Shown: piece after piece, positions 1 through 64,000 of the stretch | Layout of the letters: every line of letters starts with the position of its first letter | Position numbering within the stretch: position 1 is the first letter of the stretch | From: Candidatus Enterousia sp. | GTDB lineage: Bacteria; Pseudomonadota; Alphaproteobacteria; Rs-D84 | Direction: 5' to 3' | Assembly: GCA_045546155.1 (NCBI GenBank) | Contig: JAZQCG010000002.1 | Span: forward strand, 74,533-138,532 | Length of the DNA: 64,000 bases | Made by a program: the position numbers and the translations under genes | The notes under the pieces: generated by a model | The model's input: the letters and a program-made list of their open reading frames with translations, nothing else | Databases searched by the model: none | Told to the model about the DNA's origin: nothing

Positions 1-3000
1 CTTGATACATTCGCCACACTTGGTCCATTCGGCTGTAAATGACATCTCATCTACACATGTTCCAGATGTAATAACAGTTGTTTTTACACCTGTTTCATCA
101 TTATACCAACCATCAAAGGTATGATTATCACGTGTTATAGCTGGCAATGTAATATCCCCAGATTGTACATTACATTCCGTATCATCAACAGATGTACCAC
201 CGTTTTCATTATATGTAACAGTGTTCATGCCACCAACGACCCACTGGGCATATAATGTAGTATCCTTGGCAATGTTCCAACTGCGTGCAGATTTGCCCGC
301 GGCGGTATAATATTGTGTGCCATCTGTCTTTGCATCGAACCAACCTGCGAAGACATAGCCAGACAATGTTGGTGCATTTGTATTGATTTCTGGCATCGCG
401 CTGTCGTATGTCGCTGTTACTGTTGCTGTTTGTCCGCCTGTACCACCATTTGCATCAAATGATACGGTGTATGTGTTGGCTGTCTTACATGCATAATATG
501 TGCTTGCCGATGGGGCCAGGAACGCGGTCGTTGTCGATGCGCAAGATTCACTTGTTCCCCATCCACCTGTAAATGTATATCCCGTCTGTGTCAGACCAGA
601 TGCAGAGCCAAAGTCACATGACACACCTTCGCGACAAACAACAGATGTTGTAATGTTGCCACTGCCACCATTTTTATCCAACGTAATCGTGCGTGCACAG
701 TCAGACTTTTCGTCGTGGTCGCTTAATGATGTTCCTGCAATAGAATAGCCAGATGCGCATGTTGCAGAACAGCTTGTCGCATTTGTACCATCGGTTGTTT
801 GATATCTGTTTGCACCACAAACGACACAGGTTGTACCACTGACATAAGCACCCTTCTTGGCGGTAACAGATGTAACAGTATCTGGTACACATGGTGTGTC
901 ATCTTTGCCATAGTAGTCCTGGTATGTGCATGCTGCCCATGTTGCACTGTGACAGTTTGTTGGTATAACACCCTGGTTTACAGATACGTTTTTATAACAG
1001 TCTTCTATTGCATCTGATTGTTCAGCACTGATTGGATAGTCGTCTGGGCATGTCCCAGTGATACCCTGATCGGCTGTTGTGCTGTATGTGTATGTCCCGC
1101 CTTCGCAATAGTGATCCGTAGGACATACGGCGCATTCTGTTTTTGCGCGTGGCAGATAGTGACCCGGATTACACTTGTATCCAATTGCCTTCCACTTCGC
1201 AGCCAGCGTTGTATCGCCAACGGTTGTGTATGTATAAGTTTTGTTTGCTTCTGGATACAATGTGCTATCCCAACCATCAAATGTATATCCTGTGCGTGAA
1301 CATGCATTAGATGGATACGTAGTAAAGTCTTTTTCGAACTCTACGGGTTGTGTCTTGGTCAGAACAGCCAACAGAGTTCCACCATTGCAATCGTATGTGA
1401 TTGTATACTTGTTCGGTGTCCACTTTGCATAAAGTGTTTGATTGCCGGTTGTACCCTTAGCGATTTGTGTTACCTTTGTGTTAAAGGTGCTTTCTTTGTA
1501 CCAGCCATCAAATGTATATCCTGTTCTTTCTGGATTTTTTAGCGTGAACGTCGCAGTAGTAACCGTAAACGTTGTTGGGTTTGGATTGCTAATACCACTC
1601 ATGTTTTCATAGGTTATTGTATACGAAACCGCATCGCCCCACACTGCATATAACTCAAAAATACCGTTATTTTCTGTTGTCAGGTTTGATACAGACGCGG
1701 CATCATCATATGCTTTTGCCCCTGTTGCAGATGTTGCCCAACCCTGGAAGTTCAAGCCTTCGTATGTAAACGTATTCTTGGTCAAAGACTGTGTTTTGCC
1801 ATACGTAAACTCTTGCGAGTTCATTGTGCCTTCGCCACCATTTGGATTAAATACAACAGTGTATTTGTTTGCTGTGGCGGTACATGCACTAACACCATTG
1901 CTGGATGCAGAACATTTTGCATTATTATATCCAGCCGTTGCGGTCGCAGTTGCAGTACCACAAACCCCCAAAGGTGCTGTTGCAGTACAAGAAGCTACAC
2001 CTGTATCCTTGCTACATGTACATGATGTGCCCCAGACCGCATACAATGTAACCACATCACCATCTGTTGCGCTCAGGTTGGTAACGCTTTGTTTGTTTGT
2101 ATATTGTGCGGTTGTTGCATCTGATGCCTTTGCCCAGCCCAGGAACTGTTTTGTGCCGTTTGCGAATCCATTAGCGGTCAGTGGAGCTGCCTGATTATAC
2201 GTGTGATTGCTGGCTGTTGTTGTGCCACTGCCACCATTTGCATCATATTTAACTGTATATGACACAGGTTCGCAACTTGGGTTATATTTCCCTGAATTCT
2301 GGATGTTTTTATAACCGGTCTGACATGCTGTTGTATATGTACATGCGTTGCCAGATACGCTCAACGAACATGTTGCGCCTGTTCCTGCAGCACATGCTTC
2401 GCACTTTGTCCATTGTGCAAACAATTCTGCATTTGCTGTAAACGTAGTGTTCCCAGGTAACGTACCAGCTTTTGTTATACGTTGTGTGCCGTTGCTGGTC
2501 GCTGTGTAATATCCATTAAATACATATTCACTGCGTGTTGGGATGGCAACAGTTGTGATAGTTGTGCCAGAAGCATTGGTCCATTTTGTTGAATAAACCT
2601 GTTTAACTGTGCCAGAACCACCATTACCACCGTTGTCGTTCAGTGTAATTGTGTATGTTGTACCTGTACATGCGCCCGCAATTTTTGTGCCTGAGCCTGT
2701 CCAGTTTGTATTACATGAATACTGTGCGGTCAGTGTTTGCTTGCCTGTCACTGTCCAAGAAGAACTTAACTTGCCATCAGCTGTGATATACTGCGTGCCA
2801 CCTGTTGCGGCTGTGCCAGTGTAGTGTCCAGCATATGTTGCGTTTGATTTTGTCGGCTTAGTTGGCAGAGTTGTTATCTCTGTGCCTGCGCAACTTGCAT
2901 CGGTATACCATGCTGTCGAATCTGTTTTCTTGTACAATTCTACTGTACCACCTGTACCGCCATTGGTTGTATTCGCCAATGTGATTTTATTACATACCGG

Positions 3001-4563
3001 ATTCCACGTTGCTGTCAATGTCTTGGATTCTGTGTATTCCCATTTAAATTCCATCGATGCAGACTTAACATCACTTGTTCCACTAACTGCCCAGCCACCA
3101 AATGTGTATCCGGTGCGTGTACATGTATTTGCAGCTGGTGCAAAGTCAACCCCATATGTTGAGTTTCCATTGCTTGGGGCTGTGCCTGAACCTTCGCCAC
3201 AGTCATAGAATACATCATAACCACCGGCGGTACAGGTATAGCTGTATGCGGTCGCACCCGCTGAACCTGAATATGTGCCGCTTGTGCCATATCCAGAATT
3301 ACATGTGATGGTGCATGTTGGTTTGTTGTCTACGGTGTTTGCCGGTGTTGCTGTACCATTTGTCGCGTAACATGTTGTCTGTGCCCATGCTGCATAAACG
3401 GTGTCCGCGCTTCTAAATGTCATAGAATAGCTGCCCGCAACAGAACCTTCAGACGTTGCCCAACCCTGGAACGTCTTTGTGCCGTTTTTCAGGTTGCATG
3501 TGGTGCTGTCCCAAGATGGCAATACGCATGTTTGATTAAAGTAACATGTTTTCGTTGTTGCACAGTTGCCCGAACCGCCATTTGCACTTAATGTCACATC
3601 AAAGTAACAGTCTGTCATCGATTCGGCGCCGTCATCACTTGTGCCAGCTGGACATGCTGATAGCCCTGCATCTGTGCCATTATTTGTGCCACTGACACCT
3701 TCGCAATAATTGCCTGCGGTACATTGTGCGCATTGTGCATTTTCTGCATCCCAGTATGTCCCGACCTCACAATCGTATTCAGCGCCCGTCCACGTAGCAT
3801 ACAACAGGTTGTTATCTGTTGGTATGTATGCACCGGTGTTGCCACTGGTCGCAGAAGATGACGTTGCCCATCCGTTAAAGATATAACCTGCACGTGTTGG
3901 GGTTGGCATTGTCACAGAAACCGATGACCACTGGGCATACAGGGTCGCATCGCCTGTTGCTTTCTTTAATTCTTCAATACCTGTGGATGTAATATTACCA
4001 GATGCATTAATAATCTGAATTCCACCAGTTGCCGCTGTGTAATATCCATTAAATGTATAATTAGCTGTCTGGCTGGTTGTGTCCACCGAACCACCATTTG
4101 CATTATATTCAACGGTATAAGAGCGCTGTGGTACAGTAATTGGATTGGCGGTTGTTGTCATAATGTCGCTGCGATCTGCATCCAAATATGCATCTGTCCC
4201 ATAGCGAGCATAGATAGTTGTTGTGCCGTTTGTTGTTGCTTTGTCATTATTTAATGTAAACGTTGTTGCGATTGCTGTACATGCAGTTGTTGTGGTTGTT
4301 TTTACGCCAGTTGGTGTGCCGCCAACACTGTATCCTGTTGAGCAATCACAGGCCACAGCTGTGTTCCCATCTGTTGTAGAGGAATTATCAGGACATTCGA
4401 CACATGCGTTGCCAACACCTGTCCCGTTCAGGTAATGGCCCGCGTTACAGGACGTATACTTCTTGTAACTGGCACACGTATAGCCTGCTGCAAACGAATT
4501 TGTAGCAAAAATAGTCATGACCAAAAATGCAAAAATGCCCAGGAAACTGCGTTTTTTTCCCAT
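1..4563 (-). CDS. giant secreted Cys-rich surface protein with Listeria-Bacteroides (Flg_new)-type repeats; N-terminus complete, C-terminus runs off window start (>1520 aa)
   Basis: Manual translation of minus strand from ATG at 4563; the frame is open to position 1, which explains its absence from the ORF track (no in-window stop). Signal peptide MGKKRSFLGIFAFLVMTIFATNSFA. Recurrent motifs R(A/T)GY(T/I)F.GW, NGG.G and TYT. Many Cys in CxxC..GxY context. Confidence 0.7.
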   Translation of the reverse strand, partial: MGKKRSFLGIFAFLVMTIFATNSFAAGYTCASYKKYTSCNAGHYLNGTGVGNACVECPDNSSTTDGNTAVACDCSTGYSVGGTPTGVKTTTTTACTAIATTFTLNNDKATTNGTTTIYARYGTDAYLDADRSDIMTTTANPITVPQRSYTVEYNANGGSVDTTSQTANYTFNGYYTAATGGIQIINASGNITSTGIEELKKATGDATLYAQWSSVSVTMPTPTRAGYIFNGWATSSSATSGNTGAYIPTDNNLLYATWTGAEYDCEVGTYWDAENAQCAQCTAGNYCEGVSGTNNGTDAGLSACPAGTSDDGAESMTDCYFDVTLSANGGSGNCATTKTCYFNQTCVLPSWDSTTCNLKNGTKTFQGWATSEGSVAGSYSMTFRSADTVYAAWAQTTCYATNGTATPANTVDNKPTCTITCNSGYGTSGTYSGSAGATAYSYTCTAGGYDVFYDCGEGSGTAPSNGNSTYGVDFAPAANTCTRTGYTFGGWAVSGTSDVKSASMEFKWEYTESKTLTATWNPVCNKITLANTTNGGTGGTVELYKKTDSTAWYTDASCAGTEITTLPTKPTKSNATYAGHYTGTAATGGTQYITADGKLSSSWTVTGKQTLTAQYSCNTNWTGSGTKIAGACTGTTYTITLNDNGGNGGSGTVKQVYSTKWTNASGTTITTVAIPTRSEYVFNGYYTATSNGTQRITKAGTLPGNTTFTANAELFAQWTKCEACAAGTGATCSLSVSGNACTYTTACQTGYKNIQNSGKYNPSCEPVSYTVKYDANGGSGTTTASNHTYNQAAPLTANGFANGTKQFLGWAKASDATTAQYTNKQSVTNLSATDGDVVTLYAVWGTSCTCSKDTGVASCTATAPLGVCGTATATATAGYNNAKCSASSNGVSACTATANKYTVVFNPNGGEGTMNSQEFTYGKTQSLTKNTFTYEGLNFQGWATSATGAKAYDDAASVSNLTTENNGIFELYAVWGDAVSYTITYENMSGISNPNPTTFTVTTATFTLKNPERTGYTFDGWYKESTFNTKVTQIAKGTTGNQTLYAKWTPNKYTITYDCNGGTLLAVLTKTQPVEFEKDFTTYPSNACSRTGYTFDGWDSTLYPEANKTYTYTTVGDTTLAAKWKAIGYKCNPGHYLPRAKTECAVCPTDHYCEGGTYTYSTTADQGITGTCPDDYPISAEQSDAIEDCYKNVSVNQGVIPTNCHSATWAACTYQDYYGKDDTPCVPDTVTSVTAKKGAYVSGTTCVVCGANRYQTTDGTNATSCSATCASGYSIAGTSLSDHDEKSDCARTITLDKNGGSGNITTSVVCREGVSCDFGSASGLTQTGYTFTGGWGTSESCASTTTAFLAPSASTYYACKTANTYTVSFDANGGTGGQTATVTATYDSAMPEINTNAPTLSGYVFAGWFDAKTDGTQYYTAAGKSARSWNIAKDTTLYAQWVVGGMNTVTYNENGGTSVDDTECNVQSGDITLPAITRDNHTFDGWYNDETGVKTTVITSGTCVDEMSFTAEWTKCGECIK

Positions 4564-4742
4564 ATCTTCCTCTCTTTTGTCTTTTATGGTAGTAAAAAAG
4601 CCATATCCCACGCAAGGGGAAATATTAAAAATCAATCATATTTTTTTATTTGACCTATGAAATGGACTTGACTTTTTTTAAAAATACATTTTTTTGATTG
4701 CCGTTGATTGCTAAAAGATAAAATTTATGTCATGATAAGGGC

Positions 4743-6017
4743 ATGTCATTGGTCGCCCCGATTTTAAACGATGTTCAAATTTCTGCGTTTAATGCAATTG
4801 AGCGCACAAATTCTAATATTTTAATTCTGGGCCAGGCAGGAACAGGAAAGTCTACTTTTATAAATTATTTAAAAAGCGCATCAAAAAAACGCATCATTTG
4901 TGCGTGCCCGACGGCGGTTTCTGCATTAAATATTGGTGGGCAAACGATTCATTCACTGTTTCAAATTCAACCCCGCGATTTTATTATGCCTGAATTGTTA
5001 AAGTTAAAGGCAAAACCCCGCAACATATTAAATGCCACAGACGTACTAATTATTGATGAAATATCAATGGTTGCCCCAGATTTATTGGATGCAATTGATA
5101 TATTGGCGCGTATGGCACGACATAATAATGCCCCATTTGGTGGAATCCAGGTCATAGCAATCGGCGATTTGTTCCAATTGCCACCCGTTATAACGCGGGA
5201 TGCGATGGGTTACTATGAAACAGCGTACGAGCACCCCAACGCGTATTTCTTTGACAGCAATGTTTATAAGCGCGCTAATTTTATGCGTTTTAGTTTTGAT
5301 ATGGTATATCGTCAAAGTGATGGCGCGCTGTTGGAAAGCCTGACCAGATTGCGTAATCGTGATGTGGATGTATTGGATTTCTTTAACAGTTGCAAGATAG
5401 AAGATTTAGAACGTCGTGCAAATGCTGTTTTGATTACACCGTTTCGTGATACAGCTGAACGAATAAATGCATCACGTCTGGCCCAGATTAATTCGCCCGA
5501 GATAACATATACAGGAACGTTGACTGGTACTTTCTTGGAACGTGATGTGCCGGCCCCGTTAAATTTGACACTAAAAATTGGTGCATTGGTTGTTTTTGTA
5601 AAAAATAGTGACAAGTGGCACAATGGTTCAATGGGTATTGTGCGTTCGATGTCTGCACGCGATATAACTGTTCAGTTGCTGTCCGATAATCGTGAAATCG
5701 TAACGGTAAAGCCTGAAAAATGGGAAAAAATAGAATATAGCCGTGATGAAAACGATCGGATTGTTGAAAACGAAGTAGGGGGGTATAAACAGTTTCCATT
5801 AAACTTGGGATACGCCATGACCATACACAAGGCCCAGGGAAAAACACTGGATGCAGTGGTTGTTGATATGTCGCGTGGTGCGTTTACACACGGACAAACC
5901 TATGTCGCGCTATCGCGCACGCGCAGTGCCACAGACATGCATGTTGCATCGCCCCTGCGCCCACGTGATGTTATTTTTGATAATCGTGTTTTGGATTTTG
6001 TTTCTTCTGCTGTCTAA
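4743..6017 (+). CDS. Pif1/RecD-family P-loop DNA helicase
   Basis: Walker A GQAGTGKST. C-terminal helicase motifs YAMTIHKAQGKTLD and GQTYVALSRTRS. 424 aa. Confidence 0.7.
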   Translation: MSLVAPILNDVQISAFNAIERTNSNILILGQAGTGKSTFINYLKSASKKRIICACPTAVSALNIGGQTIHSLFQIQPRDFIMPELLKLKAKPRNILNATDVLIIDEISMVAPDLLDAIDILARMARHNNAPFGGIQVIAIGDLFQLPPVITRDAMGYYETAYEHPNAYFFDSNVYKRANFMRFSFDMVYRQSDGALLESLTRLRNRDVDVLDFFNSCKIEDLERRANAVLITPFRDTAERINASRLAQINSPEITYTGTLTGTFLERDVPAPLNLTLKIGALVVFVKNSDKWHNGSMGIVRSMSARDITVQLLSDNREIVTVKPEKWEKIEYSRDENDRIVENEVGGYKQFPLNLGYAMTIHKAQGKTLDAVVVDMSRGAFTHGQTYVALSRTRSATDMHVASPLRPRDVIFDNRVLDFVSSAV

Positions 6018-7035
6018 GGTCTGCTATCATATTTTTAAAGAACCAGTCGCCGTTTGCCTTCAGCATGTCAAAATTGACCCCGTCTCCGGATACCAGGTCA
6101 CGAATACTTGATACTGGGCGACCGGCCGTCCGCATGGCATTAACAATTGCATTACGTTCCGCTGCCATTAAAACCAATCCATCTTCTGTTAGGGTCTCGG
6201 GGTTTGTTAGTCCTTCGTTATCATGTTCCTTGGCCAGTTTTGTGCTTATTTCGCCAGCTGCGAATAAATTTGCGCCGGCCACCGAAAAATAAGATGGATA
6301 TAAATCAAATGAATTGTCATACGCATATTCTGAAAAGCGATTGTGTAAGTTCATTTTAGTGTCTGATGCAGACGCGAACGACAGTGTCGTAAAACGTGGA
6401 TGTTCCAGCGGTGTGATTGGTCCATGCTGAATAACAATAATATTTTTTTGAATTTGTTTAATTTCATCTGGTGTGTATCCCATCTGGGTCATGACATCTG
6501 CCATATATTCCCCCAGTATTGTTATCGCAGCCGCCCCGTGCGAGTGTGCATAGAATCGAACATTTGATGCACGTTGCGCCGCTATGCTTGCGGGCACGCG
6601 GGTGCTTTCAGCACCCGATACTAGTATCGGGTTTAATATGATATTGCCCAGTTGTTTGATATAATTCGGAACAGGTTCTGTTTCTGACATGTGGGCGATA
6701 TTTTTATCAATATCTTGGATACTGCGTGTCAGATTTCTAATTTTGTGTCCCGCTGCTCGAAACAGTTGCACGCGTTCAGATTCTGTATCACGTGATCCAA
6801 AATCATAATATATTGAATAAATATCAACGTCTGAAATGTTTGCCCCGCCAAGCACGCTTTTCATTTGTTTAATATAATGATTGGCATAGCGCGGAATACC
6901 CGTTAATTCGCCGCCGAACACAACAATAAGTGGTCGATTTGGATTAATAGAATCAACCGTTATCACACCGTATTCATTGTCCGGTGTTTTTGGTACAGAT
7001 TTTATAACATGTGCGCTACTTGGCTTGTATTCCAT
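5971..7035 (-). CDS. hypothetical alpha/beta-hydrolase-like protein (lipase-type AHSHG nucleophile elbow)
   Basis: 354-aa ORF with FYAHSHGAA (AxSxG) motif. Its 3' end overlaps the convergent helicase gene by 47 nt. Confidence 0.45.
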   Translation of the reverse strand: MEYKPSSAHVIKSVPKTPDNEYGVITVDSINPNRPLIVVFGGELTGIPRYANHYIKQMKSVLGGANISDVDIYSIYYDFGSRDTESERVQLFRAAGHKIRNLTRSIQDIDKNIAHMSETEPVPNYIKQLGNIILNPILVSGAESTRVPASIAAQRASNVRFYAHSHGAAAITILGEYMADVMTQMGYTPDEIKQIQKNIIVIQHGPITPLEHPRFTTLSFASASDTKMNLHNRFSEYAYDNSFDLYPSYFSVAGANLFAAGEISTKLAKEHDNEGLTNPETLTEDGLVLMAAERNAIVNAMRTAGRPVSSIRDLVSGDGVNFDMLKANGDWFFKNMIADLRQQKKQNPKHDYQK

Positions 7036-7040
7036 ATTTT

Positions 7041-7442
7041 TTATATATCCTTTCGCATCATTATGGCATCAACGCCGTCATAGTACCCTGGGCGTGTGCC
7101 GATTTCCACGTATCCGTTGCTTTTATACAACGTGCGTGCCGGTGTGTTATCCGCCGCCACCTCTAAGAATATATGTTTTACATCGCGTTTTTTCAAGTCG
7201 CCTTCAACAATCCCCAACATTGCCGCTGCAATACCTGTGCGACGTGCATCAGGTGCAACACCAATTGTAATTATTTCTGCTTCGTCGGCAACGGCCCGAT
7301 ATACAATAAAACCATTTTGACTTGCAATAATTTCGCATCCAGATTTTTGCAAATCAGCAAAGTCCGCCACCCCCCACGGTTTGTGCGGAAAACATTTGGC
7401 GTGTAATTCGGCCAGGCTACCAAATAAGTTTTCGTTCGGCAA
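7041..7442 (-). CDS. rimI: ribosomal-protein-alanine N-acetyltransferase (GNAT)
   Basis: GNAT fold motifs. Sits next to tsaB, as in the canonical arrangement. Confidence 0.8.
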   Translation of the reverse strand: MPNENLFGSLAELHAKCFPHKPWGVADFADLQKSGCEIIASQNGFIVYRAVADEAEIITIGVAPDARRTGIAAAMLGIVEGDLKKRDVKHIFLEVAADNTPARTLYKSNGYVEIGTRPGYYDGVDAIMMRKDI

Positions 7443-7463
7443 TGTGTGCCCCCATGTGCTAGA

Positions 7464-7811
7464 TTAACGTTTGCGTACAAAAGCGCGATTGTTAAAGTTT
7501 TTCTTTAATTGCGTCTTTGCGATTTGCGCTTCGTGTTTTGCACACAGTGTGTTATAGACGCTTTGTGCGGTACTGTCGCTAAATTCTAATTTGTTTCCAT
7601 TTATATTTATTTTCAAAATATATTTTGATATAGCATGTGTGTGCTTGTTTTTAACTGCGTATACTGCGATTCCAATATTCTTGGCATCAATGTAATAGCA
7701 GTGCACAACAATATTCTTGCTTGGGCCTGAATTGTTTGTGTACACAACAGGTTTTGTTTTTATCGTTGTTGTGATTAAGTCGTTGTATTCTTTAAAAGCG
7801 TCTTGTGTCAT
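7464..7811 (-). CDS. hypothetical basic/Lys-rich protein inserted between tsaB and rimI
   Basis: ORF 7464..7871 trimmed to internal Met (MTQDAFKEY) to avoid overlap with tsaB. No recognisable domain. Confidence 0.35.
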   Translation of the reverse strand: MTQDAFKEYNDLITTTIKTKPVVYTNNSGPSKNIVVHCYYIDAKNIGIAVYAVKNKHTHAISKYILKININGNKLEFSDSTAQSVYNTLCAKHEAQIAKTQLKKNFNNRAFVRKR

Positions 7812-7812
7812 A

Positions 7813-8361
7813 TTATTCTTCTTTTTGTTTGTTTTGTTCTGCATAACTAGGGCGCAGGTACATTGGTACAACTGGCTCTGTATTTCCTGCAGTTATTTTC
7901 TGTTTTACGATGTTTACACCCAACCTCAAATCAAAAGGTTTGTGACCGACCGTTCGTGGCCAAGCCATTTGTTTTGTCTCTAATTCTTCGATTTCCATTG
8001 TGCACGGGGCCAGGCCCGGTGCCGCAACAAAGAAATCGCCACGTCCAGAATCCAGCGCAACAAACGCATCTGGTGTTGCTGCTAAATACAGGTCGAATAA
8101 ACTAATTCCGACAACTGGAATTTTTAATCCCATTGCCAGCCCTTTGGCATATGCGATGCCTAGGCGGATGCCGGTAAAACTGCCTGGGCCAACCACAATA
8201 CCAATCGCGGATAAATCAGACCATTTTGCGCCGCACTCAGACATAAATTTTTCACATTCGGTTGGCAACGCAACCGACTGTTTTTCCACCGCAACAGACT
8301 TGTATTTATCTTCTAATACAAATTCCAGATTCCCACCCGATGTATTAATAATTAAAATCAT
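7813..8361 (-). CDS. tsaB: tRNA threonylcarbamoyladenosine biosynthesis protein TsaB (YeaZ)
   Basis: MILIINTSGG...GPGSFTGIRLGIAYAKGLA, the inactive Kae1-paralog signature. Confidence 0.8.
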   Translation of the reverse strand: MILIINTSGGNLEFVLEDKYKSVAVEKQSVALPTECEKFMSECGAKWSDLSAIGIVVGPGSFTGIRLGIAYAKGLAMGLKIPVVGISLFDLYLAATPDAFVALDSGRGDFFVAAPGLAPCTMEIEELETKQMAWPRTVGHKPFDLRLGVNIVKQKITAGNTEPVVPMYLRPSYAEQNKQKEE

Positions 8362-8720
8362 TTTTGTTTGTCCTTTAATTCGTGCAACAAATCCCAAAAA
8401 CAGTGTGAAATCGTTCCGTAATTTATTTTACTTTTAGATGTTTCGTTATCAAAGACATACGATTGATACTGTTTAAAGGGCGGATAAGACTTAGGCATTT
8501 TGGTTTCTATAACACGTATTGTATACTTTTTACTGCGTGCTATAACAACGGTTTCTAGCATACCTGGATGTTGCGAGTTCTGTATGCGTGTAAAAAAATG
8601 CCATTTATTGGTGTTGGCATAGTCCGCCACAGAATTAAAGAAATCAATCTGTTCTTGCCCGTCGCCAAACACGACGGCTTCAATTGGTCTGCCGTTAAGT
8701 ACTACTATATCTGTTTTCAT
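8358..8720 (-). CDS. hypothetical protein (120 aa), translationally coupled between the Lon-like gene and tsaB
   Basis: 4-nt overlaps at both ends (8717/8720 and 8358/8361). No similarity to the Lon S16 peptidase domain. Confidence 0.45.
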   Translation of the reverse strand: MKTDIVVLNGRPIEAVVFGDGQEQIDFFNSVADYANTNKWHFFTRIQNSQHPGMLETVVIARSKKYTIRVIETKMPKSYPPFKQYQSYVFDNETSKSKINYGTISHCFWDLLHELKDKQK

Positions 8721-10474
8721 ATGCGTGCCCCAAATCCAATTTTCTTTGAAAATCCAGCCGTCTGGCGCACAGATAACAATTCATCGATTTTATCGCATGT
8801 AAATTCAGTGCGCACATCTTCGGCATTGTTTTCCAATAACGCGCGTCGCAAGATTGCGGTTAATTCGCGCTGTAATTGGCGCACGCCCTGTTCGGATGTA
8901 TAGTTTTGAATAATATGACGGATTGCATCATCAGATATAACGATGTTTTCCATATTCCATCCGGTGTCACGCGCCGCGCGCTTGATTAAATGTTCACGTG
9001 CAATCTGAACTTTTTCTTCGGTCGAGTATCCTGGGATTTCAATGATTTCCATACGGTCTTTTAACGCGTTTGATAGATTCAAACTGTTTGCAGTTGCAAT
9101 AAACAAAACGTTTGATAAATCAAAGTCAACCTCCAAATAATGGTCACGGAAAGCCTTGTTTTGTTCCGGGTCCAGAATTTCTAGTAACGCAGATTCTGGG
9201 TCGCCGCGCCAATCGCGTCCCATTTTATCGATTTCATCTAAAACGATAACTGGATTATTTGATTTACAGCGCTTTAACGCATCCATGATGCGTCCCGTTT
9301 GTGCACCGATATAAGTTTTGCGATGACCACGGAAATGCGCTTCATCTGACACCCCGCCCAGGGATATTCGCTGATATTTGCGTCCCAGTGCTGTTGCGAT
9401 TGATTTCCCCAGTGATGTTTTCCCAACACCTGGCGCACCAACAAAGCATAAAATCGATCCCTGATTAGATTTAGTCTTTTTCATAACCGCAATGTGTTCT
9501 AAAATGCGTTCTTTGACACCGCGCATGCCCGAGTGTTCAGAATCCAGAACCCCACGCGCCACGCTTAAATCAATTTGCGATTTATCAGATTTGTTCCATG
9601 GCATCGCCAATAATTCATCCAGATAGGTCTTTAATAAACCGCCTTCGTTTGACATTGGTGACATAGATTTCATACGCTTCCACTCTGCCAGTGCTTTTTC
9701 TTTAGCATCGCGGGGCAGGTGGGATTTTTCAATCCGTTTGCGAATGTTTTCTGTATCCATTTCCAAGTCGTCTTCACCCATTTCGCGTTGGATAGCGCGC
9801 ATTTTTTCTTGCAAGATTGCCTCGCGTCGACCTTTTTCCATTTGCTGATGGATACGTTTGTTAATAGATTCTTCTATTTTTGCTGTTTCCACCACCAGGT
9901 TTACTTGTTCCAAAAGGATGATTAGCTTTTCCCGCCACGATGTCGCCCCCAATATTTTCAAGGCAGGCTCGACATCCATTTCAATTGCTTGGACAACAAA
10001 ATCTATAAATGCTGGTAATGGATAGTTTGCAACAACATTGCGCAGCTTTTCAATTTTGAATTTCTTTGTTCCGGCCAAAAATTGCATGTTTTCTGCGATT
10101 CTATCACGCAGTGCAATTGTTTGCTCGTGGTTTGTATCATCTTGGATTGCGATTGTTTCAACATCCCCAACAAAGATGCCGTCTTCGGTAACGACGTTGC
10201 TAATTTTGACCGCATCTGTTGTATGAACAATTGCATGTACTGCGCCATCTGGCATGCGCAAAATTTGAACAATGTCGCCAATTGTTCCAATATCATAAAT
10301 GTCCTTTGGGCTGGATGGATAATTCCATGTGCGCTGCGCCACCAATACCAATCGCTGCCCCGTCTTGCCAGCGGATTCAATACACGTGATGGATGTTTTG
10401 TTATCGATGAACACCGGTACAGTCAGTCCCGGATGCACCACAAAGTCGCGAAACGGTAAAATATATTCTTTCAT
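8717..10474 (-). CDS. Lon-like ATPase: LonA-type N-terminal substrate-binding domain plus AAA+ module, with no S16 peptidase domain
   Basis: Walker A GAPGVGKTS, Walker B VIVLDEIDK, sensor motifs, and a Lon N-domain (PFRDFVVHPGLTVPVFI). The protein ends at ...KKIGFGARI, where the protease domain would begin. Confidence 0.8.
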   Translation of the reverse strand: MKEYILPFRDFVVHPGLTVPVFIDNKTSITCIESAGKTGQRLVLVAQRTWNYPSSPKDIYDIGTIGDIVQILRMPDGAVHAIVHTTDAVKISNVVTEDGIFVGDVETIAIQDDTNHEQTIALRDRIAENMQFLAGTKKFKIEKLRNVVANYPLPAFIDFVVQAIEMDVEPALKILGATSWREKLIILLEQVNLVVETAKIEESINKRIHQQMEKGRREAILQEKMRAIQREMGEDDLEMDTENIRKRIEKSHLPRDAKEKALAEWKRMKSMSPMSNEGGLLKTYLDELLAMPWNKSDKSQIDLSVARGVLDSEHSGMRGVKERILEHIAVMKKTKSNQGSILCFVGAPGVGKTSLGKSIATALGRKYQRISLGGVSDEAHFRGHRKTYIGAQTGRIMDALKRCKSNNPVIVLDEIDKMGRDWRGDPESALLEILDPEQNKAFRDHYLEVDFDLSNVLFIATANSLNLSNALKDRMEIIEIPGYSTEEKVQIAREHLIKRAARDTGWNMENIVISDDAIRHIIQNYTSEQGVRQLQRELTAILRRALLENNAEDVRTEFTCDKIDELLSVRQTAGFSKKIGFGARI

Positions 10475-10535
10475 AGCTGACTAAATATAATACATTTTGT
10501 GAATAATTCAAGAACTATGAAATCCCACTGCATAT

Positions 10536-10568
10536 AAAAAAATCCCCCGTCTGGGGGACTTTTTTTAA
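10536..10568 (-). terminator. rho-independent terminator (CCCCC-gtct-GGGGG hairpin plus T-run)
   Basis: Hairpin seen in sequence downstream of the small membrane protein gene. Confidence 0.6.
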
Positions 10569-10801
10569 CGACGACGGTTGTGACCGCCAAAACTGCCATG
10601 TTGGGCGCTGTTGCTGGAACGTTTTGATAAATAACGTGCTGCAATTAAAACCAGCCATTCTAACGACAAAGCCGCCAAGCCCATCAATGTATTTTCAATA
10701 CCGTTCATCCAACCCAATACATAAACCAATTGGGCAACAAAAGAAATGTATAAAACACCGAAAATACCGGTAAAGAATACTTTTTTGATTTTTCCAAACA
10801 T
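10565..10801 (-). CDS. small membrane protein (78 aa, two predicted TM helices)
   Basis: Hydrophobic segments. The ORF is followed by a terminator. Confidence 0.4.
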   Translation of the reverse strand: MFGKIKKVFFTGIFGVLYISFVAQLVYVLGWMNGIENTLMGLAALSLEWLVLIAARYLSKRSSNSAQHGSFGGHNRRR

Positions 10802-10837
10802 TTTCTTGTCCTTATGTTCCGTTTTTATAATAAATTA

Positions 10838-11180
10838 AAAATGCCGGGTTTCTGGTGCCATGTACCCGGCGAACACCGCAATTGCTTAAACGAATACGGT
10901 CAACAATCGCCAACCATATTCAACGCCATAATTAGGCAGCCATTGCAAGGCGAACGTTGTCGTTCGCAGCGATTCTATCGCCATTCAGTTTTTAGTTGGC
11001 TTTTAACGACACCACGTCGGATTCACCCAGTTTGTCTTTCATCATCTGTCGAATCTATGTCAGCCCCATAACCAAATATGACCATAAATCATATCAGGTA
11101 ATGGTGGAGCTGTGGGGTACTGCCCCCCAGTCCATAATGACTATTTCACAACGGATTCAGAATCATCATCGTTTGCACGA
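10838..11180 (-). ncRNA. ssrA: tmRNA (ssrA), two-piece permuted alphaproteobacterial type. Acceptor piece is about 11180..11102 (ends GCTCCACCA). Coding piece starts with GGGGCTGACATAGATTCGACAG at 11067 and runs to about 10838. Tag ORF reads (A)ANDNVRLAMAA-stop.
   Basis: 5' GGGGCTG pairs with 3' CAGCTCC-A-CCA including a G3:U70 wobble. Tag reading frame GCT GCG AAC GAC AAC GTT CGC CTT GCA ATG GCT GCC TAA. Terminator hairpin GCCGGGT..ACCCGGC plus T-run at 10841..10870. Confidence 0.7.
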
Positions 11181-11187
11181 CCCCAAG

Positions 11188-11216
11188 ATTATAGTCTTTT
11201 ACACTGGAAATTGCAA
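11188..11216 (-). promoter_or_regulatory. sigma70-type promoter TTGCAA-N17-TATAAT driving the tmRNA precursor
   Basis: Perfect -10 and near-consensus -35 with 17-nt spacer, about 8 nt upstream of the acceptor-piece 5' end. Confidence 0.5.
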
Positions 11217-11249
11217 GTTTTTAGATTATAATGAATTCAAAAGGTATAA

Positions 11250-12756
<1,507 letters not shown>

Positions 12757-12831
12757 TTTTTTTGATTTTTACTGCTTTCTCTGCTAGAATTTTTCTACGA
12801 ACAAAACCAAAAACAGAAGGAGAAGTACACA

Positions 12832-13455
12832 ATGGTATCATTAAAAGGTACACAAACAGAAAAAAATCTGTTAATTGCATTTGCTGGTGAATCCCAGGCA
12901 CGTAATCGTTATACATTCTTTGCGTCTGCTGCAAAAAAAGAAGGCTATCAGGCTATTTCTAAAATCTTTCTGGAAACAGCAGACCAAGAAAAAGAACATG
13001 CATCACGTTTGTTTAAGTTCCTAGAAGGGGGCGATTTAGAAATCACAGCATCTTTCCCAGCGGGCAAAATTGGCACAACATTGGAAAATTTGCAGGCTGC
13101 TGCGTATGGTGAACACGAAGAAAACACCGAAATGTATCCAAAATTTGCACAAATTGCCGCCCAAGAAGGCTTTCCTGCAATTGCTGAAATTTTAAAGAAT
13201 ATCGGCTATGCGGAACGTTATCATGAATCTCGCTTCCGTGCGCTGGTCGAAGCGATTGAAAACGACACATTGTTCAAACAGGATAATATTGTTATGTGGC
13301 GTTGTACAAACTGTGGCATGTGGCACATTGGAACAGAAGCACCAAAAGTATGTCCTGCGTGCTTGCATGAACAAGGCTATTTCATCAGCGAAGGCACAAC
13401 ATCACGTTGTGACACGAACGAAGGGTTCTGTGAATACAGCGTTATCGATGACTAA
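12832..13455 (+). CDS. rbr: rubrerythrin with C-terminal rubredoxin-like CxxC..CxxC domain
   Basis: Di-iron E..E..H ferritin-like motifs. CTNCG...CPAC. Strong RBS AAGGAGAAG. Confidence 0.8.
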   Translation: MVSLKGTQTEKNLLIAFAGESQARNRYTFFASAAKKEGYQAISKIFLETADQEKEHASRLFKFLEGGDLEITASFPAGKIGTTLENLQAAAYGEHEENTEMYPKFAQIAAQEGFPAIAEILKNIGYAERYHESRFRALVEAIENDTLFKQDNIVMWRCTNCGMWHIGTEAPKVCPACLHEQGYFISEGTTSRCDTNEGFCEYSVIDD

Positions 13456-13457
13456 TC

Positions 13458-13490
13458 AAAAAATCCCGCAAACGCGGGATTTTTTATTTT
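13458..13490 (+). terminator. rho-independent terminator AATCCCGCAAACGCGGGATT plus T-run
   Basis: Seen in sequence. Confidence 0.7.
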
Positions 13491-13939
13491 TCTAATCTGT
13501 CCAAAATTTTATCTAATTTGCGCAGCGAGCTATTCGCACACCCACGTCCACGCCATGTTAAGATTTCCTCGCCGGACTGCTGATTGACAATGGATACATT
13601 GAAATTCCACCACCAAAATCCGTTAAGTGCGCACCAGATTGGACGAAATTTTTCTTCGCGTTCCGATATAGTTAATAAATAATGTGCATTTGCCGGGATT
13701 TCAAAGCGTTCATAGTCTGCAATATCTGTTTCAATAATGTTGTTTGTGCTTTTTACTTTGCCGATTTTTATGTTGTATCCACGTTGTTGCAGGCGTTCTT
13801 TGGTCGCCTGACGCATATTATATCCCCCGCGTGTAGTATAGATATCTTGTGTTTTATCCAACGTTCCGGGTTTCATATGTACGTGATTGCACGCGCCCAG
13901 AATCCCAACCATCATTAATAACATCAAATTACGAAACAT
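13484..13939 (-). CDS. hypothetical lipoprotein (signal peptide plus LGAC lipobox)
   Basis: MFRNLMLLMMVGILGAC N-terminus. Confidence 0.5.
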   Translation of the reverse strand: MFRNLMLLMMVGILGACNHVHMKPGTLDKTQDIYTTRGGYNMRQATKERLQQRGYNIKIGKVKSTNNIIETDIADYERFEIPANAHYLLTISEREEKFRPIWCALNGFWWWNFNVSIVNQQSGEEILTWRGRGCANSSLRKLDKILDRLEK

Positions 13940-14050
13940 ATCTTAAAATCCTCTTTTTTTAGAATCTTATGATAAATTATTAATCGGGTGCAAGTAAATT
14001 ATACATTGTGTAACAAAAAATAAAACCGACCAAATGGTCGGCGGTAATTC

Positions 14051-14127
14051 TGGCGCACCCGGCGCGATTCGAACGCGCAATCCCCGCCTTCGGAGGGCGA
14101 TGCTCTATCCAATTAAGCCACGGGTGC
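14051..14127 (-). tRNA. tRNA-Arg (anticodon CCG)
   Basis: Cloverleaf with acceptor GCACCCG/CGGGTGC, anticodon loop CTCCGAA, T-arm GGTTCGAATCC and 3' CCA. A terminator hairpin (CCGACC..GGTCGG) follows. Confidence 0.85.
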
Positions 14128-14175
14128 ATCAAACGGTATTATAAATATTTACAATAAAATTGCAAGTGGGGTGGG

Positions 14176-15039
14176 TTATTTTGTCTTGCTTCTAAGATTT
14201 TTTCTGCAGTTTCGTATCGATGATATAAATGCTTGCTTCTTCTTAATCAATTTTAGACCTGTGCGTATAAATTTCCGGTCCAGTTTGCGGTGTGTAATAC
14301 TGTCATAGTAATCCATTAGTTCTTCGGACAGGTCGGGTAATGGAAATGATTCCAATATTGATATCATTGCGAACTCTTCGGATGCCAGCGCAATTCCTGT
14401 TACATCAATAATCTGGTCCAGACTGCCATCATCTTTGCAAATTATATTAGCAGGTTTCAGATCACAGTGAACCAAATGAATATTGTGCCATTGTGACAGT
14501 ATCTTTATCATTGTACTATAAATATTTGTCAGGAATTTTGGACGTGCCACGGGTGCGGTAATTTTATATACATCCGAAAAATATTTCCCCACAGATGAAT
14601 AAGAATATGCATCGTCTAAGCTGCACTCGGCCAATTTTGCTTGAATGTCCAAGGCTTGTTTATATGTCTCAAAAATTCTGTCGTCGCCGATATGGCTTTT
14701 TATATGCTGGGCCAATGTTCGATTTGGGTTAAAATCATAGACCTCGTACCATTGTGCAAAATATCCATTGATACTTATTTTTGGAATTGGAATTCCTTTT
14801 TGCGTCAGGCGCTCTGACACACTTCTGTCGCGCGCTGCAATACTGGAATCTACAAATTTACAGATTATCGGCCCGCGTTTACGCGTTTCAACAACGAATA
14901 CAGGCTTTGTCACCGAACAACCGTCAGGTGTACGGATGTTCGTTGCGTATGGAAAACTGTTTTTTATCGCAGTGTGAAAAAAATTAGAGCTACTTTCTGT
15001 GTCCATTTTTTGTATCCTGGGGCTGTATATTCTAGACAC
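14176..15039 (-). CDS. putative protein kinase-fold protein (ePK-like catalytic loop HCDLKPANI)
   Basis: HxDLKPxN catalytic-loop motif. 287 aa. No canonical DFG motif (IDVTG instead). Confidence 0.5.
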   Translation of the reverse strand: MSRIYSPRIQKMDTESSSNFFHTAIKNSFPYATNIRTPDGCSVTKPVFVVETRKRGPIICKFVDSSIAARDRSVSERLTQKGIPIPKISINGYFAQWYEVYDFNPNRTLAQHIKSHIGDDRIFETYKQALDIQAKLAECSLDDAYSYSSVGKYFSDVYKITAPVARPKFLTNIYSTMIKILSQWHNIHLVHCDLKPANIICKDDGSLDQIIDVTGIALASEEFAMISILESFPLPDLSEELMDYYDSITHRKLDRKFIRTGLKLIKKKQAFISSIRNCRKNLRSKTK

Positions 15040-15060
15040 ATTGTGTATAAAGTCAAGTTT

Positions 15061-16132
15061 TTATGCGCGTTGCAACAGACTTAACATAAAATCATCTAAA
15101 TCCCCATCCAGAACCGCATCAGAGTCTGTTTTTTCAACACCCGTGCGAACGTCTTTGACTAATTGATATGGGTACAAGACATAGTTTCTAATTTGGCTGC
15201 CCCACTCAATCTTCTTTTGTTGTGCAAGTGCGGCATTTTCTTCTTCTGCGCGCTTTTGCATTTCCAATTCGTACAGTTTGCTGCGCAGCATTTTCATTGC
15301 CATTTCCTTGTTTTGAATCTGGCTGCGTTCATTTTGACATGTGACAACCGTATTTGTTGGAATATGTGTAATGCGAACAGCGCTGTCTGTTTTGTTGACG
15401 TGTTGCCCGCCAGCGCCCGACGAACGATATGTATCAATGCGCAGGTCTTTGTCGTTTATTTCGATTTCAATTGTGTCATCAACGTCGGGCCATACGTCCA
15501 CGGATGCAAAGCTGGTTTGGCGTTTGCCGTTTGCGTTAAACGGTGATATGCGCACCAATCGATGAACGCCAATCTCGTTCTTTAGCCAGCCATATGCGCG
15601 ATCGCCAGATATACGATATGTGATGTTTTTGATGCCGGCTGTGTCGCCTTCATGTTCTTCTATGACTTCGTATGTAAAGCCGTGACGTTCTGCCCATCGT
15701 GCGTACATCCGCGACAGCATTTGTGCCCAATCTTGGGCTTCTGTTCCACCTGCGCCGGCCTGAATAAATAAAAAAGCACCATTGTTATCGGCGGGTTCAC
15801 GGAACAGGGTAATGAATTTTGCGTTATGTGCATCATTGCTTAATGCTTCAATGCCTGCGATTACGTCTGTGTCGTCTGGGGCGATTTGATATAATTCGCT
15901 TAAATTTTTATACTCGGATTCCAGATGCTGTAATTCAGCCAAAGACTTTTCCAACCCGGACTTTTTTTGCAAGATTGCACGTGCGGTATCTGGATTGTTC
16001 CATAAATCAGGATTGTTTACTTGGATATTCAGCTCATCGATTTGTTTTTGCAACTTTTCAGGGTCAAAGAAACCCCCTTACGGCAGAAATGTCGTCGGAA
16101 ATTTGTGATAAAACTTCATTAACCATAATCAT
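15061..16132 (-). CDS. prfB: peptide chain release factor 2, requires programmed +1 frameshift at CTT TGA C (stop at 16065..16067)
   Basis: ORF0 MIMVNEVLSQISDDISAVRGFL ends at UGA, preceded by internal SD AGGGGG. The +1 frame continues DPEKLQKQIDEL... with the SPF and GGQ motifs (SGAGGQHVNKTDSAVR). Confidence 0.85.
16060..16082 (-). promoter_or_regulatory. prfB autoregulatory +1 recoding site (AGGGGG-TTT-CTT-TGA-C)
   Basis: Seen in sequence. This is the classic RF2 frameshift cassette. Confidence 0.8.
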
Positions 16133-16235
16133 AGCCCAAATCTTAACACGGATTTTATTTGAATCAATTAAAATTAAAACAATGTTTGCGTTTTTTTACC
16201 CAATATGATAAAATCAACACAACGAGAGGGACTCT

Positions 16236-17487
16236 AATGAACAAATTTCTGATGTTTTTTGGGCTGTTTGGCCTGTGTTTCGGTGCTTTTGATGCAAGTG
16301 CGGCTACAATGGGGACGGTAAATTCTGCTAATTCGGCATCAAATTCACGCAGTATTTCTATGTATACCCCAAGCGCGGACGGGGCACGTGGAAACAAAGG
16401 GATTGCCAACGCGTACAAGCAAAATCAACGTAATACTTACTATATGGTAACCCAGCCAGACGTTGATACAGCGTGTCGTGAAAAGATTTTTGCATGTTTG
16501 TCTGATTATTGTGGCGATTTAACCGTTGTTCCTGGCCAGCGTGCATCAAAATGTCAATATGCAACGGAATCTGAATTATATAACTATACTTTGTTATGCC
16601 TGCAGAAGGATAATTCTGTGTTATTGCCGCAATATAACGTTAACACAATCAACAGTCCTGGCGCAATGAATACGGCGGCTCGTTTGTGTCCTGCGTATGT
16701 TCAGCAAGAATTGATGTCGTACTTATCAATGGCAAATATGGCGGATAAATTGTCTAAGTCTAATTCGGATTTGTGTTTGCAACGTCGCCAAGAATTAGAG
16801 GCTGCAATGGCATGTCATTCTATTGCGCTTGCGTACGGCAATGAAACGGCCAGTATGCTGACAACGCAATTAACTGACTATTGTGGTGCTGGTATCCCAG
16901 GGGGCAGTGCTGAAATGGTTTCACGCTTTGCAAATGCTGGAAACGTTGGCGCTAATATCTGGGGGTGGGCTGAAAAAATCGTAAGCTTGAACCTTAATGA
17001 AAAAGGTGCAGATTGGCAAGCCGCCGTTGATGCTGTTTTAGCAGGCTATACAAATCGTATGAATTTGGCATGTGGTGACAATTTGCAATTAAATACAGCC
17101 GCGCATGCAACCGGTTCGTCCCAGCCAACAACGCTACAAACCGTAGCGGCACTGGCGGTTGGCACGGCGTTTCCAACAACAAATAACGTTGTTCAGAATC
17201 CATATGAAACCCAGTCCGTGTTTATGGAAATCGAGTCGCGTTCAGAATTGTGGAACTATGACACCGCATATCAGGTGGTTCAGGCCGGTTTAACCAATAA
17301 TGCATTAACCCAAAATGCGTTTTTAACCAGTGCGCAAATGGATGATATGCAGACCGCATACAAACGTGGGACAAAAGTATTTATTATTCGTGACAGTGCA
17401 CGTTGCTATACGATACCGGTGGCACAACTATCTCAGACTGAAACATCGATGGTGGCGCAATCCTTCGCAAATTGTATCAGCAAATAA
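16236..17487 (+). CDS. secreted Cys-rich hypothetical protein. Shares a CRExxxxC...C.C module with the 53415..55793 protein.
   Basis: Signal peptide MNKFLMFFGLFGLCFGAFDASAA. Start trimmed from ORF 16159. Confidence 0.5.
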
Positions 17488-17536
17488 TTTAACCCCCGCC
17501 AAAATGGCGGGATATTTTTTATTCCTATCTATGCGC

Positions 17537-17565
17537 TTGAACGGTGAGCCAAATTTTGGTATAAT
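17537..17565 (+). promoter_or_regulatory. sigma70-type promoter TTGAAC-N17-TATAAT immediately upstream of amiC
   Basis: Seen in sequence. The -10 ends about 8 nt before the ATG at 17573. Confidence 0.4.
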
Positions 17566-17572
17566 GTTGCAC

Positions 17573-18742
17573 ATGAAAATATCGCGCCGTGGCATTTTAA
17601 AAATAACTGGATTTGGTGTGTTGGCTTTGACTGCATTGCCACGCATGGCATTTGCAGCGCGCAATTCGTTGCGCTCTTTACGTACCGGTGTGCAACCGGG
17701 CGGTAAAACGCGCTTGGTTATTGAAACGGCAACACGTCCATCGTATTCGCTGTCATATCCAGCAAACCAATTAATTGTTACACTATCAAACACAGCGGCA
17801 AACACGGGAATAAGTCCGAAACTTGCATCTGGAACACTTGTGAAATCTTTGGCCCAGGCACAATCGGGCGATACATTGCAAATTATTGTAAACCTTAATA
17901 AATCAATTGCTGCGATTCAGAAATCTCAAATCATGGTTCTAGAACCCAATGGTGATAATGATTATCGCTTGGTCTTGGATTTTGTGGCGGGTACAACTGG
18001 TGTCACAACGGCGCCCGCTGCCCCAACCGCCAGTGTCAGCACTAAGAAGACATCTGCACCTGCAAAAAAGTATGTCGTTGTTATTGATGCAGGCCACGGT
18101 GGCAAAGATCCAGGCTGTATCGGGCGGGGGGGAACGCGTGAAAAAGATGTTGTTTTATCCGTTGCGCGCAAATTAAAGACCCAGTTGGACAATAATGGTT
18201 TTAAAACACATTTAACCCGTTCGGGCGATACGTATTTGAAATTGGCGGAACGTGCTGCGATTGCTGAAAAAAAGAAGGCTGATTTATTTATTTCCTTGCA
18301 TGCAAACGCAAACCCCAGCCGCGCTATGAAGGGTTTTTCAATTTATACCTTGTCTGAAAAGGCATCTGACGAAGAAGCAAAAAAACTGGCTGAGGCTGAA
18401 AACGCCGCCGATAAAATCGGGGTAGAGGGCTTTACCGAATTCGAAGAAAATATTCGTATCGCACTGTCTTCGTTACAGCAACACGCCGTCGCAGAAATGA
18501 GCGAAGAATACGCCACCGGCGCGGCACGTGCGTTTAAAAACAAATCTATAACGCAACAGCCTGGTCCGGATGTTCGTCATGCGCCGTTTGCGGTATTGCG
18601 CTCTACTGTGCCGGGTGCATTATTGGAATTGGGGCATTTGTCGAACTCTGCCGAAGAAAAATTGTTAAAAACATCTGCGCACCAAGATAAATTGGTCGCC
18701 GCCATTGTTAAATCAGTGAAAAACTATAATTTTGATGTTTAA
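17573..18742 (+). CDS. amiC: N-acetylmuramoyl-L-alanine amidase (AmiC-like, Tat signal)
   Basis: Tat motif SRRGILK. Amidase_3 motifs VVIDAGHGG, SLHANA. Confidence 0.8.
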   Translation: MKISRRGILKITGFGVLALTALPRMAFAARNSLRSLRTGVQPGGKTRLVIETATRPSYSLSYPANQLIVTLSNTAANTGISPKLASGTLVKSLAQAQSGDTLQIIVNLNKSIAAIQKSQIMVLEPNGDNDYRLVLDFVAGTTGVTTAPAAPTASVSTKKTSAPAKKYVVVIDAGHGGKDPGCIGRGGTREKDVVLSVARKLKTQLDNNGFKTHLTRSGDTYLKLAERAAIAEKKKADLFISLHANANPSRAMKGFSIYTLSEKASDEEAKKLAEAENAADKIGVEGFTEFEENIRIALSSLQQHAVAEMSEEYATGAARAFKNKSITQQPGPDVRHAPFAVLRSTVPGALLELGHLSNSAEEKLLKTSAHQDKLVAAIVKSVKNYNFDV

Positions 18743-18772
18743 AAATCCCGCAAAACGCGGGATTTTTTATTT
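18740..18772. terminator. bidirectional terminator AATCCCGCAAAACGCGGGATT
   Basis: Between convergent amiC and the 18767..18976 ORF. Confidence 0.7.
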
Positions 18773-18976
18773 TACATGCATTTGTGTTTGTTCTTTGATG
18801 AATTTGCCCAGGGCGGTTATTGTCCCAGCCCCCAGTCCCACGACAACATTGCCGGGTTTTAATGTGGGGATTATTTGCTTCGCGACTTCGTCTATTTTTC
18901 CTGGCATATATTCGAATTTAGCCAGACCGCTCATCCCGATACCACCAATGGCAATAAAATGATATTTCTTTAACAT
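18767..18976 (-). CDS. 69-aa ORF resembling the N-terminal nucleotide-binding segment of a Mur ligase (MurC-like HFIAIGGIGMSGLA); possible gene remnant
   Basis: Short ORF. The motif resembles the MurC N-terminus, but no ligase body follows. Confidence 0.25.
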   Translation of the reverse strand: MLKKYHFIAIGGIGMSGLAKFEYMPGKIDEVAKQIIPTLKPGNVVVGLGAGTITALGKFIKEQTQMHVK

Positions 18977-19069
18977 GTTAACCCTTTAAATTATATGGTG
19001 CAGTTTATTATATCGTGATGATATGTCAACGTTTTTGTAAAACAAAACCCGCATATTGCGGGTAATTTC

Positions 19070-19159
19070 TGGCGGAGCAGAAGGGATTTGAACCCTTGAT
19101 AGAGTTGCCCCTATACACGATTTCGAGTCGTGCGCATTCAACCACTCTGCCACTGCTCC
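19070..19159 (-). tRNA. tRNA-Ser (anticodon CGA), long variable arm
   Basis: 90 nt. Anticodon loop CTCGAAA. T-arm GGTTCAAATCC. 3' CCA. Terminator hairpin at 19044..19068. Confidence 0.85.
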
Positions 19160-19243
19160 TGTGTGCGCCATTATAACCATGCTGGGATTATTTTGCAAGG
19201 GTTATTATTTGACTTTTAAATCCCATTTGCTAGAATTTTTCAC

Positions 19244-19588
19244 ATGGAAAAAACATTTAATGAAAAGGTTTATGATACTGTCGCGCGCATACCGTATGGG
19301 CGTGTTGCGACGTTTGGTCAAATTGCGCAAATTATTGGTCGTCCGCGCATGGCACGTTTTGTAGGCTATGCATCAAATAATAAGAACAGCTGGCATTTGC
19401 CGTGGCATCGTGTCGTGTTCAAGGATGGTTCGCTGTGCTGTGGTATGGCAACAGAACAATACCGCGCTTTGAAGTCTGAGGGGGTAAAATTCGACACTGA
19501 CAAGCGTGTTGTAATGTCAGAATATCAATGGGACCCCGAACGTGATACTGTGCCATTGGAATTAAAAGATTTACCGCTGATATTTTGA
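19244..19588 (+). CDS. alkyltransferase-like protein (ATL; MGMT DNA-binding fold with Trp replacing the active-site Cys: PWHRV)
   Basis: IPYGRVATFGQIA...LPWHRVV. Confidence 0.7.
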   Translation: MEKTFNEKVYDTVARIPYGRVATFGQIAQIIGRPRMARFVGYASNNKNSWHLPWHRVVFKDGSLCCGMATEQYRALKSEGVKFDTDKRVVMSEYQWDPERDTVPLELKDLPLIF

Positions 19589-19590
19589 TA

Positions 19591-19620
19591 AAAAAATCGG
19601 GTTTAACCCGATTTTTATTT
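19591..19620. terminator. bidirectional terminator AAATCGGGTTTAACCCGATTT
   Basis: Between convergent genes. Confidence 0.6.
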
Positions 19621-20310
19621 GCGTTTTTTATTAGTGTTGTTTTTCCTGGTTAATCGTTCGTATATTTCTTCGGATTTTAATGGCTTATAAGACAAAAACC
19701 ACGCACGCGAATCAACGCCGCGTGTTTTTGCGTTTTGTTGGCGATTCATTTCATGTGTTGTTTGTGGGGCGGGCACTAATACATGTTCGCCTGGAACCCA
19801 ATCGGCTGGGATTGCGACTTTAAATGCGTCTGCGGTTTGTAGCGCAACTACAATTCGCATAATTTCTGTGAAATTACGTCCCAATACCGCCGGATAATAT
19901 AAAATAGCGCGAATAATACCGTGTGGGTCAATAATGAATACGGCGCGCACCGCGTTTGTGTCTGATTCAGATTCGTGAATCATCCCATACATGCGTGCGA
20001 TACTGGTGTCCATATCCGCGATAATCGGAAAGGTAATTTTTGCGCCGCCGTCCATTTCGCTGATTGCATGAATCCATGCCAAGTGCGACGGAATCGCACC
20101 GATAGACAGGGCGACTAAGCCCGTATTCATTTCGTTGAATTGACTAAGCAGTTCTTGGAATCGTATAAATTCAGATGTGCACACAGGTGTAAAATCAGAC
20201 GGATGCGAAAAGAAAATTATCCATTTCCCTGCATAATCGTCCGGAAAGTGTATCGGTCCATTGGTGGTCTGGGCGTTAAATTCGGGTGCTTTGTCACCAA
20301 TAAGTGGCAT
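19615..20310 (-). CDS. 1-Cys peroxiredoxin (Prx6-type)
   Basis: FTPVCTSEF peroxidatic Cys motif. Start trimmed to MPLIGDKAPEF. Confidence 0.8.
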   Translation of the reverse strand: MPLIGDKAPEFNAQTTNGPIHFPDDYAGKWIIFFSHPSDFTPVCTSEFIRFQELLSQFNEMNTGLVALSIGAIPSHLAWIHAISEMDGGAKITFPIIADMDTSIARMYGMIHESESDTNAVRAVFIIDPHGIIRAILYYPAVLGRNFTEIMRIVVALQTADAFKVAIPADWVPGEHVLVPAPQTTHEMNRQQNAKTRGVDSRAWFLSYKPLKSEEIYERLTRKNNTNKKRK

Positions 20311-20508
20311 TGTTATGACGTCTGGTACGTCGTTGCAAATATCAAACATGTGCTCTCTCCTTGTCTTAGTATATGTTAAGGCTAGCATTTAATGCATCGG
20401 CGACGGCACAAGAACGTATTCTTAAATAAAAATAATAAAAAACTTTACACTTGCTAAAATGTGCTATGATATGAATAATATAGGGCAAGACAAAAAGGAT
20501 ATATAGTT

Positions 20509-20787
20509 ATGAAACGTTCTGATATTGTTCGGACAATCCAAGTCCAATTTAAACACATGCGCGCAACAGATGCGGCGGCAATGCTGGATACAGTTGCAGA
20601 TACCATGATTGAATCTGTTGCAAATGGGAATCGTATTGAAATTCGTGGGTTTGGTACATTTCAGCCACGCGCACGTGCAACAAAAATTGGATACAATCCA
20701 TGCACCGGTATGCCAATGCCATTGCCGGCCAGTACGACTATATTATTCAAGCCCAGTCGTGAATTAACCAAAAAGATGAACGGATAA
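20509..20787 (+). CDS. integration host factor subunit (HU/IHF family)
   Basis: RIEIRGFGTF...FKPSRELTKKMN. Confidence 0.75.
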   Translation: MKRSDIVRTIQVQFKHMRATDAAAMLDTVADTMIESVANGNRIEIRGFGTFQPRARATKIGYNPCTGMPMPLPASTTILFKPSRELTKKMNG

Positions 20788-20793
20788 TTAGTT

Positions 20794-22539
20794 ATGTTAT
20801 TTGGTAAAAAGTCTGGAATTAAAAACCGCAATCGTGAACGTTACGAGCGTATACGCCGCCTGATGTGGATTAAGTGCGCAGCATGCGGCAAGCTGGTTTA
20901 TTACAAAGACTACAAAGAAAATTTATACATATGCCCACATTGCAAGCGTGCATTTATAATGTCGCCTAAGCAGCGGTTTAATTTACTGTTTGATAATCAT
21001 GCGTGGGAAAAATTAACGTTGCCAACAACGTCTGATGACCCGCTGGGGTTTGTTGATCGTATGCCGTATACCGAACGCCTTGAAGAAGCGCGCACAGACA
21101 CTGGGTGCAATGATGCGGTTACAACCGCAGACGGCACAATTGGCGATGTGCCATCGACGGTGTGTGTGCTAAATGGCGATTTTATGATGGGGTCAATGGG
21201 GCGTGCCGCCGGCGATGGAATTATTGCTAGTATTGAGCATGCAATTGAAACCAAGCGCCCGTTTATCATGGTCGTGGCCAGTGGTGGCGCACGTATGCAG
21301 GAAAACATCTTGTCGCTAATGCAAATGGCGCGTACAACAGCGGCGGTTAATAAATTACATGAAAATAAAATACCATACATTGTTTTATTAACAGATCCAA
21401 CATATGGCGGTGTGACGGCATCTTTTGCGATGCTGGGCGATATTCATATCGCTGAATCTGGGGCGCGTATCGGTTTTGCTGGACGTCGCGTAATTGAACA
21501 GAATATTCGTGAAAAATTACCATCTAATTTCCAGACAGCTGAATATTTGTATGAACATGGTATGGTTGATATGGTTGTTCCGCGTATGGATTTGCATGAT
21601 GTAATTGCGAAAATCTTGGCGGTGTTGACCAAACAGCCACGCGAACCAAAACAGATTAATGTCGCCACCCCGGATTATGATACGTCTAAAAAGATTCGTG
21701 GTATGGGCGAAAACGATGCCTATGACAAAGTATTGCTGGCACGACATGAAAATCGTCCGCATTTCTTGGATTATATAAATGGCATTGTTGATGATTGGAC
21801 ATACTTGGCGGGCGATCGCCTGTATGCCGAAGATCCAGCCATGGCATCTGGGATTGGATTTTGGCGCGGTATCCCATCTGTGATTATTGGGCAAGAGCAG
21901 GGGCGCACCATTGAAACCCGTCAAAAGCATCGTTTTGGTATGGCGAACCCAGACGGCTATCGCAAGGCCCAGCGTATGATGCGTCTGGCGGAAAAGTTTG
22001 AATTGCCATTGATTTCATTGTTCGATACCGCTGGCGCATTTGCTGGCCGCGAAGGCGAAGAACGTGGTCAATCCCAAGCGGTCGCAGAATCGATGTCTGT
22101 TGGATTGTCGATTAAAACGCCATACGTCGCCGTTAACGTGGGTCAGGGCGGTTCTGGTGGTGCAATTGCGATTGGGACGGCTGATCGCGTCCTGATGCTG
22201 GAAAATGCGATTTATTCGGTAATTGCACCGGAATCTTGTGCGTCGATTTTATGGAAAGATAACAAGTTCAAGGCCACAGCTGCCGCCGCAATGAAATTGA
22301 CTGCGCGCGATATGGCAGATTTGAACGTTATTGATGAAATTATCCCAGAACCTGCCAAGGGGGCACATACCAATTGGCAAACGACAATGGAATTGTTGGC
22401 GTCTGCGGTTACAAAGCATATCCTTGAATTACAGGAAGTGCCTGCAAATGAATTACCAAACCGTCGTGCGGATAAATTCTTTGCAATGACACGCGATGTT
22501 GAGATTTTTCAACCAACCCGCGATGCCGAAGATAACTAA
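20794..22539 (+). CDS. acetyl-CoA carboxylase carboxyltransferase, fused beta (AccD, N-terminal Zn ribbon) and alpha (AccA) subunits in one 581-aa polypeptide
   Basis: N-terminus CAACGK..CPHCKRAF and the AccD body. C-terminal half matches AccA (RMMRLAEKFELPLISLFDTAGAFAGREGEERGQSQAVAES, NVGQGGSGGAIAIG). Confidence 0.8.
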   Translation: MLFGKKSGIKNRNRERYERIRRLMWIKCAACGKLVYYKDYKENLYICPHCKRAFIMSPKQRFNLLFDNHAWEKLTLPTTSDDPLGFVDRMPYTERLEEARTDTGCNDAVTTADGTIGDVPSTVCVLNGDFMMGSMGRAAGDGIIASIEHAIETKRPFIMVVASGGARMQENILSLMQMARTTAAVNKLHENKIPYIVLLTDPTYGGVTASFAMLGDIHIAESGARIGFAGRRVIEQNIREKLPSNFQTAEYLYEHGMVDMVVPRMDLHDVIAKILAVLTKQPREPKQINVATPDYDTSKKIRGMGENDAYDKVLLARHENRPHFLDYINGIVDDWTYLAGDRLYAEDPAMASGIGFWRGIPSVIIGQEQGRTIETRQKHRFGMANPDGYRKAQRMMRLAEKFELPLISLFDTAGAFAGREGEERGQSQAVAESMSVGLSIKTPYVAVNVGQGGSGGAIAIGTADRVLMLENAIYSVIAPESCASILWKDNKFKATAAAAMKLTARDMADLNVIDEIIPEPAKGAHTNWQTTMELLASAVTKHILELQEVPANELPNRRADKFFAMTRDVEIFQPTRDAEDN

Positions 22540-22541
22540 AT

Positions 22542-22572
22542 AAAAATCCCGCAATTTGCGGGATTTTTTATT
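22542..22572. terminator. terminator AAAAATCCCGCAATTTGCGGGATTTTTTATT (identical copy at 24508)
   Basis: Seen in sequence. Confidence 0.7.
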
Positions 22573-23401
22573 ATTCGCCCAACGGGCACGCATCTGAAAA
22601 TACATAAGTGCCCAGTGTGTCAAATTGTTCTACCCCAGAAGGGAAAAATAGCGCACATCCAGAAACCTGATTCGTCAAACACGACACCACATCACGTCCA
22701 ACGTATATTTTATTCTTATTTGTACAAGAATCATTAATCGTAAGTTCTGGTCTGTCTATTTCAACAAACCCAGATGGGCAATCACCTTGGGTTGGGGGTG
22801 TCCCAATATCTATTTCTGCCTCTGTTCTTACTGAGCATGCACTACTACTGGTGCTGCCGGATGATGTTGTTGTGTATCCATCTGGACAAGGTGTACAGGC
22901 AGATTGACCAGTTTTGTTGTTATAAGTGCCAATTGGGCAACTGTAACATTGTCCCGCCTTTCCATATGTTCCTGCAGCGCAAGATGTACTGCAGCTTGTA
23001 TTGTTTGTCGCTGTATTTGTTGTGCCATCTGCGCATGTGTTGCACTGCAGTTGTGTGTTTGTGGTATTTGTATAGCTTCCTTGTGGACAGCTAACACATG
23101 TTTTTTTAGAAGTGTCAAAGTACTGCCCTGCGTTACACCGGCCACACATACTAGGGTATTTTGCCACCTCAGCTGCGCCAGCTGCAAAACCATTCGACCA
23201 TGCGACACTGCATATATTTGCGCACATTGTATCATAATTGCTGAATCCTCCGGTAAAGCTGTCACATGTAGAAGTAATCTGAGTCCCAGATGGTAGTTTT
23301 GAACATGTTTCAGCCAATTCAACGCATTCATAAGCCATATAGTTAGCCTGGGCAACATTTGTTAATAAAAATACACAAAATATAAATAAAAAGCGTTTCA
23401 T
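22571..23401 (-). CDS. secreted Cys-rich protein with tandem CxxCPxGxY...C repeats (GCC2/GCC3- or ephrin-receptor-like pattern)
   Basis: Signal peptide MKRFLFIFCVFLLTNVAQA. Repeats such as CVSCPQGSYTN, CYSCPIGTYNN, CTPCPDGYTT. Confidence 0.5.
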   Translation of the reverse strand: MKRFLFIFCVFLLTNVAQANYMAYECVELAETCSKLPSGTQITSTCDSFTGGFSNYDTMCANICSVAWSNGFAAGAAEVAKYPSMCGRCNAGQYFDTSKKTCVSCPQGSYTNTTNTQLQCNTCADGTTNTATNNTSCSTSCAAGTYGKAGQCYSCPIGTYNNKTGQSACTPCPDGYTTTSSGSTSSSACSVRTEAEIDIGTPPTQGDCPSGFVEIDRPELTINDSCTNKNKIYVGRDVVSCLTNQVSGCALFFPSGVEQFDTLGTYVFSDACPLGE

Positions 23402-23421
23402 ATTTACTCTCCTCTCCCTTC

Positions 23422-23835
23422 TTATCTAAGGTGTCCAAACATTATAGAACGAAATGTTTCGTCATAAGTAAAATCGCTCATGCAGCTGTATGCGCAGTTT
23501 TGACTACACAAAGCTGGGCTGGCAAATGTGGTTGTTGCAACCCACTTGCTGCTTACAGCCGGCTCTAGCATCCTGCACCAGCACCCTGTGCTACCCACAG
23601 AAGAAGAGGGGTTTTCTTCGATTGAATATTTAGGCTGTGGGCTTCCACAAACTGCAACGCCAGAGCACATAGGTGGCGTCAGATCCACCTCCCAATAGTT
23701 GCTATAATCATCCCCAGCAATATCTATACCATCTATCCCCAGGTCAAGTTGTATACACTGTTTTGCCGCAAATGCGGTATGTGTGATTATCGATATTGTA
23801 ATTAAAATAAACAAAGACGATTTTATATGTTTCAT
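23422..23835 (-). CDS. small secreted Cys-rich protein, paralog of 23855..24292 (CWC(K/R)..PAVS..W motif)
   Basis: Start trimmed to MKHIKSSLFILITIS signal peptide. Confidence 0.45.
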   Translation of the reverse strand: MKHIKSSLFILITISIITHTAFAAKQCIQLDLGIDGIDIAGDDYSNYWEVDLTPPMCSGVAVCGSPQPKYSIEENPSSSVGSTGCWCRMLEPAVSSKWVATTTFASPALCSQNCAYSCMSDFTYDETFRSIMFGHLR

Positions 23836-23854
23836 TTTGTGCTCTTTCTTAAAT

Positions 23855-24292
23855 TTAATTAAACCATTGGTTGGCTGGGGCGCTGTCATTATCATAAAAA
23901 TGCCATCCGCAATAATCTGCGCAATCCATATGGCATTCCGATCCACTAGAAAATGTTCTTGCCAGTTTCCATCCAGATACCGCCGGAAAAACAATTTTAC
24001 ACCAACATTGACGATTGGTTTGCGAGGAAGTATTGCTCATCGGGTTGGTTGCAAAAGTCAGTTCTTTAGCGTTTCCAGAGTGTGCGCATGTTGCAATACC
24101 TTCGATGGCGGTTATATATTCTCCGATGCTAAGATCTTCGGTATCAACCCAAAACCTATTGTCCGTGCCGCCTGCCATGTCCCACTGATATGAGTCTTCA
24201 TCGCTAAAATTGGGCATACAAAGCTGTGCGGTGGTTGCAGGGGTGGCAAATAACATGCCTGCCATGGTTAGAATTAAAAAGATTTTTTTCAT
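23855..24292 (-). CDS. small secreted Cys-rich protein, tandem paralog
   Basis: Signal peptide MKKIFLILTMAGMLFA. Shared CWCKIVFPAVSGW motif. Confidence 0.45.
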   Translation of the reverse strand: MKKIFLILTMAGMLFATPATTAQLCMPNFSDEDSYQWDMAGGTDNRFWVDTEDLSIGEYITAIEGIATCAHSGNAKELTFATNPMSNTSSQTNRQCWCKIVFPAVSGWKLARTFSSGSECHMDCADYCGWHFYDNDSAPANQWFN

Positions 24293-24507
24293 TGTTCTCT
24301 CCCTTAGGAAAACGGTGGTTTAGATTCGGCACAAAATCGGGTTGACATGCCTCAGTTTTTTGGGATAAAATAAGTTCAAGAAATGCTGAAAACAAACCAC
24401 CGTTTGGATTCGGCATATTTTTTTAGGATTTTTTATACTGATTTCAATCGATTATATATAAAATGCAAGTTTAAGAATTTTTTAGTTCGTATGTGATCTG
24501 AATAAAT

Positions 24508-24537
24508 AAAAATCCCGCAATTTGCGGGATTTTTTTA
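24508..24537. terminator. terminator AATCCCGCAATTTGCGGGATT
   Basis: Immediately downstream of the stop of the 24535..26460 gene. Confidence 0.65.
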
Positions 24538-26460
24538 CATATTATTCTTAAGCGCTAAATATATTTGTCCTAAATCGGTTTTTAACAGGGTTGCAGCCAA
24601 TTTGTCTGCGTTGTCGGCTTCGCGTGCGCCGTTCATAATTTTATCAAAGCTGCGGACAAATTGCGTTGCCTGGGAACGAAATACTGCATCTGATTTCAAC
24701 ATATTGCGAACTTGTTTCTTGTCGGCGGCACTCATCATTTTCGCCAGCCACTTGGAAAAGATTGTTTTGTCGCCGGCATGATACTTCTTTAATACGACAT
24801 CTGGTATATCTGCGCCGGTTGCGCGTGTTAAGTCTTGGGACTGTTCATGCAGCTTTTCAAACATCTTTTCGCTTTGTGCCAAGAAGTCCGAAGAACTTAT
24901 TTTTCCAAACGATTCCATCGGTGCGGTTTTTATTGCGTCCATTGGGGCGCTTGCACGCGCAACCATCATTTGTTTGTTTAATGTCTGCATAGTGTTTACC
25001 GCTTTGGCATAATCTGACATTAAATCAATCATCTGCTGGCGTGATGTGCCGGCCAAATCTTCCAGTTTGATTGCAGATTGTGACACCGCATCGGTTGATT
25101 CATCAACCGCGGCTTTCATAAGATTAACTTTCTCGGTCAATGATGCGACAATTTTTTCCAGTCTTTCACTGGTTTCGACTGAGTCCTTGCTTAAATCGGG
25201 CAGGGCCGCATAATACTTTTCAATTAATTCAGATAATGGCTGTAACTGTGCTGTTGTGTCATTAGACATTTTAATCAGGTTTTCCGATTGTCCCGACAGC
25301 TGTGTGTGTGCCGTATTCATTTCAATCAGTGTTTCGCGTACACCTGTTGCCATTGCCTTGACCGAGTCTGAAAATGCGTTTGCGGCCCCGCGCGTGTTTT
25401 CCAATGTAATGTTCGCAACCCCAGACACTGTTTTTAGTTCAGATACAACACCCGTGGCAAATTCTTTGATTTCGCCATCGAAATGCTTGGTCAGTGTGGC
25501 GATTTCGGTTGAAATCCCGCGAACTGCGCCTTCGGTTGCACTGGCTGATGCCATCAGTTTTTCAACTGCATCGGTTAATTTGCGGATTTGTTTATCTATT
25601 GATGATTCAGCCAGGCGTACTTGGCCACCGACAACATTGGCGGTATTGGTAAGTGTGTTCATTTGGCTGGTTAATTGCTTTTTTGATTGTTTGCTAAATG
25701 TATCCATTTTATCCAAGTATCCATCCAACAATCTGTCGTTGCGTATCATTATTTCTTCATAATTTGCAGCCGAACTTTTTACATTGCTAAAACCGTCTGC
25801 AGTCGATTGGGCCAGTTCTGAAATTTTGCCAATCATTGTTTCTGATTCTGTGGTCAGATTTTTCATCTGTTCGCTATTTTTGTTGAATTCACCCCCCAGA
25901 TGTTCCGACAGGTTTTCACTGGTCGCGACCCATGAATCGATTTGTGATTGTATCTGGCTGGTACGGTTTGTGGTTTCTTGTGTTGTGTTGTTAATTTCTG
26001 ATAATAACTGATTGACAGTATTGCTAAATTTATCGGTTGCATTTTCTACATCGTGCCACGTTTCAGACTCTACTACATTGTTCAAGCCACTGACAGTATT
26101 GTCCAAACGGCCAGACATATTGGCTATCTTTTTTGTTGCTTCATCCGCCAATGAAATCAGTTTTTCGTTCTGTTCATTTAATATGTTTTTCAATTCGTCT
26201 GCAGATGCAATTTGTGCGTTTAATGTGTCGCGCATTGTGGCAAAGCTGGATTCTATTTTGGAAATTTCATCATTTAAAATCGTGCTTAACACGCGACTGG
26301 CGTCGGCAATTTTAGCACGTTCTGGTCGTGTCATAATGGTCAGCAACGATTGCATAACCTTTTGCGATTTGCGTGACACAAAAAACAGTACGACTAATGT
26401 GATAAATAATAACGCGCCCAGGATGCCCGCACCCCAGACAAACAATTGATTGATTTCCAT
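24535..26460 (-). CDS. membrane-anchored long alpha-helical/coiled-coil protein (641 aa)
   Basis: N-terminal TM segment (WGAGILGALLFITLVVLFFV) followed by a low-complexity helical region rich in S/T/N/E/K. Confidence 0.5.
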   Translation of the reverse strand: MEINQLFVWGAGILGALLFITLVVLFFVSRKSQKVMQSLLTIMTRPERAKIADASRVLSTILNDEISKIESSFATMRDTLNAQIASADELKNILNEQNEKLISLADEATKKIANMSGRLDNTVSGLNNVVESETWHDVENATDKFSNTVNQLLSEINNTTQETTNRTSQIQSQIDSWVATSENLSEHLGGEFNKNSEQMKNLTTESETMIGKISELAQSTADGFSNVKSSAANYEEIMIRNDRLLDGYLDKMDTFSKQSKKQLTSQMNTLTNTANVVGGQVRLAESSIDKQIRKLTDAVEKLMASASATEGAVRGISTEIATLTKHFDGEIKEFATGVVSELKTVSGVANITLENTRGAANAFSDSVKAMATGVRETLIEMNTAHTQLSGQSENLIKMSNDTTAQLQPLSELIEKYYAALPDLSKDSVETSERLEKIVASLTEKVNLMKAAVDESTDAVSQSAIKLEDLAGTSRQQMIDLMSDYAKAVNTMQTLNKQMMVARASAPMDAIKTAPMESFGKISSSDFLAQSEKMFEKLHEQSQDLTRATGADIPDVVLKKYHAGDKTIFSKWLAKMMSAADKKQVRNMLKSDAVFRSQATQFVRSFDKIMNGAREADNADKLAATLLKTDLGQIYLALKNNM

Positions 26461-26552
26461 TTCCTTTTCTCCCTAAAACAAATGCAGACTTTATATGTCT
26501 TGCAGTCTATTTGGATTTATACTAGAATCTAAACAATAAAGCAAGGGCATAA

Positions 26553-29500
26553 ATGGCAAAAAAACGCACTTTATCATACGAGCAAGACTTGGCTGCGAAT
26601 CCACGTGAAAACGTATGGGTTCAGGCAAATGCCGGTACTGGTAAAACCAGTGTGCTGGTACAGCGCTTGTTGCGTATTTTGTTCCGTTCATCCAACGATT
26701 TAAACAGTGGTATTTTATGTTTAACGTACACAAATGCGGGGGCGGGCGAAATGCGCAATCGTATATTGGCGTCATTGCGGGAATGGGCGTGTGCATCGGA
26801 TGATGAACTGCGTGATTTGTTGGATGGTGTGGCGGAAAATCGACCGGCAACAAATGATGATATTTTGCGTGCCCGTGAAATATTCTTTTATTACATCGAC
26901 AATCCTGATATTTTGAAAATAAAAACAATTCACGGTTTTTGTGAAGAGGTATTACACAGATTCCCATCAGAGGCCGGTCTATCCCCAGCCTGGACATTAA
27001 TATCAGATGATGCGCAGCGCATTTTATTGCAAGATGCGTTTGATAAATTGATTAATTCGCCATCTGAAAACGAGCGGGTTGGGGCTGCGTTTGCTCATAT
27101 CGTTAATCGTATATCTGAATATTCAATGCCAGATTTGCTGGCCGAACTCAGCAATCAGTACAAGCACTTTTTTGGTATTGAAAATATTGTTAAGTATAGA
27201 AAATACTTTATTGAAACGACGTATAATTTTTTAGAATTAAATACGCCGATTGCTGTCAAAGCGGTTGCTCAAAAATTGCAAAAAATCATCGATTTGGCTA
27301 ATTTAGAACAAAATAATCGAAAAACACCGGCAAAATACATCGATAAACTTATTAAGTTAACCAAACAATATATTGAAAATACGATTGATTTTGAAGAATA
27401 CAAAAGCGCATATTTAACCGCGACAGGCACACCCATTTCAAACGTTGCGAAGCTGGGCTTTGTGTCGGAAGAATTAGCGCGCGTTAATGCGGTAAATCAG
27501 TATAATATAAACAAGTTGATTTTTGAAGATACACTTGCGATGTTTGATTTGTCTGCGGCGTTTGCAACAATTTATCGTGATATGAAATTGTCGCGCAATG
27601 TATTGGATTTCGAAGATATGATTTTATATACACGCAAGTTGTTCTCGAATCCAATAACAATGGGGTGGGTGTTGTCGCAGCTGGATTTGTCTTTGTCGCA
27701 CATTTTGGTGGACGAAGCCCAAGACACATCTCCGGCCCAGTGGGATATTTTGCGGATGCTGTCGGGCGAATTTTTTGTGGATGGTGACACTGAAAAAAAT
27801 CCGCACTCATTATTCGTTGTTGGCGACAGCAAGCAGTCCATATATGGTTTCCAAGGGGCAGATCCGCGGGCGTTTGCGCTAAGTCGTGACATGATTGCGC
27901 AACAGATAAAACAAAATTTACGTGATATTCGCGAAGTGCCCTTGGCGCAAAGCTTTCGTTCCAGTCCCCAGGTTTTGTCGGCCGTAGATACGTTTTTTGC
28001 GGACAGCGCGGTGCGCGAAATGACTGGATTTATAAATAATCCGCACAAATGTTTCCGGCAAAACGCAGATGGTCTTGTGGTGTTGCAAAAGCTGATTTCT
28101 AAGAAGCAAGACAGCATTGATGTTGATGGGTATGTGAATAGTATTGCGGGGCGCATAAAGATGTTGATTGATAGTGGTAAATTCAGGGCATCTGATATTA
28201 TGGTTCTGGTTCAAAATCGTCATCCGCTTGCACCAAAGTTGGTTCGTGAATTAAAGCGATTGTCAATTGATGTTGCGGGCAGTGATCGTATCGTTTTGCC
28301 AAATTTTCCGGCGGTTCGCGACCTGTTAAATCTGGTGCGTTTTTGCATAAATCCAATGGATGATTATAGTTTGTGTTGTGTGTTAAGTAGTCCGTTTTAT
28401 CGTATGAATTCACGCGATATTTTTAATTTATGTAAAATCAAAAACGACGAAAATAAAGCACGCAAATCGGCCGCCTTGGACTTCGTGCCAATGACGGTTT
28501 TTGATGCGTTAAAAGATGTTTTCCCAGATATTTATTCTGATCTAGAAACGGTATTAGAAAACTCAAAAACTATGTCACCTTATTCCTTCTTTGATGCGTT
28601 TTTGAATCATGATAATATGCGCGCAAAAATGATTTCTGCATTGGGCAACCAGGTCATAGATCCATTGGAAGAATTTATGACAATATGCCTTGCGTATGAA
28701 CGCACCATGCCGGGTACATTAAAACATTTTTTAAAATATTTTATTACAGGTAACAGTCAGATTAAACGCGATATGGATGCGTCCAGTGGTGTGCGTGTTG
28801 TGACGGTTCATGGCAGCAAAGGTCTGGAAGCGCCGGCTGTGTTTTTGATTGATACTGTGAATATGCCGAATTCAGAAAAAATATTGCCTGTACCGGGGGC
28901 GGGCGATGTAAATATGCCGGTATGGCTGTGGGTGCCACGTTCGAACAATTCTGTGCGTTGCCAGGTTGCATCCGAAGCGTTAAAAAAAGTGCGGATTGCA
29001 GAATATTATCGTTTGTTGTATGTGGCGATGACACGTGCGCGTGATGATTTGTATATTTATGGCTTTACCAACAATGCAACCGTGCCAGAGATGTCGTGGC
29101 ACAACCAACTGTGGCGCGTATTTGACGCGTTGCCAAACGTAGATAAAACGGACGATGAAATCAGGATAAAAAATGTCGAATAACATCAAAGAAATCATTG
29201 CAGCGCGCGATGCGGTTGGGTTTGCAACTGCCGCTGGGACTGATATGCATAATCGTCTGGGGCGAATTATGATTGGTGATGAAGTTGAGTGTGGAGATGT
29301 GGATTTAATTGCGAAAATCAAGGCGAATCCACAATTGGCAAAAATGTTCTGTCCAAAATCTATGACAGAAGTGCCAGTTGCGGGCATTGTCAGCAATCGG
29401 TTTATTAGTCGCCGCATAGACAGATTGTATGTTGATGACGAAGCTAAAACTGTATATATACTGGATTATAAAACAGACGTAAGTCGCGATTTGTTTCACG

Positions 29501-29616
29501 ATAAATACGTTGCGCAATTGCGTGAATATTCCATATTGTTGCGCCAGGTTTACCCAAAACATACATGTAAATGTTTTATTTTGTGGACACATGATTGGGT
29601 GTTGGAAAGTCTATAA
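26553..29616 (+). CDS. addA: AddA-like UvrD-family helicase with C-terminal PD-(D/E)xK nuclease; reading frame interrupted at an A6 tract (29168..29173), so it is either a pseudogene or a sequencing error
   Basis: Helicase motifs ANAGTGKTS, VGDSKQSIYGFQGAD, VTVHGSKGLEAPAVFLID, YVAMTRARDDLYIY. Downstream ORF 29173..29616 carries ILDYKTD. A -1 slip in the A-run joins ...IRIK to MSNNIKEI. Confidence 0.65.
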
Positions 29617-29658
29617 AAACGCTTGAAATATATCACGCTAAGTGGGTATAATTCGCGT

Positions 29659-31314
29659 ATGTTAATTGGTTTAAATATTTCAAATATCGTATTAATAGAA
29701 CGTCTGAATCTGGAATTTGGGCGTGGCTTGAACGTGCTGACCGGCGAAACGGGTGCAGGTAAAAGTATTTTAATGGATGCGCTGTCGCTGGCGTTGGGGG
29801 CACGGTCTGATGTTGGGTTGATACGTCACGGGTGTGATATGGCGTCTGTGTCGGCTGAATTTGATTTTGCGCCCGATGCGATACGCGACATTTTAAGTGA
29901 ATTTGATATTGATTGTACCGATGGTGTTATCTTGCGCCGTACGCTTAGCATTGATGGCAAAAGTCGCGCATGGATTAACGATGTGCCAGTATCCGTTAAA
30001 ACACTAAAGAGTGTAGGCGACGCGTTGGTTGAAATTCATGGCCAGTTCGCAAATCATACATTGTTAAATCAGTCTGCGCACCGGCCGACATTGGATGCGT
30101 TTGCAGCGGGCAATATTGATGGGTTTGGCGACATGTTGTTGTCTGTGCGTAATGCATATCGTGAATATCACGATAGCGACAAGCGTTTGAACGAATTGTC
30201 CGATATGCTGTCACGTGCAGAAAGCGAGCGCGAATTTTTAGCACATAACGTAGCAGAACTTGAAAAACTAAATCCGCAGCTGGGCGAAGAAGAAGAATTG
30301 TCTGCACGTCGTGCGGCAATGATGAACGCAGAAAAAAATGCAGCGATATTGGGTGAGGCTATGGAAGCTCTAAATGCGCGTGGTAATTCTTTGGATGCGC
30401 AAATATTTAATGCCGCACATATATTGCAACGTATCAAGTCTGAGCCGAATCCATATTCAGAACAGATTGATAAATTGTACACTGCGGCGGAAATGGTTTC
30501 TGATGTTATGGGCGCGCTAGAACCGGAAACGATGGACGTGGATGACATGGATGCAATCGAAGAACGATTGTTTGCTATTCGTGCGGCTGCGCGCAAGCAT
30601 CGTGTGCCTGCGGATGAATTGCCACAAAAACTATCCGAAATGTCGGCGCAGTTAGCGGTGATTGATAATTCTGATGCGGAATTAAAGCGTGTTAAAAATC
30701 TTCGTGATGTCGCGTTTAATAACTTTAAAACGTACGCTTCCGAATTGTCTAAAATGCGTAAATTGGCGGCGGAAAAAATGCGCGAAAGTATTTTAAAAGA
30801 ATTGCCTGATTTGAAATTGGCCTCGGCTGACTTTGTGGTAGATTGCACAGAATCTGCAGCGTCGTCGTTGGGCACGGACGAAATAACATTTATGATAAAA
30901 ACAAATCCGGGTTCGCCATTTGCGCCATTGCATCGGGCGGCATCTGGTGGCGAATTGGCGCGATTAATGTTGGCGCTGCGCGTAGTGTTGGCGGGTGACG
31001 GGGATGCGCACTCATTTGTGTTTGATGAAATAGATACTGGTATTTCGGGCGCGACTGCATCCGCGGTTGGTGCGCGTTTGAATCGTTTGGCTTCTAAATC
31101 CCAGGCATTGGTTATTACTCATTCTGCCCAGGTTGCGGGTTTTGCAGATCGTCATTTCAAGATTTCTAAAACTGTTGCCGACGATAAAACAACAACCAGT
31201 GTTTCTGAAATTGTTGACACAGACAGGGTTAATGAAATTGCGCGCATTATCAGTGGTGCGGAAATAACACCCGAGTCCATAACGATGGCAAAAACGTTGA
31301 TAAAGAATACTTAA
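29659..31314 (+). CDS. recN: DNA repair protein RecN
   Basis: MLIGLNISNIVLIERLNLEF...GETGAGKSIL. SMC-like coiled coil. C-terminal signature/Walker B DEIDTGISG. Confidence 0.85.
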   Translation: MLIGLNISNIVLIERLNLEFGRGLNVLTGETGAGKSILMDALSLALGARSDVGLIRHGCDMASVSAEFDFAPDAIRDILSEFDIDCTDGVILRRTLSIDGKSRAWINDVPVSVKTLKSVGDALVEIHGQFANHTLLNQSAHRPTLDAFAAGNIDGFGDMLLSVRNAYREYHDSDKRLNELSDMLSRAESEREFLAHNVAELEKLNPQLGEEEELSARRAAMMNAEKNAAILGEAMEALNARGNSLDAQIFNAAHILQRIKSEPNPYSEQIDKLYTAAEMVSDVMGALEPETMDVDDMDAIEERLFAIRAAARKHRVPADELPQKLSEMSAQLAVIDNSDAELKRVKNLRDVAFNNFKTYASELSKMRKLAAEKMRESILKELPDLKLASADFVVDCTESAASSLGTDEITFMIKTNPGSPFAPLHRAASGGELARLMLALRVVLAGDGDAHSFVFDEIDTGISGATASAVGARLNRLASKSQALVITHSAQVAGFADRHFKISKTVADDKTTTSVSEIVDTDRVNEIARIISGAEITPESITMAKTLIKNT

Positions 31315-31317
31315 AAT

Positions 31318-31346
31318 AAAAACCCGCATTTGCGGGTTTTGTTTAT
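31318..31346. terminator. bidirectional terminator AAACCCGCATTTGCGGGTTT
   Basis: Seen in sequence. Confidence 0.6.
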
Positions 31347-31741
31347 TTTTGTTTTTCTGGTTCGTTTGTGTGTTGTTGTAACATGTTTAACAAAGCTTTG
31401 TCTTCTTCGGACATATTTGCCATCAGTCTTTTTGTTTTTTCTTGTTCTTCGTATTTTTTGCTGATTATATCAAAAATATCAAAGACGGCCTTTTGTTCGG
31501 GTGTGGTTTTGTTGGCATTTTCAAACCACTGGATCAATGCGACGGTTTGCCCCATGGCTTCGATTGAGTATAAACCATAGTCCCAACCATTTACGTAAGA
31601 TATTAATTTTTTACCCATTGGGTCAATTACTGTGTACGTGTCAACACCTGGTTCGCGTTTTAATTCAACACGAATATCATTGCGCTTCAGTATTAATTTT
31701 AACTGTGCAGCAATCATAGGATTCAAGTTTTTAATATTCAT
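31343..31741 (-). CDS. hypothetical protein (132 aa)
   Basis: ORF only. Confidence 0.4.
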   Translation of the reverse strand: MNIKNLNPMIAAQLKLILKRNDIRVELKREPGVDTYTVIDPMGKKLISYVNGWDYGLYSIEAMGQTVALIQWFENANKTTPEQKAVFDIFDIISKKYEEQEKTKRLMANMSEEDKALLNMLQQHTNEPEKQK

Positions 31742-31797
31742 TTAAGTGTCCTTTTGGTTATTTCTTGTTATTAAGTATAGTACTAAAATTTATATTA

Positions 31798-33033
31798 TCA
31801 AGACAAAACAACGACTCCGTCTGTAAATTCAATTGTGGCTGGCGTGCCTGCGTCCGTGCGACTAATTATATTATTGTTCATATCACGCACAATGGCATAA
31901 CCGCGACTTAATACGTTTTTATAACTAAGTGATTGCAACATTTGCCCCATATGTGCAATATTTTGCCCCAAGACATTCATGCGATTTGCCAAGATTGTAG
32001 GGAAACCGGCTACGACATCCATCCGTTGGCGGGCAGAATTAATTTTGTTTGTGATTAAAATATTCATTGTGCGCCCAATGTCGTCCATGCGTTGTGTATG
32101 CTCCATAAGAACCTGGTGCGGGCTTTTAATGTTTATGGCCTCAACACGTTGCTTTGCGTTTGATAAACGTGTCAAAAAGCTTGAAGATAATCGTACCCAT
32201 AGATTATCTAACTCTTGAAACAGCGCCAGTTTAGTCGGTACAACCATTTCAGCTGCGCCCGTTGGTGTTGGCGCACGTACGTCGGCGGCAAAGTCAATCA
32301 GCATCCAATCTGGCTCATGTCCCACGCCGGATATTAATGGAATATGGCTGGCGGCGGCTGCGCGCACAACGATTTCTTCGGAAAAAGGCAACAGATCTTC
32401 CAAGCTTCCACCACCACGCGCAACAATGATAACATCAACATTATTCATTTTGTTGAAATATTCAATGCCAGCTGCAACTTCGGCTGCAGCGGTTGCGCCC
32501 TGAACCGTTGCGGGGTATAGTAAAACTTGTACAGGAAAACGCTCGCGCAGGCGGTTCTGAATATCTTGAAATGCCGCGCCGGTCGGACTGGTGACAACAC
32601 CAATGCGTTGTGGTAAATACGGCAAGGGCTTTTTCCGTGACACATCAAACAACCCTTCGGCGGCCAATTTTTGTTTGCGCTCTTCCAGCATTTTAAGGAT
32701 TGCACCCACGCCCGCCATTTCAATTTCATTGATAATAATCTGATAATTGCTGCGTGCTGGATATGTTGTAAAGCGACCGGTAACAACTACTTCCATCCCT
32801 TCTTCAAGCTTGAATGCAATGGGCGTTCCGCGCCAAATGATTGCAGAAATTGCCGCACCTGCATCTTTGACGGTCATATAAATATGCCCCGATGAAGCGC
32901 GTGTAATTTGTGATAATTCGCCACGAATTTTTATGCGCGGAAATGCAGTCTCGACAACACCTTTAAGCAGGCTTGCCGCATCGGTTACACTAAATATAGT
33001 ATCTGGTTTTACAAATGGTTCTGGCTTTTGCAT
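31798..33033 (-). CDS. xseA: exodeoxyribonuclease VII large subunit
   Basis: OB-fold N-terminus and ExoVII_L catalytic region. 411 aa. Confidence 0.8.
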   Translation of the reverse strand: MQKPEPFVKPDTIFSVTDAASLLKGVVETAFPRIKIRGELSQITRASSGHIYMTVKDAGAAISAIIWRGTPIAFKLEEGMEVVVTGRFTTYPARSNYQIIINEIEMAGVGAILKMLEERKQKLAAEGLFDVSRKKPLPYLPQRIGVVTSPTGAAFQDIQNRLRERFPVQVLLYPATVQGATAAAEVAAGIEYFNKMNNVDVIIVARGGGSLEDLLPFSEEIVVRAAAASHIPLISGVGHEPDWMLIDFAADVRAPTPTGAAEMVVPTKLALFQELDNLWVRLSSSFLTRLSNAKQRVEAINIKSPHQVLMEHTQRMDDIGRTMNILITNKINSARQRMDVVAGFPTILANRMNVLGQNIAHMGQMLQSLSYKNVLSRGYAIVRDMNNNIISRTDAGTPATIEFTDGVVVLS

Positions 33034-33037
33034 ATCT

Positions 33038-33529
33038 TTACCGTTTTTCTAGTTCTGCGATTATACGTCTAACAAATTCTGCCTTGTTTGGTGTGGTCAT
33101 TTTATGCATAGGGCGGTTAATTGGCTTGCCCAATTCATACGGTACGCGCAACGGCGCAAATTGATCGCCGGTTGTATCAAATGGCGTATCTGTAAATCGA
33201 TTGTGCATATATACCACCGGTGCATGTTCCCACGCGCCCATTTTTATTGCAGATGGTTTCCACACTGTGTCACCGCCATACAGCTCATATACACAAATAC
33301 TAGACAGGGCACAGAACCCCTTGGTCCATGGCACAAATCCATTAAACCGCAGGTTGCCTACAAACTTACGTCGAAATGCCGGATCTTTGTACATTTTACG
33401 CAGGGTATATGTAATATCATAAAGGCTGTATTGTACATCAGCATATGGCATAACCGCCGCATCAATTTGTGCGGCCTGGGCTAGCAATTTTTGTGTCGCA
33501 GCATCATATTGTTTTACATAATCTTTCAT
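33038..33529 (-). CDS. hypothetical protein
   Basis: ORF 33038..33565, start ambiguous. Confidence 0.35.
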   Translation of the reverse strand: MKDYVKQYDAATQKLLAQAAQIDAAVMPYADVQYSLYDITYTLRKMYKDPAFRRKFVGNLRFNGFVPWTKGFCALSSICVYELYGGDTVWKPSAIKMGAWEHAPVVYMHNRFTDTPFDTTGDQFAPLRVPYELGKPINRPMHKMTTPNKAEFVRRIIAELEKR

Positions 33530-33566
33530 AAGAAAAATAATACCATAAACCGTATAAAAATTCAAT

Positions 33567-34706
33567 TTATAATTCGGTTAATGGCCAACGTGGACGTGGC
33601 GCAATTGGCGATTTTACAGTGCGTCCCACACGATAGTTTTCAATACCTGCCCATGCAATCATTGCGCCGTTGTCTGTGCACAGGTTCATTGGCGGTGCAG
33701 CAAACGTCATTTTGTTTTTAGTTGCTAATTTTTCCAGTGCAGCTCTGATTGCGCTGTTTTTTGCAACGCCCCCCGCCACAACCAATGTCTTGGGTGCTGC
33801 GTTGCGTACGCGTTCGTCGTCCATGGCATTACTTAATCTGTTAACAATACAGTCAACAACCGATGCCTGGAACGAAGCACAGAAGTCGTTTATAAAACTA
33901 TCGCTGTGTGGTGCAGGATTTTTATCTAAAAATGTCCGTGCCGCTGTTTTTATGCCGCTAAATGAAAAATCGCACCCGGGTTTATCGCAAAGTGGTCGTG
34001 GGAATTTAAATGCCTTTGGGTTGCCATCGCGTGCACGTGTGTCCACGATTGGACCGCCTGGATACCCCAGGCCCAGCATTTTTGCAACCTTATCAAAAGC
34101 TTCGCCGGCACTGTCATCCAGTGTTTGTCCGATTAATTCATATTGGCCCACGCCGCGCACTAATAAAATCTGACAATGTCCGCCCGATGCTAACATTAGT
34201 AAATATGGAAAATCGACCTGGGGTGCATCACTGTCACCACTTGCGCCCGCTGCACACAGACGTGGAACTAATGCGTGTCCTTCCAGATGGTTAACTGCAA
34301 CCAATGGCTTGCCGGTTGATTGTGCGATTCCTGTTGCTGTCATCCATCCAACCAGTACGCCACCAATTAATCCCGGTCCCGCTGTTGCGGCGATAATATC
34401 AATATCATCAATTGTTTTGTTGGCGCGCGCCAGTGTTTGATTAATAACCTCATCAATTGCTAATATATGTGCACGTGCGGCTAATTCTGGTACAACACCA
34501 CCAAATTTTTGATGTTCTGGAATCTGAGAGTATATTATGTGAGATAAAATATTGCGATTTGAATCAACAATGGCAGCCGAAGTCTCGTCACATGATGACT
34601 CAATCCCCAAACACAGGGTGGGGCGCGCATCGCTCGCTGTATCCCCGGTCAACGTTCCCATGTCCATATGAATAATTTTTTCATCACTCATTTTATTTAA
34701 TCGCAA
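33567..34706 (-). CDS. tsaD: tRNA N6-adenosine threonylcarbamoyltransferase TsaD (Kae1/YgjD)
   Basis: LGIESSCDETSAAIV, metal-binding HxxxH region, and a GGVAxN motif. Confidence 0.85.
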   Translation of the reverse strand: MRLNKMSDEKIIHMDMGTLTGDTASDARPTLCLGIESSCDETSAAIVDSNRNILSHIIYSQIPEHQKFGGVVPELAARAHILAIDEVINQTLARANKTIDDIDIIAATAGPGLIGGVLVGWMTATGIAQSTGKPLVAVNHLEGHALVPRLCAAGASGDSDAPQVDFPYLLMLASGGHCQILLVRGVGQYELIGQTLDDSAGEAFDKVAKMLGLGYPGGPIVDTRARDGNPKAFKFPRPLCDKPGCDFSFSGIKTAARTFLDKNPAPHSDSFINDFCASFQASVVDCIVNRLSNAMDDERVRNAAPKTLVVAGGVAKNSAIRAALEKLATKNKMTFAAPPMNLCTDNGAMIAWAGIENYRVGRTVKSPIAPRPRWPLTEL

Positions 34707-35385
34707 TAAACGCGACCCCCATTTCGCCCATCTGGCGACGGCGTTTTGAATAATTCATAAAATCTGCATCAACAACATGTCCGGCGGCCGATGATGCATG
34801 GCGCAGCGTTTGTCCCCCTGGTAATAACAATCCCATATGTGTTACTGCTAATTCTGTGCCGATTGTGTCAATGCTGTTTGAATTTGCGCTTATGAAAAGC
34901 ACTATAAGCATTTCTGAATTATCGGGCTGGCTCAAATTTTTATATGGGACATATTCCAGCGACGTAAATTCAGGCGCTATATCTGTATCGATTTTATGAA
35001 CTTTTTTAAGCCAGTTTGCTTTATCAATTGTTAACCGACGTGTTGTTGTTTTGCCATATTGTGCGCTTACATTTTCAACGCGATTTGCGTTGTTTTTTAG
35101 CCAATCTGTTTCAATAAAATGATTGCGGTTCAGAAAGTCGATTTCGCCATCTTTGTATCTGATACGGTTCAGGTTATTAACGTCACCGCCCGCCATCACA
35201 GTTTCAACGAACGTTGTACAATCAAATGCGTCCGTCCGGATAAGTGGGTCTGTGTCGGGTGCGCGTTCTTCGCCTAATGGATCGCGAATATATTTTGCCC
35301 CTAAATAGTTTTCACCATTTGGAAATCCGGGCGCAATTGCGCACCCAGACAACAACAATAATGACACGATTGATATTTTAAACAT
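34693..35385 (-). CDS. hypothetical lipoprotein (LLSGC lipobox)
   Basis: MFKISIVSLLLLSGCAIA. Confidence 0.45.
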   Translation of the reverse strand: MFKISIVSLLLLSGCAIAPGFPNGENYLGAKYIRDPLGEERAPDTDPLIRTDAFDCTTFVETVMAGGDVNNLNRIRYKDGEIDFLNRNHFIETDWLKNNANRVENVSAQYGKTTTRRLTIDKANWLKKVHKIDTDIAPEFTSLEYVPYKNLSQPDNSEMLIVLFISANSNSIDTIGTELAVTHMGLLLPGGQTLRHASSAAGHVVDADFMNYSKRRRQMGEMGVAFIAIK

Positions 35386-35389
35386 GTGA

Positions 35390-35695
35390 CTACAGACTTT
35401 CTTTTAATTGCATGCCCATATTGCACAGGCGCGCTGCATCCGCAATTGTCATTTCGCCAGAATCGGGCAGGGTGGCAATTTTACTAACGCATGCAACAAC
35501 AATGTCGATATTTTCATCGCTGCCAATTAATGTTCGTACGGTTGCTATGCGTTCTTCGTTATTTGCCGACAGCCAATTTTTCAATGAACCGCCACTTAAA
35601 TCTTTGGATCGCAAAGATGCAGTAAAAACAAATAATGCAACAATCAATACGGCTGCACCAATTAAGATTTTAGAATATTTTTTTATAAAATTCAT
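35390..35695 (-). CDS. small membrane-anchored hypothetical protein
   Basis: N-terminal TM helix. Confidence 0.35.
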   Translation of the reverse strand: MNFIKKYSKILIGAAVLIVALFVFTASLRSKDLSGGSLKNWLSANNEERIATVRTLIGSDENIDIVVACVSKIATLPDSGEMTIADAARLCNMGMQLKESL

Positions 35696-36084
35696 CTTAT
35701 GTTCCCCTCTTTATTCATTTGATTCATCAGATGTGAATATTGTGGCAAAATGCGCTGTGCATTTTTCAACAATTCGCCTTCTGACATTTTGTTTGGCGCG
35801 CGGTAATACACCGGGCCTTCGACAATAATTTTTGTTGGTTGGTTTGTCCACATCAATCCATCGCCAAATTTCTGACAATCGATATCCTGGGCGCTTACAC
35901 GATAAATTGTAGTCCATACAGTGCCGTGCTTTAATGGTTCTTTGTGCGACATTGACATTAATTCCTTGGCCTTTTCCAGGCTCAGACACACATAAACAGT
36001 TGTATTATACGGCCACCAGTTTTCTCCAGACCTGTGAGCGCCACCGCCACTTAGCATATAGCCAGTCATTTCTTTGATAATCAT
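35692..36084 (-). CDS. hypothetical protein (130 aa)
   Basis: ORF only; 4-nt overlap with the downstream gene. Confidence 0.35.
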   Translation of the reverse strand: MIIKEMTGYMLSGGGAHRSGENWWPYNTTVYVCLSLEKAKELMSMSHKEPLKHGTVWTTIYRVSAQDIDCQKFGDGLMWTNQPTKIIVEGPVYYRAPNKMSEGELLKNAQRILPQYSHLMNQMNKEGNIR

Positions 36085-36089
36085 AATTA

Positions 36090-36446
36090 CTATTCCTTGT
36101 TCTTACAGTTAACCAACCATACGTCATAGTCTGCGTTTTGCAGTGGTCGCACCCCTGGCTCGTTACGTGACATCCAATTGCTGAATATTGTGCCGTCTGT
36201 CGCTGTTGATATTTCCAAGAAAGCAAAATAATCTTCGGCATCAAATGGATCTGTCTGCTTGCAACTGCGCGCAACGATATTAAGTTTTTCAAACTGCGCA
36301 GTCTGTCCCACTGGTATATCAAGTGAATACGTTTTCCCAGCTGCCTTGTTCATGATACGTAGTGCCACGACTTCGCGGTCGATATACGCGTTTGCCACCC
36401 CCGGCAGGGCACAAGCAAACAATAAAAATGTGACTATTTTTTTCAT
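36090..36446 (-). CDS. secreted hypothetical protein (possibly DUF2155-like, an alphaproteobacterial periplasmic family)
   Basis: Signal peptide MKKIVTFLLFACALPGVANA. Two conserved Cys. Confidence 0.4.
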   Translation of the reverse strand: MKKIVTFLLFACALPGVANAYIDREVVALRIMNKAAGKTYSLDIPVGQTAQFEKLNIVARSCKQTDPFDAEDYFAFLEISTATDGTIFSNWMSRNEPGVRPLQNADYDVWLVNCKNKE

Positions 36447-36517
36447 GTCAAATATATTATCCCGATTAGTGTCCAAAGTCAAATCTATATTCAAATACAT
36501 ATTGACAAATGTGAATT

Positions 36518-37475
36518 GTGTGCAATAATTTTATTATGGTAAAAATAAAAGCAGATACATATTTAGCGTTTCAACGTGCGACCAATCCAAAGATGGCTGA
36601 AAAAGACTATTTGGAATGTCTTGTGCTGGAAAAATTATTCCAAGATGAATATGTTTCTAAAAACCTTGTGTTTGCTGGTGGTGCATCTGTGACCAAGGCG
36701 TATAATATAAGCAACCGTATCGGCCAAGATATTGATTTGGCATGTTCTGATTTCAAGGATATTCCCGATAATCGTTCCAAGAAAAAATTAAATACATTTC
36801 GCAGAGATTTCAAAGCCTATGTTTTCGAAGTAATTAGACCCGCCATCAACAATATTATTAACCAAGACTCGCAATTCATGATATTGACTGATCGTGGATT
36901 GGCATGCACTTGAAAACAAAGAACACTTTATGTCATCGCCCACTTTGCATTTGCTATACAATTCTAAATGCGGCCCAGAAATGGGGCATTTATGTATTGA
37001 AATAATCCCACGCAAATACATGCCAGATACAATTCAATATCGTTCTGTTGTGCCATATTCGGTGGGTAAACCGATGGGCAATATTCCAACGGTTGCGTAT
37101 GAGCAAACTTTTTGGGACAAGGTCTATGCCTTGCACTCAAATGCTTTGTCGTCCGCACCACATTTCGACGAAGGGTTTTCGCGCCATTATTATGATGTCG
37201 CGACATTGGCGCAATATGTCGATTTAGACAAAACATATCACATGTTCAGTGACATAGAAGCGCACCAGAAAAAGTACACTACCAAAGATTTACCAGACGT
37301 AAAAAGTCCATCAGACATTATCCTACTGCCCGATGGCAAAACATTGCATGGGTTGGACACGGATTATCAATCAATCGGCAACGCATTTAATGCGCCACGT
37401 GAAAGCTGGGCTGAAATTGTTCAAATGCTAATCGCGCTGTCGCACAGATTAAAAAATATACAAGGGGGACGTTAA
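36518..37475 (+). pseudogene. AbiEii/AbiGii-family nucleotidyltransferase (type IV TA / abortive-infection toxin family), split by a frameshift near 36894..36913
   Basis: N-terminal ORF carries LVFAGGASVTKAYNISNRIGQDIDLAC (NTase GG..D.D motif). The C-terminal body continues in another frame (36894..37475, GTG-initiated in the ORF track). Confidence 0.55.
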
Positions 37476-37477
37476 AT

Positions 37478-38002
37478 ATGGCTATATACGTATTCTCAGA
37501 TCCGCATTTTGATTCAGAAAAAATTATCGCAAATGGCGAACGTCCGTTTCGCAATGTTGCGCACATGAATAAAACACTGATTGAAAATTATAATTCAGTG
37601 GTTCAAAAGCAAGATATTTGTTATTGGCTGGGGGATGTTATGTATGATGCATCCAAAGAAAAAGTTGCAGCAATATTGCGCCAATTACGCGGTCGCAAAT
37701 ATTTAATCCTTGGGAATCACGATCGTGGACATTCTGAAAAATGGTGGCTAGATGCAGGGTTTGACAAGGTGTTTTCGCATCCTGTTTATATCGCAACGCA
37801 ATATATAATGCTATCGCACGAACCACTGGAAGAATTTGGCAAATCATATCCAATTGCAAATATTCATGGCCATATTCATATCCAAGACTATGACTTTAAA
37901 AATCATGACCAGTGCATAAATGTATCGGTGGAAAAGACAGGGTACAAGCCTGTTTTAATGCAAAATCCATTTATTAAAAAACTTCGCGAATTTAGCAAAT
38001 AA
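37478..38002 (+). CDS. calcineurin-like metallophosphoesterase
   Basis: DPHFD, GDVMYD, GNHD, HGHIH motifs. RBS AAGGGGGA. 3-nt gap after the AbiEii-like gene. Confidence 0.7.
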   Translation: MAIYVFSDPHFDSEKIIANGERPFRNVAHMNKTLIENYNSVVQKQDICYWLGDVMYDASKEKVAAILRQLRGRKYLILGNHDRGHSEKWWLDAGFDKVFSHPVYIATQYIMLSHEPLEEFGKSYPIANIHGHIHIQDYDFKNHDQCINVSVEKTGYKPVLMQNPFIKKLREFSK

Positions 38003-38007
38003 TTAAA

Positions 38008-38040
38008 AAAAATCCCCCAATCGGGGGAATTTTTTTTATT
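38008..38040. terminator. bidirectional terminator AATCCCCCAATCGGGGGAATT
   Basis: Seen in sequence. Confidence 0.65.
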
Positions 38041-38428
38041 TGTTTGTGTTCTTTTCTGCAGATGTTGCTGCCAAGTCTTCGACGATACGCGCCTTTTTAC
38101 CTGACAACCCACGCAAGAAGAACAACTTAGCACGACGTACTTTACCGATACGAACCTTTTCGATTTTTTCAATCGATGGGCTGTACAGTGGGAACTTGCG
38201 TTCTACACCAACACCGTATGATTCACGACGTACTGTAAAGGATGCATTATTGCCCATGCCGCCATCGCGTGCGATAACAACACCTTCGAAAACCTGGATA
38301 CGGAATTTGTCGCCGTCTTTAATTTTAACGTGAACCTTTAATGTATCCCCAGCTTTGAAGTTTGGGATTTTTTTGTCGCCCTTTAATTTTTCAATCTGGG
38401 CTGCTTCGATTTTTTTAATAATGCTCAT
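38036..38428 (-). CDS. rplS: 50S ribosomal protein L19
   Basis: [36 protein letters not shown]... Start trimmed from ORF 38584. Confidence 0.9.
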
Positions 38429-38430
38429 TT

Positions 38431-39111
38431 TTAGTTTTCCTTTATTAAGTCCGGTCGACGTTCTTTGGTTATGTCGACCGATTGTTGTTTCCGCCACCGT
38501 TCGATATTGCCGTGGTGACCGGACAGCAGGACTTCTGGGACACTTTGTCCACGCCATACTGACGGGCGGGTGTATAACGGCCATTCAAGCCCCCCGATTT
38601 CGAAACTTTCATTTTCTGTGGTGTCTGTTCCACCGTGAACTACATTATCCATCACGCGAACGCAACTGTCAACAAAAACTTGGGCTGCAATTTCGCCGCC
38701 GGACAATATATAATCACCAATGGATAATTCCATTATACCATATTGTTCAATAACGCGTTCATCAATTCCTTCGTACCGACCACACAGCAGGGTGTATGTT
38801 GCATCTTGGTCTGCGATAAATTCGCGTACAATTTTCTGGTTCAGTGTTTTGCCACGTGGTGAAAAATATATAATTTTCCCTGGGTTTTTAATAGAATCCA
38901 ATGCGTCGCCTAAAACATCTGGGCGCATAACCATGCCTGCGCCGCCGCCGAACTGGGTGTCATCAACGCTGCCGTAATTATTGATGGCAAAATCCCGAAT
39001 GTTAATCACATCATACGACCAAATTCCACGCTCCAATGCGCGACCAACCACGCCACCCGACAGTGTGCCTGGAAACATTTCTGGAAAAATAGTCAGTATA
39101 TTAAAGTGCAT
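38431..39111 (-). CDS. trmD: tRNA (guanine37-N1)-methyltransferase
   Basis: [13 protein letters not shown]...SPRG, the SPOUT knot region. Confidence 0.9.
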
Positions 39112-39112
39112 T

Positions 39113-39388
39113 TTAATGAACTTTCCCTTTTTCAGCATTAAATCGACAGTTTGTACACATACATTTTCCAATGTCGAACATAATGTTAACTGTTTCAACT
39201 GATGCTGCTTCTGCTAAACGAACAGCGATTTTATCTGGTTCGTTGGCCGGGGTAATAACCTTGGTGTCAATCCCAGCACGATATACCCGCACAACAGGAC
39301 AGCCTGCATCGTATTCCTTTTCTGGCATATTGCATTTTACAACAAACTTTTTACTAATTGCATCAAATTGAAATGTCTTGTTTGGCAT
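39113..39388 (-). CDS. small Cys-containing hypothetical protein inserted between rimM and trmD
   Basis: 91 aa with Cys pairs (KC..GCP, CMCTNC). 1-nt gap to the trmD start. Confidence 0.4.
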   Translation of the reverse strand: MPNKTFQFDAISKKFVVKCNMPEKEYDAGCPVVRVYRAGIDTKVITPANEPDKIAVRLAEAASVETVNIMFDIGKCMCTNCRFNAEKGKVH

Positions 39389-39397
39389 AATTAATCC

Positions 39398-39862
39398 TTA
39401 GTTTACGTATATAATTTTTGCATCCATATCAACGTTTGCGCCAACAAATGATACCATGTCGCCATTTTCCAGCTCTAAAATATCACCTGCGCCATAGTTT
39501 TGTATGCATGCCACGCGCCCAATAATATTGCCACGCTGATTCACGGTCATTCCGATTAAATCAGTCTGGTAATATTCTTGTTCGTCCAGTTTTGGTAAAT
39601 CTTCGCGCCCAATAAACAATTCCGTTCCACGCAGTGTTTCTGCAGCATTTCGGTCATCAAAGCCGTTTACCTTGGCGATAATGATGGTTGAGTTTGGAAT
39701 AACGCGTACAAACCTAAAATCTTTGGATGTAAAACGATCGGAAATCACGTTAAATTTTTTAAAGTCCGATGGTGTATCAGAATATGTCTGAATACGAACT
39801 TCGCCCCGAATTCCCTGGGGGGCAACAATTTTTCCAACCAAGATTTTTTCGTTATTTTTCAT
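39398..39862 (-). CDS. rimM: 16S rRNA processing protein RimM
   Basis: ILVGKIVAPQGIRGEVRI... (PRC barrel). Confidence 0.85.
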   Translation of the reverse strand: MKNNEKILVGKIVAPQGIRGEVRIQTYSDTPSDFKKFNVISDRFTSKDFRFVRVIPNSTIIIAKVNGFDDRNAAETLRGTELFIGREDLPKLDEQEYYQTDLIGMTVNQRGNIIGRVACIQNYGAGDILELENGDMVSFVGANVDMDAKIIYVN

Positions 39863-40184
39863 TTTGTTTTAATTGTTTGATTATATTTTCATAACGTATT
39901 TTTCGAATACACTGTACCTCAGACGTCAGTGGGCATTCGTTACCACTGTCCGATGTAACCATAATACAGTTCATCTTATGTGTGGCCATATAGTCAACCG
40001 CATCACGCCAAGAAGTAAAACGCCAGTCTTTTTGTCTGCAATATGTACCGTCGTACGGACAATCAAATGCCGAACTTGCGCGTCCGTCTTTGTGCAAAGT
40101 GGGTCTCATTATAAACTTTCGTTCATCTGCAAGGCTGCCACCACTAAGCATCATATCTGGATTAACTAATTTATATTCTGACAT
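39852..40184 (-). CDS. small Cys-containing hypothetical protein (110 aa) within the rpsP-rimM interval
   Basis: ORF overlaps the rimM start by 11 nt. Confidence 0.4.
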   Translation of the reverse strand: MSEYKLVNPDMMLSGGSLADERKFIMRPTLHKDGRASSAFDCPYDGTYCRQKDWRFTSWRDAVDYMATHKMNCIMVTSDSGNECPLTSEVQCIRKIRYENIIKQLKQNEK

Positions 40185-40209
40185 AATCTTATTCCAGTCT
40201 GATTACAGA

Positions 40210-40428
40210 TTATCTTTGTTTTTGCAGTTGTTTTTCTTTGTGTTCGCGTAATTTTATGCAATCGCTTGCATATGCAGGGCACAATCCACCGGTTAAAAAT
40301 ACAACTGGTCTGTTTTCATGCATCGCTTCATACATCTGTCGATAAAACTCTTCGCTACGCTCTGTCTGGGTACATTCCAAATCATTTGCGCTTGGGCATC
40401 TGTCACCAATACACCAACTCTTTACCAT
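40210..40428 (-). CDS. small Cys-rich hypothetical protein (72 aa; possible Zn ribbon)
   Basis: C.GDRCP...EC...GGLCP....DC. Confidence 0.4.
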   Translation of the reverse strand: MVKSWCIGDRCPSANDLECTQTERSEEFYRQMYEAMHENRPVVFLTGGLCPAYASDCIKLREHKEKQLQKQR

Positions 40429-40432
40429 GATG

Positions 40433-40708
40433 CTACCTTTGTCGCTCGTATGTATGCGGTATTTTTAATAATTCCTGCTTTATTTGCATAAAGTAATCAT
40501 GCAAATTAATACCGTTTTCCATGGCAAAGGACATCATGTCATCAATATTGTCCAAATAACAATCGTGCATAAGGGTTTTAAGTTCTTTGTCTTGAAACCA
40601 TACCTCATGAAAAGCCCTGTGAATAAAGGCCTTGCACATATTAAGACGACTTATTGCTTTTGGTGCCTTTGCCATTGGATAAACGTTTCGGAATAAATTA
40701 TTCTGCAA
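40433..40708 (-). CDS. small hypothetical protein (91 aa) immediately downstream of rpsP
   Basis: ORF overlaps the rpsP stop by 11 nt. Confidence 0.4.
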   Translation of the reverse strand: MQNNLFRNVYPMAKAPKAISRLNMCKAFIHRAFHEVWFQDKELKTLMHDCYLDNIDDMMSFAMENGINLHDYFMQIKQELLKIPHTYERQR

Positions 40709-41147
40709 CCGCTTCGGTTGTTTCTTCGGCTGCTGGTGCAGCTGCTTCCGCTTCTGCAGCTGCCTTAGCGGCGGCTTCTGCTGCGGCTTTTTCTTCGGCG
40801 ATTTTTGCCAGCTTTTCAGCTTTGTCTTTAATCTTCATCTGTGTTTTTTCAGATTGCAGATGTTTCTTTGTCTGAACTGGAATCGCCTTTGCTTTTACCA
40901 AGCCAGCTTTGGCCAAGAATTTATGTACACGATCAGATGGCTGTGCACCTTTTGCCAACCATGCTTTTACTTCGTCAATTTTCAATGTAACGCGTTTGTC
41001 GCTGTCTTTGGCCTGCATTGGGTCATATTTACCAACAACTTCCAGAACATTACCGGAATTACGTGCATTGCGTGAATCTGTCACAACAATGTGATAGTAT
41101 GGGCGTTTTTTTGCACCAAAACGAGCCAAACGAATAACAGTTGCCAT
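40698..41147 (-). CDS. rpsP: 30S ribosomal protein S16 with Ala/Glu-rich C-terminal extension
   Basis: MATVIRLARFGAKKRPYYHIVV... Confidence 0.9.
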   Translation of the reverse strand: MATVIRLARFGAKKRPYYHIVVTDSRNARNSGNVLEVVGKYDPMQAKDSDKRVTLKIDEVKAWLAKGAQPSDRVHKFLAKAGLVKAKAIPVQTKKHLQSEKTQMKIKDKAEKLAKIAEEKAAAEAAAKAAAEAEAAAPAAEETTEAVAE

Positions 41148-41377
41148 AATTTACTCCTTTTTATTTATAACTGTTTTAACCACAAAGAAAACCGCCATCA
41201 AGGACGAAACTCGTCGGATGATGTACCACACGCATACTGCGAACTGGTGTTATAAAAATGGCAATCTTTGGGATTTGCGCGCCTATTATGAACCAAAAAA
41301 TCAAAAAAGTCAAATGGTTATTAAAAAAAACGCCACAATCCGAAAATAAATCCGACCACAAGGGTCGGCTATATTCT

Positions 41378-41451
41378 TGGTGCGGGCGAAGGGAATCGAA
41401 CCCTCGCCTAAAGCTTGGGAAGCTTTCGTTCTACCATTATACTACGCCCGC
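41378..41451 (-). tRNA. tRNA-Gly (anticodon CCC)
   Basis: 74 nt. Acceptor GCGGGCG/CGCCCGC. Anticodon loop TTCCCAA. T-arm GGTTCGATTCC. Terminator hairpin at 41351..41370. Confidence 0.8.
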
Positions 41452-41497
41452 GACGTATGGCGAAATATTATCTTATTTTGTCATCGATGTCCAGACT

Positions 41498-43231
41498 TTA
41501 TTTCTGGCGTCCACGCAACATATCTGCCAATGGTTCTACGATATAAGAATTACGCTGTTTATCAACATTGGCTAATTTCGTCCCCAGTATTTCCAATTGT
41601 GGCGACCATACTGCATATTTTTCAATATACTGACGTGCCATTTCTGGATTTTTTGACAACTGAATATCAATCACATCGCGCAACATTTTTTTACCACGTG
41701 CGACAACTGCATCAAAATCTATGACTAAACGATTTGATGAATCCAGACGAATTGCACCACACTCAAATAACATATTATGTTGCATAATATTGCGTTTTGC
41801 ATGGGCGCGACTAAAATTTGCACCCGGATATAAATAAGCAATCAACCATGATGTAATCAGCTCTTGTTTTTGATTTGGTGTAAAGAATCCAGCACGCACC
41901 AATTCGTCTAGCATCGCAATCGAGCCTGCATCTGCCTTGTGTTCTTCGATAATATTTTTATATTCGCCCAGTGCTTCCAGATCATCTTTTGGGCCTAACG
42001 TATGCATGTTTTCGTGCAAAATTGTAAAGTCGTGCAGGGCACGCACCGAAAAATATTTATGAAATTCCGGTGCCAGCAATGCATTAATCTTTTCATCCAT
42101 CCCATTGCCATATTTGCACTGGCGCATTTGTTTTAAATAGACTGTCCGATGACCACCGCCTGTTTGAACCGCTAATTTATCTGCATTAGGCAGGTTAAAC
42201 GCCAATGTTATCTGGCTACGATATGCCGCATTGTGTCCGCTAACCGATACGACATCAACGTCGACCATTGTTTGTTTTGTGTTTGTCCCCAGGACCTGTT
42301 TGTATTCATCTGCGCGTGGCATTTTGGATGCCAGCATGGGCAGATATTGTTTTATTTTTAACAAATAATCCGTGCCGGCCGTATCGACAATACCAACCGT
42401 CGCCCCCAAGTTGTCTTTTGCATATGGTGTAATTCCGCGCGCATCCAACATAGATTTTAATTTTGGATTTTGTAATACTGTCGGCGTCATCGCATCGTCA
42501 TAGCATTCGCGCCCCAGTGTAAATTCCAATGGCCCCGATTGAAGGGTTGCCCATTTTTTGTCGGCTTCACAATCAGCCCATGGCCAGTAATTCATCAATG
42601 CTGCGGATTGCAGTGTCAGATATTCTTTGAAATCGAAATTTTCCGTGCTTACAGCGGCGGCCTGTAATGCATGTGCTGCCGAACGAAAATCAAATTTGAA
42701 CGCATTTGTATAATCAACAGCTTTCAATTCATCGCCAAAACGCTTTACAATGGTGCGTTGATTTAATATTTCACGTACTTCTTCATCCTTATAGCCGCTT
42801 TCCAACATACGAATTAAAATGTCATGAAATTCATCAACTGATAAATTATATGGATACAAACCGCGTCCCAAACGAGGCTCAACATCATTGGTTAATGCAA
42901 CCGGTGCGCCTGATTTTTCATGTGCAAATATTCCGCGTTGCCCACGAAATAATTTCTGCGTTAATTTTATATCTTTAAAGGATTGGCGCGATTCTAGAAA
43001 CAGTTCAAAATCTAAATTATAAGGATGGTCCAGTTGTAACGCCACACGATCGATAATATCAGACGCGCGCACCAACCATTTTAATGCAGTTTTTTCCCGT
43101 TCGGGCAGGGCATTGTATTGTTCCGCATCAACACCCAACATAGTGTATGGTGTAAAGGCTTCGGGCGATGTACGCTGAACCAATTCATTATGATCATATG
43201 CAATTTTATACAAACGTCTTATCATTGACAT
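41498..43231 (-). CDS. HExxH zinc-metallopeptidase-like protein (577 aa; HENMH plus downstream EEHKAD, reminiscent of the M49/DPP-III zinc-binding pair)
   Basis: Motifs seen in sequence. Last gene of a five-gene coupled operon. Confidence 0.45.
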   Translation of the reverse strand: MSMIRRLYKIAYDHNELVQRTSPEAFTPYTMLGVDAEQYNALPEREKTALKWLVRASDIIDRVALQLDHPYNLDFELFLESRQSFKDIKLTQKLFRGQRGIFAHEKSGAPVALTNDVEPRLGRGLYPYNLSVDEFHDILIRMLESGYKDEEVREILNQRTIVKRFGDELKAVDYTNAFKFDFRSAAHALQAAAVSTENFDFKEYLTLQSAALMNYWPWADCEADKKWATLQSGPLEFTLGRECYDDAMTPTVLQNPKLKSMLDARGITPYAKDNLGATVGIVDTAGTDYLLKIKQYLPMLASKMPRADEYKQVLGTNTKQTMVDVDVVSVSGHNAAYRSQITLAFNLPNADKLAVQTGGGHRTVYLKQMRQCKYGNGMDEKINALLAPEFHKYFSVRALHDFTILHENMHTLGPKDDLEALGEYKNIIEEHKADAGSIAMLDELVRAGFFTPNQKQELITSWLIAYLYPGANFSRAHAKRNIMQHNMLFECGAIRLDSSNRLVIDFDAVVARGKKMLRDVIDIQLSKNPEMARQYIEKYAVWSPQLEILGTKLANVDKQRNSYIVEPLADMLRGRQK

Positions 43232-43243
43232 TTTTACGTTCCT

Positions 43244-44311
43244 TTATTTCTGATTTGCCTTTACAATGTCTGCGACATATTCTGTAATCCGGTCAACCGC
43301 ACCACGAAAATCAAATGCCATCGACAAAGGGCATTTGTCTGACACGTTTCCCGTACTGCAAATCACGCATTGTGCCCAATCCCCACTTTGCAATGCCGTA
43401 CATTGTTTCTTTGCCTTGGTTGCAATAAATTCTTGTTTTTTAAAACACGTTAAAAACGCTTCAATATCATTATATTTTAAATCCATCAAGAATTTAAACA
43501 CAGGACAAATTCGCGCCGCCAATTCTTTGTCTTGCATATATTCTTGATGTTTTTTTGCCTGACGCTGGGCAATACGTTCTTTGTTTGCCTGATAGTATAA
43601 TCGTTGTTGCGCCAGTCTCGCATCTTTGTTTGCATAATAGTTTGCACGGGTTCGCGCATTATACATATCTTTCTTTTTTTGATACGATTGCTTTTTGCGT
43701 TCTGCGACAACATTGGCGTTATTTTTGCGATATGCTGTATGATATGCTTTCTGTTCTGCCAAATGTTCTGAACGCCATTTTTTATAATACAAGCGTATTG
43801 TATCACGATGTTCTAAATAATAGTCCTTCATTTGTTCGGCCAGCCTGGCTTTATTTTCAACATAGTATTTATGGCGATATGTTTTGCGTTTGTTTCGTTT
43901 TGCATCTGCAACAGTCTTTAATTTTGTATGCATCGCGTCAATATTATACGGCATACAAGGCGTAGTGCTTTTAATCAAATTATTCATCGCCAACAGACGA
44001 TGGCTTGTTATCTTAAAGGGTAGTATTTCTGGCAACACCCGACACAGTCTGTCATCAATATGCACTGCACCCGACATAACATCCATAAATTGTTGGGATG
44101 TAAAAATATTTTGCATTGATTCTGCGACTAGAAAATCATCAAGTGTTTTTTGTTCACCAGAATCAAACAAAAACCATTCTACAAAAACATCAGCTAGTGT
44201 ATACACTGTATTAGGAACAGAACCACCCATATGCCACGACAGTGTCAATCCATCATCATATCGCAACGATGTATAACTTGTGTCTGAAAAAATTTGCGCC
44301 AATCCGTCCAT
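43244..44311 (-). CDS. Tyr-hendecad-repeat protein with C-terminal Cys-rich module ending ADIVKANQK (paralog of 44323..44931)
   Basis: About ten 11-residue repeats of YYxxNKxxxxx type, then CPVFKF...C..C...C. Confidence 0.5.
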   Translation of the reverse strand: MDGLAQIFSDTSYTSLRYDDGLTLSWHMGGSVPNTVYTLADVFVEWFLFDSGEQKTLDDFLVAESMQNIFTSQQFMDVMSGAVHIDDRLCRVLPEILPFKITSHRLLAMNNLIKSTTPCMPYNIDAMHTKLKTVADAKRNKRKTYRHKYYVENKARLAEQMKDYYLEHRDTIRLYYKKWRSEHLAEQKAYHTAYRKNNANVVAERKKQSYQKKKDMYNARTRANYYANKDARLAQQRLYYQANKERIAQRQAKKHQEYMQDKELAARICPVFKFLMDLKYNDIEAFLTCFKKQEFIATKAKKQCTALQSGDWAQCVICSTGNVSDKCPLSMAFDFRGAVDRITEYVADIVKANQK

Positions 44312-44322
44312 TTATTCACCAG

Positions 44323-44931
44323 TTATTTTTGATTTGCCATTACAATATCGGCGGCATGTTCACGGATTGTTGCGGCTGCATTTTCAAATTCAAACACGTG
44401 TGGCATCGGACATTTGCAAGCCATTTGTTTGCCCGACATTGAACAATCTTTGCAAATCGGACACATACTGTAATCCCCTGCAATAATCGCGGGACATTTT
44501 GCACGATGTGCCAGATTAGCATTTGGTTTGTATTTAGTCGTATATAATTCAATATTTTTCAGACGAATTTTATCAACAAATTTAAAAGCAGGGCACATAA
44601 CACGTGCGTTTTTTCTTTCTTGTTTTGCCTGGATGCTTTGTGCACGCAATTCATCGCGATGTTCGGTGTAATATTGTTTAAAGGATTCTTTGTGCTCGTG
44701 ATAATAAGCACGACATCTTGCGTTGATTCTGTCTTTGTTTTTTAAACAGTATTCCTGGATTCTGTCCTTGTACTTTTCGCGACTTTCACGTGCGTGCATG
44801 CGATTTTTTTCGCGCAGGGTATCCACATTGCGTGCATAATATTCACGCGCGGCTTGTTGTCGTGCTTCGCGGTTTTTTGCGTATCTTTCGCGGGCACGTT
44901 GACGACGTAAATCCAAGTTTTTATACGCCAT
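44323..44931 (-). CDS. Tyr-hendecad-repeat protein with C-terminal Cys-rich module ending ADIVMANQK (paralog)
   Basis: Repeats REYYARN / RAYYHEH / KQYYTEH, then CPAFKF...CPICKDC...CKCP. Confidence 0.5.
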   Translation of the reverse strand: MAYKNLDLRRQRARERYAKNREARQQAAREYYARNVDTLREKNRMHARESREKYKDRIQEYCLKNKDRINARCRAYYHEHKESFKQYYTEHRDELRAQSIQAKQERKNARVMCPAFKFVDKIRLKNIELYTTKYKPNANLAHRAKCPAIIAGDYSMCPICKDCSMSGKQMACKCPMPHVFEFENAAATIREHAADIVMANQK

Positions 44932-44936
44932 AATTT

Positions 44937-45785
44937 TTATCTCTTTTTTTGTAATAATTCATCATATGCTTGCGCAACGGTTTTATTATCCATTGCAGTT
45001 TTGTATTTGTAATTAAGTATAGCTTGGTTGGTGTTTGTGATTTCAAGGCAATCGCTGTCGCCAATATTTGGGTGCCCACTTGGGATATGCTGGGTTAAAT
45101 TATTATCTGCCGCACGTCCCAAACGTGACAACGCACCAATTTCATAAAACATAACGTTCAAATTATCGCCTTTAGACATAACAATAGTGCCATCTGTATC
45201 CATCTGACCGACATGTATTCCGCGCTGTCTAAGAATGTTTGCAAACTCTTGGTACTTATATTGTGATGCGGGTGTATTTAATCCAACAAAAGACACCGGA
45301 ATCGCCGCAGATAAATATTGACTGTTCATAATTTGATTAACAATGTTGGCCGCTGCGTTCAAGTTATCGTGATATTCATCAATAGATATATCAAGTGATA
45401 TTTGGCGGTCGTGTTTGTGCGCAACATCAGCCAGCGATTTTAGAATACTGCCCGCCAGTATTAATTTGTTGCCCCACAGCGCATTAGTCTTAAAGCAGGC
45501 CGACATGTCATTGTTAGCGCAGATATCCGCGACCATTGGGATGTATTTATGTTGCCCAATATAGTACGGTGCCATTGATTCGCCACCTGTAAACACAACG
45601 TAATCCCAAACCGGAATGCCCATATCTTTGTACTGACTGATATATTTTTCAATCGTATCAATGGGCATCAGGTTAAAGGCTTCTTTTGCGTGACTACGTT
45701 CGCAACAATGTGCACAACACAAATTACACCAATTTGTAATCTTAAGTGCCAAATTTACCCGTGGTATAACGTCTTGCCAAATCAT
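44937..45785 (-). CDS. radical SAM superfamily enzyme
   Basis: CxxxCxxC (ITNWCNLCCAHCC) plus FTGGES glycine-rich SAM motif. 282 aa. Confidence 0.65.
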   Translation of the reverse strand: MIWQDVIPRVNLALKITNWCNLCCAHCCERSHAKEAFNLMPIDTIEKYISQYKDMGIPVWDYVVFTGGESMAPYYIGQHKYIPMVADICANNDMSACFKTNALWGNKLILAGSILKSLADVAHKHDRQISLDISIDEYHDNLNAAANIVNQIMNSQYLSAAIPVSFVGLNTPASQYKYQEFANILRQRGIHVGQMDTDGTIVMSKGDNLNVMFYEIGALSRLGRAADNNLTQHIPSGHPNIGDSDCLEITNTNQAILNYKYKTAMDNKTVAQAYDELLQKKR

Positions 45786-46915
45786 TATTTTTCTACCGGT
45801 ATTTGCAACAACTGCTTTGGATAAATCAAGTCTGGGTTTTCAATATTATTGCGTTCTGCAATAATGCTGAACAAAATACCACGGCGCAGGAAATTACGCG
45901 CAATAATCCACAAGCAATCACCACGACGAACGGTATAGAAAGTATCGTCGTCGCCGGTCATCTCTGGCATCACAAAATCATGATTCACAGTTGCGACCGT
46001 GCGACCATCACCATCATGCAAGCGAACCGATAATTTGTATTCTTTGCCACTTTCCAGCTCGCCAATATCCGCACCCAAACCAAAGTGATGATGATCAGAT
46101 ACGCGTGCAAAGCCCATATATTTATCGTTCAATGACAAAGACACACGCAGACGTGGCAATGCATCACCGGTCACAACGATGCGACCATTATCCAGATAAT
46201 CAATCTTGGATACTGATAAATCACCATCGCGCAACATTGATGGCGATTGCAACAATGTACTGCCATCACGTGTCATCAACAATGACACAGAATTTTCTGC
46301 GCCGGCTTCGGACACATAAACAAAAACCTTGTCTTCGGATTTGATTGCAGGATCTGCACCCAACAAAGAAATTGTATAATTGCCGGCTTCAAATGCCTTG
46401 ACCGGTGCATATACGAATTCCCCAGCAGAATCAGTGCGTTCTGTTGCGACAATTTTACCGTTCACAACAATAGATATATTCTGGTGTGGTAACCAACGTC
46501 CCGCAATAATAATATGACCTTCTTTTTCAATGCGAACAATGTCAAACGATGGCGCGGTTGATGTATCAATGGCCTTAACCACTGGTTCTGGGATATTTGG
46601 CACAATCAACACACGTTGCGGGGCAGGTGTTCTAATAAACGCCACCCAAATTGCGATAAATATGACAACCAACGCGCACAGAATCGGAAACCAATATGCG
46701 CCAATTGTGCTGCGACGTTCGCGGGCGCGTTCGACATTTTTCTTTGCATTGGATGTTTTATCAGAATTCTTGCATGCAAACTTATCAATCTTTTTTAGAA
46801 AGTCGCGCGTAAAATTACGACGGTTTTTTAACCACGCATTTTGCTTTGCGATTGCATCATCAATCATAGAATCTGTAGACTGTTTTTTCTTTGAATTTTT
46901 ATCGTTTTTTGACAT
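45785..46915 (-). CDS. bitopic membrane protein with C-terminal LysM peptidoglycan-binding domain
   Basis: Basic N-terminus, one TM (YWFPILCALVVIFIAIWVAFI), and LysM (YTVRRGDCLWIIARNF...LIYPKQLLQIP). Stop overlaps the rSAM start as TAATG. Confidence 0.6.
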   Translation of the reverse strand: MSKNDKNSKKKQSTDSMIDDAIAKQNAWLKNRRNFTRDFLKKIDKFACKNSDKTSNAKKNVERARERRSTIGAYWFPILCALVVIFIAIWVAFIRTPAPQRVLIVPNIPEPVVKAIDTSTAPSFDIVRIEKEGHIIIAGRWLPHQNISIVVNGKIVATERTDSAGEFVYAPVKAFEAGNYTISLLGADPAIKSEDKVFVYVSEAGAENSVSLLMTRDGSTLLQSPSMLRDGDLSVSKIDYLDNGRIVVTGDALPRLRVSLSLNDKYMGFARVSDHHHFGLGADIGELESGKEYKLSVRLHDGDGRTVATVNHDFVMPEMTGDDDTFYTVRRGDCLWIIARNFLRRGILFSIIAERNNIENPDLIYPKQLLQIPVEK

Positions 46916-47019
46916 AGTTGCGCCCTTATATTTTTATTCTAGACAAAATGTAGCAAATTATATTTCTTTGTCAACTTATTTATGGTATAATTTACCCCAG
47001 AAATGTAAAGGATACAGAT

Positions 47020-48102
47020 ATGAAAAAGAAAAAAATTGGTATAATGACAACTGGTGGCGATTGCAGTGGACTGAACACCGTAATTCATCGTGTTATTCGC
47101 GGTGCAAAATTACGTAATTGGCGTGTAATTGGTATACTTGATGGCACAGACGGATTGTGTGACACACCACGCACAATTGAATTAACCGAAGACGTTTTGC
47201 CAATCGAAAACGCCAGACTTTCGGGCAGTTTTCTGCACAATGGTCACGCAGGCGCATTGAATTTTGAAACCGCCGTTGAACGTAACAAGGTTGCACAATT
47301 CAATAAACAACTGCGAAAATCATTGGCAGAATTAAAATTAGATGCGCTGATATTAGTTGGTGGCAATGGCAGTACTTCGCTTGCCTGGGCAAATCGTGAA
47401 ATTTATCAAGACCTGCAATTTATCTGTATTCCAAAAACAATTGATATGGACATGCCGTTAACTGACCGCACAATTGGATTTGATACCGCAGTTCAGCAAC
47501 TGACATCCTTCTGTGATCAATTAATGCTTACCGCGCGCAGTCATCATCGCTGGTTCGTGGTCCAGGCAATGGGACGCGATTGTGGCAATCTGGCATTAAA
47601 CGCCGGGGTTGCGACCGGCGCGACCGCGATATTGATTCCAGAAATCAAATTTAATATCGATGACTTAGTCGCACATATTAAAAACGCACCAACAGATTAT
47701 GGTATCATCATGGTGTCTGAGGGGATAACACTGCGCGGGCATTCTGGAAAACCCGCCGATATGATTTCGCGCAAGCTAACCGCGGCCGGAATCACAAACC
47801 GCACCGCATTCCCAGAACACACCCAACGAGCAGGGGACACAACCGCCTGTGACAGGATTCTAGCAACCCGGTTCGCAGATTGTGCATTACAGGCAATTGA
47901 AAACGGCGAAACATACGTTATTACAACATTGGATTGTGGCGACGTAAAAACCGTTTCTTTGTCAGAATTTGTTGCCGCCGGCGACAGTACATCTGATCCA
48001 AAAATACCAGGACTGTGCACCGCCAATGCATACGTAGACCCCGACGACCCATTACTGTCTGTTGCGCATGACATGGGTATCTATATTGGAAATTATAAAT
48101 AA
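47020..48102 (+). CDS. pfkA: 6-phosphofructokinase (PFK-A family; atypical GGNGS and PKTIDMD active-site motifs)
   Basis: MTTGGDCSGLN, MGRDCG and HTQRAG equivalents of E. coli PfkA motifs. Confidence 0.8.
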   Translation: MKKKKIGIMTTGGDCSGLNTVIHRVIRGAKLRNWRVIGILDGTDGLCDTPRTIELTEDVLPIENARLSGSFLHNGHAGALNFETAVERNKVAQFNKQLRKSLAELKLDALILVGGNGSTSLAWANREIYQDLQFICIPKTIDMDMPLTDRTIGFDTAVQQLTSFCDQLMLTARSHHRWFVVQAMGRDCGNLALNAGVATGATAILIPEIKFNIDDLVAHIKNAPTDYGIIMVSEGITLRGHSGKPADMISRKLTAAGITNRTAFPEHTQRAGDTTACDRILATRFADCALQAIENGETYVITTLDCGDVKTVSLSEFVAAGDSTSDPKIPGLCTANAYVDPDDPLLSVAHDMGIYIGNYK

Positions 48103-48103
48103 G

Positions 48104-48131
48104 AAAATCCCCCAAATTGGGGGATTTTAAT
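48104..48131. terminator. bidirectional terminator AATCCCCCAAATTGGGGGATT
   Basis: Seen in sequence. Confidence 0.6.
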
Positions 48132-48149
48132 AACAATCCAAAGAATTGA

Positions 48150-48761
48150 TTATTTCTTTGCTGCTGCGATTGCTGCGGCTTTTTTATCATCTTCTTCGGC
48201 TGGCATTTTACCGCCAATTGTTGCAAATGCCAATTCAGCCTGATGCAGACCTAATTCAACACCTGCTGGCAAAACCAAGTCTGTACCGTGAACCACGTCA
48301 CCAATTGTCAGTTCTGCCAAATCAATTGTGATTTTTTCTGGGATAACATCAACCAAACCACGCAGTGCAACTTTACGTACCGCAAAGTTCAATGTACCGC
48401 CCAATTTCAAGCCCTTGGATGTTTCAACATTGATAACTTCAACTGGAACAACCACGTTAACAGGCTTTTTAACGTCGATACGTTTAAAGTCCGCATGAAT
48501 AACCGCATCAGACACTGGATGATATTGAATATCCATCAACATTGCATCTTCTGTGCCGTTTGAAGTTGCGATTTGGAACAATTTTGTCCGCAAGCCTGGC
48601 TTTTTAACCAGCATTTCGAATTCACGACCGTTTAATTCGATTGCAACTGGAGCTTTCTTTTCACCATAGATAACAGCCGGAATATTTTTGTTATTGCGGA
48701 TGCTACGTGCGGCCCCCTTGCCAGCAACATTGCGAATTTCTGCATTAATATTAATTGCCAT
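48150..48761 (-). CDS. rplY: 50S ribosomal protein L25 / general stress protein Ctc
   Basis: MAININAEIRNVAGKGAARSIR... 203 aa with Ala/Lys tail. Confidence 0.85.
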   Translation of the reverse strand: MAININAEIRNVAGKGAARSIRNNKNIPAVIYGEKKAPVAIELNGREFEMLVKKPGLRTKLFQIATSNGTEDAMLMDIQYHPVSDAVIHADFKRIDVKKPVNVVVPVEVINVETSKGLKLGGTLNFAVRKVALRGLVDVIPEKITIDLAELTIGDVVHGTDLVLPAGVELGLHQAELAFATIGGKMPAEEDDKKAAAIAAAKK

Positions 48762-48863
48762 TTTTATATCCTTTTTATAGCATTTGTTTAACTTTGCCCA
48801 GCCTCCAAGGGTGCTGTGCGACGCGTATTATTACTTAAAATCTTTGAAAAATCAAGTGTTTTA

Positions 48864-49424
48864 TTATTTTTTACACAGAATCAAGAATCTTGCCCGGCCA
48901 TATGTTTTGTCACGCAGTATTTCCCATGCCGTTTCATCTGGGGCAATGGCGTTTTTTGTTTCTTGTTCCCAAATCAAAACAGTACCCGACCGCGCCACAC
49001 GTCCAATGCGACTCACCAATGCGCCCCCCAGTTCATATTCATCATATGGGGCATCTATAAATATTAAATCTGCATTGTGTGCAAATTTTTGCGCATTGCC
49101 AACTGCATCGGCTTGAAATATTGATGCGCGCGCATCCACACCCAACATCGCCAAATTATCACGCACCGTCCGCACAGATGTCGGCGCAACGTCTGTGAAC
49201 ACAACGCGCGCATTAGAATACCGTGACAAGCACTCTAATCCAAATGCCCCAGACCCCGCAAACGCATCCCAGACTGTAAATTCTGCGGATTTATCGATAA
49301 TTCCTGATTCCAGCATATTAAACAGCGCAATTCGCGCGCGATTCTGGGTCGGGCGCGCATCCGGCGGCAGGCGCAACTTGCGCCCTTTGTATTGTCCTGA
49401 AATAATTTGCAATTTTGAATCCAT
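48864..49424 (-). CDS. rsmD: 16S rRNA (guanine966-N2)-methyltransferase
   Basis: DAFAGSGAFGLE and DAPYD motifs. Confidence 0.8.
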   Translation of the reverse strand: MDSKLQIISGQYKGRKLRLPPDARPTQNRARIALFNMLESGIIDKSAEFTVWDAFAGSGAFGLECLSRYSNARVVFTDVAPTSVRTVRDNLAMLGVDARASIFQADAVGNAQKFAHNADLIFIDAPYDEYELGGALVSRIGRVARSGTVLIWEQETKNAIAPDETAWEILRDKTYGRARFLILCKK

Positions 49425-49441
49425 ACGTTAAAGTATATCGT

Positions 49442-49888
49442 ATGAAGTTTATGAAGCAAGCATTACTTTGCGCCCAGCGCGCATACAATCACGACGATGT
49501 TCCAATCGGCGCGGTTGTTGTTCGTGATGGCAAAATTATCGCCCGCGGTGAAAACCAGGTTCAATTAAAACAGAATCCAACCCTGCATGCGGAAATTGTC
49601 GCAATAAACCGCGCGTGCAAAAAACTGGGGCAAAAGTTTCTAGATGATTGCGATATTTACGTATCACTTGAACCATGTGCAATGTGCGCAACCGCAATTT
49701 CATTTGCGCGTATAAAAAATGTATATTTTGCCGCAACCGATGAAAAGGGCGGTGGCATCACATCAAATGCACGAATCTATGAAACGGACAAACACTTATG
49801 GAAGCCAACCGTACACCACATGCCCGAATATGCCGACGAATCCGCAAAAATGTTACGCGAATTCTTTGCACTACGTCGAAAAAAATAA
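49442..49888 (+). CDS. tadA: tRNA-specific adenosine deaminase
   Basis: HAE...PCAMC zinc-binding CDA motif. Start ambiguous (49415/49442/49451). Confidence 0.85.
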   Translation: MKFMKQALLCAQRAYNHDDVPIGAVVVRDGKIIARGENQVQLKQNPTLHAEIVAINRACKKLGQKFLDDCDIYVSLEPCAMCATAISFARIKNVYFAATDEKGGGITSNARIYETDKHLWKPTVHHMPEYADESAKMLREFFALRRKK

Positions 49889-49912
49889 TCCCGCGCATGC
49901 GGGATTTCTTTA
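49886..49912. terminator. bidirectional terminator AATCCCGCGCATGCGGGATT
   Basis: Seen in sequence. Confidence 0.6.
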
Positions 49913-51385
49913 TATCAACGATTTGCCAGTCATATCTTCTGGCTGTTTAATCCCCAGGATTTTCAGCATGGTTGGTGCAACATCTGCCAAACCGCCATCA
50001 CGCACATTTACAGGCGGATTATTCGACACAACAATTAAATTCACTGGATTCGTTGTATGTGCCGTCCATGGAGCATTGTTTTGATCATCCCACATTTGTT
50101 CTGCATTACCATGGTCTGCTGTAATCAACAATGTTCCATCCAACTTTAACACCGCCGACACCAGTCGCGCCAATTGCGCATCCAGCACTTCCATTGCACG
50201 CACTGTGGCATCAATATTACCCGTATGCCCAACCATATCCCCATTGGCCCAGTTTAATATTACAACGTCATAGTCCCCTAATACCGGCAACAGTGCATCT
50301 GTGATTTCAACCGCGGACATTTCAGGCTTCAAATCAAATGTCGCGACATCTGGCGACGGGACCAGAATCTTTTTCCCGCCCACATAGTCAATATTGCGTT
50401 CTGCATCCATAAAGTATGTTACATGATTATACTTTTCTGTTTCTGCAATTCGCAATTGCGCCAAACCATTGGCGGCCAAAACATCCCCCAGTGTATTTTC
50501 AACCACCATATCGTTAATCAGTGCAGGGCAAACTTCGTTTAAACCTTCGCCATATTGTGAAAAGCACAACACACGAACACCTGTTTTAACTATCTCGCGC
50601 ATAATTTGGCGGGCGCGATCACTGCGATAATTGCCGAATATAAAACCATCTTTGTCTGTAATCGGCACATCGCCCTTTATGATGGTCGGTTTAATAAATT
50701 CATCTGTTTCGCCACGCGCATACGCATCCTGTAGCGCGGCATCAATTGTTGTCGCAAAATATTCAGACCGTCCACACGCAATCGCATCAATCGCCAATGC
50801 GGTGCGGTCCATATTATTGTTCCTGTCCATGGCATAGTACCGTCCCGACAAAGTCCCCCAAATCGCACGGCCATCCATGAAATAGGGCGCCAAAGCATCC
50901 TTAATCAAATCGATATACTTCTTGGCGGACTGTGGCGGTGTGTCACGTCCGTCGGCGATAAAGTGAATACATACACGCAAGCCTGCATCAATAACATGTT
51001 TTGCAATAACCAGAACATCATTTACATCGGAATGAACGCGCCCGTCACTCATTAACCCTGCGATATGAACGATGCCACCTGTGGAACGTACATCGGCAAC
51101 AAACGCGTTCAGGGCTATATTTTTATCCCAATTTTCAATCTGAAACCGGCGCAGGAATTGATTAACAACGCGTCCCGCACCGATTGTGATATGCCCAACC
51201 TCTGAATTTCCCATTGTGCCAGCGGGCAGTCCAACGGCAACACCACTGGCATCCAGTTTACTGTGCGGATATTCCTGTAATAATTCGTTAAAAAATGGCA
51301 TGTTTGCCATCGCCACAGCATTATTTTCTGGGCTTGTATTAATACCCACACCATCCATTATACATAAAACTAACGGTTTTTTCAT
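49910..51385 (-). CDS. gpmI: 2,3-bisphosphoglycerate-independent phosphoglycerate mutase
   Basis: LCIMDGVG, MGNSEVGH motifs. Start trimmed to MKKPLVLCIMDG. Confidence 0.9.
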   Translation of the reverse strand: MKKPLVLCIMDGVGINTSPENNAVAMANMPFFNELLQEYPHSKLDASGVAVGLPAGTMGNSEVGHITIGAGRVVNQFLRRFQIENWDKNIALNAFVADVRSTGGIVHIAGLMSDGRVHSDVNDVLVIAKHVIDAGLRVCIHFIADGRDTPPQSAKKYIDLIKDALAPYFMDGRAIWGTLSGRYYAMDRNNNMDRTALAIDAIACGRSEYFATTIDAALQDAYARGETDEFIKPTIIKGDVPITDKDGFIFGNYRSDRARQIMREIVKTGVRVLCFSQYGEGLNEVCPALINDMVVENTLGDVLAANGLAQLRIAETEKYNHVTYFMDAERNIDYVGGKKILVPSPDVATFDLKPEMSAVEITDALLPVLGDYDVVILNWANGDMVGHTGNIDATVRAMEVLDAQLARLVSAVLKLDGTLLITADHGNAEQMWDDQNNAPWTAHTTNPVNLIVVSNNPPVNVRDGGLADVAPTMLKILGIKQPEDMTGKSLI

Positions 51386-51500
51386 AACAGCTCCATATTT
51401 CACCAACATTATACACGTTTTTTAATTGCAAAATAATAGAAAATTTATACAATTACATGGTAGATAAGAAATATATCATATAATCGCAGGAGAAAAAAAC

Positions 51501-51923
51501 ATGCCAGGAAAACCATATGTACCAACATTTGTAGACGAACACATTGGTCGTCGTATTCAATTGCGTCGCAATATGCTGGGGCTGTCACAAAAAGATTTGG
51601 CCGATGCATGTGGTGTTACGTTTCAACAGGTTCAAAAATACGAAACTGCGGGCAATCGTGTATCTGCATCCCGCCTGTTTGATATTGGCCGCGTAATGGA
51701 CACACCGGTATCATTTTTCTTTATGGGACTGCCGGGCAATTTGCCAGACGAAACAAAAACAACGCGTTCCCAGCCCGTCATGCGTGTTTCATCCCAGGCC
51801 GCCGAAGACCCAATGGGTAAGAACGAAACACTGGAAATTATCCGGTTGTATTGGAAATTATCTGATGATAGCAAACGCGAAGCTGTCTTAAAATTGCTAA
51901 AATCTATGAACGGTTTAGAATAA
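51501..51923 (+). CDS. XRE-family helix-turn-helix transcriptional regulator
   Basis: IGRRIQLRRNMLGLSQKDLADACGVTFQQVQKYE. Confidence 0.7.
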   Translation: MPGKPYVPTFVDEHIGRRIQLRRNMLGLSQKDLADACGVTFQQVQKYETAGNRVSASRLFDIGRVMDTPVSFFFMGLPGNLPDETKTTRSQPVMRVSSQAAEDPMGKNETLEIIRLYWKLSDDSKREAVLKLLKSMNGLE

Positions 51924-51950
51924 AAAAATCCGGCAAAGCCGGTTTTTTTA
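51921..51950. terminator. bidirectional terminator AATCCGGCAAAGCCGGTTTT
   Basis: Serves both the XRE gene (+) and tRNA-Met (-). Confidence 0.6.
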
Positions 51951-51954
51951 TACT

Positions 51955-52030
51955 TGGTGGGTTAGGTAGGACTTGAACCCACGACCAAAGCGTTATGAGC
52001 GCTCCGCTCTAACCACTGAGCTACTAACCC
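51955..52030 (-). tRNA. tRNA-Met (anticodon CAT; elongator-type stem, could be lysidine-modified tRNA-Ile2)
   Basis: 76 nt. Acceptor GGGTTAG/CTAACCC. Anticodon loop CTCATAA. T-arm GGTTCAAGTCC. Confidence 0.8.
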
Positions 52031-52106
52031 ACGGCGCATATTATATATCATTTAAAATTTCACGCAAGGGAAAAATACAGCAAATAAAACCCATAGTATA
52101 AAAAAC

Positions 52107-52140
52107 AAAAAATCCCCCAACGGGGGATATATTTTAAAGC
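52107..52140 (-). terminator. terminator AATCCCCCAACGGGGGATAT plus T-run
   Basis: Downstream of the 52154..53413 gene. Confidence 0.6.
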
Positions 52141-52153
52141 CTTTTGATATCTT

Positions 52154-53413
52154 TTATTTTTGTACGTTCAATATGCATTTCTCGTAATCTTCTGGGTCAG
52201 ATACCTTGGTCCAACATTGATTCACAACCGCAGAGGATTTTGTACGCATATCTTGCCCATATTGCATATCGCTTTTAGAAAGCGCTAACGCATCTTCACA
52301 TTGATTTTCTTTAACATCAAAAATCTTTCCGGTTGGGCATTTCACACACACGCCATATGCAACACCATTATCTGGACGCGCCACCCCAGATTTTTTGCTG
52401 TTTTCTGAAATACACTCAATGCACTCCAAAGAGTCTGGTGACACAAACCCATATAAATGATTTTTACATGCAATGACTAATGTAGTACCCGTGTCAATAA
52501 TTTGATGGACTTTTTCGTCATAGCCCGGTTTTGCCTTCAGTGTGTCATATAAACTCATTTGTTTTTCATCTGTTTTTTTTGTATACGCCCCACTTTCGTT
52601 TTGAACAACAACCCCAGCAACCTGATCCGAGTTATATTCTACACAATCTGTCTTGTCCTGATTTGGAACATAACCGTTTGTACACAACAATACTTCACCC
52701 GATGAATTGGATTTTATTTTTACAAAGATATGATCATCTTTGTTTTTACGTCTAGAACCACATACAACAGTTACCGGCGCGACCTTCACGCCATTTTGTG
52801 TAAATTTAGTCACACCTAATAAAATATCGGCTTCCTGGTTCTTGTACCATTTATGAGCATAGGCATACATTGCGCCCTTCAATTTGGCTTCCTCATAATC
52901 CTCATCCCCTTCGTGACCAGAAAAGGAATAAGCATTACTGCGCCAGTCGGATGCAGGAGATTTTGTAGAACCATCGGACGTTGCATCTGTGGTCTTGGTA
53001 CTACAGTCGGGACCAGTAAAACCATCTGCACAATAAACCTGACAATCCGTCACACCACCATTAGCTTTATAACGTGTGTGCGACATATTATCCTTATAAC
53101 CAGAGCTTGCCCAACATGAAATCTGAACTGGACGTAAACACGCACCATTTTTAAATCGTTTTTCTGCTACAATTGAATAAATTTTATCATATTCATAAGA
53201 CCCGTTCCCCAGTCCCGCCAATGCAGATTTCATAACAAAATCACCCGCATCAAACGTTGGCCGTGTTTTATTTCTAGAATCCGTATCAGCTCCACTACCG
53301 ATCGACTGTGACAATGTTTTAAATGCAGCCGACCAGGTGTCGCCAGCAGATGCCATAGCATACGACGGCATTAACAAAAAAAACGCAAACCCAATATATA
53401 ATGCTTTTTTCAT
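52154..53413 (-). CDS. secreted Cys-rich hypothetical protein (419 aa)
   Basis: Signal peptide MKKALYIGFAFFLLMPSYAMA. ATGA-type overlap with the upstream gene. Confidence 0.5.
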   Translation of the reverse strand: MKKALYIGFAFFLLMPSYAMASAGDTWSAAFKTLSQSIGSGADTDSRNKTRPTFDAGDFVMKSALAGLGNGSYEYDKIYSIVAEKRFKNGACLRPVQISCWASSGYKDNMSHTRYKANGGVTDCQVYCADGFTGPDCSTKTTDATSDGSTKSPASDWRSNAYSFSGHEGDEDYEEAKLKGAMYAYAHKWYKNQEADILLGVTKFTQNGVKVAPVTVVCGSRRKNKDDHIFVKIKSNSSGEVLLCTNGYVPNQDKTDCVEYNSDQVAGVVVQNESGAYTKKTDEKQMSLYDTLKAKPGYDEKVHQIIDTGTTLVIACKNHLYGFVSPDSLECIECISENSKKSGVARPDNGVAYGVCVKCPTGKIFDVKENQCEDALALSKSDMQYGQDMRTKSSAVVNQCWTKVSDPEDYEKCILNVQK

Positions 53414-53414
53414 A

Positions 53415-55793
53415 TTATTCACCACTGTTTGTTTTCGCCACATAGCACATATTGTTTTCAAAATACCCTCCCAACATAGAACACTGTTGCTTATACCAAG
53501 TATCCGAAAGTGTGCATGTCTGGCTACTGTCGTTCCATGTTGCGATTGGTGTTTCACCTTCTGTATTGCTGGTTAAGCATTGAACATAGGCCGTGTTTTC
53601 TACACAAATACCGCCAAAATCGTCTTTATTGGGTGTTTCACCCCCAAAAGCGACCTTTGTAAACGCAGGTAACCAATTTGTCATTTCTTCAAAACCCTTT
53701 GCCTCAGCGGAATACCAAATTCCTTCAAGATCTTCGCACATGGTTGACATTTGACCTTCCAAATCGTCAACCACATCTTCCACAGAAACTTGTAATTTTT
53801 GCCGTACTGTTGTTGCCAAATTACCATATGTTTTTTCCGTTTTTGTTGGATCTGAACAATTTGTTATGGCGTACGCTACAAGTGTTTTGGCTAAATTTTT
53901 ACCAGGATTCGAACCATCATAACTATCCACAAAGACACCATTTGTATTCAATCCCAATTTACGACATTTCCACGGATACCCCATCTCACCTGACTCGGGC
54001 GTACATAATTCTTCTACATACGCATCAATTGCATCTTCGCAACCTTCGGCTACACGCGTATTATCAACATTATCAACAAAACTTAACAAGGCTGTCAAAC
54101 CACACGTTGCGCCATTGCTTATACGACCACTACCATCAAATTCGCAGGCTGAATTTTCCGTCTCATTACCATACAGTGCTGCACACGCAACAACCTTATC
54201 TTTACACATTGCTTTTGCAGCATACGCACTTATTGCCCCCGCCGCTTTTGATGTTGTGTCATCAAAGTCCTTTAAGGCCCCAGATTGAGTATCATAACAC
54301 TCCTTCATCGTAGAAACACAAGACATACGAACAGATTCCAATTTTTCTTCTTGGGCCTGGGAAATTTCAATCAATGCTGCGCGTTTAAATTCTGTCCAAA
54401 CCAAATCAGAAATATCACGACATGAATCCAAGGCTGTTGTCGCAAACATTTTGCGTTCATCTAAAAATTTTGCGAACGTATCGTTTTGTCCCAGAACATC
54501 AGCGCTTTGACCATCTAAATTTATCAAATCTGCCAACTGGAACAAACGCGCGGTATAAATGGGCTCACCCGTTGTCTGATTGATAAACGCCCCCGTAGGA
54601 TCTAAACAACGCTTATAGTTTGCGCCACAGGCGGTATCCGCCAACATTGCAGAACGCACCTTGTCTAAACACTCGTTTACGTCCTGGGAATTATGGGCAC
54701 GATATTCTTCCAATCGCGCTTCACGCAAGATTTTTTCAGCCTGGCGAACTGTATTTTGAACCTGTTGACGCTTGGCATCAATGCTTCTTTCATATGCATT
54801 ACAATCCTGGGTAATCATGATGCCATATGCACTTTTTGCCATGTTTGCAACCGCACCACTGGGGCAATTATCTGCAACCATTTCTGCGCACTGTTTGTGT
54901 ACCTGGGTAAATAAATCACCACCTTCCAGGCTTGCAAAGTCAACTTCGTTTGCGCCGCCAAATATAGATGATGACGAACCACCCCAAACGTCCCCAATAT
55001 CAGCCGAAAAATCCAACGACATTACACCCAGCGACGTAGAACTAGATGAATTTGATGCTTTCTTCTTGCCAGAAATCAAATCACCGATTTCCGCCAACAG
55101 TTTTGCCGCACCACTGGTATCATTTTTAATTGCCGCTTCACCAACCGTGGCGGAATACATTGCGTCAACTTCTGCTGCGGTCTTGTCAACCGCGTTCAGG
55201 TTGTTATCTTCAAATTGTTGCAATAAAACCTTTGCCTGGTCCAGGGCATCTTCGGTATCACGAAAACCTGTAAAACGGTCACTACAGAAACAGCGCCGAT
55301 ATGTATCATTGGCCTTGGCACAGAATTGATCCATACATGTCGCATATGCTTCACGACATTGAGCATAACCACCACCAATCTTGGACACATCATCAAAAAC
55401 AGCCGTCGCACGTGACATTTGTGCACGGGACACACCCGTACGCGCAACATTTACCGCGCTGCGCACTGGGGCAACTGCGGAACGTGCACTGCGCGCCATT
55501 GTGGTCGCACTGCGTGAAATAGTTTTTGCGTTGCGCGCGTTACGCGATGCGGTTACCGTCCCCGCACGTGATGCAACCGTCGGGGTTGCCGCCGCACGCG
55601 AGGTTGTTGTTGTGCGTGCCGCCATTGCACGTGGTGTGCCAGACACATCGCCACGCTTTACGTCGCGCCCCGCCGCGCGTGCCGGCGCGATATTACCCGC
55701 CACCGCCGCACGTGAATTTTGTGGACCAACTGCATCCGCCGAACCAGCCACCAAAAAAGCCGCCATCAGCGCAGAAAACCGGAAAATTTTATT
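53415..55793 (-). CDS. large secreted Cys-rich protein with N-terminal Ala/Arg/Thr-rich low-complexity region (GC-rich DNA, 55400..55760)
   Basis: Signal peptide MNKIFRFSALMAAFLVAGSADA. CRExxxxC...C.C module shared with the 16236..17487 protein. Confidence 0.5.
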   Translation of the reverse strand, partial: NKIFRFSALMAAFLVAGSADAVGPQNSRAAVAGNIAPARAAGRDVKRGDVSGTPRAMAARTTTTSRAAATPTVASRAGTVTASRNARNAKTISRSATTMARSARSAVAPVRSAVNVARTGVSRAQMSRATAVFDDVSKIGGGYAQCREAYATCMDQFCAKANDTYRRCFCSDRFTGFRDTEDALDQAKVLLQQFEDNNLNAVDKTAAEVDAMYSATVGEAAIKNDTSGAAKLLAEIGDLISGKKKASNSSSSTSLGVMSLDFSADIGDVWGGSSSSIFGGANEVDFASLEGGDLFTQVHKQCAEMVADNCPSGAVANMAKSAYGIMITQDCNAYERSIDAKRQQVQNTVRQAEKILREARLEEYRAHNSQDVNECLDKVRSAMLADTACGANYKRCLDPTGAFINQTTGEPIYTARLFQLADLINLDGQSADVLGQNDTFAKFLDERKMFATTALDSCRDISDLVWTEFKRAALIEISQAQEEKLESVRMSCVSTMKECYDTQSGALKDFDDTTSKAAGAISAYAAKAMCKDKVVACAALYGNETENSACEFDGSGRISNGATCGLTALLSFVDNVDNTRVAEGCEDAIDAYVEELCTPESGEMGYPWKCRKLGLNTNGVFVDSYDGSNPGKNLAKTLVAYAITNCSDPTKTEKTYGNLATTVRQKLQVSVEDVVDDLEGQMSTMCEDLEGIWYSAEAKGFEEMTNWLPAFTKVAFGGETPNKDDFGGICVENTAYVQCLTSNTEGETPIATWNDSSQTCTLSDTWYKQQCSMLGGYFENNMCYVAKTNSGE

Positions 55794-55854
55794 CATTGAA
55801 TCTTTCACTTTGCTTCTCTCTTAGGTCTATTCTACCATTTTTTTGGTATTTGAA

Positions 55855-56244
55855 TCAACACCTTATTTTTTTAATGTCACTTAAATCGATAAAGCCCATA
55901 TTTAGTCCCCAAAACATTGCGTACGCTTCATACGCAGAATCAAAACACTCGTACGCACGCTTTTTATTTGGAAATGCGCGCACACCATCCGACATTAGTG
56001 ACATTGCCGTGCCCAACAATTCCTGAGACTTTTTAATATATTCAGCCCGTTTTACAACCCGCGACATTAAATTTTTACGCGTGTCCGCCACCATTTGCGC
56101 AATTTGACTGTCTGGGGCAATATTTTCAATCGCAATCAAATTCATCAGACCAATTGTTAAATCCTGGTCACTGGACAGGTCGCGTGGATTAACCTTTTTT
56201 GCCGCATCCGCGCGGGCAATCATTTCTTTTATAGATTTTTTCAT
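55855..56244 (-). CDS. hypothetical protein (129 aa)
   Basis: 4-nt overlap with the rsmH stop. Confidence 0.4.
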   Translation of the reverse strand: MKKSIKEMIARADAAKKVNPRDLSSDQDLTIGLMNLIAIENIAPDSQIAQMVADTRKNLMSRVVKRAEYIKKSQELLGTAMSLMSDGVRAFPNKKRAYECFDSAYEAYAMFWGLNMGFIDLSDIKKIRC

Positions 56245-57104
56245 TTATTATCCCCTTGGGTCAATTTAATCACGCCACGCATGTGTGCCGAACGCGCACG
56301 CGAATTGTTTTCTAGTTCCTTGGCATCGGGCAGGGCCGTTTTTATTGCCGCAAATGGCGCGCTTTCAACCAATGGCATGCGTGGGTCGCCTGGCGCGGTT
56401 GTCCATGTTCGAAACGTATTCTTAACAATTCTGTCTTCTATCGAGTGAAATGTTACACAAATACATTTTCCACCAACCTTTAACAGCCCCGGCACAGCCG
56501 CCAACGCGCGCTCAACTTCACCCATTTCATCATTAACCGCAATGCGCAGCGCTTGAAAGATTGGTGCAATGTCTTTTGGATTATGTATCAAGTCGCGCAA
56601 CTGAAACGTAGTCTTAGGCGTTGCGTTTTTGATTGCGCGTGCAATATTCATAGCGTTTCGAACATCCCCATAATTTCGCAGGATGCTGGCCAGTTCTTCA
56701 ACCCCCAATTGTTCTATTAGTTGCGCTGCCGGAACAAGGTTTACTGTATCCATCCGCATATCCAGGGGCGCATCCATACGAAACGAAAATCCACGTTCGC
56801 CATTATCAATCTGCATTGATGAAATCCCCAGGTCAAACACAATCGCATCATATTCGCCTTCTAGCATTGAAATAGATGAAAACGCATGTGGAATAAAATT
56901 AAATCGATTGCCATATTCACTACGTACTAATTCAGCATCCGCCGACACATTTGGGTCACGATCAAACGCCGTCACGGTTGCGCCACGTTCTAAGAACGCA
57001 CGCGTGTAACCACCTGCACCAAATGTACAATCAATAATATGCTTGTTTTGAATATCACCCAAAGCATCTAAAACAGCATCCAACAAAACCGGTATATGTT
57101 TCAT
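56241..57104 (-). CDS. rsmH: 16S rRNA (cytosine1402-N4)-methyltransferase (MraW)
   Basis: MKHIPVLLDAVLDAL...DCTFGAGGYT. Confidence 0.85.
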   Translation of the reverse strand: MKHIPVLLDAVLDALGDIQNKHIIDCTFGAGGYTRAFLERGATVTAFDRDPNVSADAELVRSEYGNRFNFIPHAFSSISMLEGEYDAIVFDLGISSMQIDNGERGFSFRMDAPLDMRMDTVNLVPAAQLIEQLGVEELASILRNYGDVRNAMNIARAIKNATPKTTFQLRDLIHNPKDIAPIFQALRIAVNDEMGEVERALAAVPGLLKVGGKCICVTFHSIEDRIVKNTFRTWTTAPGDPRMPLVESAPFAAIKTALPDAKELENNSRARSAHMRGVIKLTQGDNK

Positions 57105-57106
57105 GG

Positions 57107-60100
57107 CTATTCTACCTCTACCTTAACCCCAAGTGCGGCAATATCCGCAGCGGTCGTCGCCCCAAGCTCAACCCCGCCCGGCAACATCATTGTCGCAATC
57201 TTGTCTGCACCATGCAGATTCAGTTCCACCCGCGTATGCCCCGGCACCAATGCCACCAATGCTTTTTTGACGTCTGCCAATGCTGTGGCGTCCCAAATGT
57301 CTAAGCTAATCTTGCGCGCTATTTTTGCCACCCATTGTGACAAAGGAATAATAGAATCAACAAATATAGACACCCGATCATCACGCGCCGATGTCTTGCC
57401 AGACAATATTACAACTGTTTCTGTGCTTAAAATCTGGGCAAATTCAATTGCTGAATCCCCAAATGCAACCGCATCAATATTACCATAACTGTCTGATGCA
57501 TTAATGGTTATCATTTCTTTGCCGGTCTTGGTACGACGACGACCAAATGAATTAACCGTTACTGCAATCTGAACTGCTTTTCGGTCGCCTAATGCTTCTA
57601 ATGTCGCACTGGTTGCCAATCCTGCACGCGCAATCAACCCTTTGTATTGATCCAATGGGTGTGCCGAAATATAAAATCCCAACGCAGACAATTCATTTTC
57701 CAATTTTTGATTAAACGTCCACGGTGTAGTTTTTGGCAAATTTTTGTGCAACCTATCTTCGGCAACATCGTCTTCGACTGTATTTGCAAACAAAGACAAC
57801 GCGCTGGCACTTTCTTTTGATTTTGCAGCATACAACAATATCGCATCTGCGTTCATATATATGGCTGCACGATTTGGTTCAAGAGAATCTAAAACCCCAA
57901 CCTTGGCAAAAGCTTCCAGAATTCGTTTGTTCATAATATGCGCACAACGCTTTGCAAAGTCGGTAAGGTTTTTGAATTTTCCATTTGCATTACGTTCTGC
58001 AACAATCAAATCTGTCGCCGCTGTCCCAACACCTTTTAGGGCGGCTAAGCCATAAATAATTTTGCCGTCACGAACCGTAAACAAAGATTCACTTTGGTTA
58101 ATATCTGGCGGAACAATTTGAATATTAAAATTAGTTTTGGCGTCATCAACAAATATTGCCAACTGATCTGTATCGTTCAGATTACTGGACATAGATGCCG
58201 CTAAAAATTCTGGGGTATAGTTTGCCTTTAAATACGCGCATTGATTGGCAACGATTGAATACGCAATCGCGTGTGACTTATTAAATGCATACTTGGCAAA
58301 TTCCTTAAACTTTTCCCACAAATCTTTTGCCGTTGCACGATCCAGTGTGCCTTCTTTTTCACACCCTTCATAGAATTTACCTTCCAGTTCGTCCAACATG
58401 GCAATAATTTTTTTACCCATCGCCTTACGCACGTTGTCCGATTGACCGCGTGTGAAGCCTGCCAATGCGCGCGTTAGCTGCATAACCTGTTCTTGATAAA
58501 CAATAATACCATATGTTTCTTTTAAGATTGGCTCTGCCTTTGGATGAACATATTCGATTGGCTCTTCACCATGCATACGCGCAATGAACTGGGGAATAAA
58601 TGCGATTGGGCCCGGACGGTTCAACGCATTTAATGCAGAAATTTCCAAGAAACTTGTTGGGTGCATTTTACGCAACGTCTGCTGAACAAACGGGGCATCA
58701 AACTGGAATATACCTTCGGTTAATCCCTGTTGCCACAAACGCATTGTTTTTTCATCATCGGTTGGAATTTGATCCAAATCTATATTTATTCCACGTGTTT
58801 GCTGAATCAATCGCGTTGCATATTTTAACACAACCAATGTTTCCAACCCCAAAAAGTCAAACTTAATCAGCCCTGATTTTTCCAGATACTTTCCATCATA
58901 TTGACATGACGGCAACGGGTTCGCAGGATCACGATAAACCGGTGCGATTTTAGTTGTAGGTCTGTCACCAATAACAACGCCACACGCATGTTGCCCCAGG
59001 TTGCGCAAACTGCCTTCTAATTCTTCGGCAACTGTAACGACCTTGTTCATATCTTCATCTTGATTCAAAATATCCTGAATTTCAGTTGAAACACTAACCG
59101 CATCTTTTAATGTTTTTGCATCCTGTGGAATTAACTTTGATAAACGGTCGGACTTAGAATAGGGCAATCCGTACACACGTCCAATATCACGAATTGCACC
59201 ACGCGCCTGAAGTGAACCAAATGTAATAATACGACATACTGAATCATGACCATACTTATCGCAAACGTATGCTAATACCCGTTCAATCCCAGTTGGTTCA
59301 AAGTCAACGTCAAAGTCCGGCATTGAAATACGATCCGGGTTCAAGAAACGCTCAAACAGCAAACCATATTTCAACGGATCAACATTTGTAATCCCCAATG
59401 CCCACGCAACAATCGAGCCCGCACCCGAACCACGTCCTGGGCCTGTTAAAACATCATTGTTTCTGCACCACTCAATATAGTCCGCAACGATTAAAAAATA
59501 CCCCGGGAATCCCATCCCGATAATAACCCCCAGTTCAAATTCTGCCTGTTCATAATATGGGGCGGTATCTGTGATATTATGTTGTTCCAGTCGACGTTTA
59601 AGACCGTTCATGGTATTGTCGCGCAACATCTGACACTCGGTTTCCAAATCGTCACCGAAACGGGGCAACAAAGGTTTTTCATGAACATTCACCATAAAAC
59701 CACAGCGTTGCGCAATTTTATATGTGTTTTCACACGCTTCTGGCAAATCAGAAAAAATTTCCCACATTTGCTCGCTTGATTTAAAATATTGTTCAGATGA
59801 TTTACGTGGACGTTCTGGATCTATTACCTTGGTCTGACCCAACACGCACCCCAACGCATCAGCCGGTTCATAGTCTGAATCCGAACCAAAACACACATCG
59901 TTTGTTGCAACAATTGGTATATTTAATTCTTGTGCAATTTCCAAGAACATTGGTTCGGTCTTAATTTCATTTTCCAAACCATGTCGTTGAATTTCCATAT
60001 AAAAACGATTTCCAAAGATTTCTAATAATTGCTTTGCATAAATCTTGGCCTGGGCATCTTGGCCATTTAAAATCGCCATGCCGATTGGCCCCAAATGTGC

Positions 60101-60517
60101 CCCAGACAAACAAATCAAACCGTCGCTGTGCGTTTGCAATTCATCTGTTGAAACATATGGCCCCAAATGATGATTGTCGCCACGCATGTACATAATACGG
60201 TTCAATTCGCACAGATTTAAATACCCAGCATGATTTTGCGCCAACAAAACAATCTTTGACAACGATGTCGCGCGCAAGATTTTTGGTTCTGCATTATGAT
60301 GATTTAGCGATATTTCAACACCAATAATTGGTTGTACTTTATTTTTCGGCATAACATCGGAAAATTCTGCACACCCAGACATTAAATTAGTATCTGTTAA
60401 TGCGCACGCAGACATCCCCGCAGCAATACACAACGCCGGAATATCCTTAACTTTCAAGGTACTTGCGCCAACTGAAAATCGCGAATGTGTTCTAAGATGA
60501 ATAAATTGATTTTGCAT
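57107..60517 (-). CDS. dnaE: DNA polymerase III alpha subunit
   Basis: 1136 aa with PHP, palm/fingers and OB domains (e.g. FDFLGLETL). Confidence 0.9.
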   Translation of the reverse strand: MQNQFIHLRTHSRFSVGASTLKVKDIPALCIAAGMSACALTDTNLMSGCAEFSDVMPKNKVQPIIGVEISLNHHNAEPKILRATSLSKIVLLAQNHAGYLNLCELNRIMYMRGDNHHLGPYVSTDELQTHSDGLICLSGAHLGPIGMAILNGQDAQAKIYAKQLLEIFGNRFYMEIQRHGLENEIKTEPMFLEIAQELNIPIVATNDVCFGSDSDYEPADALGCVLGQTKVIDPERPRKSSEQYFKSSEQMWEIFSDLPEACENTYKIAQRCGFMVNVHEKPLLPRFGDDLETECQMLRDNTMNGLKRRLEQHNITDTAPYYEQAEFELGVIIGMGFPGYFLIVADYIEWCRNNDVLTGPGRGSGAGSIVAWALGITNVDPLKYGLLFERFLNPDRISMPDFDVDFEPTGIERVLAYVCDKYGHDSVCRIITFGSLQARGAIRDIGRVYGLPYSKSDRLSKLIPQDAKTLKDAVSVSTEIQDILNQDEDMNKVVTVAEELEGSLRNLGQHACGVVIGDRPTTKIAPVYRDPANPLPSCQYDGKYLEKSGLIKFDFLGLETLVVLKYATRLIQQTRGINIDLDQIPTDDEKTMRLWQQGLTEGIFQFDAPFVQQTLRKMHPTSFLEISALNALNRPGPIAFIPQFIARMHGEEPIEYVHPKAEPILKETYGIIVYQEQVMQLTRALAGFTRGQSDNVRKAMGKKIIAMLDELEGKFYEGCEKEGTLDRATAKDLWEKFKEFAKYAFNKSHAIAYSIVANQCAYLKANYTPEFLAASMSSNLNDTDQLAIFVDDAKTNFNIQIVPPDINQSESLFTVRDGKIIYGLAALKGVGTAATDLIVAERNANGKFKNLTDFAKRCAHIMNKRILEAFAKVGVLDSLEPNRAAIYMNADAILLYAAKSKESASALSLFANTVEDDVAEDRLHKNLPKTTPWTFNQKLENELSALGFYISAHPLDQYKGLIARAGLATSATLEALGDRKAVQIAVTVNSFGRRRTKTGKEMITINASDSYGNIDAVAFGDSAIEFAQILSTETVVILSGKTSARDDRVSIFVDSIIPLSQWVAKIARKISLDIWDATALADVKKALVALVPGHTRVELNLHGADKIATMMLPGGVELGATTAADIAALGVKVEVE

Positions 60518-60562
60518 ATCGCAACAATAGCAAAAATCCCACCCCAGGGCAACCGATATTTC

Positions 60563-61300
60563 CTATTTATTTTCACTAATTTTATCCAGCCCATACTTTC
60601 TTTTGTATCGATTCCAATATTTCAAAAATATTGTTGTATCTGTGGTTGGATTATTAGCAATCGAAAGTGTATCCCAATCTATGACCGCACAAACATTTAA
60701 TTCATCATCAAACAACAAATTCAGGATATTTAAATCAAAATGCGCCAGCACCTGTTTTGGATGTTTACACGGTTGTTCAACCGTTCGTTCTTGCATACTG
60801 TTCATAAAGCGTTCTTTGTTTGGTATCTCATCAACTTTTATTCGTTGCAATTGACGAATTATACCATGTACCTGTTTTAAGATTTTTCGTTGATTTTCAT
60901 GAATAAATTCAGAATCAAAATCTGTGATATGTCGTCCTGCAACACGTTCACAAACATACATTGGTATTTTTTTATCAACCACAACCATCGGTACATTTGC
61001 TTTTATGTGCGGTCTAATGTAATTAACCAAGAAAGCATAATCACGCAACTGCTTTACTGTAACGTTTCTAAAAATTTTTATAAAATATTTATCGTTAACA
61101 CAGCACACCATACGATTAAGTGTAATTTGGCGTATAAATTCAATTTTTTCAACACGTTCCGCATAAACACGTTTTACAAAACGCTTTATAGACGGTCTAA
61201 ATAAAAACATATTTATCCGACCACGCCATACATGTCGACGATTATGTCCCGGCACAAAATACACAACCAAATTACTAATCAAGAACACAATTTTATACAT
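60563..61300 (-). CDS. Kdo-kinase-like (KdkA/lipopolysaccharide-kinase family) small kinase-fold protein
   Basis: HFDLNILNLL (HxDLNxxNxL) and IDWD motifs. Start trimmed to MYKIVF (245 aa). Confidence 0.5.
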   Translation of the reverse strand: MYKIVFLISNLVVYFVPGHNRRHVWRGRINMFLFRPSIKRFVKRVYAERVEKIEFIRQITLNRMVCCVNDKYFIKIFRNVTVKQLRDYAFLVNYIRPHIKANVPMVVVDKKIPMYVCERVAGRHITDFDSEFIHENQRKILKQVHGIIRQLQRIKVDEIPNKERFMNSMQERTVEQPCKHPKQVLAHFDLNILNLLFDDELNVCAVIDWDTLSIANNPTTDTTIFLKYWNRYKRKYGLDKISENK

Positions 61301-61406
61301 AGCGCACACCAAATTACCTTGGTTGCATACTATCAAAACTCTTATAATGAATTCAAGGATAATATTCTTAATAAAATCCCCACAGTTTTGTGGGGATGTA
61401 CATTGT

Positions 61407-64000
61407 TTAGTGTAATTTGCCACAGCAATGCTTATATTTTTGTCCCGAACCACACGGGCAGGGCGCATTGCGACGACTGTCACCGGTCGCCTGATTCAAT
61501 GCTGCATCGCGTTCTGCGCGCTGTTTTTCTGTGGCATTAACATCTTCGCGTGTTAATTCCATACGACTAATATAAGACACTGACATAATCTTGAAATTAT
61601 TAATCGTATTTTTGAACAAATCCAATGCTTCGTTTTTGTATTCATAAAGTGGATTCTTCTGGGCATATCCACGCAATCCAATCGCGCTTTGCAAATAATC
61701 CATCTGTTGCAAATGTTTTTTCCATACTGCATCCAATGCGCCCAACATCATCTGGCGGGATGCCATTTGCATTAATTCTGGACCATACTTGGTTGCTTGG
61801 TGCTGATAACGACGCATTGCCAAATTAACCAATGTTTCATATGCTTTGCGTTCAGTGATATTTTCATCAGTTTTCCATTTTTCAATGTCAGTAATATCCA
61901 ACGCGAACACACGCATCATCGCATCATGAATACCCGTCACGTTCCAGTCCATCTGATGTGCTTTTTCTGGGATATTATTTTCACAAATCATTTCAACAAC
62001 ATCCCCAATCATTTCATGAGCCAACGATGTCAAATCCTCTGACGTCATTAAATCATCACGTTGTTTATAGATAACAGTACGTTGTTCATTTGCAACGTCA
62101 TCATATTTTAACAATTCTTTACGTGCTTCGAAATAACGTGCTTCAACGCGTTTTTGCGCTTTTTCCAAGGCTTTTGTAATCCATGGATGCGTAATTGCTT
62201 CGCCTGTTTTCAAGCCCAACGTTGTTAACATGCCTTGCAAACGCGCTGCACCAAATATACGCATCAAATCGTCGTCCAACGCCAAAAAGAATTTAGAATC
62301 CCCCGGGTCACCCTGGCGACCAGAACGACCGCGCAACTGGTTATCAATACGACGCGATTCGTGACGTTCTGTGCCAATTACATACAAACCACCCGCATCC
62401 AAGACCTGTTTTTTATTGGCTTCGATTGTCGCATAGATTTCCTTCTTTTTGTCTTCGTAATCTTCTGCTGTGGAATCCAGGTTTGCAATTAATTCTTCGG
62501 CATTACCACCCAATTTAATATCTGTACCACGTCCTGCCATATTTGTTGCAATTGTAACCGCACCGGGCGCACCCGCCTGGGCAACAATTTTTGCTTCGGA
62601 TTCGTGATGTTTAGCATTTAAAACAGCCGGTTCAATTCCCAATTTTTTGCGCACAATTTGTGCCAGCTCTTCGGACTTTTCAATTGAAACCGTACCAACC
62701 AGAACAGGCTGTTTACGTTTCAAACAATCTTCGATTTGCTTAATAATCGCATCGTATTTTTCATCTTTGTTGCGATAAATTTCATCGTGATGATCAACAC
62801 GTGCCACCGGACGATTTGTTGGAATAGATACCACGCGCAACTTATAAATTTCTTCGAATTCAGCTGCTTCGGTCATTGCAGTTCCCGTCATACCAGACAA
62901 TGTTGGATATAAACGGAACAGATTTTGATATGAAATACTGGACACTGTCTGATTTTCAGGCTGAACCGCGACATGTTCTTTGGCTTCGATTGCCTGGTGC
63001 AGCCCTTTGCCAAAGCGGCGACCGGTCATAACACGTCCTGTAAATTCATCAACGATTAATATTTCGCCATCACGCACAACATAGTTAACATTTTTCTGAT
63101 ATAAATGATGCGCTAATAACGATTGTTGAATATGCATAACCAATGCAGCATTTTCAGATGCATACAAATTATCCCCAACCAACAGGCCTGCATCTTTTAA
63201 TAAACGTGTTGCATTATCTGCGCCACTTTCTGTTAATGTAACATGTCTGTCTTTTTCATCTTTGACAAAGTCTGTGTCACCCAATTGTACAACAACATCG
63301 TCAACACGCGCATACAGTTCACTGGTGTCTTCGGCCGGCCCTGAAATAATCAACGGGGTGCGGGCTTCGTCAATCAAAATACTGTCAACTTCGTCGACAA
63401 TCGCATAAAAGAACGGGCGCAACACCTGTTGTGCCTTAGAAAACTTCATATTATCACGCAGATAATCAAAGCCCAGTTCCGAATTAGTTACATATGTAAT
63501 ATCGCAATTATATGCTTCGCGTCGTTCTTCATCGGTCATATCGTGTTGAATAATCCCAACTGACAACCCCAAGAAACGATAAATTTGTCCCATCCACTCT
63601 GCGTCACGCGATGCCAAATAATCATTTACTGTAATCAGATGCGCACCCTTGCCATGCAGTGCTTTCAAGAACATTGCCAACGTTGCCACCAGTGTTTTAC
63701 CTTCACCAGTTTTCATTTCTGCAATTTGCCCATTGGTCAAAACCATACCACCAATCATTTGAACATTAAAATGGCGCAGACCGATGGTACGAACCGATGC
63801 TTCACGCACTAATGCAAACGCATCTGGCAAAACGTCTTTTTCGCGTTCGCCTTTTTGCAACCGTTCACGCAAAGCAACTGTTTGTGCGCGCAGTTCATCG
63901 TCGCTCATCGCGTGATATTTTGGTTCTAAATCATTGATTAAAGATACTGTTTTATCATAGTTTTTAATGATTCTGTCATTTGCAGAACCCAATAATTTAC
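61407..64000 (-). CDS. secA: preprotein translocase ATPase SecA (the first 2-3 N-terminal codons, including the start, lie beyond the window end)
   Basis: (K)LLGSANDRIIKNY N-terminus reads through the window end. DEAD motor motifs. C-terminal zinc finger CPCGSGQKYKHCCG. Confidence 0.9.
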   Translation of the reverse strand, partial: KLLGSANDRIIKNYDKTVSLINDLEPKYHAMSDDELRAQTVALRERLQKGEREKDVLPDAFALVREASVRTIGLRHFNVQMIGGMVLTNGQIAEMKTGEGKTLVATLAMFLKALHGKGAHLITVNDYLASRDAEWMGQIYRFLGLSVGIIQHDMTDEERREAYNCDITYVTNSELGFDYLRDNMKFSKAQQVLRPFFYAIVDEVDSILIDEARTPLIISGPAEDTSELYARVDDVVVQLGDTDFVKDEKDRHVTLTESGADNATRLLKDAGLLVGDNLYASENAALVMHIQQSLLAHHLYQKNVNYVVRDGEILIVDEFTGRVMTGRRFGKGLHQAIEAKEHVAVQPENQTVSSISYQNLFRLYPTLSGMTGTAMTEAAEFEEIYKLRVVSIPTNRPVARVDHHDEIYRNKDEKYDAIIKQIEDCLKRKQPVLVGTVSIEKSEELAQIVRKKLGIEPAVLNAKHHESEAKIVAQAGAPGAVTIATNMAGRGTDIKLGGNAEELIANLDSTAEDYEDKKKEIYATIEANKKQVLDAGGLYVIGTERHESRRIDNQLRGRSGRQGDPGDSKFFLALDDDLMRIFGAARLQGMLTTLGLKTGEAITHPWITKALEKAQKRVEARYFEARKELLKYDDVANEQRTVIYKQRDDLMTSEDLTSLAHEMIGDVVEMICENNIPEKAHQMDWNVTGIHDAMMRVFALDITDIEKWKTDENITERKAYETLVNLAMRRYQHQATKYGPELMQMASRQMMLGALDAVWKKHLQQMDYLQSAIGLRGYAQKNPLYEYKNEALDLFKNTINNFKIMSVSYISRMELTREDVNATEKQRAERDAALNQATGDSRRNAPCPCGSGQKYKHCCGKLH

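Follow-up and report, generated by a model that had tools for sequence, protein, structure and literature searches.

Lon is the textbook AAA+ protease, with motor and peptidase fused in one chain, and its protease-independent 'chaperone' role has so far been studied only with engineered active-site mutants. A lon-like gene in a 64-kb stretch of DNA from a Candidatus Enterousia sp. (hereafter the window, meaning the whole stretch analysed) encodes a 585-aa product that lacks the peptidase domain, and thus offers a natural protein in which the non-proteolytic work of Lon can be studied. Our best explanation, to which we assign a probability of about 0.7, is that it is a protease-less LonA ortholog kept as a motor or chaperone. 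The answer also matters for annotation, as PGAP names these proteins in relatives 'AAA family ATPase'.

The initial annotation had recognized a Lon N-domain and a complete AAA+ module with Walker A/B motifs and sensors in the product, and Pfam domains and sequence motifs agree with that description (Table 1). The AAA+ core carries Walker A (GAPGVGKTS), pore-loop (TYIGA), Walker B (VLDEIDK), sensor-1 (ATANS) and arginine-finger (DRMEII) motifs and the lid carries sensor-2 (GVRQLQRE); all truncated members of the family retain intact Walker A/B, pore-loop tyrosine, sensor-1, arginine finger and sensor-2, and the AAA+ part of the predicted model superposes on 6n2i at 2.4 Å rmsd (TMt 0.90). Among the features of LonA (TIGR00763/MEROPS S16), the N-domain, AAA+ module and lid are therefore present and the Ser-Lys S16 domain (DGPSAG) is absent: Lon_C (PF05362) has no Pfam match in the 585-aa protein, and NCBIfam TIGR00763 'lon' covers it at model positions 2–567 of 795 only, with a score of 560 bits that lies below the model cut-off of 608 bits. 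ATP-dependent proteolysis in cis would be impossible without a peptidase domain. The product ends in ...SKKIGFGARI, and truncation at the peptidase domain stands as first described, but its placement exactly where DGPSAG should start does not; the terminal IGF aligns with the V/I-G-V/I of ...VGxxxGLAWT, the first beta-strand of the peptidase domain, and in alignments with full-length Lons the catalytic-serine motif DGPSAG lies well downstream of that end point.

Table 1 Features of the lon-like gene and its surroundings, in window coordinates.
Feature	Position	Strand	Details
Lon-like gene	8717..10474	(-)	585-aa LonA-derived AAA+ ATPase without S16 peptidase domain
Lon N-terminal substrate-binding domain	9902..10462	(-)	Residues 5-191; Pfam PF02190 LON_substr_bdg, E 3.7e-25
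AAA+ core	9041..9451	(-)	Residues 342-478; Pfam AAA, E 3.9e-22
Lon lid (small AAA+ subdomain)	8831..8965	(-)	Residues 504-548; Pfam PF22667 Lon_lid, E 7.4e-14
C-terminal tail	8720..8767	(-)	Residues 570-585; predicted disordered, AF2 pLDDT 30-35
KKIGF	8732..8746	(-)	Residues 577-581; [KR][KR]IGF core; candidate docking motif
120-aa ORF	8358..8720	(-)	ATGA overlaps on both sides; clade-specific, recently recombined insertion; confident novel fold (predicted)
tsaB	7813..8361	(-)	TIGR03725; start is the ATG of MILIINTSGG
115-aa variable ORF between tsaB and rimI	7464..7811	(-)	
rimI-type GNAT acetyltransferase	7041..7442	(-)	
Promoter-like site	10484..10511	(-)	Just upstream of lon-like start codon; consensus match only
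Terminator-like GC hairpin and T-run	10544..10558	(-)	After 78-aa ORF
78-aa small hydrophobic ORF	10565..10801	(-)	
Two-piece alphaproteobacterial tmRNA (ssrA)	10840..11220	(-)	Rfam RF01849, 144 bits

The truncated proteins belong to Candidatus Enterousia and the order Rs-D84, a lineage of reduced-genome gut Alphaproteobacteria. In neighbour-joining trees, the only kind built for Lon, they are monophyletic and sister to a clade of full-length Lons (the P0136 clade, 47–49% identity). In a member of that sister clade (L018), tsaB and rimI come immediately after a full-length lon that includes Lon_C; in the next clade (L019), a 165-aa ORF lies between lon and the hupB gene downstream, the canonical context. 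Since the nearest full-length Lons occupy this same lon-tsaB-rimI locus or lie next to hupB, the lon-like gene is the positional ortholog of canonical lon, and the protease domain was probably lost by a single clean, ancient deletion at this locus in the ancestor of Rs-D84/Candidatus Enterousia. An ORF of 76–109 aa precedes the lon-like gene in L001–L006, L022 and L103–L104. A second lon paralog is made less likely by the small genomes of the group (0.75–1.0 Mb; PMC12306168). A family of 831-aa proteins named 'endopeptidase La [Alphaproteobacteria bacterium]', present in the same ruminant metagenomes, was considered as the lineage's second full-length lon and rejected as belonging to another organism: its contigs have a GC content of 0.32–0.33 versus 0.425 for the window, and accession-number proximity gave no link. 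No description of a protease-less LonA was found in the literature searched, a limited library that makes this weak evidence of novelty.

We propose that the truncated protein is a functional ortholog of canonical LonA that dispenses with the protease domain and retains a substrate-binding N-domain, a long coiled-coil helix, a catalytically complete AAA+ motor and a short flexible tail. It would assemble into a Lon-type hexamer (assuming that one forms without the protease ring), bind substrates through its N-domains and use ATP to thread them through the pore by means of the conserved pore-loop tyrosine, and would thus serve as an unfoldase or a chaperone for remodelling, unable to degrade on its own; such an activity would equal the ATPase-dependent, protease-independent one already shown for LONP1. 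What would become of the threaded chain is a separate matter. Its release, that is, chaperone-type action, is the fate we favour, at about even odds, and a more tentative alternative is that the invariant C-terminal [KR][KR]IGF tail would dock a separate peptidase, to which the chain would be handed. The stand-alone chaperone model does not account for the invariance, over about 50% sequence divergence, of a five-residue motif on a disordered tail.

The peptidase most readily suggested by the tail is ClpP, with six [KR][KR]IGF tails docking into its hydrophobic H-pockets in the manner of ClpX IGF loops and Lon-selected substrates being degraded in trans, a reading that we regard as possible but rather unlikely. 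The motif is invariant in 126/126 members of the family, although the residues on either side of it vary; the tail that bears it is predicted to be disordered and leaves the lid on the face occupied by the peptidase ring in full-length Lon; and phenylalanine occurs at the homologous position in none of 216 full-length Lons. KIGFGA of the window tail matches GIGFGA of the E. coli ClpX loop in five residues and fits the ClpP-docking consensus of Clp ATPases, (L/I/V)-G-(F/L), which the predicted disorder would place on a flexible, exposed element, and an IGF transplanted to an unrelated scaffold is active on ClpP (PMC8745299). The tmRNA tag (ANDNVRLAMAA) keeps the classical ...AMAA end, of the type handled by ClpXP elsewhere, a weak hint that ClpXP has been retained. 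An independently truncated Lon, P0226, ends in ...HVGFSVRAQ, and the same docking solution may have been reached independently in a second protease-less Lon lineage, but the end of P0261 (...AVKGFNA) falls outside the consensus. With P0226 as query, a metagenome scan yielded only relatives of at most 48% identity, and none of 157 loci checked (these relatives and other genome-scan Lon loci) held a cleanly truncated Lon. Set against docking, moreover, the 126 sequences trace back to a single evolutionary event; the ancestral V/I-G-V/I is two conservative changes away, so the likeness may be due to chance; ClpP-binding loops, where known, belong to the large AAA+ subdomain and are not C-terminal tails; and neither E. 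coli ClpP nor E. coli ClpX had a tblastn match in the window or the related loci examined, where no clpP was thus seen. Searching the PDB by phmmer with only the tail gave no useful information. That a Lon motor which lost its peptidase acquired an IGF docking tail resembling the ClpX loop and has come to feed ClpP, making a natural Lon-ClpP chimeric protease, is doubtful, yet the invariant tail makes partner-switching to ClpP a concrete and cheap hypothesis, and were docking true, a few residues would suffice to rewire unfoldase–peptidase pairings in evolution.

A partner might instead be sought next door. The 120-aa ORF and then tsaB lie downstream with 4-nt overlaps on both sides, as first reported, and these are ATGA overlaps with the lon-like stop (8720..8717) and the tsaB start (8361..8358). 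This translational coupling, a confident AF2 fold (pLDDT 88.8) and a dN/dS of 0.28–0.32, from which we take the ORF to be a real protein, could favour a role as a partner or adaptor dedicated to the truncated Lon, or as a functional replacement of the protease domain. However, its homologs fall into only 11 clusters; it is absent from L020, from L022 (Ca. Enterousia sp., where 11 nt separate lon from tsaB) and from L101 (3-nt gap), and L004 has in its place a barely alignable, unrelated-looking 93-aa ORF. Its DNA is 95–100% identical to that of L103 while the flanks are about 80–85% identical, and relative to L001 its protein shows only 34% identity against 82% for Lon; such contrasts are typical of an exchangeable cassette recently swapped by recombination, not of a co-evolving subunit. 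Pfam, NCBIfam and PHROGs gave no match, Foldseek against the PDB gave no Lon match and nothing at E ≤ 0.001, and hhalign against Lon_C gave a probability of 0.1%, which bears out the earlier statement that the ORF has no similarity to the peptidase domain; with tblastn negative as well, we rejected it as an S16/Lon_C remnant. We therefore consider a partner or replacement role improbable, and the suggestion in the initial annotation that the ORF might act as a partner is unsupported as a general rule, given that comparison of orthologous loci shows it to be absent from other truncated-Lon lineages. The ORF is best seen as a later, clade-specific insertion outside the core machine.

A conserved tail that needs a partner would also suit a split Lon, in which the peptidase domain is encoded by a separate gene elsewhere and rejoins the N-AAA+ protein, possibly via the tail. 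We consider this very unlikely because in none of six lineages (window, L001, L004, L020, L022 and L101) does a separate Lon_C gene adjoin truncated lon, Lon_C is absent from the 64 kb of the window, and no split LonA was found in limited literature searches. Searches by tblastn with six Lon_C domains in all frames of the window and of five related truncated-Lon loci found nothing (best E 0.15), in line with the earlier claim that protease coding sequence is not hidden in another frame; a match at E 0.69 across the junction, obtained when the 120-aa ORF was tested as a Lon_C remnant, was not reproduced.

The truncated form, in turn, is old and maintained. Its length is 574–610 aa in all of the best 120 protein clusters and 585–588 aa in nearly all of them; more than 120 clusters lie at 76–99% identity to the window protein, and the distant members P0132 (593 aa, 54%), P0133 (580 aa, 51%) and L020–L022 end at the same point, which is thus kept from 99% down to 50% identity. 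'Short' Lons of 550–690 aa from a representative search, by comparison, were mostly contig-end or frameshift fragments and not true truncations. Between the window and L103, dN/dS is 0.040 (at dS 1.15) for the lon-like gene, 0.009 for its AAA+ module (residues 311–480) and 0.05 for residues 1–200 in the N-domain part, against 0.031 for obg and 0.032 for rubrerythrin, so that the remainder of the gene is kept under strong purifying selection, about as strong as that on obg. A decaying lon pseudogene, or a truncation from assembly or sequencing error, has the absence of the S16 domain as its sole support and is hardly credible, because the same ORF recurs in hundreds of independent assemblies (>120 clusters, independent studies), dN/dS is 0.04, the ATPase and pore motifs are intact, no out-of-frame Lon_C signal was found by tblastn and the next genes abut truncated lon directly in L022 and L101. 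Relaxed selection, variable truncation points and disabled motifs, the signs of a pseudogene, were not seen. Of the two outcomes first proposed, the proteolytically dead Lon-like unfoldase or chaperone thus gains from the conserved length, low dN/dS and intact motifs, and the eroding lon loses by the same data; a protease domain restored in frame by correcting a sequencing error, which the initial annotation had allowed for, is excluded because the independent assemblies all show the same ORF. A whole bacterial order appears to have long kept canonical lon minus its peptidase under obg-like selection, and the N-domain and motor therefore appear to have a fitness value of their own.

The protease-less LonA reading can be set against known systems. 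With E. coli Lon (PDB 6u5z; MEROPS S16) the truncated protein shares the N-domain, coiled-coil helix, AAA+ module and lid, aligning over residues 5–548 (E 3.2e-133) and keeping every ATPase and pore motif; unlike LonA, it lacks the entire S16 Ser-Lys peptidase domain of about 200 aa and ends in a 16-residue tail, predicted to be disordered, with the invariant IGF. ClpX, like ClpA and ClpC, is a hexameric AAA+ unfoldase without a peptidase of its own, as proposed for the truncated Lon, and ClpX and the truncated Lon both bear IGFG(A) on a flexible element, but ClpX belongs to another AAA+ clade and carries the motif on a large-subdomain loop, whereas in the truncated Lon, where ClpP docking is putative, it lies on a C-terminal lid tail. 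HslU and the PAN/Rpt/Mpa ATPases do dock C-terminal tails of the small AAA+ subdomain into their peptidase, although their docking motifs (HbYX, GQYL, the HslU C-terminus) and peptidases differ from IGF and ClpP. The ClpB/Hsp104 disaggregases are likewise AAA+ unfoldases without a peptidase, and the LonA coiled-coil region has been likened to the ClpB M-domain (PMC6722904); the truncated Lon differs in having a single AAA+ ring of the Lon clade and no indication of DnaK coupling. Mitochondrial LONP1/Pim1 has a chaperone function for which the Lon ATPase is required and the protease dispensable (PMC7801493), and a preprint reports an N-domain-mediated anti-aggregation activity (bioRxiv 10.64898/2026.05.06.723147); in LONP1/Pim1 the protease domain is present and inactivated by mutation, whereas here nature has removed it. 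LonC (PMC3391209) is the reverse, keeping the protease without ATP-powered unfolding, and the plant LON-domain-only 'iLON' proteins (PMC8889267) have the N-domain only, where the truncated Lon has N-domain and motor. LonC, iLON and the truncated Lon are natural Lon derivatives, each with a loss among three activities.

The lon-like protein carries the Lon substrate-binding N-domain (residues 5-191), an AAA domain (342-478) and the Lon lid (504-548), with no Pfam match to the S16 peptidase domain (Lon_C) anywhere in its 585 residues, in line with the initial annotation of a Lon N-domain and complete AAA+ module lacking S16. The NCBIfam equivalog for endopeptidase La (TIGR00763) aligned over model positions 2-567 of 795 only and scored 560 bits, under its cut-off of 608 bits. 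A tblastn search with six Lon_C domains recovered no Lon_C sequence, whichever frame of the window or of related loci was read, so that the expectation of no protease coding sequence hidden in another frame held as well. The C-terminus (...SKKIGFGARI*) had been placed where the DGPSAG motif should start; it in fact lies earlier, within the first beta-strand of the peptidase domain and well upstream of that motif. The AlphaFold2 (AF2) model superposes on LonA structures (AAA+ part against 6n2i, 2.4 A).

The 120 top-ranked protein clusters (76-99% identity), drawn from many independent assemblies and named 'AAA family ATPase [Alphaproteobacteria bacterium]' at NCBI, are all 574-610 aa long, nearly all 585-588 aa, and this constant length rules out an assembly or sequencing artefact. 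More distant members without Lon_C, P0132 (593 aa, 54%) and P0133 (580 aa, 51%), emerged when 1.84 billion representatives were searched exhaustively, and GTDB genomes supplied further ones at loci L020, L021 and L022 (the last from 'Candidatus Enterousia sp.'). All truncated members stop at one common alignment position, and each retains intact Walker A and Walker B motifs, pore-loop tyrosine, sensor-1, arginine finger and sensor-2. Against the 92%-identical ortholog in locus L103, dN/dS was 0.040 at dS 1.15 for the lon-like gene and 0.009 for its AAA+ module, compared with 0.031 for obg and 0.032 for rubrerythrin. The constant length, common stop, low dN/dS and intact motifs rule out decay of lon; thus, of the two possibilities first raised, the conserved protease-less Lon is supported and the eroding gene falls. 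The gene is a real LonA ortholog, conserved and under selection, that has no protease domain; we found no description of such a protein in the limited literature searched.

Neighbour-joining trees place the truncated proteins in one clade, sister to full-length Lons with Lon_C (P0136 and P0301-P0305, 47-49% identity), followed by P0306 and P0307. At locus L018, tsaB and rimI come immediately after the full-length P0303 gene, and dnaE and secA, both of which the window also has, lie close by; at L019 the P0306 gene precedes a 165-aa ORF and hupB, the lon-hup order being the classical one. Because of these two contexts we regard the window gene as the positional ortholog of canonical lon. The peptidase domain was lost a single time, and cleanly. 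The gap from lon-like stop to tsaB start is 11 nt in L022 and 3 nt in L101. The hosts, Ca. Enterousia of GTDB order Rs-D84, are Alphaproteobacteria of the gut that have 0.75-1.0 Mb genomes and neither a TCA cycle nor a respiratory chain (PMC12306168). An 831-aa Lon family in the same metagenomes was rejected as a second lon of the lineage, since it belongs to a different organism (GC 0.32). Outside the Enterousia clade, P0226 (L100, 2905-4752; 615 aa, next gene convergent) and P0261 (L102, GCA_965296355.1, 6001-7872; 623 aa, 4-nt overlap with tgt) are complete protease-less Lon genes at 38-39% identity; the 157 other Lon loci inspected included no cleanly truncated Lon.

Features of the lon-like locus and other observations in the window
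Feature	Position	Strand	Remarks
tmRNA, two-piece (permuted) alphaproteobacterial	10840..11220	(-)	Rfam RF01849, 144 bits
78-aa hydrophobic ORF	10565..10801	(-)	MFGKIKKVFF...; upstream of lon-like gene
Terminator-like hairpin	10558..10544		between 78-aa ORF and lon-like gene
lon-like gene	8717..10474	(-)	585-aa ORF; stop shares ATGA with start of 120-aa ORF
120-aa ORF	8358..8720	(-)	stop shares ATGA with tsaB ATG
tsaB	7813..8361	(-)	
115-aa ORF	7464..7811	(-)	after tsaB, before rimI; 69.6% aa identity to L103
rimI	7041..7442	(-)	after 115-aa ORF
354-aa ORF	5971..7035	(-)	after rimI; 30% identity to L103 counterpart; no Pfam match
581-aa ORF	20794..22539	(+)	single ORF; AccD-type zinc ribbon, carboxyltransferase, AccA domain
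276-aa protein	22571..23401	(-)	Ephrin_rec_like cysteine-rich repeat (PF07699, E 5e-16)
641-aa ORF	24535..26460	(-)	no Pfam match at E <= 1e-5
AbiEii-like nucleotidyltransferase toxin	36894..37475	(+)	type IV TA; PF08843, E 2.7e-9
174-aa ORF	37478..38002		adjoins AbiEii-like toxin gene
577-aa ORF	41498..43231	(-)	no Pfam match at E <= 1e-5
797-aa ORF	53415..55808	(-)	no Pfam match at E <= 1e-5

The 120-aa ORF, coupled by overlaps on both sides as first described, is likewise unrelated to the peptidase domain (hhalign probability 0.1% against Lon_C). Its homologs make up only 11 clusters, and a search with its confident AF2 model (pLDDT 88.8) returned no significant structural neighbours. At the DNA level the window and L103 agree at 95-100% in this ORF (dS 0.044) against ~80-85% in the flanks (dS 0.7-1.1), and the window and L001 share 34% protein identity in it against 82% in Lon; these contrasts mark it as an exchangeable, recently recombined cassette rather than a conserved subunit. 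The high-identity tract (~8340..8760(-)) takes in the ORF and the final ~40 nt of the lon-like gene, which indicates that a small cassette was recently exchanged by recombination. Versions in other close relatives are 34-57% identical, the corresponding slot in L004 holds a 93-aa ORF that can barely be aligned, and L020, L022 and L101 lack the 120-aa ORF; such absence and cassette-like exchange speak against the suggested role as a Lon partner. The 115-aa and 354-aa ORFs, which interrupt a row of housekeeping genes, also vary far more than those genes; between tsaB and rimI, L022 carries an unrelated ORF of 127 aa. In related loci, proteins of 1400-3600 aa with Flg_new repeats adjoin the operon.

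Directly upstream of the lon-like gene, on the same strand, lie the 78-aa ORF (an ORF of 76-109 aa occupies this position in L001-L006, L022 and L103-L104), separated from the lon-like gene by the hairpin and a promoter-like site, and a tmRNA that matched Rfam and was missed by ARAGORN. The tmRNA holds the same position in L001, L004 and L022 and was not found in L018 or L020; its tag, ANDNVRLAMAA, is conserved in those three loci and L103. The classical ...AA end of the tag hints weakly at a retained ClpX-type reader. Mycoplasma, which lacks ClpXP, has an unusually long tmRNA tag read by Lon (PMC8403727). Elsewhere in the window, the 581-aa ORF looks like a fused accD-accA, the Ephrin_rec_like repeat is unusual in bacteria, and the AbiEii-like toxin gene sits in a genome of <1 Mb.

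Given an intact N-domain and AAA+ motor, strong selection and the lack of a peptidase in cis, we suggest that the protein would assemble as a Lon-type hexamer whose N-domains bind substrates and which threads them in an ATP-driven manner, and so would work as an unfoldase or as a remodelling chaperone. From the IGF likeness, the P0226 tail and the tail position on the lid face we also propose, as a rather unlikely rival, that the motor has been re-coupled to ClpP through a candidate docking tail. The last 16 residues are predicted to be disordered (pLDDT 30-35, AF2), and within them [KR][KR]IGF is invariant in 126/126 family members amid variable neighbours; full-length Lons have V/I-G-V/I and similar at the homologous position, with F in 0/216, although no more than two conservative changes separate that ancestral tripeptide from IGF. 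Clp ATPases dock ClpP through an IGF tripeptide of consensus (L/I/V)-G-(F/L) (PMC8745299; PMC9035409), which the tail fits, KIGFGA in the window protein resembling the GIGFGA loop of E. coli ClpX. P0226 ends similarly in ...HVGFSVRAQ, but the ...AVKGFNA of P0261 falls outside the consensus, and no clpP was seen within the window or the related loci examined. The tail exits the lid domain on the side that a peptidase ring would occupy, and the tails by which HslU and PAN dock do likewise. For the unfoldase or chaperone reading, LONP1 offers a precedent of an ATPase-dependent, protease-independent role: its ATPase, not its protease, activity is needed for the solubility of DNAJA3 and mtHSP70 (PMC7801493), and the lon-like protein has the motor without the protease domain.

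Follow-up and report, generated by a model that had tools for sequence, protein, structure and literature searches.

Small variable gene families, two with four invariant cysteines, at the junctions around rimM within the operon rpsP-rimM-trmD-rplS of Candidatus Enterousia

In the 64-kb stretch of DNA analysed here (the window), four small ORFs lie among rpsP, rimM, trmD and rplS. Are they genes, did they invade the operon or do they belong to it, and what might they do there? The source lineage is Candidatus Enterousia, a genus of gut bacteria (Alphaproteobacteria, order Rs-D84), with genomes of about 1 Mb. An earlier note on this DNA had described an operon invaded by small cysteine-containing ORFs, and all its coordinates were confirmed: rpsP and rimM are 836 bp apart, the interval is filled by three ORFs (40708..40433, 40428..40210 and 40184..39852, with 11-nt overlaps and gaps of 4 and 25 nt) and a fourth ORF precedes trmD. 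The first ORF is real, but its length needs correction. It most likely starts at ATG 40675 (80 aa) rather than at TTG 40708 (91 aa), as in public annotation (NCBI/ENA, records P0042-P0053), which calls it as an 80-aa hypothetical protein. The minus-strand order is rpsP, A (80 aa), B (72), C (110), rimM, D (91), trmD, rplS, with the following features.

41378..41451, minus strand: tRNA-Gly (anticodon CCC), upstream neighbour of the operon (ARAGORN; Rfam tRNA, 68 bits)
41368..41352: terminator-like hairpin of the tRNA-Gly, the upstream operon edge (terminator scan)
41285..41313, minus strand: promoter-like site 5' of rpsP (TTGACT, 17 nt, CATAAT; 10/12 in a consensus scan, a pattern match only)
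40698..41147, minus strand: rpsP, ribosomal protein S16, 149 aa (Pfam PF00886, 1.2e-23)
40433..40675, minus strand: ORF-A, 80 aa from ATG 40675 (family A)
40210..40428, minus strand: ORF-B, 72 aa (four-cysteine family Z, B-type)
39852..40184, minus strand: ORF-C, 110 aa (four-cysteine family Z, C-type)
39398..39862, minus strand: rimM, 154 aa (Pfam PF01782, 1.1e-16)
39113..39388, minus strand: ORF-D, 91 aa (second four-cysteine family, D)
38431..39111, minus strand: trmD, tRNA m1G37 methyltransferase, 226 aa from ATG 39111 (Pfam PF01746, 7e-43)
38036..38428, minus strand: rplS, ribosomal protein L19, 130 aa from ATG 38428 (Pfam PF01245, 2.4e-42)
38004..38038: strong bidirectional terminator hairpin closing the operon (inverted repeat with a 15-pair stem, flanked by T and A runs)

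Pfam matches and the promoter and terminator scans place the four core genes in order, on the same strand, in a single transcription unit. One promoter-like site and one strong terminator bound the whole set, and the terminator scan found no convincing terminator inside the operon. The genes overlap or are separated by 1-25 nt: the gaps from A to B and from B to C are 4 and 25 nt, the last 11 nt of ORF-C overlap the start of rimM, and gaps of 9 and 1 nt separate ORF-D from rimM and from the trmD start (39111), respectively. Judging from this layout, the four ORFs are arranged for co-transcription and translational coupling with rpsP, rimM, trmD and rplS. The Shine-Dalgarno sequence is strong for rpsP (AAGGAG), whose product has an Ala/Glu/Lys-rich C-terminal tail, good for ORF-D (TAAGGA) and weak for ORF-C; ORF-A and rimM have none. 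Because 89 per cent of the slot ORFs (the small ORFs in the rpsP-rimM and rimM-trmD slots) end in Lys or Arg codons right before the next ATG, their purine-rich 3' ends probably double as ribosome-binding sites. Expression at ribosomal-protein levels, which had been expected of co-transcribed inserts, does not follow from this arrangement: in the E. coli operon, rimM and trmD have about one-tenth the ribosome density of rpsP and rplS, with mRNA depth equal (PMC4378010).

Same-strand ORFs of at least 60 aa fill 97 per cent of the rpsP-rimM interval and 95 per cent of the rimM-trmD interval. In shuffled sequence, coverage was 5 and 1.4 per cent, and none of the shuffles (0/2000) matched the observed values. 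Public gene predictions in NCBI, ENA and Logan records include the slot genes, A+Z and Z+Z fusion proteins occur naturally, and the invariant cysteine patterns hold down to 15-30 per cent identity. Pairwise dN/dS is 0.21 for family A (median), 0.16 for Z and 0.11 for D (median), and since these values lie at 0.1-0.2 the slot ORFs behave as genes under purifying selection, in keeping with the earlier view of the inserts as genuine members of the operon. Frameshifted remnants in relatives, which would have pointed to decaying DNA, were not seen; the gaps of other species hold intact ORFs or are absent. The comparative evidence thus identifies the four small ORFs as real protein-coding genes.

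The distribution of these genes was examined in 77 related species loci, covering about 6 kb on each side of trmD. The rpsP-rimM gap ranges from 4 to 854 bp and is tiled by 0-3 same-strand small ORFs; the rimM-trmD gap ranges from 0 to 1790 bp and is tiled by 0-6. A contiguous operon in relatives had been proposed as a way of dating an insertion, but at least one slot gene is present in 74/77 species loci, with only three species carrying none (0 to 7 copies per species). The side of rimM is fixed for each family in the sampled loci, with A and Z confined to the rpsP-rimM slot and D to the rimM-trmD slot, and loci anchored on the small proteins instead of on trmD showed the same gene context. 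The families are otherwise mutually independent: A and Z each occur in the other's absence, D may or may not be accompanied by either, and many species have no D gene. In one species (L082), Z-like and D-like genes bracket an island of orphan genes outside the operon, downstream of rplS, which shows that linkage of the families to rimM is not strict. The proteins of this island had no matches and were found in no other sampled locus. All three are orphan families and, judging by the sequences sampled, seem limited to Candidatus Enterousia and near relatives.

Family A is represented by 21 domain copies in the species loci, all between rpsP and rimM. Its members are helical, about 76 aa long, and share the motif DSYxxNxxxLxxYAxxNxIDxxxYI. 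The family has no conserved cysteine, and the two in ORF-A are not conserved. All four ORFs do contain cysteines, as had been reported, but conservation holds for B, C and D and not for A; likewise, of the four motifs quoted for the whole set, D supplies two, B and C the others, and A none.

ORF-B and ORF-C belong to family Z, which has 67 copies across the species loci, each of them between rpsP and rimM. Family Z proteins are built from a pair of 'Cys-Pro knuckle plus helix' units, and four of their cysteines are invariant. In ORF-B the order is CP-x6-C, a helix with EFYRQM, CP-x5-C and a second helix, with KQR at the C-terminal end; the positions invariant in the B-type alignment are C11, C19, E27, R30, Q31, C50 and C57, and dN/dS is about 0.1-0.16. 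The AlphaFold2 model of ORF-B (pLDDT 79, helices 21-38 and 58-71) matched no fold in the PDB. This model was built from a B-type-only alignment, as a joint B and C alignment put the two types out of register. ORF-C (15 homologues, identity 47-97 per cent) reads CPYDGTYC ... W..AV.Y ... CP-x6-C.RK.RY and carries a conserved 40-aa N-terminal extension. When broad subfamily alignments from the species loci were compared, the B-type and C-type profiles matched with 95 per cent probability (E 1.8e-8) and all four cysteines in register; a direct comparison limited to a narrow set of C-type sequences gave a weak match to the B-type (E 0.017). Relative to two other species loci (L003 and L004), the presence or absence of ORF-C is a clean 359-bp indel. 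With the B-type profile as query, 78 of 1.84 billion cluster representatives were credible matches. A 4163-aa match in the representative search (P0121) is an unrelated kinase-containing giant protein and was set aside.

Family D, of which the species loci contain 61 domain copies, every one between rimM and trmD, has the pattern C...CP...CxxC with four invariant cysteines (C19-x10-C30P ... C78-x2-C81 in ORF-D), and across 54 aligned sequences essentially nothing else is invariant. The structure model of ORF-D is unreliable (pLDDT 54.6, 10 sequences) and too poor for a fold search. Profile comparison showed no similarity between families Z and D. Taken together, slot proteins contain 5.5 per cent cysteine (1.6 per cent in long ORFs), and 159/183 slot ORFs have at least four. 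The window's A and B are near-neutral (pI about 7) and the family medians are just 8.4-9.1, which makes the slot proteins unlike typical RNA binders. None of A-D matched Pfam, NCBIfam, PHROGs or PADLOC, and the Z and D profiles found no match among PDB sequences.

The core genes around the slots differ in their rates of change. TrmD is 81-99 per cent identical in 80 species, and where it is 90-95 per cent identical the median identity of RimM is 68 per cent. rimM, whose start lies inside ORF-C, is the fastest-evolving core gene of the operon in the genus, with non-synonymous divergence 2.5-5 times that of RpsP, TrmD and RplS. In several close pairs its synonymous divergence also exceeds that of the flanking genes (e.g. 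1.22 vs 0.28-0.49), which hints at exchanged alleles. As a sign of recombination this is weak and no more than suggestive, since most species pairs are near synonymous saturation and the pS of trmD is the lowest of the four core genes.

Were the slot genes, then, inserted into the operon? In the window there are no repeats or recombination sites flanking or separating them, no inverted repeats between them and no further copies or paralogues elsewhere in the 64 kb. The picture of an invasion also fits poorly with families found genus-wide at fixed slots. The slot families are resident in the operon across the genus, and their copy number shifts as genes are duplicated in tandem, fused or cleanly deleted; their strict attachment to one slot looks like vertical descent combined with local duplication and loss. 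The pattern indicates lineage-specific genes that duplicate and decay in place, with no sign of a mobile element or addiction module.

Our best guess for their function is a role in ribosome or tRNA maturation. The four invariant cysteines in each of B, C and D fit metal binding, so the earlier suggestion of small metal-binding proteins may stand for these three and not for A. B, C and D would bind Zn or an Fe-S cluster through their four cysteines, would be made alongside RimM, and would serve the RimM-dependent assembly of the 30S head as accessory partners or modulators, with D possibly doing so for TrmD. Rapid RimM evolution would fit a co-evolving protein-protein interface. We consider this explanation, with the slot families as real resident genes and metal-binding partners of RimM, evenly poised between right and wrong. 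Another formulation, in which a variable array of small Cys4 proteins with neither relatives elsewhere nor a fold match brackets rimM throughout a genus of reduced-genome gut Alphaproteobacteria and perhaps co-evolves with RimM, as either a hitherto undescribed lineage-specific layer of 30S assembly or a conflict interface of ribosome biogenesis inside an essential operon, strikes us as unlikely.

Some further observations concern RimM itself. The overlap of ORF-C with the rimM start, and the precedent for small accessory genes at this slot, speak for a link. The speed at which RimM evolves may have no connection with the small proteins, and genes as dispensable as these (three species with none, 0 to 7 copies) would be unusual for a core assembly factor.

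It is unlikely that the slot genes are instead conflict-driven cassettes, that is, fast-turnover arms-race proteins which, for example, protect or mimic RimM or the 30S head against phage or toxin attack. Diversifying pressure would explain both the variable slot content and the rapid change of RimM: species with TrmD more than 90 per cent identical still differ in slot-gene content, the ORF-C indel is clean between close relatives, and the divergence and synonymous excess of rimM hint at allele exchange. In addition, a variable region with AbiEii lies directly downstream of rplS, and in L082 the downstream region contains the orphan island between Z-like and D-like genes. However, pairwise dN/dS of 0.1-0.2 is plain purifying selection, there were no PADLOC, PHROG or viral-contig matches, and both the near-saturated recombination signal and the strict slot specificity count against this explanation.

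A role in metal buffering or storage is quite unlikely. Here the main task of small Cys4 proteins would be to hold zinc or iron, variable numbers would be tolerated since dosage would matter more than sequence, and a place in a ribosomal operon would let supply scale with growth. The cysteine enrichment, the 0 to 6 copies per slot and the near-restriction of invariance in family D to its four cysteines suit such a role, as does the example of zinc-ribbon ribosomal proteins, which serve as a zinc reserve in many bacteria. Family Z, in contrast, keeps a non-cysteine surface motif (E27, R30, Q31; 'EFYRQ') and distinct B-type and C-type helix motifs, and these, together with the conserved N-terminal peptide of the C-type, point to specific partners. 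Family A has no conserved cysteine at all, and a content of about 5 per cent is far under that of metallothioneins, for which (SmtA-type) Pfam gave no match among the slot proteins.

The earlier note's alternative of a selfish addiction module riding an essential operon, taken here as a mobile or toxin-antitoxin-like element of recent insertion, is largely refuted and very improbable: the genes are small, adjacent, co-directional and inside an operon that is hard to lose, but the same slots are occupied in 74/77 species without obligatory pairing of families or flanking repeats, toxin-antitoxin, defence and phage models (Pfam, PADLOC, PHROG) gave no match, and a search with family D found no relative in viral contigs. 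Least probable of all, and already refuted by the conservation pattern, is that the ORFs are spurious or decaying intergenic DNA; the missing or weak Shine-Dalgarno sequences of ORF-A, rimM and ORF-C and the lack of any known family are outweighed by dN/dS well below 1, cysteine patterns kept at 15-30 per cent identity, ORF coverage far over chance and the finding that gaps elsewhere, where present, are filled with intact ORFs.

The novelty lies in three hitherto undescribed families (two being Cys4) that fill both rimM junctions in variable numbers; accessory genes at the rpsP-rimM junction (KhpA, YlqD) were already known. The slot genes are kept in genomes shrunk to under 1 Mb, which would be expected to shed non-essential genes. 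Should they prove to be partners of RimM or TrmD, they would count as new lineage-specific factors in the maturation of ribosomes or tRNA and as an example of an essential operon that continues to evolve at its gene junctions. If their function is another, they are still a clean natural case of duplication, fusion and loss within a ribosomal operon. They also offer structural work dozens of species-level versions of two small, putatively metal-binding domains.

Several known systems resemble the slot genes in part. Bacterial metallothioneins have very high cysteine content, far above the roughly 5.5 per cent of the slot proteins. Integron cassette arrays are likewise made of variable, small, promoterless, same-strand ORFs behind a single upstream promoter, but the slot genes have no attC-like inverted repeats, gaps of 1-25 nt and no integrase among the operon neighbours, and they come from a few slot-specific families rather than a diverse pool. 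Trm112, a zinc-binding methyltransferase activator, is a small Cys4 partner of an RNA methyltransferase, and ORF-D ends 1 nt before trmD; however, neither ORF-D nor its relatives matched the Pfam Trm112p domain, and many species lack D. TrmD is a SPOUT-class dimer with no known activator subunit.

The zinc-ribbon ribosomal proteins (bL31, bL32, bL33, bL36, uS14, bS18) and their Cys-less paralogues are, like the slot proteins, small four-cysteine products of ribosomal operons whose gene content varies between lineages. Their paired CxxC knuckles differ from the spacing in Z (C-x7-C...C-x6-C) and D (C-x10-C...C-x2-C), where the one CxxC is in D only; the ORF-B model has two helices and no beta ribbon, and no slot protein matched a ribosomal-protein family.

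The closest precedent is positional. The earlier note took the operon to be normally contiguous, but this is not so everywhere: B. subtilis has the order rpsP-ylqC-ylqD-rimM-trmD-rplS (PMC10100781), and in Fusobacterium and Gram-positives synteny with rimM and trmD is found for khpA (bioRxiv 10.1101/2023.10.30.564711). KhpA/YlqC (KH-domain RNA-binding) and YlqD are small proteins (about 80-130 aa) encoded in the rpsP-rimM slot of Bacillus, other Gram-positives and Fusobacterium and co-transcribed with rimM and trmD, so this junction commonly hosts accessory genes. A, B and C share the slot by positional analogy only. The KH family was matched neither by A-D nor by 115 family members scanned at E up to 1, and YlqD models (Pfam, NCBIfam) matched no slot protein. 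Unlike KhpA and YlqD, the Enterousia proteins carry a four-cysteine or another helical motif, number 0-3 in that slot, fill the rimM-trmD junction as well, and apparently belong to one lineage.

The operon reads as follows. ORF-A, ORF-B and ORF-C are the small ORFs between rpsP and rimM, and ORF-D is the one between rimM and trmD; these two gaps are referred to here as slots, and the same-strand small ORFs filling them as slot genes.

41147..40698, minus strand, rpsP (strong Pfam match)
start 40708 or 40675, end 40433, minus strand, ORF-A, between rpsP and ORF-B
40428..40210, minus strand, ORF-B, between ORF-A and ORF-C
40184..39852, minus strand, ORF-C, between ORF-B and rimM
39862..39398, minus strand, rimM (strong Pfam match)
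39388..39113, minus strand, ORF-D, between rimM and trmD
39111..38431, minus strand, trmD (strong Pfam match)
38428..38036, minus strand, rplS (strong Pfam match)

The earlier note described the overlaps and gaps among these ORFs exactly, and the coordinates and ORF coverage confirm that small ORFs fill both slots. Counting same-strand ORFs of 60 aa or longer, coverage is 97% between rpsP and rimM and 95% between rimM and trmD, compared with 5% and 1.4% in shuffled sequence, and none of 2000 shuffles attained the observed coverage (0/2000 for these intervals). Upstream of rpsP, directly past a tRNA-Gly and its terminator, there is a promoter-like site, and rplS is followed by a 15-pair bidirectional hairpin; a terminator scan between the two found none that was convincing. 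The eight genes from rpsP to rplS thus look like a single transcription unit. Co-transcription does not imply the ribosomal-protein-level expression that the note expected, since in E. coli there are about ten-fold fewer ribosomes on rimM and trmD than on rpsP and rplS of the same mRNA (PMC4378010). S16 has an Ala/Glu/Lys-rich C-terminal extension of ~40-50 aa (40698..40850, minus strand) that does not align to rpsP of most related species, the match being limited to the first ~113 residues.

Relatives were found by a TrmD scan, which gave 80 species-level genomes (TrmD 81-99% identical), all of them MAGs from the gut that carry the label Alphaproteobacteria or Candidatus Enterousia. Enterousia, a genus of the uncultured order Rs-D84, comprises fermentative bacteria with genomes of ~0.75-1.0 Mb (PMC12306168). 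Across 77 species loci, rpsP and rimM lie 4-854 bp apart and rimM and trmD 0-1790 bp apart, and every existing gap is tiled with same-strand ORFs of ~50-170 aa. The rpsP-rimM slot is empty in 17 species and holds one gene in thirty-eight, two in twenty-one and three in one (five or six in none); the rimM-trmD slot is empty in 15 and holds one gene in thirty-eight, two in nineteen, three in three, five in one and six in one. Seventy-four species have at least one slot gene, three have a contiguous operon, and the maximum is seven; the window's species (3 + 1) is toward the rich end of this range.

Iterated profile searches sorted the slot ORFs into three main families. Family A, which includes ORF-A, has 21 domain copies of ~76 aa with the motif DSYxxNxxxLxxYAxxNxID..YI and no conserved Cys, at times fused or tandem-duplicated. 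Family Z (67 domains) includes both ORF-B and ORF-C and reads CP-x5-7-C, helix, CP-x5-8-C, helix; its B-type has an invariant EFYRQ-like helix and its C-type W..AV.Y. Compared as profiles of diverse members, the two types match over 59 columns with the four Cys in register (probability 95%, E 1.8e-8), a comparison that is weak from narrow database sets alone. Family D (61 domains, including ORF-D) has C-x5-10-CP ... CxxC, with the CxxC near the C-terminus, and showed no similarity to family Z in profile comparison. Another 38 slot ORFs fall into smaller families, mostly Cys-rich too. At least four Cys are present in 159/183 slot ORFs; the Cys content of the slot ORFs is 5.5%, versus 1.6% for the long ORFs of these loci. 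Within the loci sampled, A and Z were found only between rpsP and rimM and D only between rimM and trmD. Natural fusions include a 145-aa A+Z protein and Z+Z proteins of 135-159 aa. Further rimM-trmD-slot families are absent from the window: one of 96-128 aa (C.CV..C.QF..YPVD.WGRRIIP...CP; L033, L036, L038, L039, L043, L051, L054, L056, L062, L066, L068, L069 and L080) and smaller ones, among them a Cys-poor protein of 47-49 aa (L032, L033, L035).

ORF-A to ORF-D have zero family matches in Pfam, NCBIfam, PHROGs and PADLOC, and their relatives no consistent one; PDB sequence searches gave no match, and the structure model of ORF-D is unreliable (pLDDT 55). Against 5.8 billion proteins, the Z profile matched 41 and a combined A+D profile 25 (15 A-type, nine D-type and one RsfS-A chimera), every one unnamed or 'hypothetical'. 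The chimera, P0057, is an 89-aa predicted protein with an RsfS-like N-terminus (PF02410) and a family A C-terminal half; it comes from a very short ENA contig (554 bp) and was probably joined in assembly. With the B-type profile, a full HMMER scan of 1.84 billion cluster representatives gave 79 matches of 49-145 aa, bar one unrelated giant protein, and none was fused to a known domain.

Median pairwise Nei-Gojobori dN/dS is 0.21 for A, 0.16 for Z and 0.11 for D (maximum 0.39), and public annotation pipelines call the slot genes, ORF-A as an 80-aa protein. Shine-Dalgarno sequences are clear for ORF-D, trmD, rplS and rpsP, moderate for ORF-B and weak for ORF-C; none was found for ORF-A and rimM. 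C-terminal Lys/Arg (KQR, KTK, RQR etc.) ends 89% of slot ORFs (L003-L082), compared with 43% of long (≥150 aa) six-frame ORFs from the window and species loci, and is followed by TAA and, a few bases on, the next ATG (e.g. 40433..40441 and 40210..40221). These 3' ends are purine-rich and probably also provide a ribosome-binding site for the gene that follows, in keeping with tight translational coupling; they may supply microhomology for cassette gain and loss too.

An identical copy of ORF-C occurs on two public contigs in the same gene order. Relative to the closest relatives (L003, L004), ORF-C is one clean 359-bp presence/absence indel. Its ends fall within the A-rich 3' termini of B and C, which resemble each other, a pattern that fits unequal exchange between tandem paralogues. 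The B/C order also varies: B comes first in the window, and the C-type gene precedes the B-type one in L016, L027 and L034.

The earlier note regarded the operon as invaded. This is not borne out, because the small genes reside at fixed slots genus-wide, no repeats or recombination sites were found flanking them, and no paralogues were found elsewhere in the 64-kb window. Nor were other credible small Cys-rich genes seen there; two larger Cys-rich ORFs are present (22571..23401, minus strand, 276 aa, 24 Cys; 53415..55808, minus strand, 797 aa, 28 Cys). Loci retrieved via the small proteins rather than trmD had the same operon context each time. The sole exception to residence at the slots is L082, where the rpsP-rimM slot is empty. 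There, Z-like (89 aa) and D-like (86 aa) genes bound a 3.5-kb island (8285..11726, minus strand) of four unmatched genes (325, 255, 140 and 305 aa), which lies past the downstream end of rplS on the opposite strand. The island is in no other sampled locus, and its site holds Metallophos and AbiEii genes in other species. Downstream of the operon, the window has an AbiEii-family gene (36518..37475, plus strand) that a 1-bp insertion near 36896 breaks into two ORFs (131 and 193 aa), whereas the near-identical public contig L001 has the gene intact at 312 aa. The break reflects either a pseudogene or a sequencing error. The window also carries a two-piece (permuted) alphaproteobacterial tmRNA gene (10840..11220, minus strand; Rfam RF01849, 144 bits).

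Among the core proteins, RimM is by far the most divergent, with a mean pairwise identity of 63% (TrmD 85%, RpsP 83%, RplS 90%) and a median of 68% where TrmD is 90-95% identical. Within Enterousia, its non-synonymous divergence is 2.5-5x that of rpsP, trmD and rplS; despite this, a dN/dS of 0.06-0.19 indicates that rimM is constrained. Synonymous divergence of rimM exceeds its neighbours' in several close pairs (1.22 vs 0.28-0.49 for L001 vs L003). This hints at exchange of the central operon block between lineages, a signal that is only suggestive, as most species pairs are near synonymous saturation.

The slot genes are real, co-oriented and tightly coupled, come from three main families that appear lineage-restricted, and occupy fixed slots around rimM genus-wide, their number changing via local duplication, fusion and deletion. 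Judging from their sequences, B, C and D would each hold a metal through four invariant Cys. By positional analogy with KhpA/YlqC and YlqD, they may partner with RimM and, for D, perhaps with TrmD. RimM, which binds uS19, organises the 30S head (PMC9032327), and its rapid change would be consistent with a small partner that co-evolves with it. What speaks against this is that the slot genes are dispensable in some species and that their proteins are not strongly basic. Conflict-driven cassettes and metal buffering are rival explanations. An addiction module, as the earlier note proposed, and spurious ORFs are both largely excluded; what stands of the note's interpretation is that the genes are real, embedded in the operon and probably metal-binding.

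That the rpsP-rimM junction can host accessory genes is already known: KhpA/YlqC and YlqD are encoded there in other bacteria (PMC10100781; bioRxiv 10.1101/2023.10.30.564711). New here are the protein families, the second occupied junction and the genus-wide variation in copy number.

Follow-up and report, generated by a model that had tools for sequence, protein, structure and literature searches.

A radical SAM enzyme and adjoining five-cysteine proteins form the core of a composite locus in Candidatus Enterousia

A tightly spaced block of five genes in Candidatus Enterousia sp. had been proposed, from the DNA letters alone, to be a candidate system for peptide or protein modification. Here we show that the locus is composite, and that its core is a two-part module in which the gene for a radical SAM enzyme (rSAM) is followed directly by one or more genes of a second family, represented here by the paralogues A and B. 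This pairing of rSAM with A/B proteins is previously undescribed. That all five genes work as a single unit is a matter of interpretation, and the comparative data speak against it. The reading we favour, to which we assign a probability of roughly 40%, is that the enzyme of this core modifies the A/B proteins, whose genes are carried as exchangeable cassettes at a composite locus.

The window analysed is a stretch of 64,000 nucleotides of contig JAZQCG010000002.1. The five open reading frames all lie on its minus strand, with coordinates and junctions exactly as the sequence-only reading gave them, and encode, from upstream to downstream, a LysM membrane protein (45785-46915; 376 aa), rSAM (44937-45785; 282 aa), A (44323-44931; 202 aa), B (43244-44311; 355 aa) and the HExxH protein P5 (41498-43231; 577 aa). 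The LysM and rSAM genes meet in a 1-nt TAATG overlap at 45785, and the gaps that follow are 5 nt (rSAM-A), 11 nt (A-B) and 12 nt (B-P5). In a consensus scan, a sigma-70-like match upstream of the LysM gene (TTGACA-16-TACATT with TG; 46947..46974, minus strand) was the best-scoring candidate for the start of the transcription unit, in a region where promoter matches are no more numerous than in shuffled sequence. Directly downstream of the block is a minus-strand tRNA-Gly(CCC) gene (41378..41451; ARAGORN; Rfam tRNA, 68 bits), after which comes the best terminator-like hairpin (41352-41368, a consensus match); weaker terminator-like matches, by consensus only, also occur in the block interior. 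No riboswitch was found across 38000-49500.

The rSAM protein matches Pfam PF04055 (Radical_SAM) above threshold (34.9 bits, cut-off 29.5). Its CxxxCxxC cluster motif (C20-x3-C24-x2-C27) and GGE motif (residues 67-69), both already noticed in the sequence-only reading, are invariant across the family, and 24 signature residues are conserved over about 49 homologues. The dN/dS values (0.08-0.19 for rSAM and 0.12-0.23 for A, thus 0.08-0.23 for the two) and the conserved active-site residues indicate that both genes are functional. The earlier view that rSAM is no housekeeping enzyme of the QueE, NrdG or PflA type is borne out, as every NCBIfam match is far under its cut-off (TIGR04078, for example, at 28.5 bits against 300). 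A Pfam scan of the ten large open reading frames of the window found no gene for a glycyl-radical enzyme. The weak NCBIfam matches (YydG, AhbD, NirJ, MftC, SkfB and MoaA) all belong to the SPASM/twitch-related group. The nearest characterised relative is the peptide epimerase EpeE/YydG: the rSAM family profile matches the EpeE structures 8AI1/8AI6 (E 1.2e-12, profile positions 9-169), and a Foldseek search with an AF2 model of rSAM (pLDDT 81, pTM 0.82) returned EpeE for all of its top nine matches (E about 1e-6, TM 0.58/0.52, about 290 columns), with BlsE and viperin ranking next and anSME and SkfB also among the matches. For the last 120 aa of the protein, no relative could be detected in the PDB by sequence. 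With EpeE at the top in both sequence and fold, rSAM resembles a modifier of peptides or proteins.

The two enzymes share the motifs CNxxCxHCC, (F)TGGE, N(G/A)xWG and IS(V/Y)DE(F/Y)H (for example NGFWG/TNALWG and ISYDEYH/ISVDEFH). EpeE has a second [4Fe-4S] cluster in its T-SPASM domain and uses Cys223 as hydrogen donor (PMC13012085), whereas the rSAM family alignment contains no auxiliary-cluster (SPASM/twitch) cysteines and no cluster motif there, but a single conserved distal cysteine, the near-invariant C246, which by analogy may be the counterpart of C223. Because SPASM/twitch cysteines are missing, the thioether chemistry of the sactipeptide or ranthipeptide type that had been suggested for this locus is unsupported. 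As in the epipeptide system of Bacillus subtilis (epeXEPAB / yydFGHIJ), the enzyme gene adjoins that of a presumed polypeptide partner, but in place of a 49-aa peptide the partner here is a folded protein 200-580 aa long, and neither a dedicated membrane protease nor a dedicated ABC transporter is conserved along with the pair. SPASM/twitch enzymes that modify proteins or long precursors include anSME, which acts on sulfatases, QhpD, which acts on the QHNDH gamma subunit, and the proteusin epimerases, whose precursors have long leaders. They likewise combine a radical SAM enzyme with a genetically linked protein substrate, the role that is putative for A/B, but rSAM lacks their auxiliary-cluster cysteines, A/B proteins contain none of the known target motifs (their cysteines stand in C-P-x-F and C-x-A-L-Q rather than C-x-P-x-R contexts), and no known substrate is related to the A/B family.

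Protein A (pI 9.7) consists of basic, tyrosine-rich helical repeats (residues 1-105) and a C-terminal five-cysteine domain (C113, C146, C157, C160 and C174). B begins with an acidic helical domain (about 30-115) that has no counterpart in A, continues with a basic tyrosine-repeat region (121-262; pI 10.1, 12% Tyr) and ends in the same kind of domain (C269, C304, C315, C318 and C327); its AF2 model is all-alpha (pLDDT 80). A and B are true paralogues, as had been supposed (BLASTP 1e-22, 36% identity over 151 aa); the HMM of the cysteine domain scores 3e-34 on A, and B is matched by both the N-domain HMM (4.7e-36) and the C-domain HMM (3.1e-42). No described family in Pfam, NCBIfam, PHROG or PADLOC covers A/B. 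The cysteine motif faintly resembles zinc knuckles (Nanos 0.05, L32 0.2), and the five cysteines would more probably be metal ligands (Zn or Fe-S) than cross-link donors. One domain of B also resembles helix-turn-helix antitoxins of the HigA/XRE type, a likeness of fold that has no sequence-level signal and does not extend to A, which lacks the N-terminal domain of B, the likeliest helix-turn-helix candidate.

Both families are rare. rSAM forms 50 clusters among 5.8 billion proteins, with 45 loci in species-representative genomes, of which all except one bear titles of Alpha-/Proteobacteria or Ca. Enterousia MAGs, and the A/B cysteine domain has 68 representatives among 1.84 billion proteins; both are confined to reduced-genome gut or rumen Alphaproteobacteria (Ca. 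Enterousia, order Rs-D84). An A/B gene starts between -31 and +14 nt from the rSAM stop codon in 18 of the 46 assessable rSAM loci and lies further downstream in four more, and the reverse search from A/B found rSAM directly upstream in seven of nine assessable loci. The pairing spans at least six genomic contexts with unrelated housekeeping genes, including positions after the LysM gene, in an adk-rSAM-B-corA arrangement, and next to mltG/fabF, metK or csp, and the A/B-positive loci are scattered over all major rSAM clades. Orthologues of A follow rSAM directly in loci L001 and L011-L017, and B homologues do so in many contexts; A is the commonest partner in this clade. Counting against a fixed partnership, one B gene (L065) has no rSAM gene directly upstream, and one protein with the N-domain and repeats (L064) has neither a cysteine domain nor an rSAM gene. 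It is very improbable that this adjacency is nothing but inherited synteny without a functional link. In these compact genomes intergenic gaps are short throughout, and half of the rSAM genes have no A/B, as such a reading would have it; against this, two families of tens of clusters among billions of proteins adjoin each other in the same orientation, often overlapping, in all of these contexts.

In the other 24 of the 46 loci no A/B gene lies within 8 kb of rSAM, yet all signature residues are kept, so that the enzyme would have another substrate there, or A/B would be encoded elsewhere. This conservation would also suit a scheme in which A/B is an accessory, such as a DNA- or RNA-binding regulator, a targeting subunit or a metal/Fe-S partner, and rSAM acts on another target common to all these bacteria (for instance a small molecule or nucleic acid, a conserved protein, or a precursor of the envelope). 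The strongly basic repeat region and the zinc-knuckle-like cysteines would fit such a protein, the SPASM/twitch-related group does include small-molecule enzymes, among them the BlsE and viperin that rank behind EpeE, and rSAM has been kept across an order whose genomes are below 1 Mb. We nevertheless consider an accessory role rather doubtful. Some A/B proteins carry two or three cysteine domains beside a single enzyme gene, and A/B genes also occur in tandem, which would be unusual for a regulator or subunit and is how a substrate would be expected to behave; the closest relative of the enzyme is a peptide modifier; and the helix-turn-helix argument suffers from the lack of sequence support and from the absence of the relevant domain in A, although A is the commonest partner in this clade.

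In this genome the module occupies a variable site between the two outer genes, which lie outside its function, as the comparative data show. The LysM protein (Pfam LysM, 40.8 bits, cut-off 20.9; 2.2e-10) is predicted to have a basic cytoplasmic N-terminus and one transmembrane segment, followed by Ig-like repeats and, at the C-terminus, the LysM domain. Its gene stands directly upstream of rSAM at 14 of 47 loci, with gaps between -14 and +8 nt; these loci all come from a single host clade, and every other rSAM context lacks the LysM gene; compared with L001, the LysM protein is 89% and rSAM 68% identical. The module probably borrows its promoter from the LysM gene. P5 carries HENMH at residue 406 and EEHKAD at 429, the pair that had prompted the comparison with M49 peptidases, and in phmmer searches it matches 6EOM over nearly its full length (E 1.6e-25, residues 39-554) and 5ZUM (6.6e-14), with no Pfam or NCBIfam M49 model matching at E<=1. 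These structures represent the DPP III enzymes of Caldithrix abyssi (HEISH) and Corallococcus (HELMH), members of the atypical pentapeptide M49 subgroup (PMC5805324, PMC9820243); both zinc motifs align (HENMH with HEISH, EEHKAD with EECKAD). The comparison with M49 is thus right: by sequence P5 belongs to the M49/DPP III-type peptidases of this atypical HExxH subgroup, with the corresponding activity predicted. P5 is present in only nine of the 47 rSAM loci, its family has at least 1,583 homologues, and those at 44-49% identity occur by themselves in unrelated settings, without the other genes of the block.

These distributions bear directly on the RiPP-like model in which rSAM modifies the cysteine-rich tails of A/B, P5 processes them and the LysM protein connects the product with the envelope. 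The junctions are tight, with a single plausible promoter and terminator, the same five-gene order recurs in L015 and L016, and the B. subtilis epipeptide operon also joins a radical SAM epimerase to a peptidase and an envelope-directed activity (PMC12871923, PMC7026026). Since the genes are not co-conserved, the model is nonetheless for the most part refuted, and we regard it as having scarcely any chance of being correct. In L002 the P5 gene adjoins the LysM gene while rSAM lies elsewhere; DPP III enzymes act in the cytosol as exopeptidases, taking dipeptides off the N-terminus (PMC5805324), and P5 would therefore be unsuited to trimming a C-terminal tail; and the SPASM cysteines are missing. 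The tail ADIV[MK]ANQK, with which both A and B do end, is not conserved across the A/B family, and in multi-domain members it lies inside the chain. What survives of the RiPP-type logic is the kinship with the RiPP enzyme EpeE/YydG and the recurrent coupling of rSAM to A/B; the co-conservation of P5 and LysM does not.

The common tail is no conserved functional motif but the repeat bordering a cassette that was exchanged recently. The tails are encoded by a 27-nt direct repeat whose copies agree at 24 of 27 positions, the left copy (GATATTGTAATGGCAAATCAAAAATAA, 44323..44349, minus strand) in A and the right copy (GACATTGTAAAGGCAAATCAGAAATAA, 43244..43270, minus strand) in B. A near-identical tract of about 1.2 kb (43152..44356), which takes in the final 33 nt of A, the whole of B and the initial 80 nt of P5, differs from L015 by 5 mismatches in 1,205 nt, and dS for B in this comparison is 0.005 against 0.2-1.7 for its neighbours. 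The B gene has 99.2-99.5% nucleotide identity to that of other species while the flanks are only 82-91% identical, which indicates recent exchange. In L001 and L011-L013 no B lies between A and P5, and the A tail leads straight into P5. B, a second copy of the partner, is therefore a recent arrival that entered through recombination at the 27-nt tail repeat and the beginning of P5, and the copy at 44323..44349 is a likely recombination junction. The A/B genes behave as exchangeable cassettes. Near-identical B genes adjoin rSAM alleles that are just 68-70% identical, so rSAM and B do not co-vary closely, which counts against the modification reading.

Such exchange between species could also mark a conflict or selfish cassette (defence, addiction or toxin-antitoxin), maintained by passage between strains and not by any housekeeping role in the cell, with rSAM as effector and the HigA-like B as antidote, sensor or regulator. 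By their dN values, rSAM and A change 2-4 times faster than the genes beside them, A/B is patchy among close relatives (L018 has a P5 that is 97% identical and no A/B), the same hotspot hosts inserted HNH endonuclease genes, and relatives carry duplicated tRNA-Gly fragments nearby, at the site of the tRNA-Gly gene downstream of the block. In higBA loci the enzyme gene comes first and that of the helix-turn-helix protein second, an order matched here, and PADLOC gave a weak pVip match (0.0059). We judge this unlikely all the same. No PADLOC family fits, the searches of viral contigs and phage genomes yielded no relatives, selection is purifying rather than diversifying, and A has no HTH-like domain. 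Furthermore, genomes below 1 Mb seldom keep dispensable cassettes, yet rSAM is widespread in them, and its clades track genomic context, which points to mostly vertical inheritance of the enzyme across the order rather than to mobility.

Under the modification reading that we prefer, C20, C24 and C27 of rSAM would ligate a [4Fe-4S] cluster and its GGE motif would bind SAM, and the 5'-deoxyadenosyl radical would abstract a hydrogen from a residue of A/B, most likely in or beside the five-cysteine domain. The C246 thiol would then donate a hydrogen back, giving an epimerisation or some other change that leaves the mass unaltered, in place of a SPASM-type thioether; because the family has no auxiliary cluster and one near-invariant distal cysteine, hydrogen re-donation is the most EpeE-like outcome.

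The block consists of five minus-strand ORFs at exactly the coordinates given by the sequence-only reading, which had taken them for an operon encoding a candidate RiPP-like modification system: a 376-aa LysM membrane protein (45785-46915), a 282-aa radical SAM enzyme, here called rSAM (44937-45785), two Tyr-repeat, five-Cys proteins of 202 aa (A, 44323-44931) and 355 aa (B, 43244-44311), and P5, a 577-aa HExxH peptidase-like protein (41498-43231). The junctions also agree, with a TAATG overlap of one base followed by gaps of 5, 11 and 12 nt, and the expected motifs were located, namely the C20-x3-C24-x2-C27 cluster site and GGE SAM motif (67-69) of rSAM, HENMH (406) and EEHKAD (429) in P5, and an ADIV[MK]ANQK tail common to A and B. 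The LysM and Radical_SAM domains each score over Pfam's own cut-off, and A and B are paralogous (BLASTP 1e-22, 36% identity over 151 residues). A tRNA-Gly(CCC) gene, the sole tRNA-Gly in the window, lies downstream of the block (41378-41451), and the best terminator-like hairpin is found 3' of it. No riboswitch, including SAM riboswitches, was found between 38000 and 49500, and there is no second copy of the rSAM or A/B family in the window. Here we show that this five-gene block is composite: two of its five 'coupled' genes are bystanders, which illustrates the limits of inferring function from tight gene packing.

Across genomes, rSAM and A/B are shown to form a recurrent, lineage-restricted pair. 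A/B-domain HMMs were run over all ORFs of loci fetched from other genomes (numbered with the prefix L), and the count took in the 46 rSAM genes that are followed by 1.5 kb or more of sequence. An A/B gene starts between -31 and +14 nt from the rSAM stop in 18 of the 46, lies further downstream on the same strand in 4 and is absent within 8 kb in 24. The tight pairs occupy at least six different housekeeping contexts, among them after LysM, in the order adk-rSAM-B-corA, and beside mltG/fabF, metK or a cold-shock gene. Loci seeded with A/B have rSAM directly upstream in seven of nine assessable cases; the exceptions are L061, where A/B follows a MacB-type pump operon as in loci with rSAM about 5 kb upstream, and L065, where no rSAM gene lies upstream of B. 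The view that A/B never occurs without rSAM was dropped because of L065 and L064. In the latter, a 368-aa protein (3866-4972) encoded between dnaE and secA combines an N-terminal domain of the B type with an extended basic repeat region and has no Cys domain; rSAM genes are absent for 4 kb around it. Two rSAM paralogues share a contig in one case (L052 and L027): the first follows LysM and is not accompanied by A/B, and the second is found with B. Given these counts, it is highly improbable that rSAM and A/B are adjacent by pure coincidence.

In one host clade rSAM and A/B flank a TolC/HlyD/MacB-type efflux operon (about 9300-13900 in each of L030, L032, L033, L034, L037, L041 and L043; 145-3307 in L061), which they precede in L033; the arrangement could mean a link to transport or be simple synteny. 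Radical SAM enzymes usually draw their electrons from flavodoxin, and a divergent flavodoxin gene adjoins rSAM-B in L057 (51-530); in L065 (1169-1645) a flavodoxin gene sits beside B and no rSAM gene separates the two.

The LysM protein, whose domain spans residues 327-373 (PF01476, 40.8 bits against 20.9), had been counted as a member of the system. In 14 of 47 loci its gene lies directly upstream of rSAM, ending between -14 and +8 nt from the rSAM start; when distances of up to 600 nt are allowed the number rises to 19, the extra loci having a small ORF or a gene for an HNH endonuclease inserted before rSAM. The LysM-linked loci are all confined to a single part of the rSAM tree and LysM is absent from every other context, so that its presence is clade-specific.

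For P5, the guess of an M49 peptidase proved sound. P5 matches dipeptidyl-peptidase III (DPP III) of Caldithrix abyssi (6EOM) nearly end to end (E 1.6e-25, residues 39-554) and that of Corallococcus (5ZUM) at 6.6e-14, and its zinc motifs are in register with those of 6EOM (HENMH/EEHKAD against HEISH/EECKAD); on this similarity and both motifs it is a putative member of the M49 dipeptidyl-peptidase III family. The 6EOM and 5ZUM enzymes define an atypical, pentapeptide-motif branch of M49 (PMC5805324, PMC9820243). Neither Pfam Peptidase_M49 nor any other Pfam or NCBIfam family matches P5 at E<=1; this atypical subgroup evidently lies outside the coverage of those models. The P5 family is large (at least 1,583 matches), and homologues at 44-49% identity stand in unrelated neighbourhoods without LysM, rSAM or A/B genes. 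Within rSAM loci P5 occurs in only 9 of 47, and in L002 it (70% identity) directly follows LysM, with an opposite-strand gene and then rSAM further on. P5 is therefore not co-conserved, and is an ordinary neighbour rather than a member of the module. The notion of an ancestral LysM-P5 pair split by insertion was dropped, as the position of P5 is too variable. The original proposal of a five-gene, RiPP-type system from LysM to P5 has the tight packing in its favour, but its candidate protease is not co-conserved, and we now give it very little chance of being right.

Free-standing HNH endonuclease genes (146-190 aa) lie between LysM and rSAM or directly after rSAM in L013 (6308-6751; Pfam HNH 1.7e-10), L022 (3432-3872), L023 (7457-7987), L052 (8844-9344) and L054 (11699-12271), marking this spot as an insertion hotspot. 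ORF translations in L002 (12451-12760), L010 (8802-9180) and L054 (8297-8551) repeat a peptide of the tRNA-Gly region, which suggests that partial or duplicated tRNA-Gly copies lie beside rSAM there; such copies are expected at an integration site. The variable region beside rSAM also encodes large Cys-rich proteins, probably secreted, in L002 (9754-11121, 455 aa, with weak Ephrin-receptor-like and Listeria-Bacteroides repeat matches) and L007 (9089-10801, 570 aa).

The enzyme itself belongs to the radical SAM superfamily (PF04055, 34.9 bits against a gathering score of 29.5). C20, C24, C27 and the GGE motif are invariant across its homologues, and its AF2 model (pLDDT 81, pTM 0.82) predicts a partial TIM-barrel-like fold matching radical SAM structures. 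It is not of a QueE, NrdG, PflA or MoaA housekeeping type, since no full-length match exceeds a curated cut-off: MoaA (21.9 against 231 bits) and NrdG (18.3 against 151.7) match the N-terminal motif only, and QueE is not among the best 25 of 35 NCBIfam matches. A glycyl-radical activase was likewise rejected, because the NrdG matches cover the cluster motif only, A/B have no conserved Gly loop, and a Pfam scan of ten large ORFs of the window found no glycyl-radical enzyme. In a Foldseek search with the model the nine best matches are EpeE (E about 1e-6, TM 0.58/0.52, about 290 columns), followed by BlsE, viperin, SkfB and anSME. The family profile matches EpeE/YydG with an E of 1.2e-12 and shares motifs beyond the cluster site, and all NCBIfam matches fall in the SPASM/twitch-related group, far under their cut-offs (28.5 bits against 300 for the EpeE/YydG equivalog TIGR04078).

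Neither Pfam SPASM nor Fer4_12 reaches its cut-off on rSAM, and a profile of the C-terminal 120 aa returned only chance matches, and no sequence relative, in the PDB. Apart from the cysteines of the N-terminal cluster site, a single one, C246, is conserved, both in 13 homologues and in about 49; it is near-invariant (46 of 49) and starts a predicted beta-hairpin. As it is the only one, rSAM is predicted to be without an auxiliary cluster. With the Cys-rich motif absent and a single conserved C-terminal Cys, the SPASM/twitch (sactipeptide or ranthipeptide) type suggested earlier finds no support. In this rSAM differs from EpeE/YydG, an epipeptide epimerase: in EpeE the T-SPASM domain houses a further [4Fe-4S] cluster, and Cys223 gives a hydrogen atom back to the C-alpha radical (PMC13012085). 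The operons differ too: that of EpeE/YydG encodes a short precursor peptide, a membrane protease and an ABC transporter, whereas the partners here are of 200-580 aa and no co-conserved protease or transporter was found at the rSAM loci. A hidden short precursor was considered and dropped, the gaps 3' of rSAM in the A/B-less loci L018 and L019 being only 40-100 nt. The 24 signature residues of rSAM are essentially invariant, including at loci without A/B. In L011 rSAM is tandemly duplicated (8001-8849 and 8852-9667), and the second copy is highly divergent, having lost C246 and other signature residues.

Its partner B is tripartite. An acidic, helical domain at the N-terminus (about 30-115) is followed by a Tyr-rich, very basic helical region of variable length (pI 10.1, 12% Tyr) with Tyr pairs spaced 11-16 residues apart, and then by a C-terminal domain, also helical, that spans about 95 residues and in which five cysteines are invariant. 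Protein A is without the N-terminal domain, and the cysteine spacing, C-x34-C-x10-C-x2-C-x8 in B, has x13 in place of x8 in A. The Cys domain is mostly C-terminal in the family and present in two or three copies in a few proteins. No helix-turn-helix was found in the N-terminal domain by Pfam (26 domains) or by profile against the PDB, where the C-domain profile gave sub-threshold Zn-knuckle-like matches only. An anSME-type formylglycine target was dropped, as the A/B Cys contexts do not fit C-x-P-x-R. In a 264-aa A-type protein from the representative search (P0243), KKYYQQNKEK repeats and the Cys domain precede a C-terminal ACP (phosphopantetheine-binding) domain (Pfam 3.9e-9); this fusion may be real or a gene-calling artefact.

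A conflict or addiction cassette formed by rSAM and A/B is unlikely. The KKYYxxNKE-type repeat may occur in phage or giant-virus proteins; the rSAM profile found no relative among IMG/VR viral contigs, and a search of 50,697 phage genomes with protein A gave no match. A HigBA-type toxin-antitoxin was rejected, as HTH_XRE was not detected by sequence and the upstream gene is rSAM, not a RelE-fold toxin; so was a known anti-phage defence system, with no significant PADLOC match (only pVip at 0.0059, in the N-terminal cluster region, and weak coiled-coil matches).

The module evolves differently from its surroundings. Relative to L001, amino-acid identity is 91% for PFK, 89% for LysM, 91% for P5 and 98% for S16, and falls to 68% for rSAM and 56% for A. 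At dN/dS of 0.08-0.19 (rSAM) and 0.12-0.23 (A), these fast-evolving genes are still under purifying selection, and by this measure both genes of the module, rSAM and A/B, are shown to be functional. The rSAM clades track genomic context, so that inheritance is mostly vertical, and A/B-positive loci are scattered across all major clades, a distribution suggestive of an ancient pairing that was lost or relocated repeatedly. Nucleotide comparison of the window with L015 and L016, representatives of other species, gives 82-83% identity for PFK, LysM and A, 73-74% for rSAM, 86-91% for P5 and 99.2-99.5% for B, which lies in a near-identical tract from 44356 to 43152 (5 mismatches in 1,205 nt) and has a dS of 0.005. 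On this nucleotide evidence B is shown to have been exchanged recently. That separate species of an uncultured lineage with reduced genomes share a near-identical B cassette attests directly to recent gene flow among them. Since in genomes without B the tail of A runs straight into P5, and since the B cassette is bracketed by two 27-nt tail-encoding copies (24/27 identical), the 'identical tail' is best read as a recombination junction. The tail identity noticed by the sequence-only reading is real for A and B and does not extend to the family, in which the tail has a different sequence and is internal in multi-domain proteins.

Elsewhere in the window, four small minus-strand ORFs (40433-40708, 40210-40428, 39852-40184 and 39113-39388; 91, 72, 110 and 91 aa) interrupt the rpsP-rimM-trmD-rplS operon. 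Three are Cys-rich with C-P motifs and none has a significant Pfam family; that at 40433-40708 is kept in five relatives, and the other three vary or are replaced. Large ORFs at 53415-55808, 24535-26460 and 52154-53557 (797, 641 and 467 aa) match no Pfam family at E<=1e-5. A Lon-like ORF (8717-10474) of only 585 aa has substrate-binding, AAA and lid domains and no proteolytic-domain match, with a separate 194-aa ORF downstream (7813-8397), possibly through a split or a frameshift of the gene.

The rSAM family comprises 50 clusters in 5.8 billion proteins and 45 loci in 185,579 species-representative genomes, 44 of them titled as Alphaproteobacteria, Proteobacteria or Candidatus Enterousia MAGs and one labelled Muribaculaceae; the close homologues, MAGs labelled Alphaproteobacteria or Candidatus Enterousia, come from the rumen and animal guts. 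The A/B C-terminal-domain profile finds 68 representatives in 1.84 billion proteins. Pfam, NCBIfam, PHROGs and PADLOC gave no family for A, B or P5 and, beyond the superfamily, nothing over cut-off for rSAM; the rSAM subfamily and the A/B family are described in no library or paper that we found. Genomes of this lineage, the order Rs-D84, are mostly <1 Mb and have neither a TCA cycle nor respiratory chains (PMC12306168). Across this order of gut and rumen bacteria rSAM is under purifying selection.

From gene linkage and relatives, we infer that A/B may be a client or substrate of rSAM, at a probability of roughly 0.4. The substrate role is favoured by a peptide-modifying nearest relative, by the tight coupling and by the presence of several Cys domains per single enzyme gene, and is kept at that level because A/B genes are missing from the vicinity of half of the enzyme genes, whose products nevertheless stay fully conserved, and because A/B resembles a nucleic-acid- or metal-binding protein. 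Those same two observations speak for A/B as an accessory protein or regulator, a possibility that we rate as rather doubtful. If A/B is the substrate, EpeE-like hydrogen abstraction and re-donation (epimerisation) would be the simplest chemistry, given that rSAM has one conserved thiol and is predicted to lack an auxiliary cluster. A fuller version, which we put forward tentatively and consider less likely than not as a whole, is that a twitch-less, EpeE-like rSAM post-translationally modifies full-length, folded A/B proteins of 200-580 aa, for example by L-to-D epimerisation with C246 as hydrogen donor, and that these proteins are themselves cassettes recombining between species of gut symbionts with reduced genomes.

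The general scheme, in which a radical SAM enzyme is linked to a polypeptide partner, is already known, and polypeptide-acting radical SAM enzymes are a main source of unusual protein chemistry. To our knowledge, almost all of them carry SPASM/twitch auxiliary clusters and act on short peptides. Were the fuller version true, it would define a new enzyme-substrate class, in which radical SAM chemistry acts on whole, horizontally spreading proteins, hosted by organisms stripped of most other metabolism. If rSAM modifies A/B, this would broaden what is known of the substrates, and of the minimal architecture, of radical SAM enzymes that modify peptides, and would point to a function that is indispensable to these minimal symbionts.

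What the first reader, a model, noticed from the sequence alone, without database searches (positions are those of the whole stretch)
43244..44931. Paralogous proteins built from 11-residue Tyr-Tyr repeats plus a conserved Cys module and identical C-terminal tail
Both proteins carry a central array of hendecad repeats with aromatic pairs at fixed phase, for example YYVENKARLAE / DYYLEHRDTIR / LYYKKWRSEHL and REYYARNVDTL / RAYYHEHKESF / KQYYTEHRDEL. An 11-residue period implies a straight alpha-helical solenoid or coiled coil with a Tyr stripe. Both end with CP(V/A)FKF...C..C...C..P and the tail ADIV(K/M)ANQK. The N-termini differ, 130 aa versus 10 aa. I cannot assign the repeat to any named family. 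The conserved extreme C-terminus could be a recognition or secretion tag, or a site processed by the neighbouring enzymes.
Basis: seen in the sequence. Interest (0 to 1): 0.65.

Follow-up and report, generated by a model that had tools for sequence, protein, structure and literature searches.

The report
Tyr-repeat, four-cysteine proteins beside radical-SAM enzyme
Two neighbouring genes encode uncharacterised proteins found only in a group of tiny-genome gut bacteria: they combine a 15-residue (not 11-residue) tyrosine-rich helical repeat, also seen in phage DNA-cutting enzymes, with a new four-cysteine domain, and they usually sit directly after a radical-SAM enzyme that probably acts on or with them.

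Summary
The two ORFs are real paralogous genes (36% identity, E 1e-22). The repeat is real, but its period is 15 residues, not 11. Each window protein has one 11-residue spacing, and in B this comes from a 4-residue deletion.

The repeat consensus is [KR]-x-Y-[YR]-x-x-[NH]-[KR]-[ED]-x-[ILV]. The same uncurated repeat occurs in phage HNH/EndoVII endonucleases and in Liberibacter phage SC1 gp170 (PHROG 17714).

The C-terminal module is a compact all-helical domain (pLDDT 92). Its only invariant residues across 44 diverse sequences are four cysteines. It has no sequence or fold match in Pfam, NCBIfam, PDB or BFVD. It is not a zinc ribbon.

The ADIVxANQK tail is the end of that domain's last helix. 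It is conserved only in close relatives, and 56% of long ORFs in the window end in K/R.

Protein A's extra 130 residues are a separate conserved orphan domain.

The family (about 64 clusters among 1.8 billion proteins) was found only in gut and rumen Alphaproteobacteria MAGs, several named Candidatus Enterousia (order Rs-D84).

A YydG-like radical-SAM enzyme without a SPASM domain lies directly upstream in 20 of 40 loci and in at least three flanking contexts. It is the only tightly linked neighbour. Function is unproven.

The parts
43244..44311 (-). Protein A (355 aa): N-domain, then 15-residue Tyr/Asn repeats, then the Cys4 C-terminal module
   Evidence: ORF. Homologues. Architecture.
43907..44311 (-). 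A, residues 1-135: acidic orphan N-domain (…LADVFVEWFLFDS…FMDVMSG…ILPF…), pI 4.8
   Evidence: Alignment A5 of 29 diverse sequences. No Pfam or PDB match. pI.
43526..43906 (-). A, residues 136-262: basic (pI 10.1) array of 15-residue repeats, e.g. HKYYVENKARLAEQM, RLYYQANKERIAQRQ
   Evidence: hhalign to a Vibrio phage HNH protein gives probability 96.5%, E 7e-10.
43247..43525 (-). A, residues 263-355: Cys4 C-terminal module (invariant C269, C304, C315, C327)
44323..44931 (-). Protein B (202 aa): repeats plus the Cys4 module, no N-domain
   Evidence: AF2 model has pLDDT 89 and is all-helical.
44614..44931 (-). B, residues 1-106: basic (pI 10.0) repeat array. One unit is shortened to 11 residues by a 4-residue deletion.
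   Evidence: hhalign to Liberibacter phage SC1 gp170 gives probability 96%, E 4e-9.
44326..44613 (-). B, residues 107-202: Cys4 module (invariant C113, C146, C157, C174), a compact all-alpha domain
   Evidence: AF2 pLDDT 92.4, pTM 0.83. The four Cys are the only invariant columns in 44 sequences. No fold match.
44937..45785 (-). Radical-SAM enzyme (282 aa). It has CxxxCxxC at C20/C24/C27, GGE at 67-69 and one further invariant Cys (C246). It has no SPASM or auxiliary-cluster cysteines. Its stop lies 5 nt before B's ATG.
   Evidence: Pfam PF04055 at 2e-8. Profile versus PDB: YydG 1.7e-13, SkfB 1.6e-3. Conservation. Junction.
45785..46915 (-). Membrane protein with a C-terminal LysM domain. It is the first gene of the apparent operon and a syntenic neighbour in 16 of 40 loci. 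It is probably not part of the system.
   Evidence: Promoter-like site at 46974-46947.
41498..43231 (-). DPP III-like (M49) metallopeptidase (577 aa; HENMH … EEHKAD). It is present at this locus only in a few relatives, so it is an occasional neighbour.
   Evidence: PDB 6eom at 1.6e-25 and 5zum at 6.6e-14. Distribution.
41378..41451 (-). tRNA-Gly(CCC), followed by a terminator-like hairpin (41368-41352). This marks the end of the gene string.

Best explanation
A and B are tandem paralogues of a modular, cytoplasmic protein family found here only in gut and rumen Alphaproteobacteria MAGs, several of them named Candidatus Enterousia (order Rs-D84, which has reduced genomes).

The family is assembled from three modules:
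1. An optional acidic N-domain of about 130 residues. A has it and B does not.
2. A variable-length, strongly basic array of 15-residue helical repeats with consensus [KR]-x-Y-[YR]-x-x-[NH]-[KR]-[ED]-x-[ILV]-x4. This is the repeat type that sits between the zinc finger and the nuclease domain of phage HNH/EndoVII endonucleases.
3. A new compact all-alpha C-terminal domain organised around four invariant cysteines. In the model each Cys lies at the N-terminus of a short helix, and three are usually followed by Pro. This suggests (inferred) a tetra-thiolate metal site, either Zn or a [4Fe-4S] cluster.

Shown: the architecture, the period, the cysteine invariance, the restricted distribution and the gene linkage.

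Inferred: the repeat array acts as a nucleic-acid-binding surface or rigid helical spacer. The proteins work with the YydG-like radical-SAM enzyme encoded immediately upstream, most likely as its protein substrate, modified in or near the Cys4 domain. The presence of several substrate-like paralogues and intragenic duplications per single enzyme gene fits this. The ADIVxANQK tail is simply the end of the domain's last helix, shared through paralogy.
For: Paralogy.

Modules and their shuffling:
- N-domain + repeats + Cys4 module.
- Repeats + Cys4 module.
- N-domain + repeats + Cys4 + repeats + Cys4.
- N-domain + repeats + short hydrophobic tail.

Period of 15.

Phage-type repeat:
- tblastn hits in Vibrio and Liberibacter phages.
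- Phage protein sequences with zinc finger + repeats + HNH.
- PHROG 17714 hits by family members at 9e-18 and 2e-13.
- hhalign probability 96% for both window families.

Cys4 domain:
- AF2 pLDDT 92.4, pTM 0.83.
- The four Cys are the only invariant columns in 44 sequences of 18-81% identity.
- No signal peptide is visible. The repeat regions have pI about 10.

Distribution:
- Only 64 clusters at E<=1e-3 in 1.84 billion representatives.
- All 32 genome loci are gut or rumen MAGs, nearly all labelled Alphaproteobacteria or Candidatus Enterousia.
- Order Rs-D84 genomes are reduced, mostly below 1 Mb (PMC12306168).

rSAM linkage:
- Adjacent in 20 of 40 non-redundant loci, median gap 6 bp, often with overlapping stop and start.
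- Seen in the PFK-LysM|rpsP slot, the MltG|FabF slot and the L041 context.
- The closest solved relative is the peptide epimerase YydG (1.7e-13), followed by the sactipeptide maturase SkfB.

Operon structure in the window.
Against: - No direct evidence of modification, metal binding or nucleic-acid binding.
- rSAM and family gene each occur alone in the same syntenic slot. Family gene only: L029, L040, L001, L016. rSAM only: L052/53, L057, L060/62. So adjacency is not obligatory, and part of the linkage could be inherited synteny among related genomes.
- The Cys4 module is the most conserved, well-folded part of the protein. That is unlike hypervariable RiPP cores.
- The rSAM lacks the auxiliary cluster that YydG and sactisynthases use (PMC5682303).
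- Cys-Cys distances in the model could not be measured.
- The AF2 arrangement of the repeat helices is uncertain (pTM 0.58).
Confidence: 0.45

Rival explanations
1. The neighbourhood is coincidental. The family is a stand-alone nucleic-acid-binding or structural Zn protein, perhaps derived from the DNA-binding or spacer part of a domesticated phage HNH endonuclease. The rSAM has an unrelated housekeeping role. Both happen to lie in variable slots of very compact genomes.
For: - Each gene occurs without the other in the same slot.
- The rSAM stands alone among housekeeping genes in several metagenome loci.
- Family genes stand alone in L007, L019, L020 and L022.
- A stand-alone HNH gene lies in the same island in L003, L011, L014, L017, L044, L069 and L070.
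- The repeat is shared with phage nucleases.
Against: - The pair recurs with overlapping or near-abutting reading frames in at least three different flanking contexts, at rSAM identities down to about 33%.
- The rSAM is the only gene tightly linked to the family.
Confidence: 0.3
2. First reader's idea. A and B are precursors of a RiPP-like peptide or cofactor. The conserved C-terminal tail or module is modified by the rSAM, excised by the neighbouring peptidase and possibly exported.
For: - The rSAM is closest to RiPP maturases (YydG, SkfB).
- There are several precursor-like paralogues per enzyme gene.
- A DPP III-like peptidase is adjacent in the window.
- A TolC/MacAB-type exporter lies between the rSAM and the family genes in L018, L024 and L037.
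- The tail is very conserved within the B clade.
Against: - The tail is part of a confidently folded helix and is not conserved family-wide.
- A terminal K/R is a trait of many ORFs in this window.
- The peptidase and the exporter are each present in only a few loci.
- The proteins are 200-580 aa with a conserved folded C-domain. That is unlike known precursors.
- No RRE or SPASM was seen in the rSAM.
Confidence: 0.1
3. The Cys4 domain carries a [4Fe-4S] cluster. It serves the SPASM-less rSAM in trans as an auxiliary cluster or electron relay. The basic repeats deliver the enzyme to a nucleic-acid target, so the complex would be a nucleic-acid-modifying radical-SAM enzyme.
For: - YydG needs a C-terminal auxiliary [4Fe-4S] cluster that this rSAM lacks.
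- There are four invariant Cys with CP motifs at helix N-termini.
- The repeats are basic and shared with DNA-cutting enzymes.
- A flavodoxin-like or a Nudix gene flanks the pair in the MltG slot.
Against: - The paralogue number is variable and C-modules are duplicated within one protein. That is unlike an obligate 1:1 subunit.
- Some family members replace the Cys4 domain with a short hydrophobic tail.
- The rSAM is often encoded without an adjacent family gene.
Confidence: 0.1
4. The repeat array is an extended rod, either a pentadecad coiled coil or a single stable helix. It acts as a length-variable stalk between a head (the N-domain) and an anchoring C-terminus (the Cys4 domain or a hydrophobic tail). 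The protein would then be a structural tether, not a nucleic-acid binder.
For: - Strict 15-residue period with a 3.75-residue hydrophobic stripe at positions Y3, N/H7, I11 and Y/R14.
- Repeat number is highly variable.
- Variants exist with a hydrophobic C-terminal tail.
- The same repeats sit as a linker between two domains in phage nucleases.
Against: - AF2 breaks the helices at the conserved Asn/His.
- Protein B has no head domain.
- There is no evidence on oligomeric state.
Confidence: 0.05

Closest known systems
Repeat region of phage HNH/EndoVII-type endonucleases and of Liberibacter phage SC1 gp170 (PHROG 17714, 1035, 2340, 7091)
   Same: - Same 15-residue unit (…K-x-Y-Y-x-x-N-K-[DE]-K-I…), basic and helical, in tandem arrays of variable length.
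- hhalign probability 96% for both window families.
- Family members hit PHROG 17714 at up to 9e-18.
   Different: - The window proteins have no HNH or EndoVII nuclease domain and no N-terminal zinc finger.
- Their own PHROG scores are weak (0.016 and 0.06).
- The flanking N- and C-domains are absent from phage collections.
- The repeat has no Pfam model, and no published function turned up in two literature searches.
YydF/YydG epipeptide system (radical-SAM peptide epimerase with its precursor)
   Same: - The neighbouring rSAM's closest solved relative is YydG (1.7e-13 over the radical-SAM core).
- The enzyme gene is directly followed by one or more candidate substrate genes.
- A single conserved extra Cys (C246) could play the H-donor role of YydG Cys223. 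This is inference only.
   Different: - The rSAM scores 28.5 bits against the 300-bit cut-off of TIGR04078.
- It has no auxiliary-cluster cysteines.
- YydF is a 49-aa peptide with a protease and an ABC exporter. A and B are 202 and 355 aa with a folded, conserved C-domain.
Pentadecad (15-residue) and hendecad (11-residue) non-heptad coiled coils, e.g. the YadA stalk and tetrabrachion (from my own knowledge)
   Same: Non-heptad periodicity with a near-straight hydrophobic or aromatic stripe. Here the stripe is 15/4 = 3.75 residues per turn.
   Different: - Oligomeric state is unknown.
- A conserved polar Asn/His sits in the stripe.
- AF2 predicts helix breaks at that position.
- The proteins are cytoplasmic and basic, not surface adhesins.
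Small Cys4 metal domains (zinc ribbons, treble clefs, WhiB-like or FCL-type [4Fe-4S] domains)
   Same: Four invariant cysteines in a small domain of about 95 residues. CP dipeptides at helix N-termini are typical of metal ligands.
   Different: - The Cys spacing is 33/11/17 in B, with no conserved CxxC knuckle.
- The predicted fold is all-alpha.
- There is no match to any PDB sequence or fold.

Membership tests
Hendecad (11-residue) helical repeat | Sequence periodicity of 11 residues (3.67 residues per turn) along the array | tested here: not met
   - The dominant lag is 15 (z 4.6). Lag 11 has family mean z 1.4 for B and 0.05 for A.
- Anchor spacing is 15 in 129 cases and 11 in 7.
- Fourier peaks lie at 7.5 and 3.75 residues.
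Phage-type 15-residue YYxxN(K/R)(E/D) repeat (PHROG 17714 type) | Tandem 15-residue units matching the PHROG or phage repeat consensus | tested here: met
   - hhalign: A1 versus SC1 gp170, probability 96%, E 4e-9. A2 versus Vibrio phage HNH protein, probability 96.5%, E 7e-10.
- Family members P0047 and P0052 hit phrog_17714 at 9e-18 and 2e-13.
- The window proteins alone score only 0.016 and 0.06.
- Caveat: scores for repeats carry compositional bias.
Phage HNH/EndoVII endonuclease | An HNH (beta-beta-alpha-metal) nuclease domain | tested here: not met
   - No HNH hit for A or B in Pfam, PHROGs or PADLOC.
- The C-module is predicted to be all-helical.
Zinc ribbon / classical Cys4 zinc finger | Two CxxC (or CxxH) knuckles on beta-hairpins | tested here: not met
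   - Only four dispersed Cys are invariant. The second Cys of CPIC is lost in P0023, P0029 and P0030.
- DSSP on the model shows helices only.
- No Pfam, NCBIfam or PDB match.
Zinc ribbon / classical Cys4 zinc finger | Bound Zn | not testable with these tools
   Needs metal analysis of the purified domain.
RiPP precursor with YydG-type epimerase | The enzyme reaches the TIGR04078 family threshold and has C-terminal auxiliary [4Fe-4S] cysteines | tested here: not met
   - 28.5 bits against a 300-bit cut-off.
- Only one invariant Cys lies outside CxxxCxxC.
RiPP precursor with YydG-type epimerase | A short precursor with a leader and a variable core, plus a dedicated protease and exporter | tested here: not met
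   - A and B are 355 and 202 aa. The C-terminal region is the most conserved, folded part.
- The peptidase and the exporter are each present in only a few loci.
RiPP precursor with YydG-type epimerase | Post-translational modification of the neighbouring gene product | not testable with these tools
   Requires co-expression and mass spectrometry.
Radical-SAM superfamily (neighbouring gene) | CxxxCxxC cluster motif and GGE SAM-binding motif in a partial TIM barrel | tested here: met
   - PF04055 at 34.9 bits, above the 29.5-bit cut-off.
- C20, C24, C27 and G67-G68-E69 are invariant in 11 diverse homologues.
Known anti-phage defence systems (PADLOC) | A match to a defence-system protein model | tested here: not met
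   Only marginal hits: pVip at 0.006 for the rSAM, JetC at 0.014 for A.

The most novel reading that the evidence does not exclude
A previously unrecognised radical-SAM protein-maturation or partner system. A minimal, SPASM-less YydG-like radical-SAM enzyme acts on large folded proteins, or borrows an Fe-S cluster from them. These proteins carry a new all-alpha Cys4 domain fused to a phage-type modular 15-residue Tyr/Asn/basic repeat array. That array may itself be an undescribed nucleic-acid-binding or ruler module shared with phage HNH endonucleases.
Probability: 0.2. Interest if true: 0.7.

Novelty: new variant of a known kind. Interest (0 to 1): 0.45.

Why it matters
Rs-D84 / Ca. Enterousia bacteria have genomes mostly below 1 Mb and appear to depend on partner organisms (PMC12306168). 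Even so, the MAGs examined here often carry this family in several copies, and half of the loci have a dedicated radical-SAM enzyme next to it.

If the linkage is functional, it would define a new radical-SAM substrate or partner class built on a new Cys4 fold.

Independently of that, the work shows that an unannotated 15-residue Tyr/Asn repeat is shared between these proteins and phage HNH/EndoVII endonucleases. This gives a concrete, testable candidate for a DNA-binding or spacer module that current domain databases do not describe.

Tried and rejected
- **Hendecad period.** Rejected by autocorrelation, anchor spacing and Fourier analysis.
- **Zinc-ribbon or other known family for the C-module.** No hit in Pfam, NCBIfam, PHROGs, PADLOC or PDB sequences. 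No hit by Foldseek against PDB or BFVD. The full-length B model also gave no hit.
- **Tail as a recurring tag.** No other copy in the window. A terminal K/R is common in this window.
- **Homology with the small Cys-rich ORFs of the rpsP operon.** hhalign probability 2.5%, so rejected.
- **Phage origin of the N- and C-domains.** Neither was found in IMG/VR.
- **DNA-level tandem repeats in the repeat-coding region.** None found.
- **No RNA family other than tRNA-Gly in 38000-48000**.
- **A short repeat HMM with hmmsearch** was too insensitive. I replaced it with regex anchors.
- **Searches that failed or yielded little.** The search for homologous proteins with the fragment alignment A4 returned almost nothing. 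The search for related loci with A4 failed for lack of a conserved stretch.
- **N-domain.** No Pfam or PDB relative.
- **Literature.** Nothing was found on the repeat or on SC1 gp170 function.
Full report
**Observation**

The minus strand carries two adjacent ORFs:
- A: 43244-44311, 355 aa.
- B: 44323-44931, 202 aa.

BLASTP aligns the C-terminal 151 residues at 36% identity, E 1e-22, so the two are paralogues.

Both are real genes. B has 32 homologues at 39-100% identity and nearly constant length. A has 4 homologues in the word-indexed search and many more by profile search. Public records call all of them 'hypothetical protein'. No Pfam, NCBIfam or PADLOC family matches either protein, and the PHROG hits are marginal.

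**The repeat has a period of 15, not 11**

- BLOSUM62 autocorrelation of the repeat regions, compared with 300 shuffles per sequence, peaks at lag 15 in both families (mean z 4.57 for B, 4.55 for A). Harmonics appear at 30 and 45.
- Lag 11 is strong only in the window's own B (z 4.35; family mean 1.40) and absent in A (z 0.09).
- The orthologue alignment explains this. Where the window's B reads HKESF----KQYY, most relatives have four more residues.
- Across 72 representatives, successive repeat anchors are 15 residues apart 129 times, 30 apart 25 times and 45 apart 12 times. They are 11 apart only 7 times.
- The consensus is [KR]-x-Y-[YR]-x-x-[NH]-[KR]-[ED]-x-[ILV]-x4.
- Aromatic and hydrophobic residues recur with periods of 7.5 and 3.75 residues. 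That is a 15/4 stripe running through Y3, N/H7, I11 and Y/R14.
- There is no DNA-level tandem repeat, so the array is old.
- AF2 models B as all-helical (pLDDT 89). It places helix breaks at several of the conserved Asn/His positions, but the overall arrangement is uncertain (pTM 0.58).

**The repeat also occurs in phage proteins**

- A tblastn search with a family repeat array against 50,697 phage records hits 33 genomes.
- The Vibrio phage proteins have the layout zinc finger + about 7 repeats + HNH/EndoVII nuclease. One of them lies next to the large terminase gene.
- Liberibacter phage SC1 gp170 consists mostly of these repeats.
- These proteins belong to PHROGs 1035, 2340 and 7091 (endonucleases) and 17714 (unknown function). 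Family members P0047 and P0052 hit PHROG 17714 at 9e-18 and 2e-13.
- Profile comparison links both window families to the phage repeats at 96% probability.
- Pfam has no model for the repeat. Two literature searches found no study of it.

**The C-terminal module**

- A profile of the module (alignment A3) searched against 1.84 billion representative proteins found only 64 clusters at E<=1e-3. The module is almost always at the C-terminus. In four proteins it is duplicated together with a repeat array.
- In an alignment of 44 diverse modules (18-81% identity to B), the only invariant columns are four cysteines. A45 and D50 are nearly invariant. The four are C113, C146, C157 and C174 in B, and C269, C304, C315 and C327 in A.
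- AF2 on the module alone gives a confident compact all-alpha domain (pLDDT 92.4, pTM 0.83). Each invariant Cys lies at the start of a short helix.
- Foldseek finds nothing in PDB (best E 4.9) or BFVD (best E 4.3). PDB sequence profiles find nothing either.
- I infer a tetra-thiolate metal site (Zn or Fe-S). I could not measure Cys-Cys distances or test metal binding.

**The tail**

- ADIV(K/M)ANQK forms the last turns of the domain's final helix.
- It is nearly fixed in the B clade but diverges across the family (…LKQR, …NSK, …ENKR).
- It occurs nowhere else in the window.
- 24 of 43 long ORFs in this window end in K or R.
- The identity between A and B is therefore explained by paralogy. The terminal Lys is a trait shared by many ORFs in this window.

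**The N-terminal extension of A**

- It is a separate acidic domain (pI 4.8) with conserved motifs LSEVFLEWYLFDS, FMDLMCGxAYLD and KLPF (alignment A5).
- It has no Pfam or PDB relative.
- Some relatives combine the N-domain and repeats with a short hydrophobic C-terminal tail instead of the Cys4 module.

**Distribution**

- A genome scan with the N-domain found 32 loci. All are gut or rumen MAGs, nearly all labelled Alphaproteobacteria or Candidatus Enterousia. Two contigs are labelled Muribaculaceae.
- The window matches a sheep-colon MAG at 100% identity over the N-domain (L009).
- Enterousia belongs to order Rs-D84, whose genomes are reduced, mostly below 1 Mb, fermentative and probably partner-dependent (PMC12306168).
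- Neither domain occurs in IMG/VR.

**Gene context in the window**

The minus strand carries a tight string of genes:
- a LysM membrane protein;
- a radical-SAM enzyme, whose start overlaps the LysM stop;
- B, starting 5 nt after the rSAM stop;
- A, starting 11 nt after B;
- a DPP III-like peptidase, starting 12 nt after A;
- tRNA-Gly.

A promoter-like site lies upstream of the LysM gene and a terminator-like hairpin follows the tRNA.

**Gene context across loci**

- Across 40 non-redundant family loci, the only tightly linked gene is the rSAM. It is present in 20 loci, with a median distance of 6 bp and often overlapping frames.
- The pair occurs in the PFK-LysM|rpsP slot, in an MltG|FabF slot and in the L041 context.
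- In one clade an efflux operon separates the pair by 5 kb.
- Within the same slots, either gene can also be found alone. The linkage is therefore strong but not obligatory, and part of it may be inherited synteny.
- LysM/PFK, a stand-alone HNH gene, the DPP III-like peptidase and a Nudix or flavodoxin-like gene are occasional neighbours.

**The radical-SAM enzyme**

- It is 282 aa, with invariant CxxxCxxC and GGE motifs and a single further invariant Cys (C246). It has no SPASM-type cysteines.
- Its profile matches the peptide epimerase YydG at 1.7e-13 and the sactipeptide maturase SkfB at 1.6e-3. No other solved radical-SAM enzyme matched at E<=0.01.
- It falls far below the YydG family cut-off.
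- YydG uses Cys223 as the H-atom donor and has a C-terminal auxiliary [4Fe-4S] cluster (PMC5682303). This enzyme lacks the cysteines for such a cluster.

**Interpretation**

Shown:
- a lineage-specific modular family: N-domain, phage-type 15-residue basic Tyr/Asn repeats, and a new Cys4 all-alpha domain;
- genetic coupling to a YydG-like minimal radical-SAM enzyme.

Inferred:
- the Cys4 domain binds a metal;
- the repeats bind nucleic acid or act as a rigid spacer, as their position in phage nucleases suggests;
- the proteins are the substrate of the rSAM, or less likely its partner.

Rivals:
- coincidental neighbourhood of a stand-alone Zn or nucleic-acid-binding protein;
- a RiPP- or cofactor-precursor reading centred on the tail;
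- a Cys4 [4Fe-4S] domain acting in trans for the SPASM-less enzyme;
- a purely structural stalk.

None can be settled without biochemistry.

**Verdict**

The claimed 11-residue period is wrong. The 'tag' reading of the tail is weak. The suspected link to a neighbouring enzyme is supported for the radical-SAM enzyme but not for the peptidase. The family is uncharacterised and of moderate interest.

Noticed in passing
window 39113-39388, 39852-40184, 40210-40428, 40433-40708 (all minus strand): Four small lineage-specific ORFs (72-110 aa, three of them Cys-rich) are inserted inside the rpsP-rimM-trmD-rplS operon. Relatives carry tandem arrays of such paralogues (three 67-70-aa copies in L015, three 94-96-aa copies in L001). 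One family has four invariant Cys (CPxDxxxC…C…C). None has a Pfam hit. They are not related to the Cys4 module (hhalign probability 2.5%).
   Followed up: partly
window 41498-43231 (-): This 577-aa protein (HENMH…EEHKAD) gets no Pfam or NCBIfam hit, yet it matches the DPP III / M49 structures 6eom (1.6e-25) and 5zum (6.6e-14). It is a divergent dipeptidyl-peptidase III that current profile libraries miss.
   Followed up: partly
whole window (43 long ORFs): 24 of 43 long ORFs end in Lys or Arg (20 in Lys), and several end in …QK. This is a strong C-terminal Lys bias in this window.
   Followed up: partly
L052 1481-1792(-), L054 4684-4980(-), L060 4981-5343(-): Another family of small Cys-rich proteins (97-120 aa, ending …NQK or …KQK) lies between the rSAM (or the rSAM + family pair) and fabF in the MltG|FabF slot of related genomes.
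   Followed up: no
L035 5851-6969, L036 3513-4421, L039 198-1130: Family variants with the N-domain and many repeats, but a short hydrophobic C-terminal segment (e.g. GPVLLSLVYGVANSKQK) in place of the Cys4 module. This may be a membrane anchor.
   Followed up: no
P0072 (264 aa, from the representative search): Here the Cys4 module is followed by an acyl-carrier-protein-like segment (…GMDSLDMMEL…). This may be a fusion with the neighbouring ACP gene, or an assembly or gene-calling artefact.
   Followed up: no
L036 and L039 (contigs CAYJKO010000003.1, CAYIZJ010000059.1): Two contigs carrying family genes are labelled 'uncultured Muribaculaceae'. All other loci are Alphaproteobacteria or Enterousia MAGs, so these are probably mis-binned contigs.
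   Followed up: no
L018, L024, L037, L061, L063, L067: In one clade, a Nudix gene and a TolC/MacA/MacB-type efflux operon sit between the rSAM and the family genes. In the MltG slot, a Nudix or a flavodoxin-like gene lies next to the rSAM.
   Followed up: partly
L003 1676-2104, L044 3952-4374, also L011, L014, L017, L069, L070: A stand-alone HNH endonuclease of about 140 aa with a very basic tail recurs in the same LysM|rpsP island. This is notable because the phage versions of the repeat are fused to HNH domains.
   Followed up: partly
L018, L030, L033: In several MAGs the N-domain and the rest of the family gene lie in separate adjacent ORFs. These are possible frameshifts, pseudogenes or assembly errors.
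   Followed up: no
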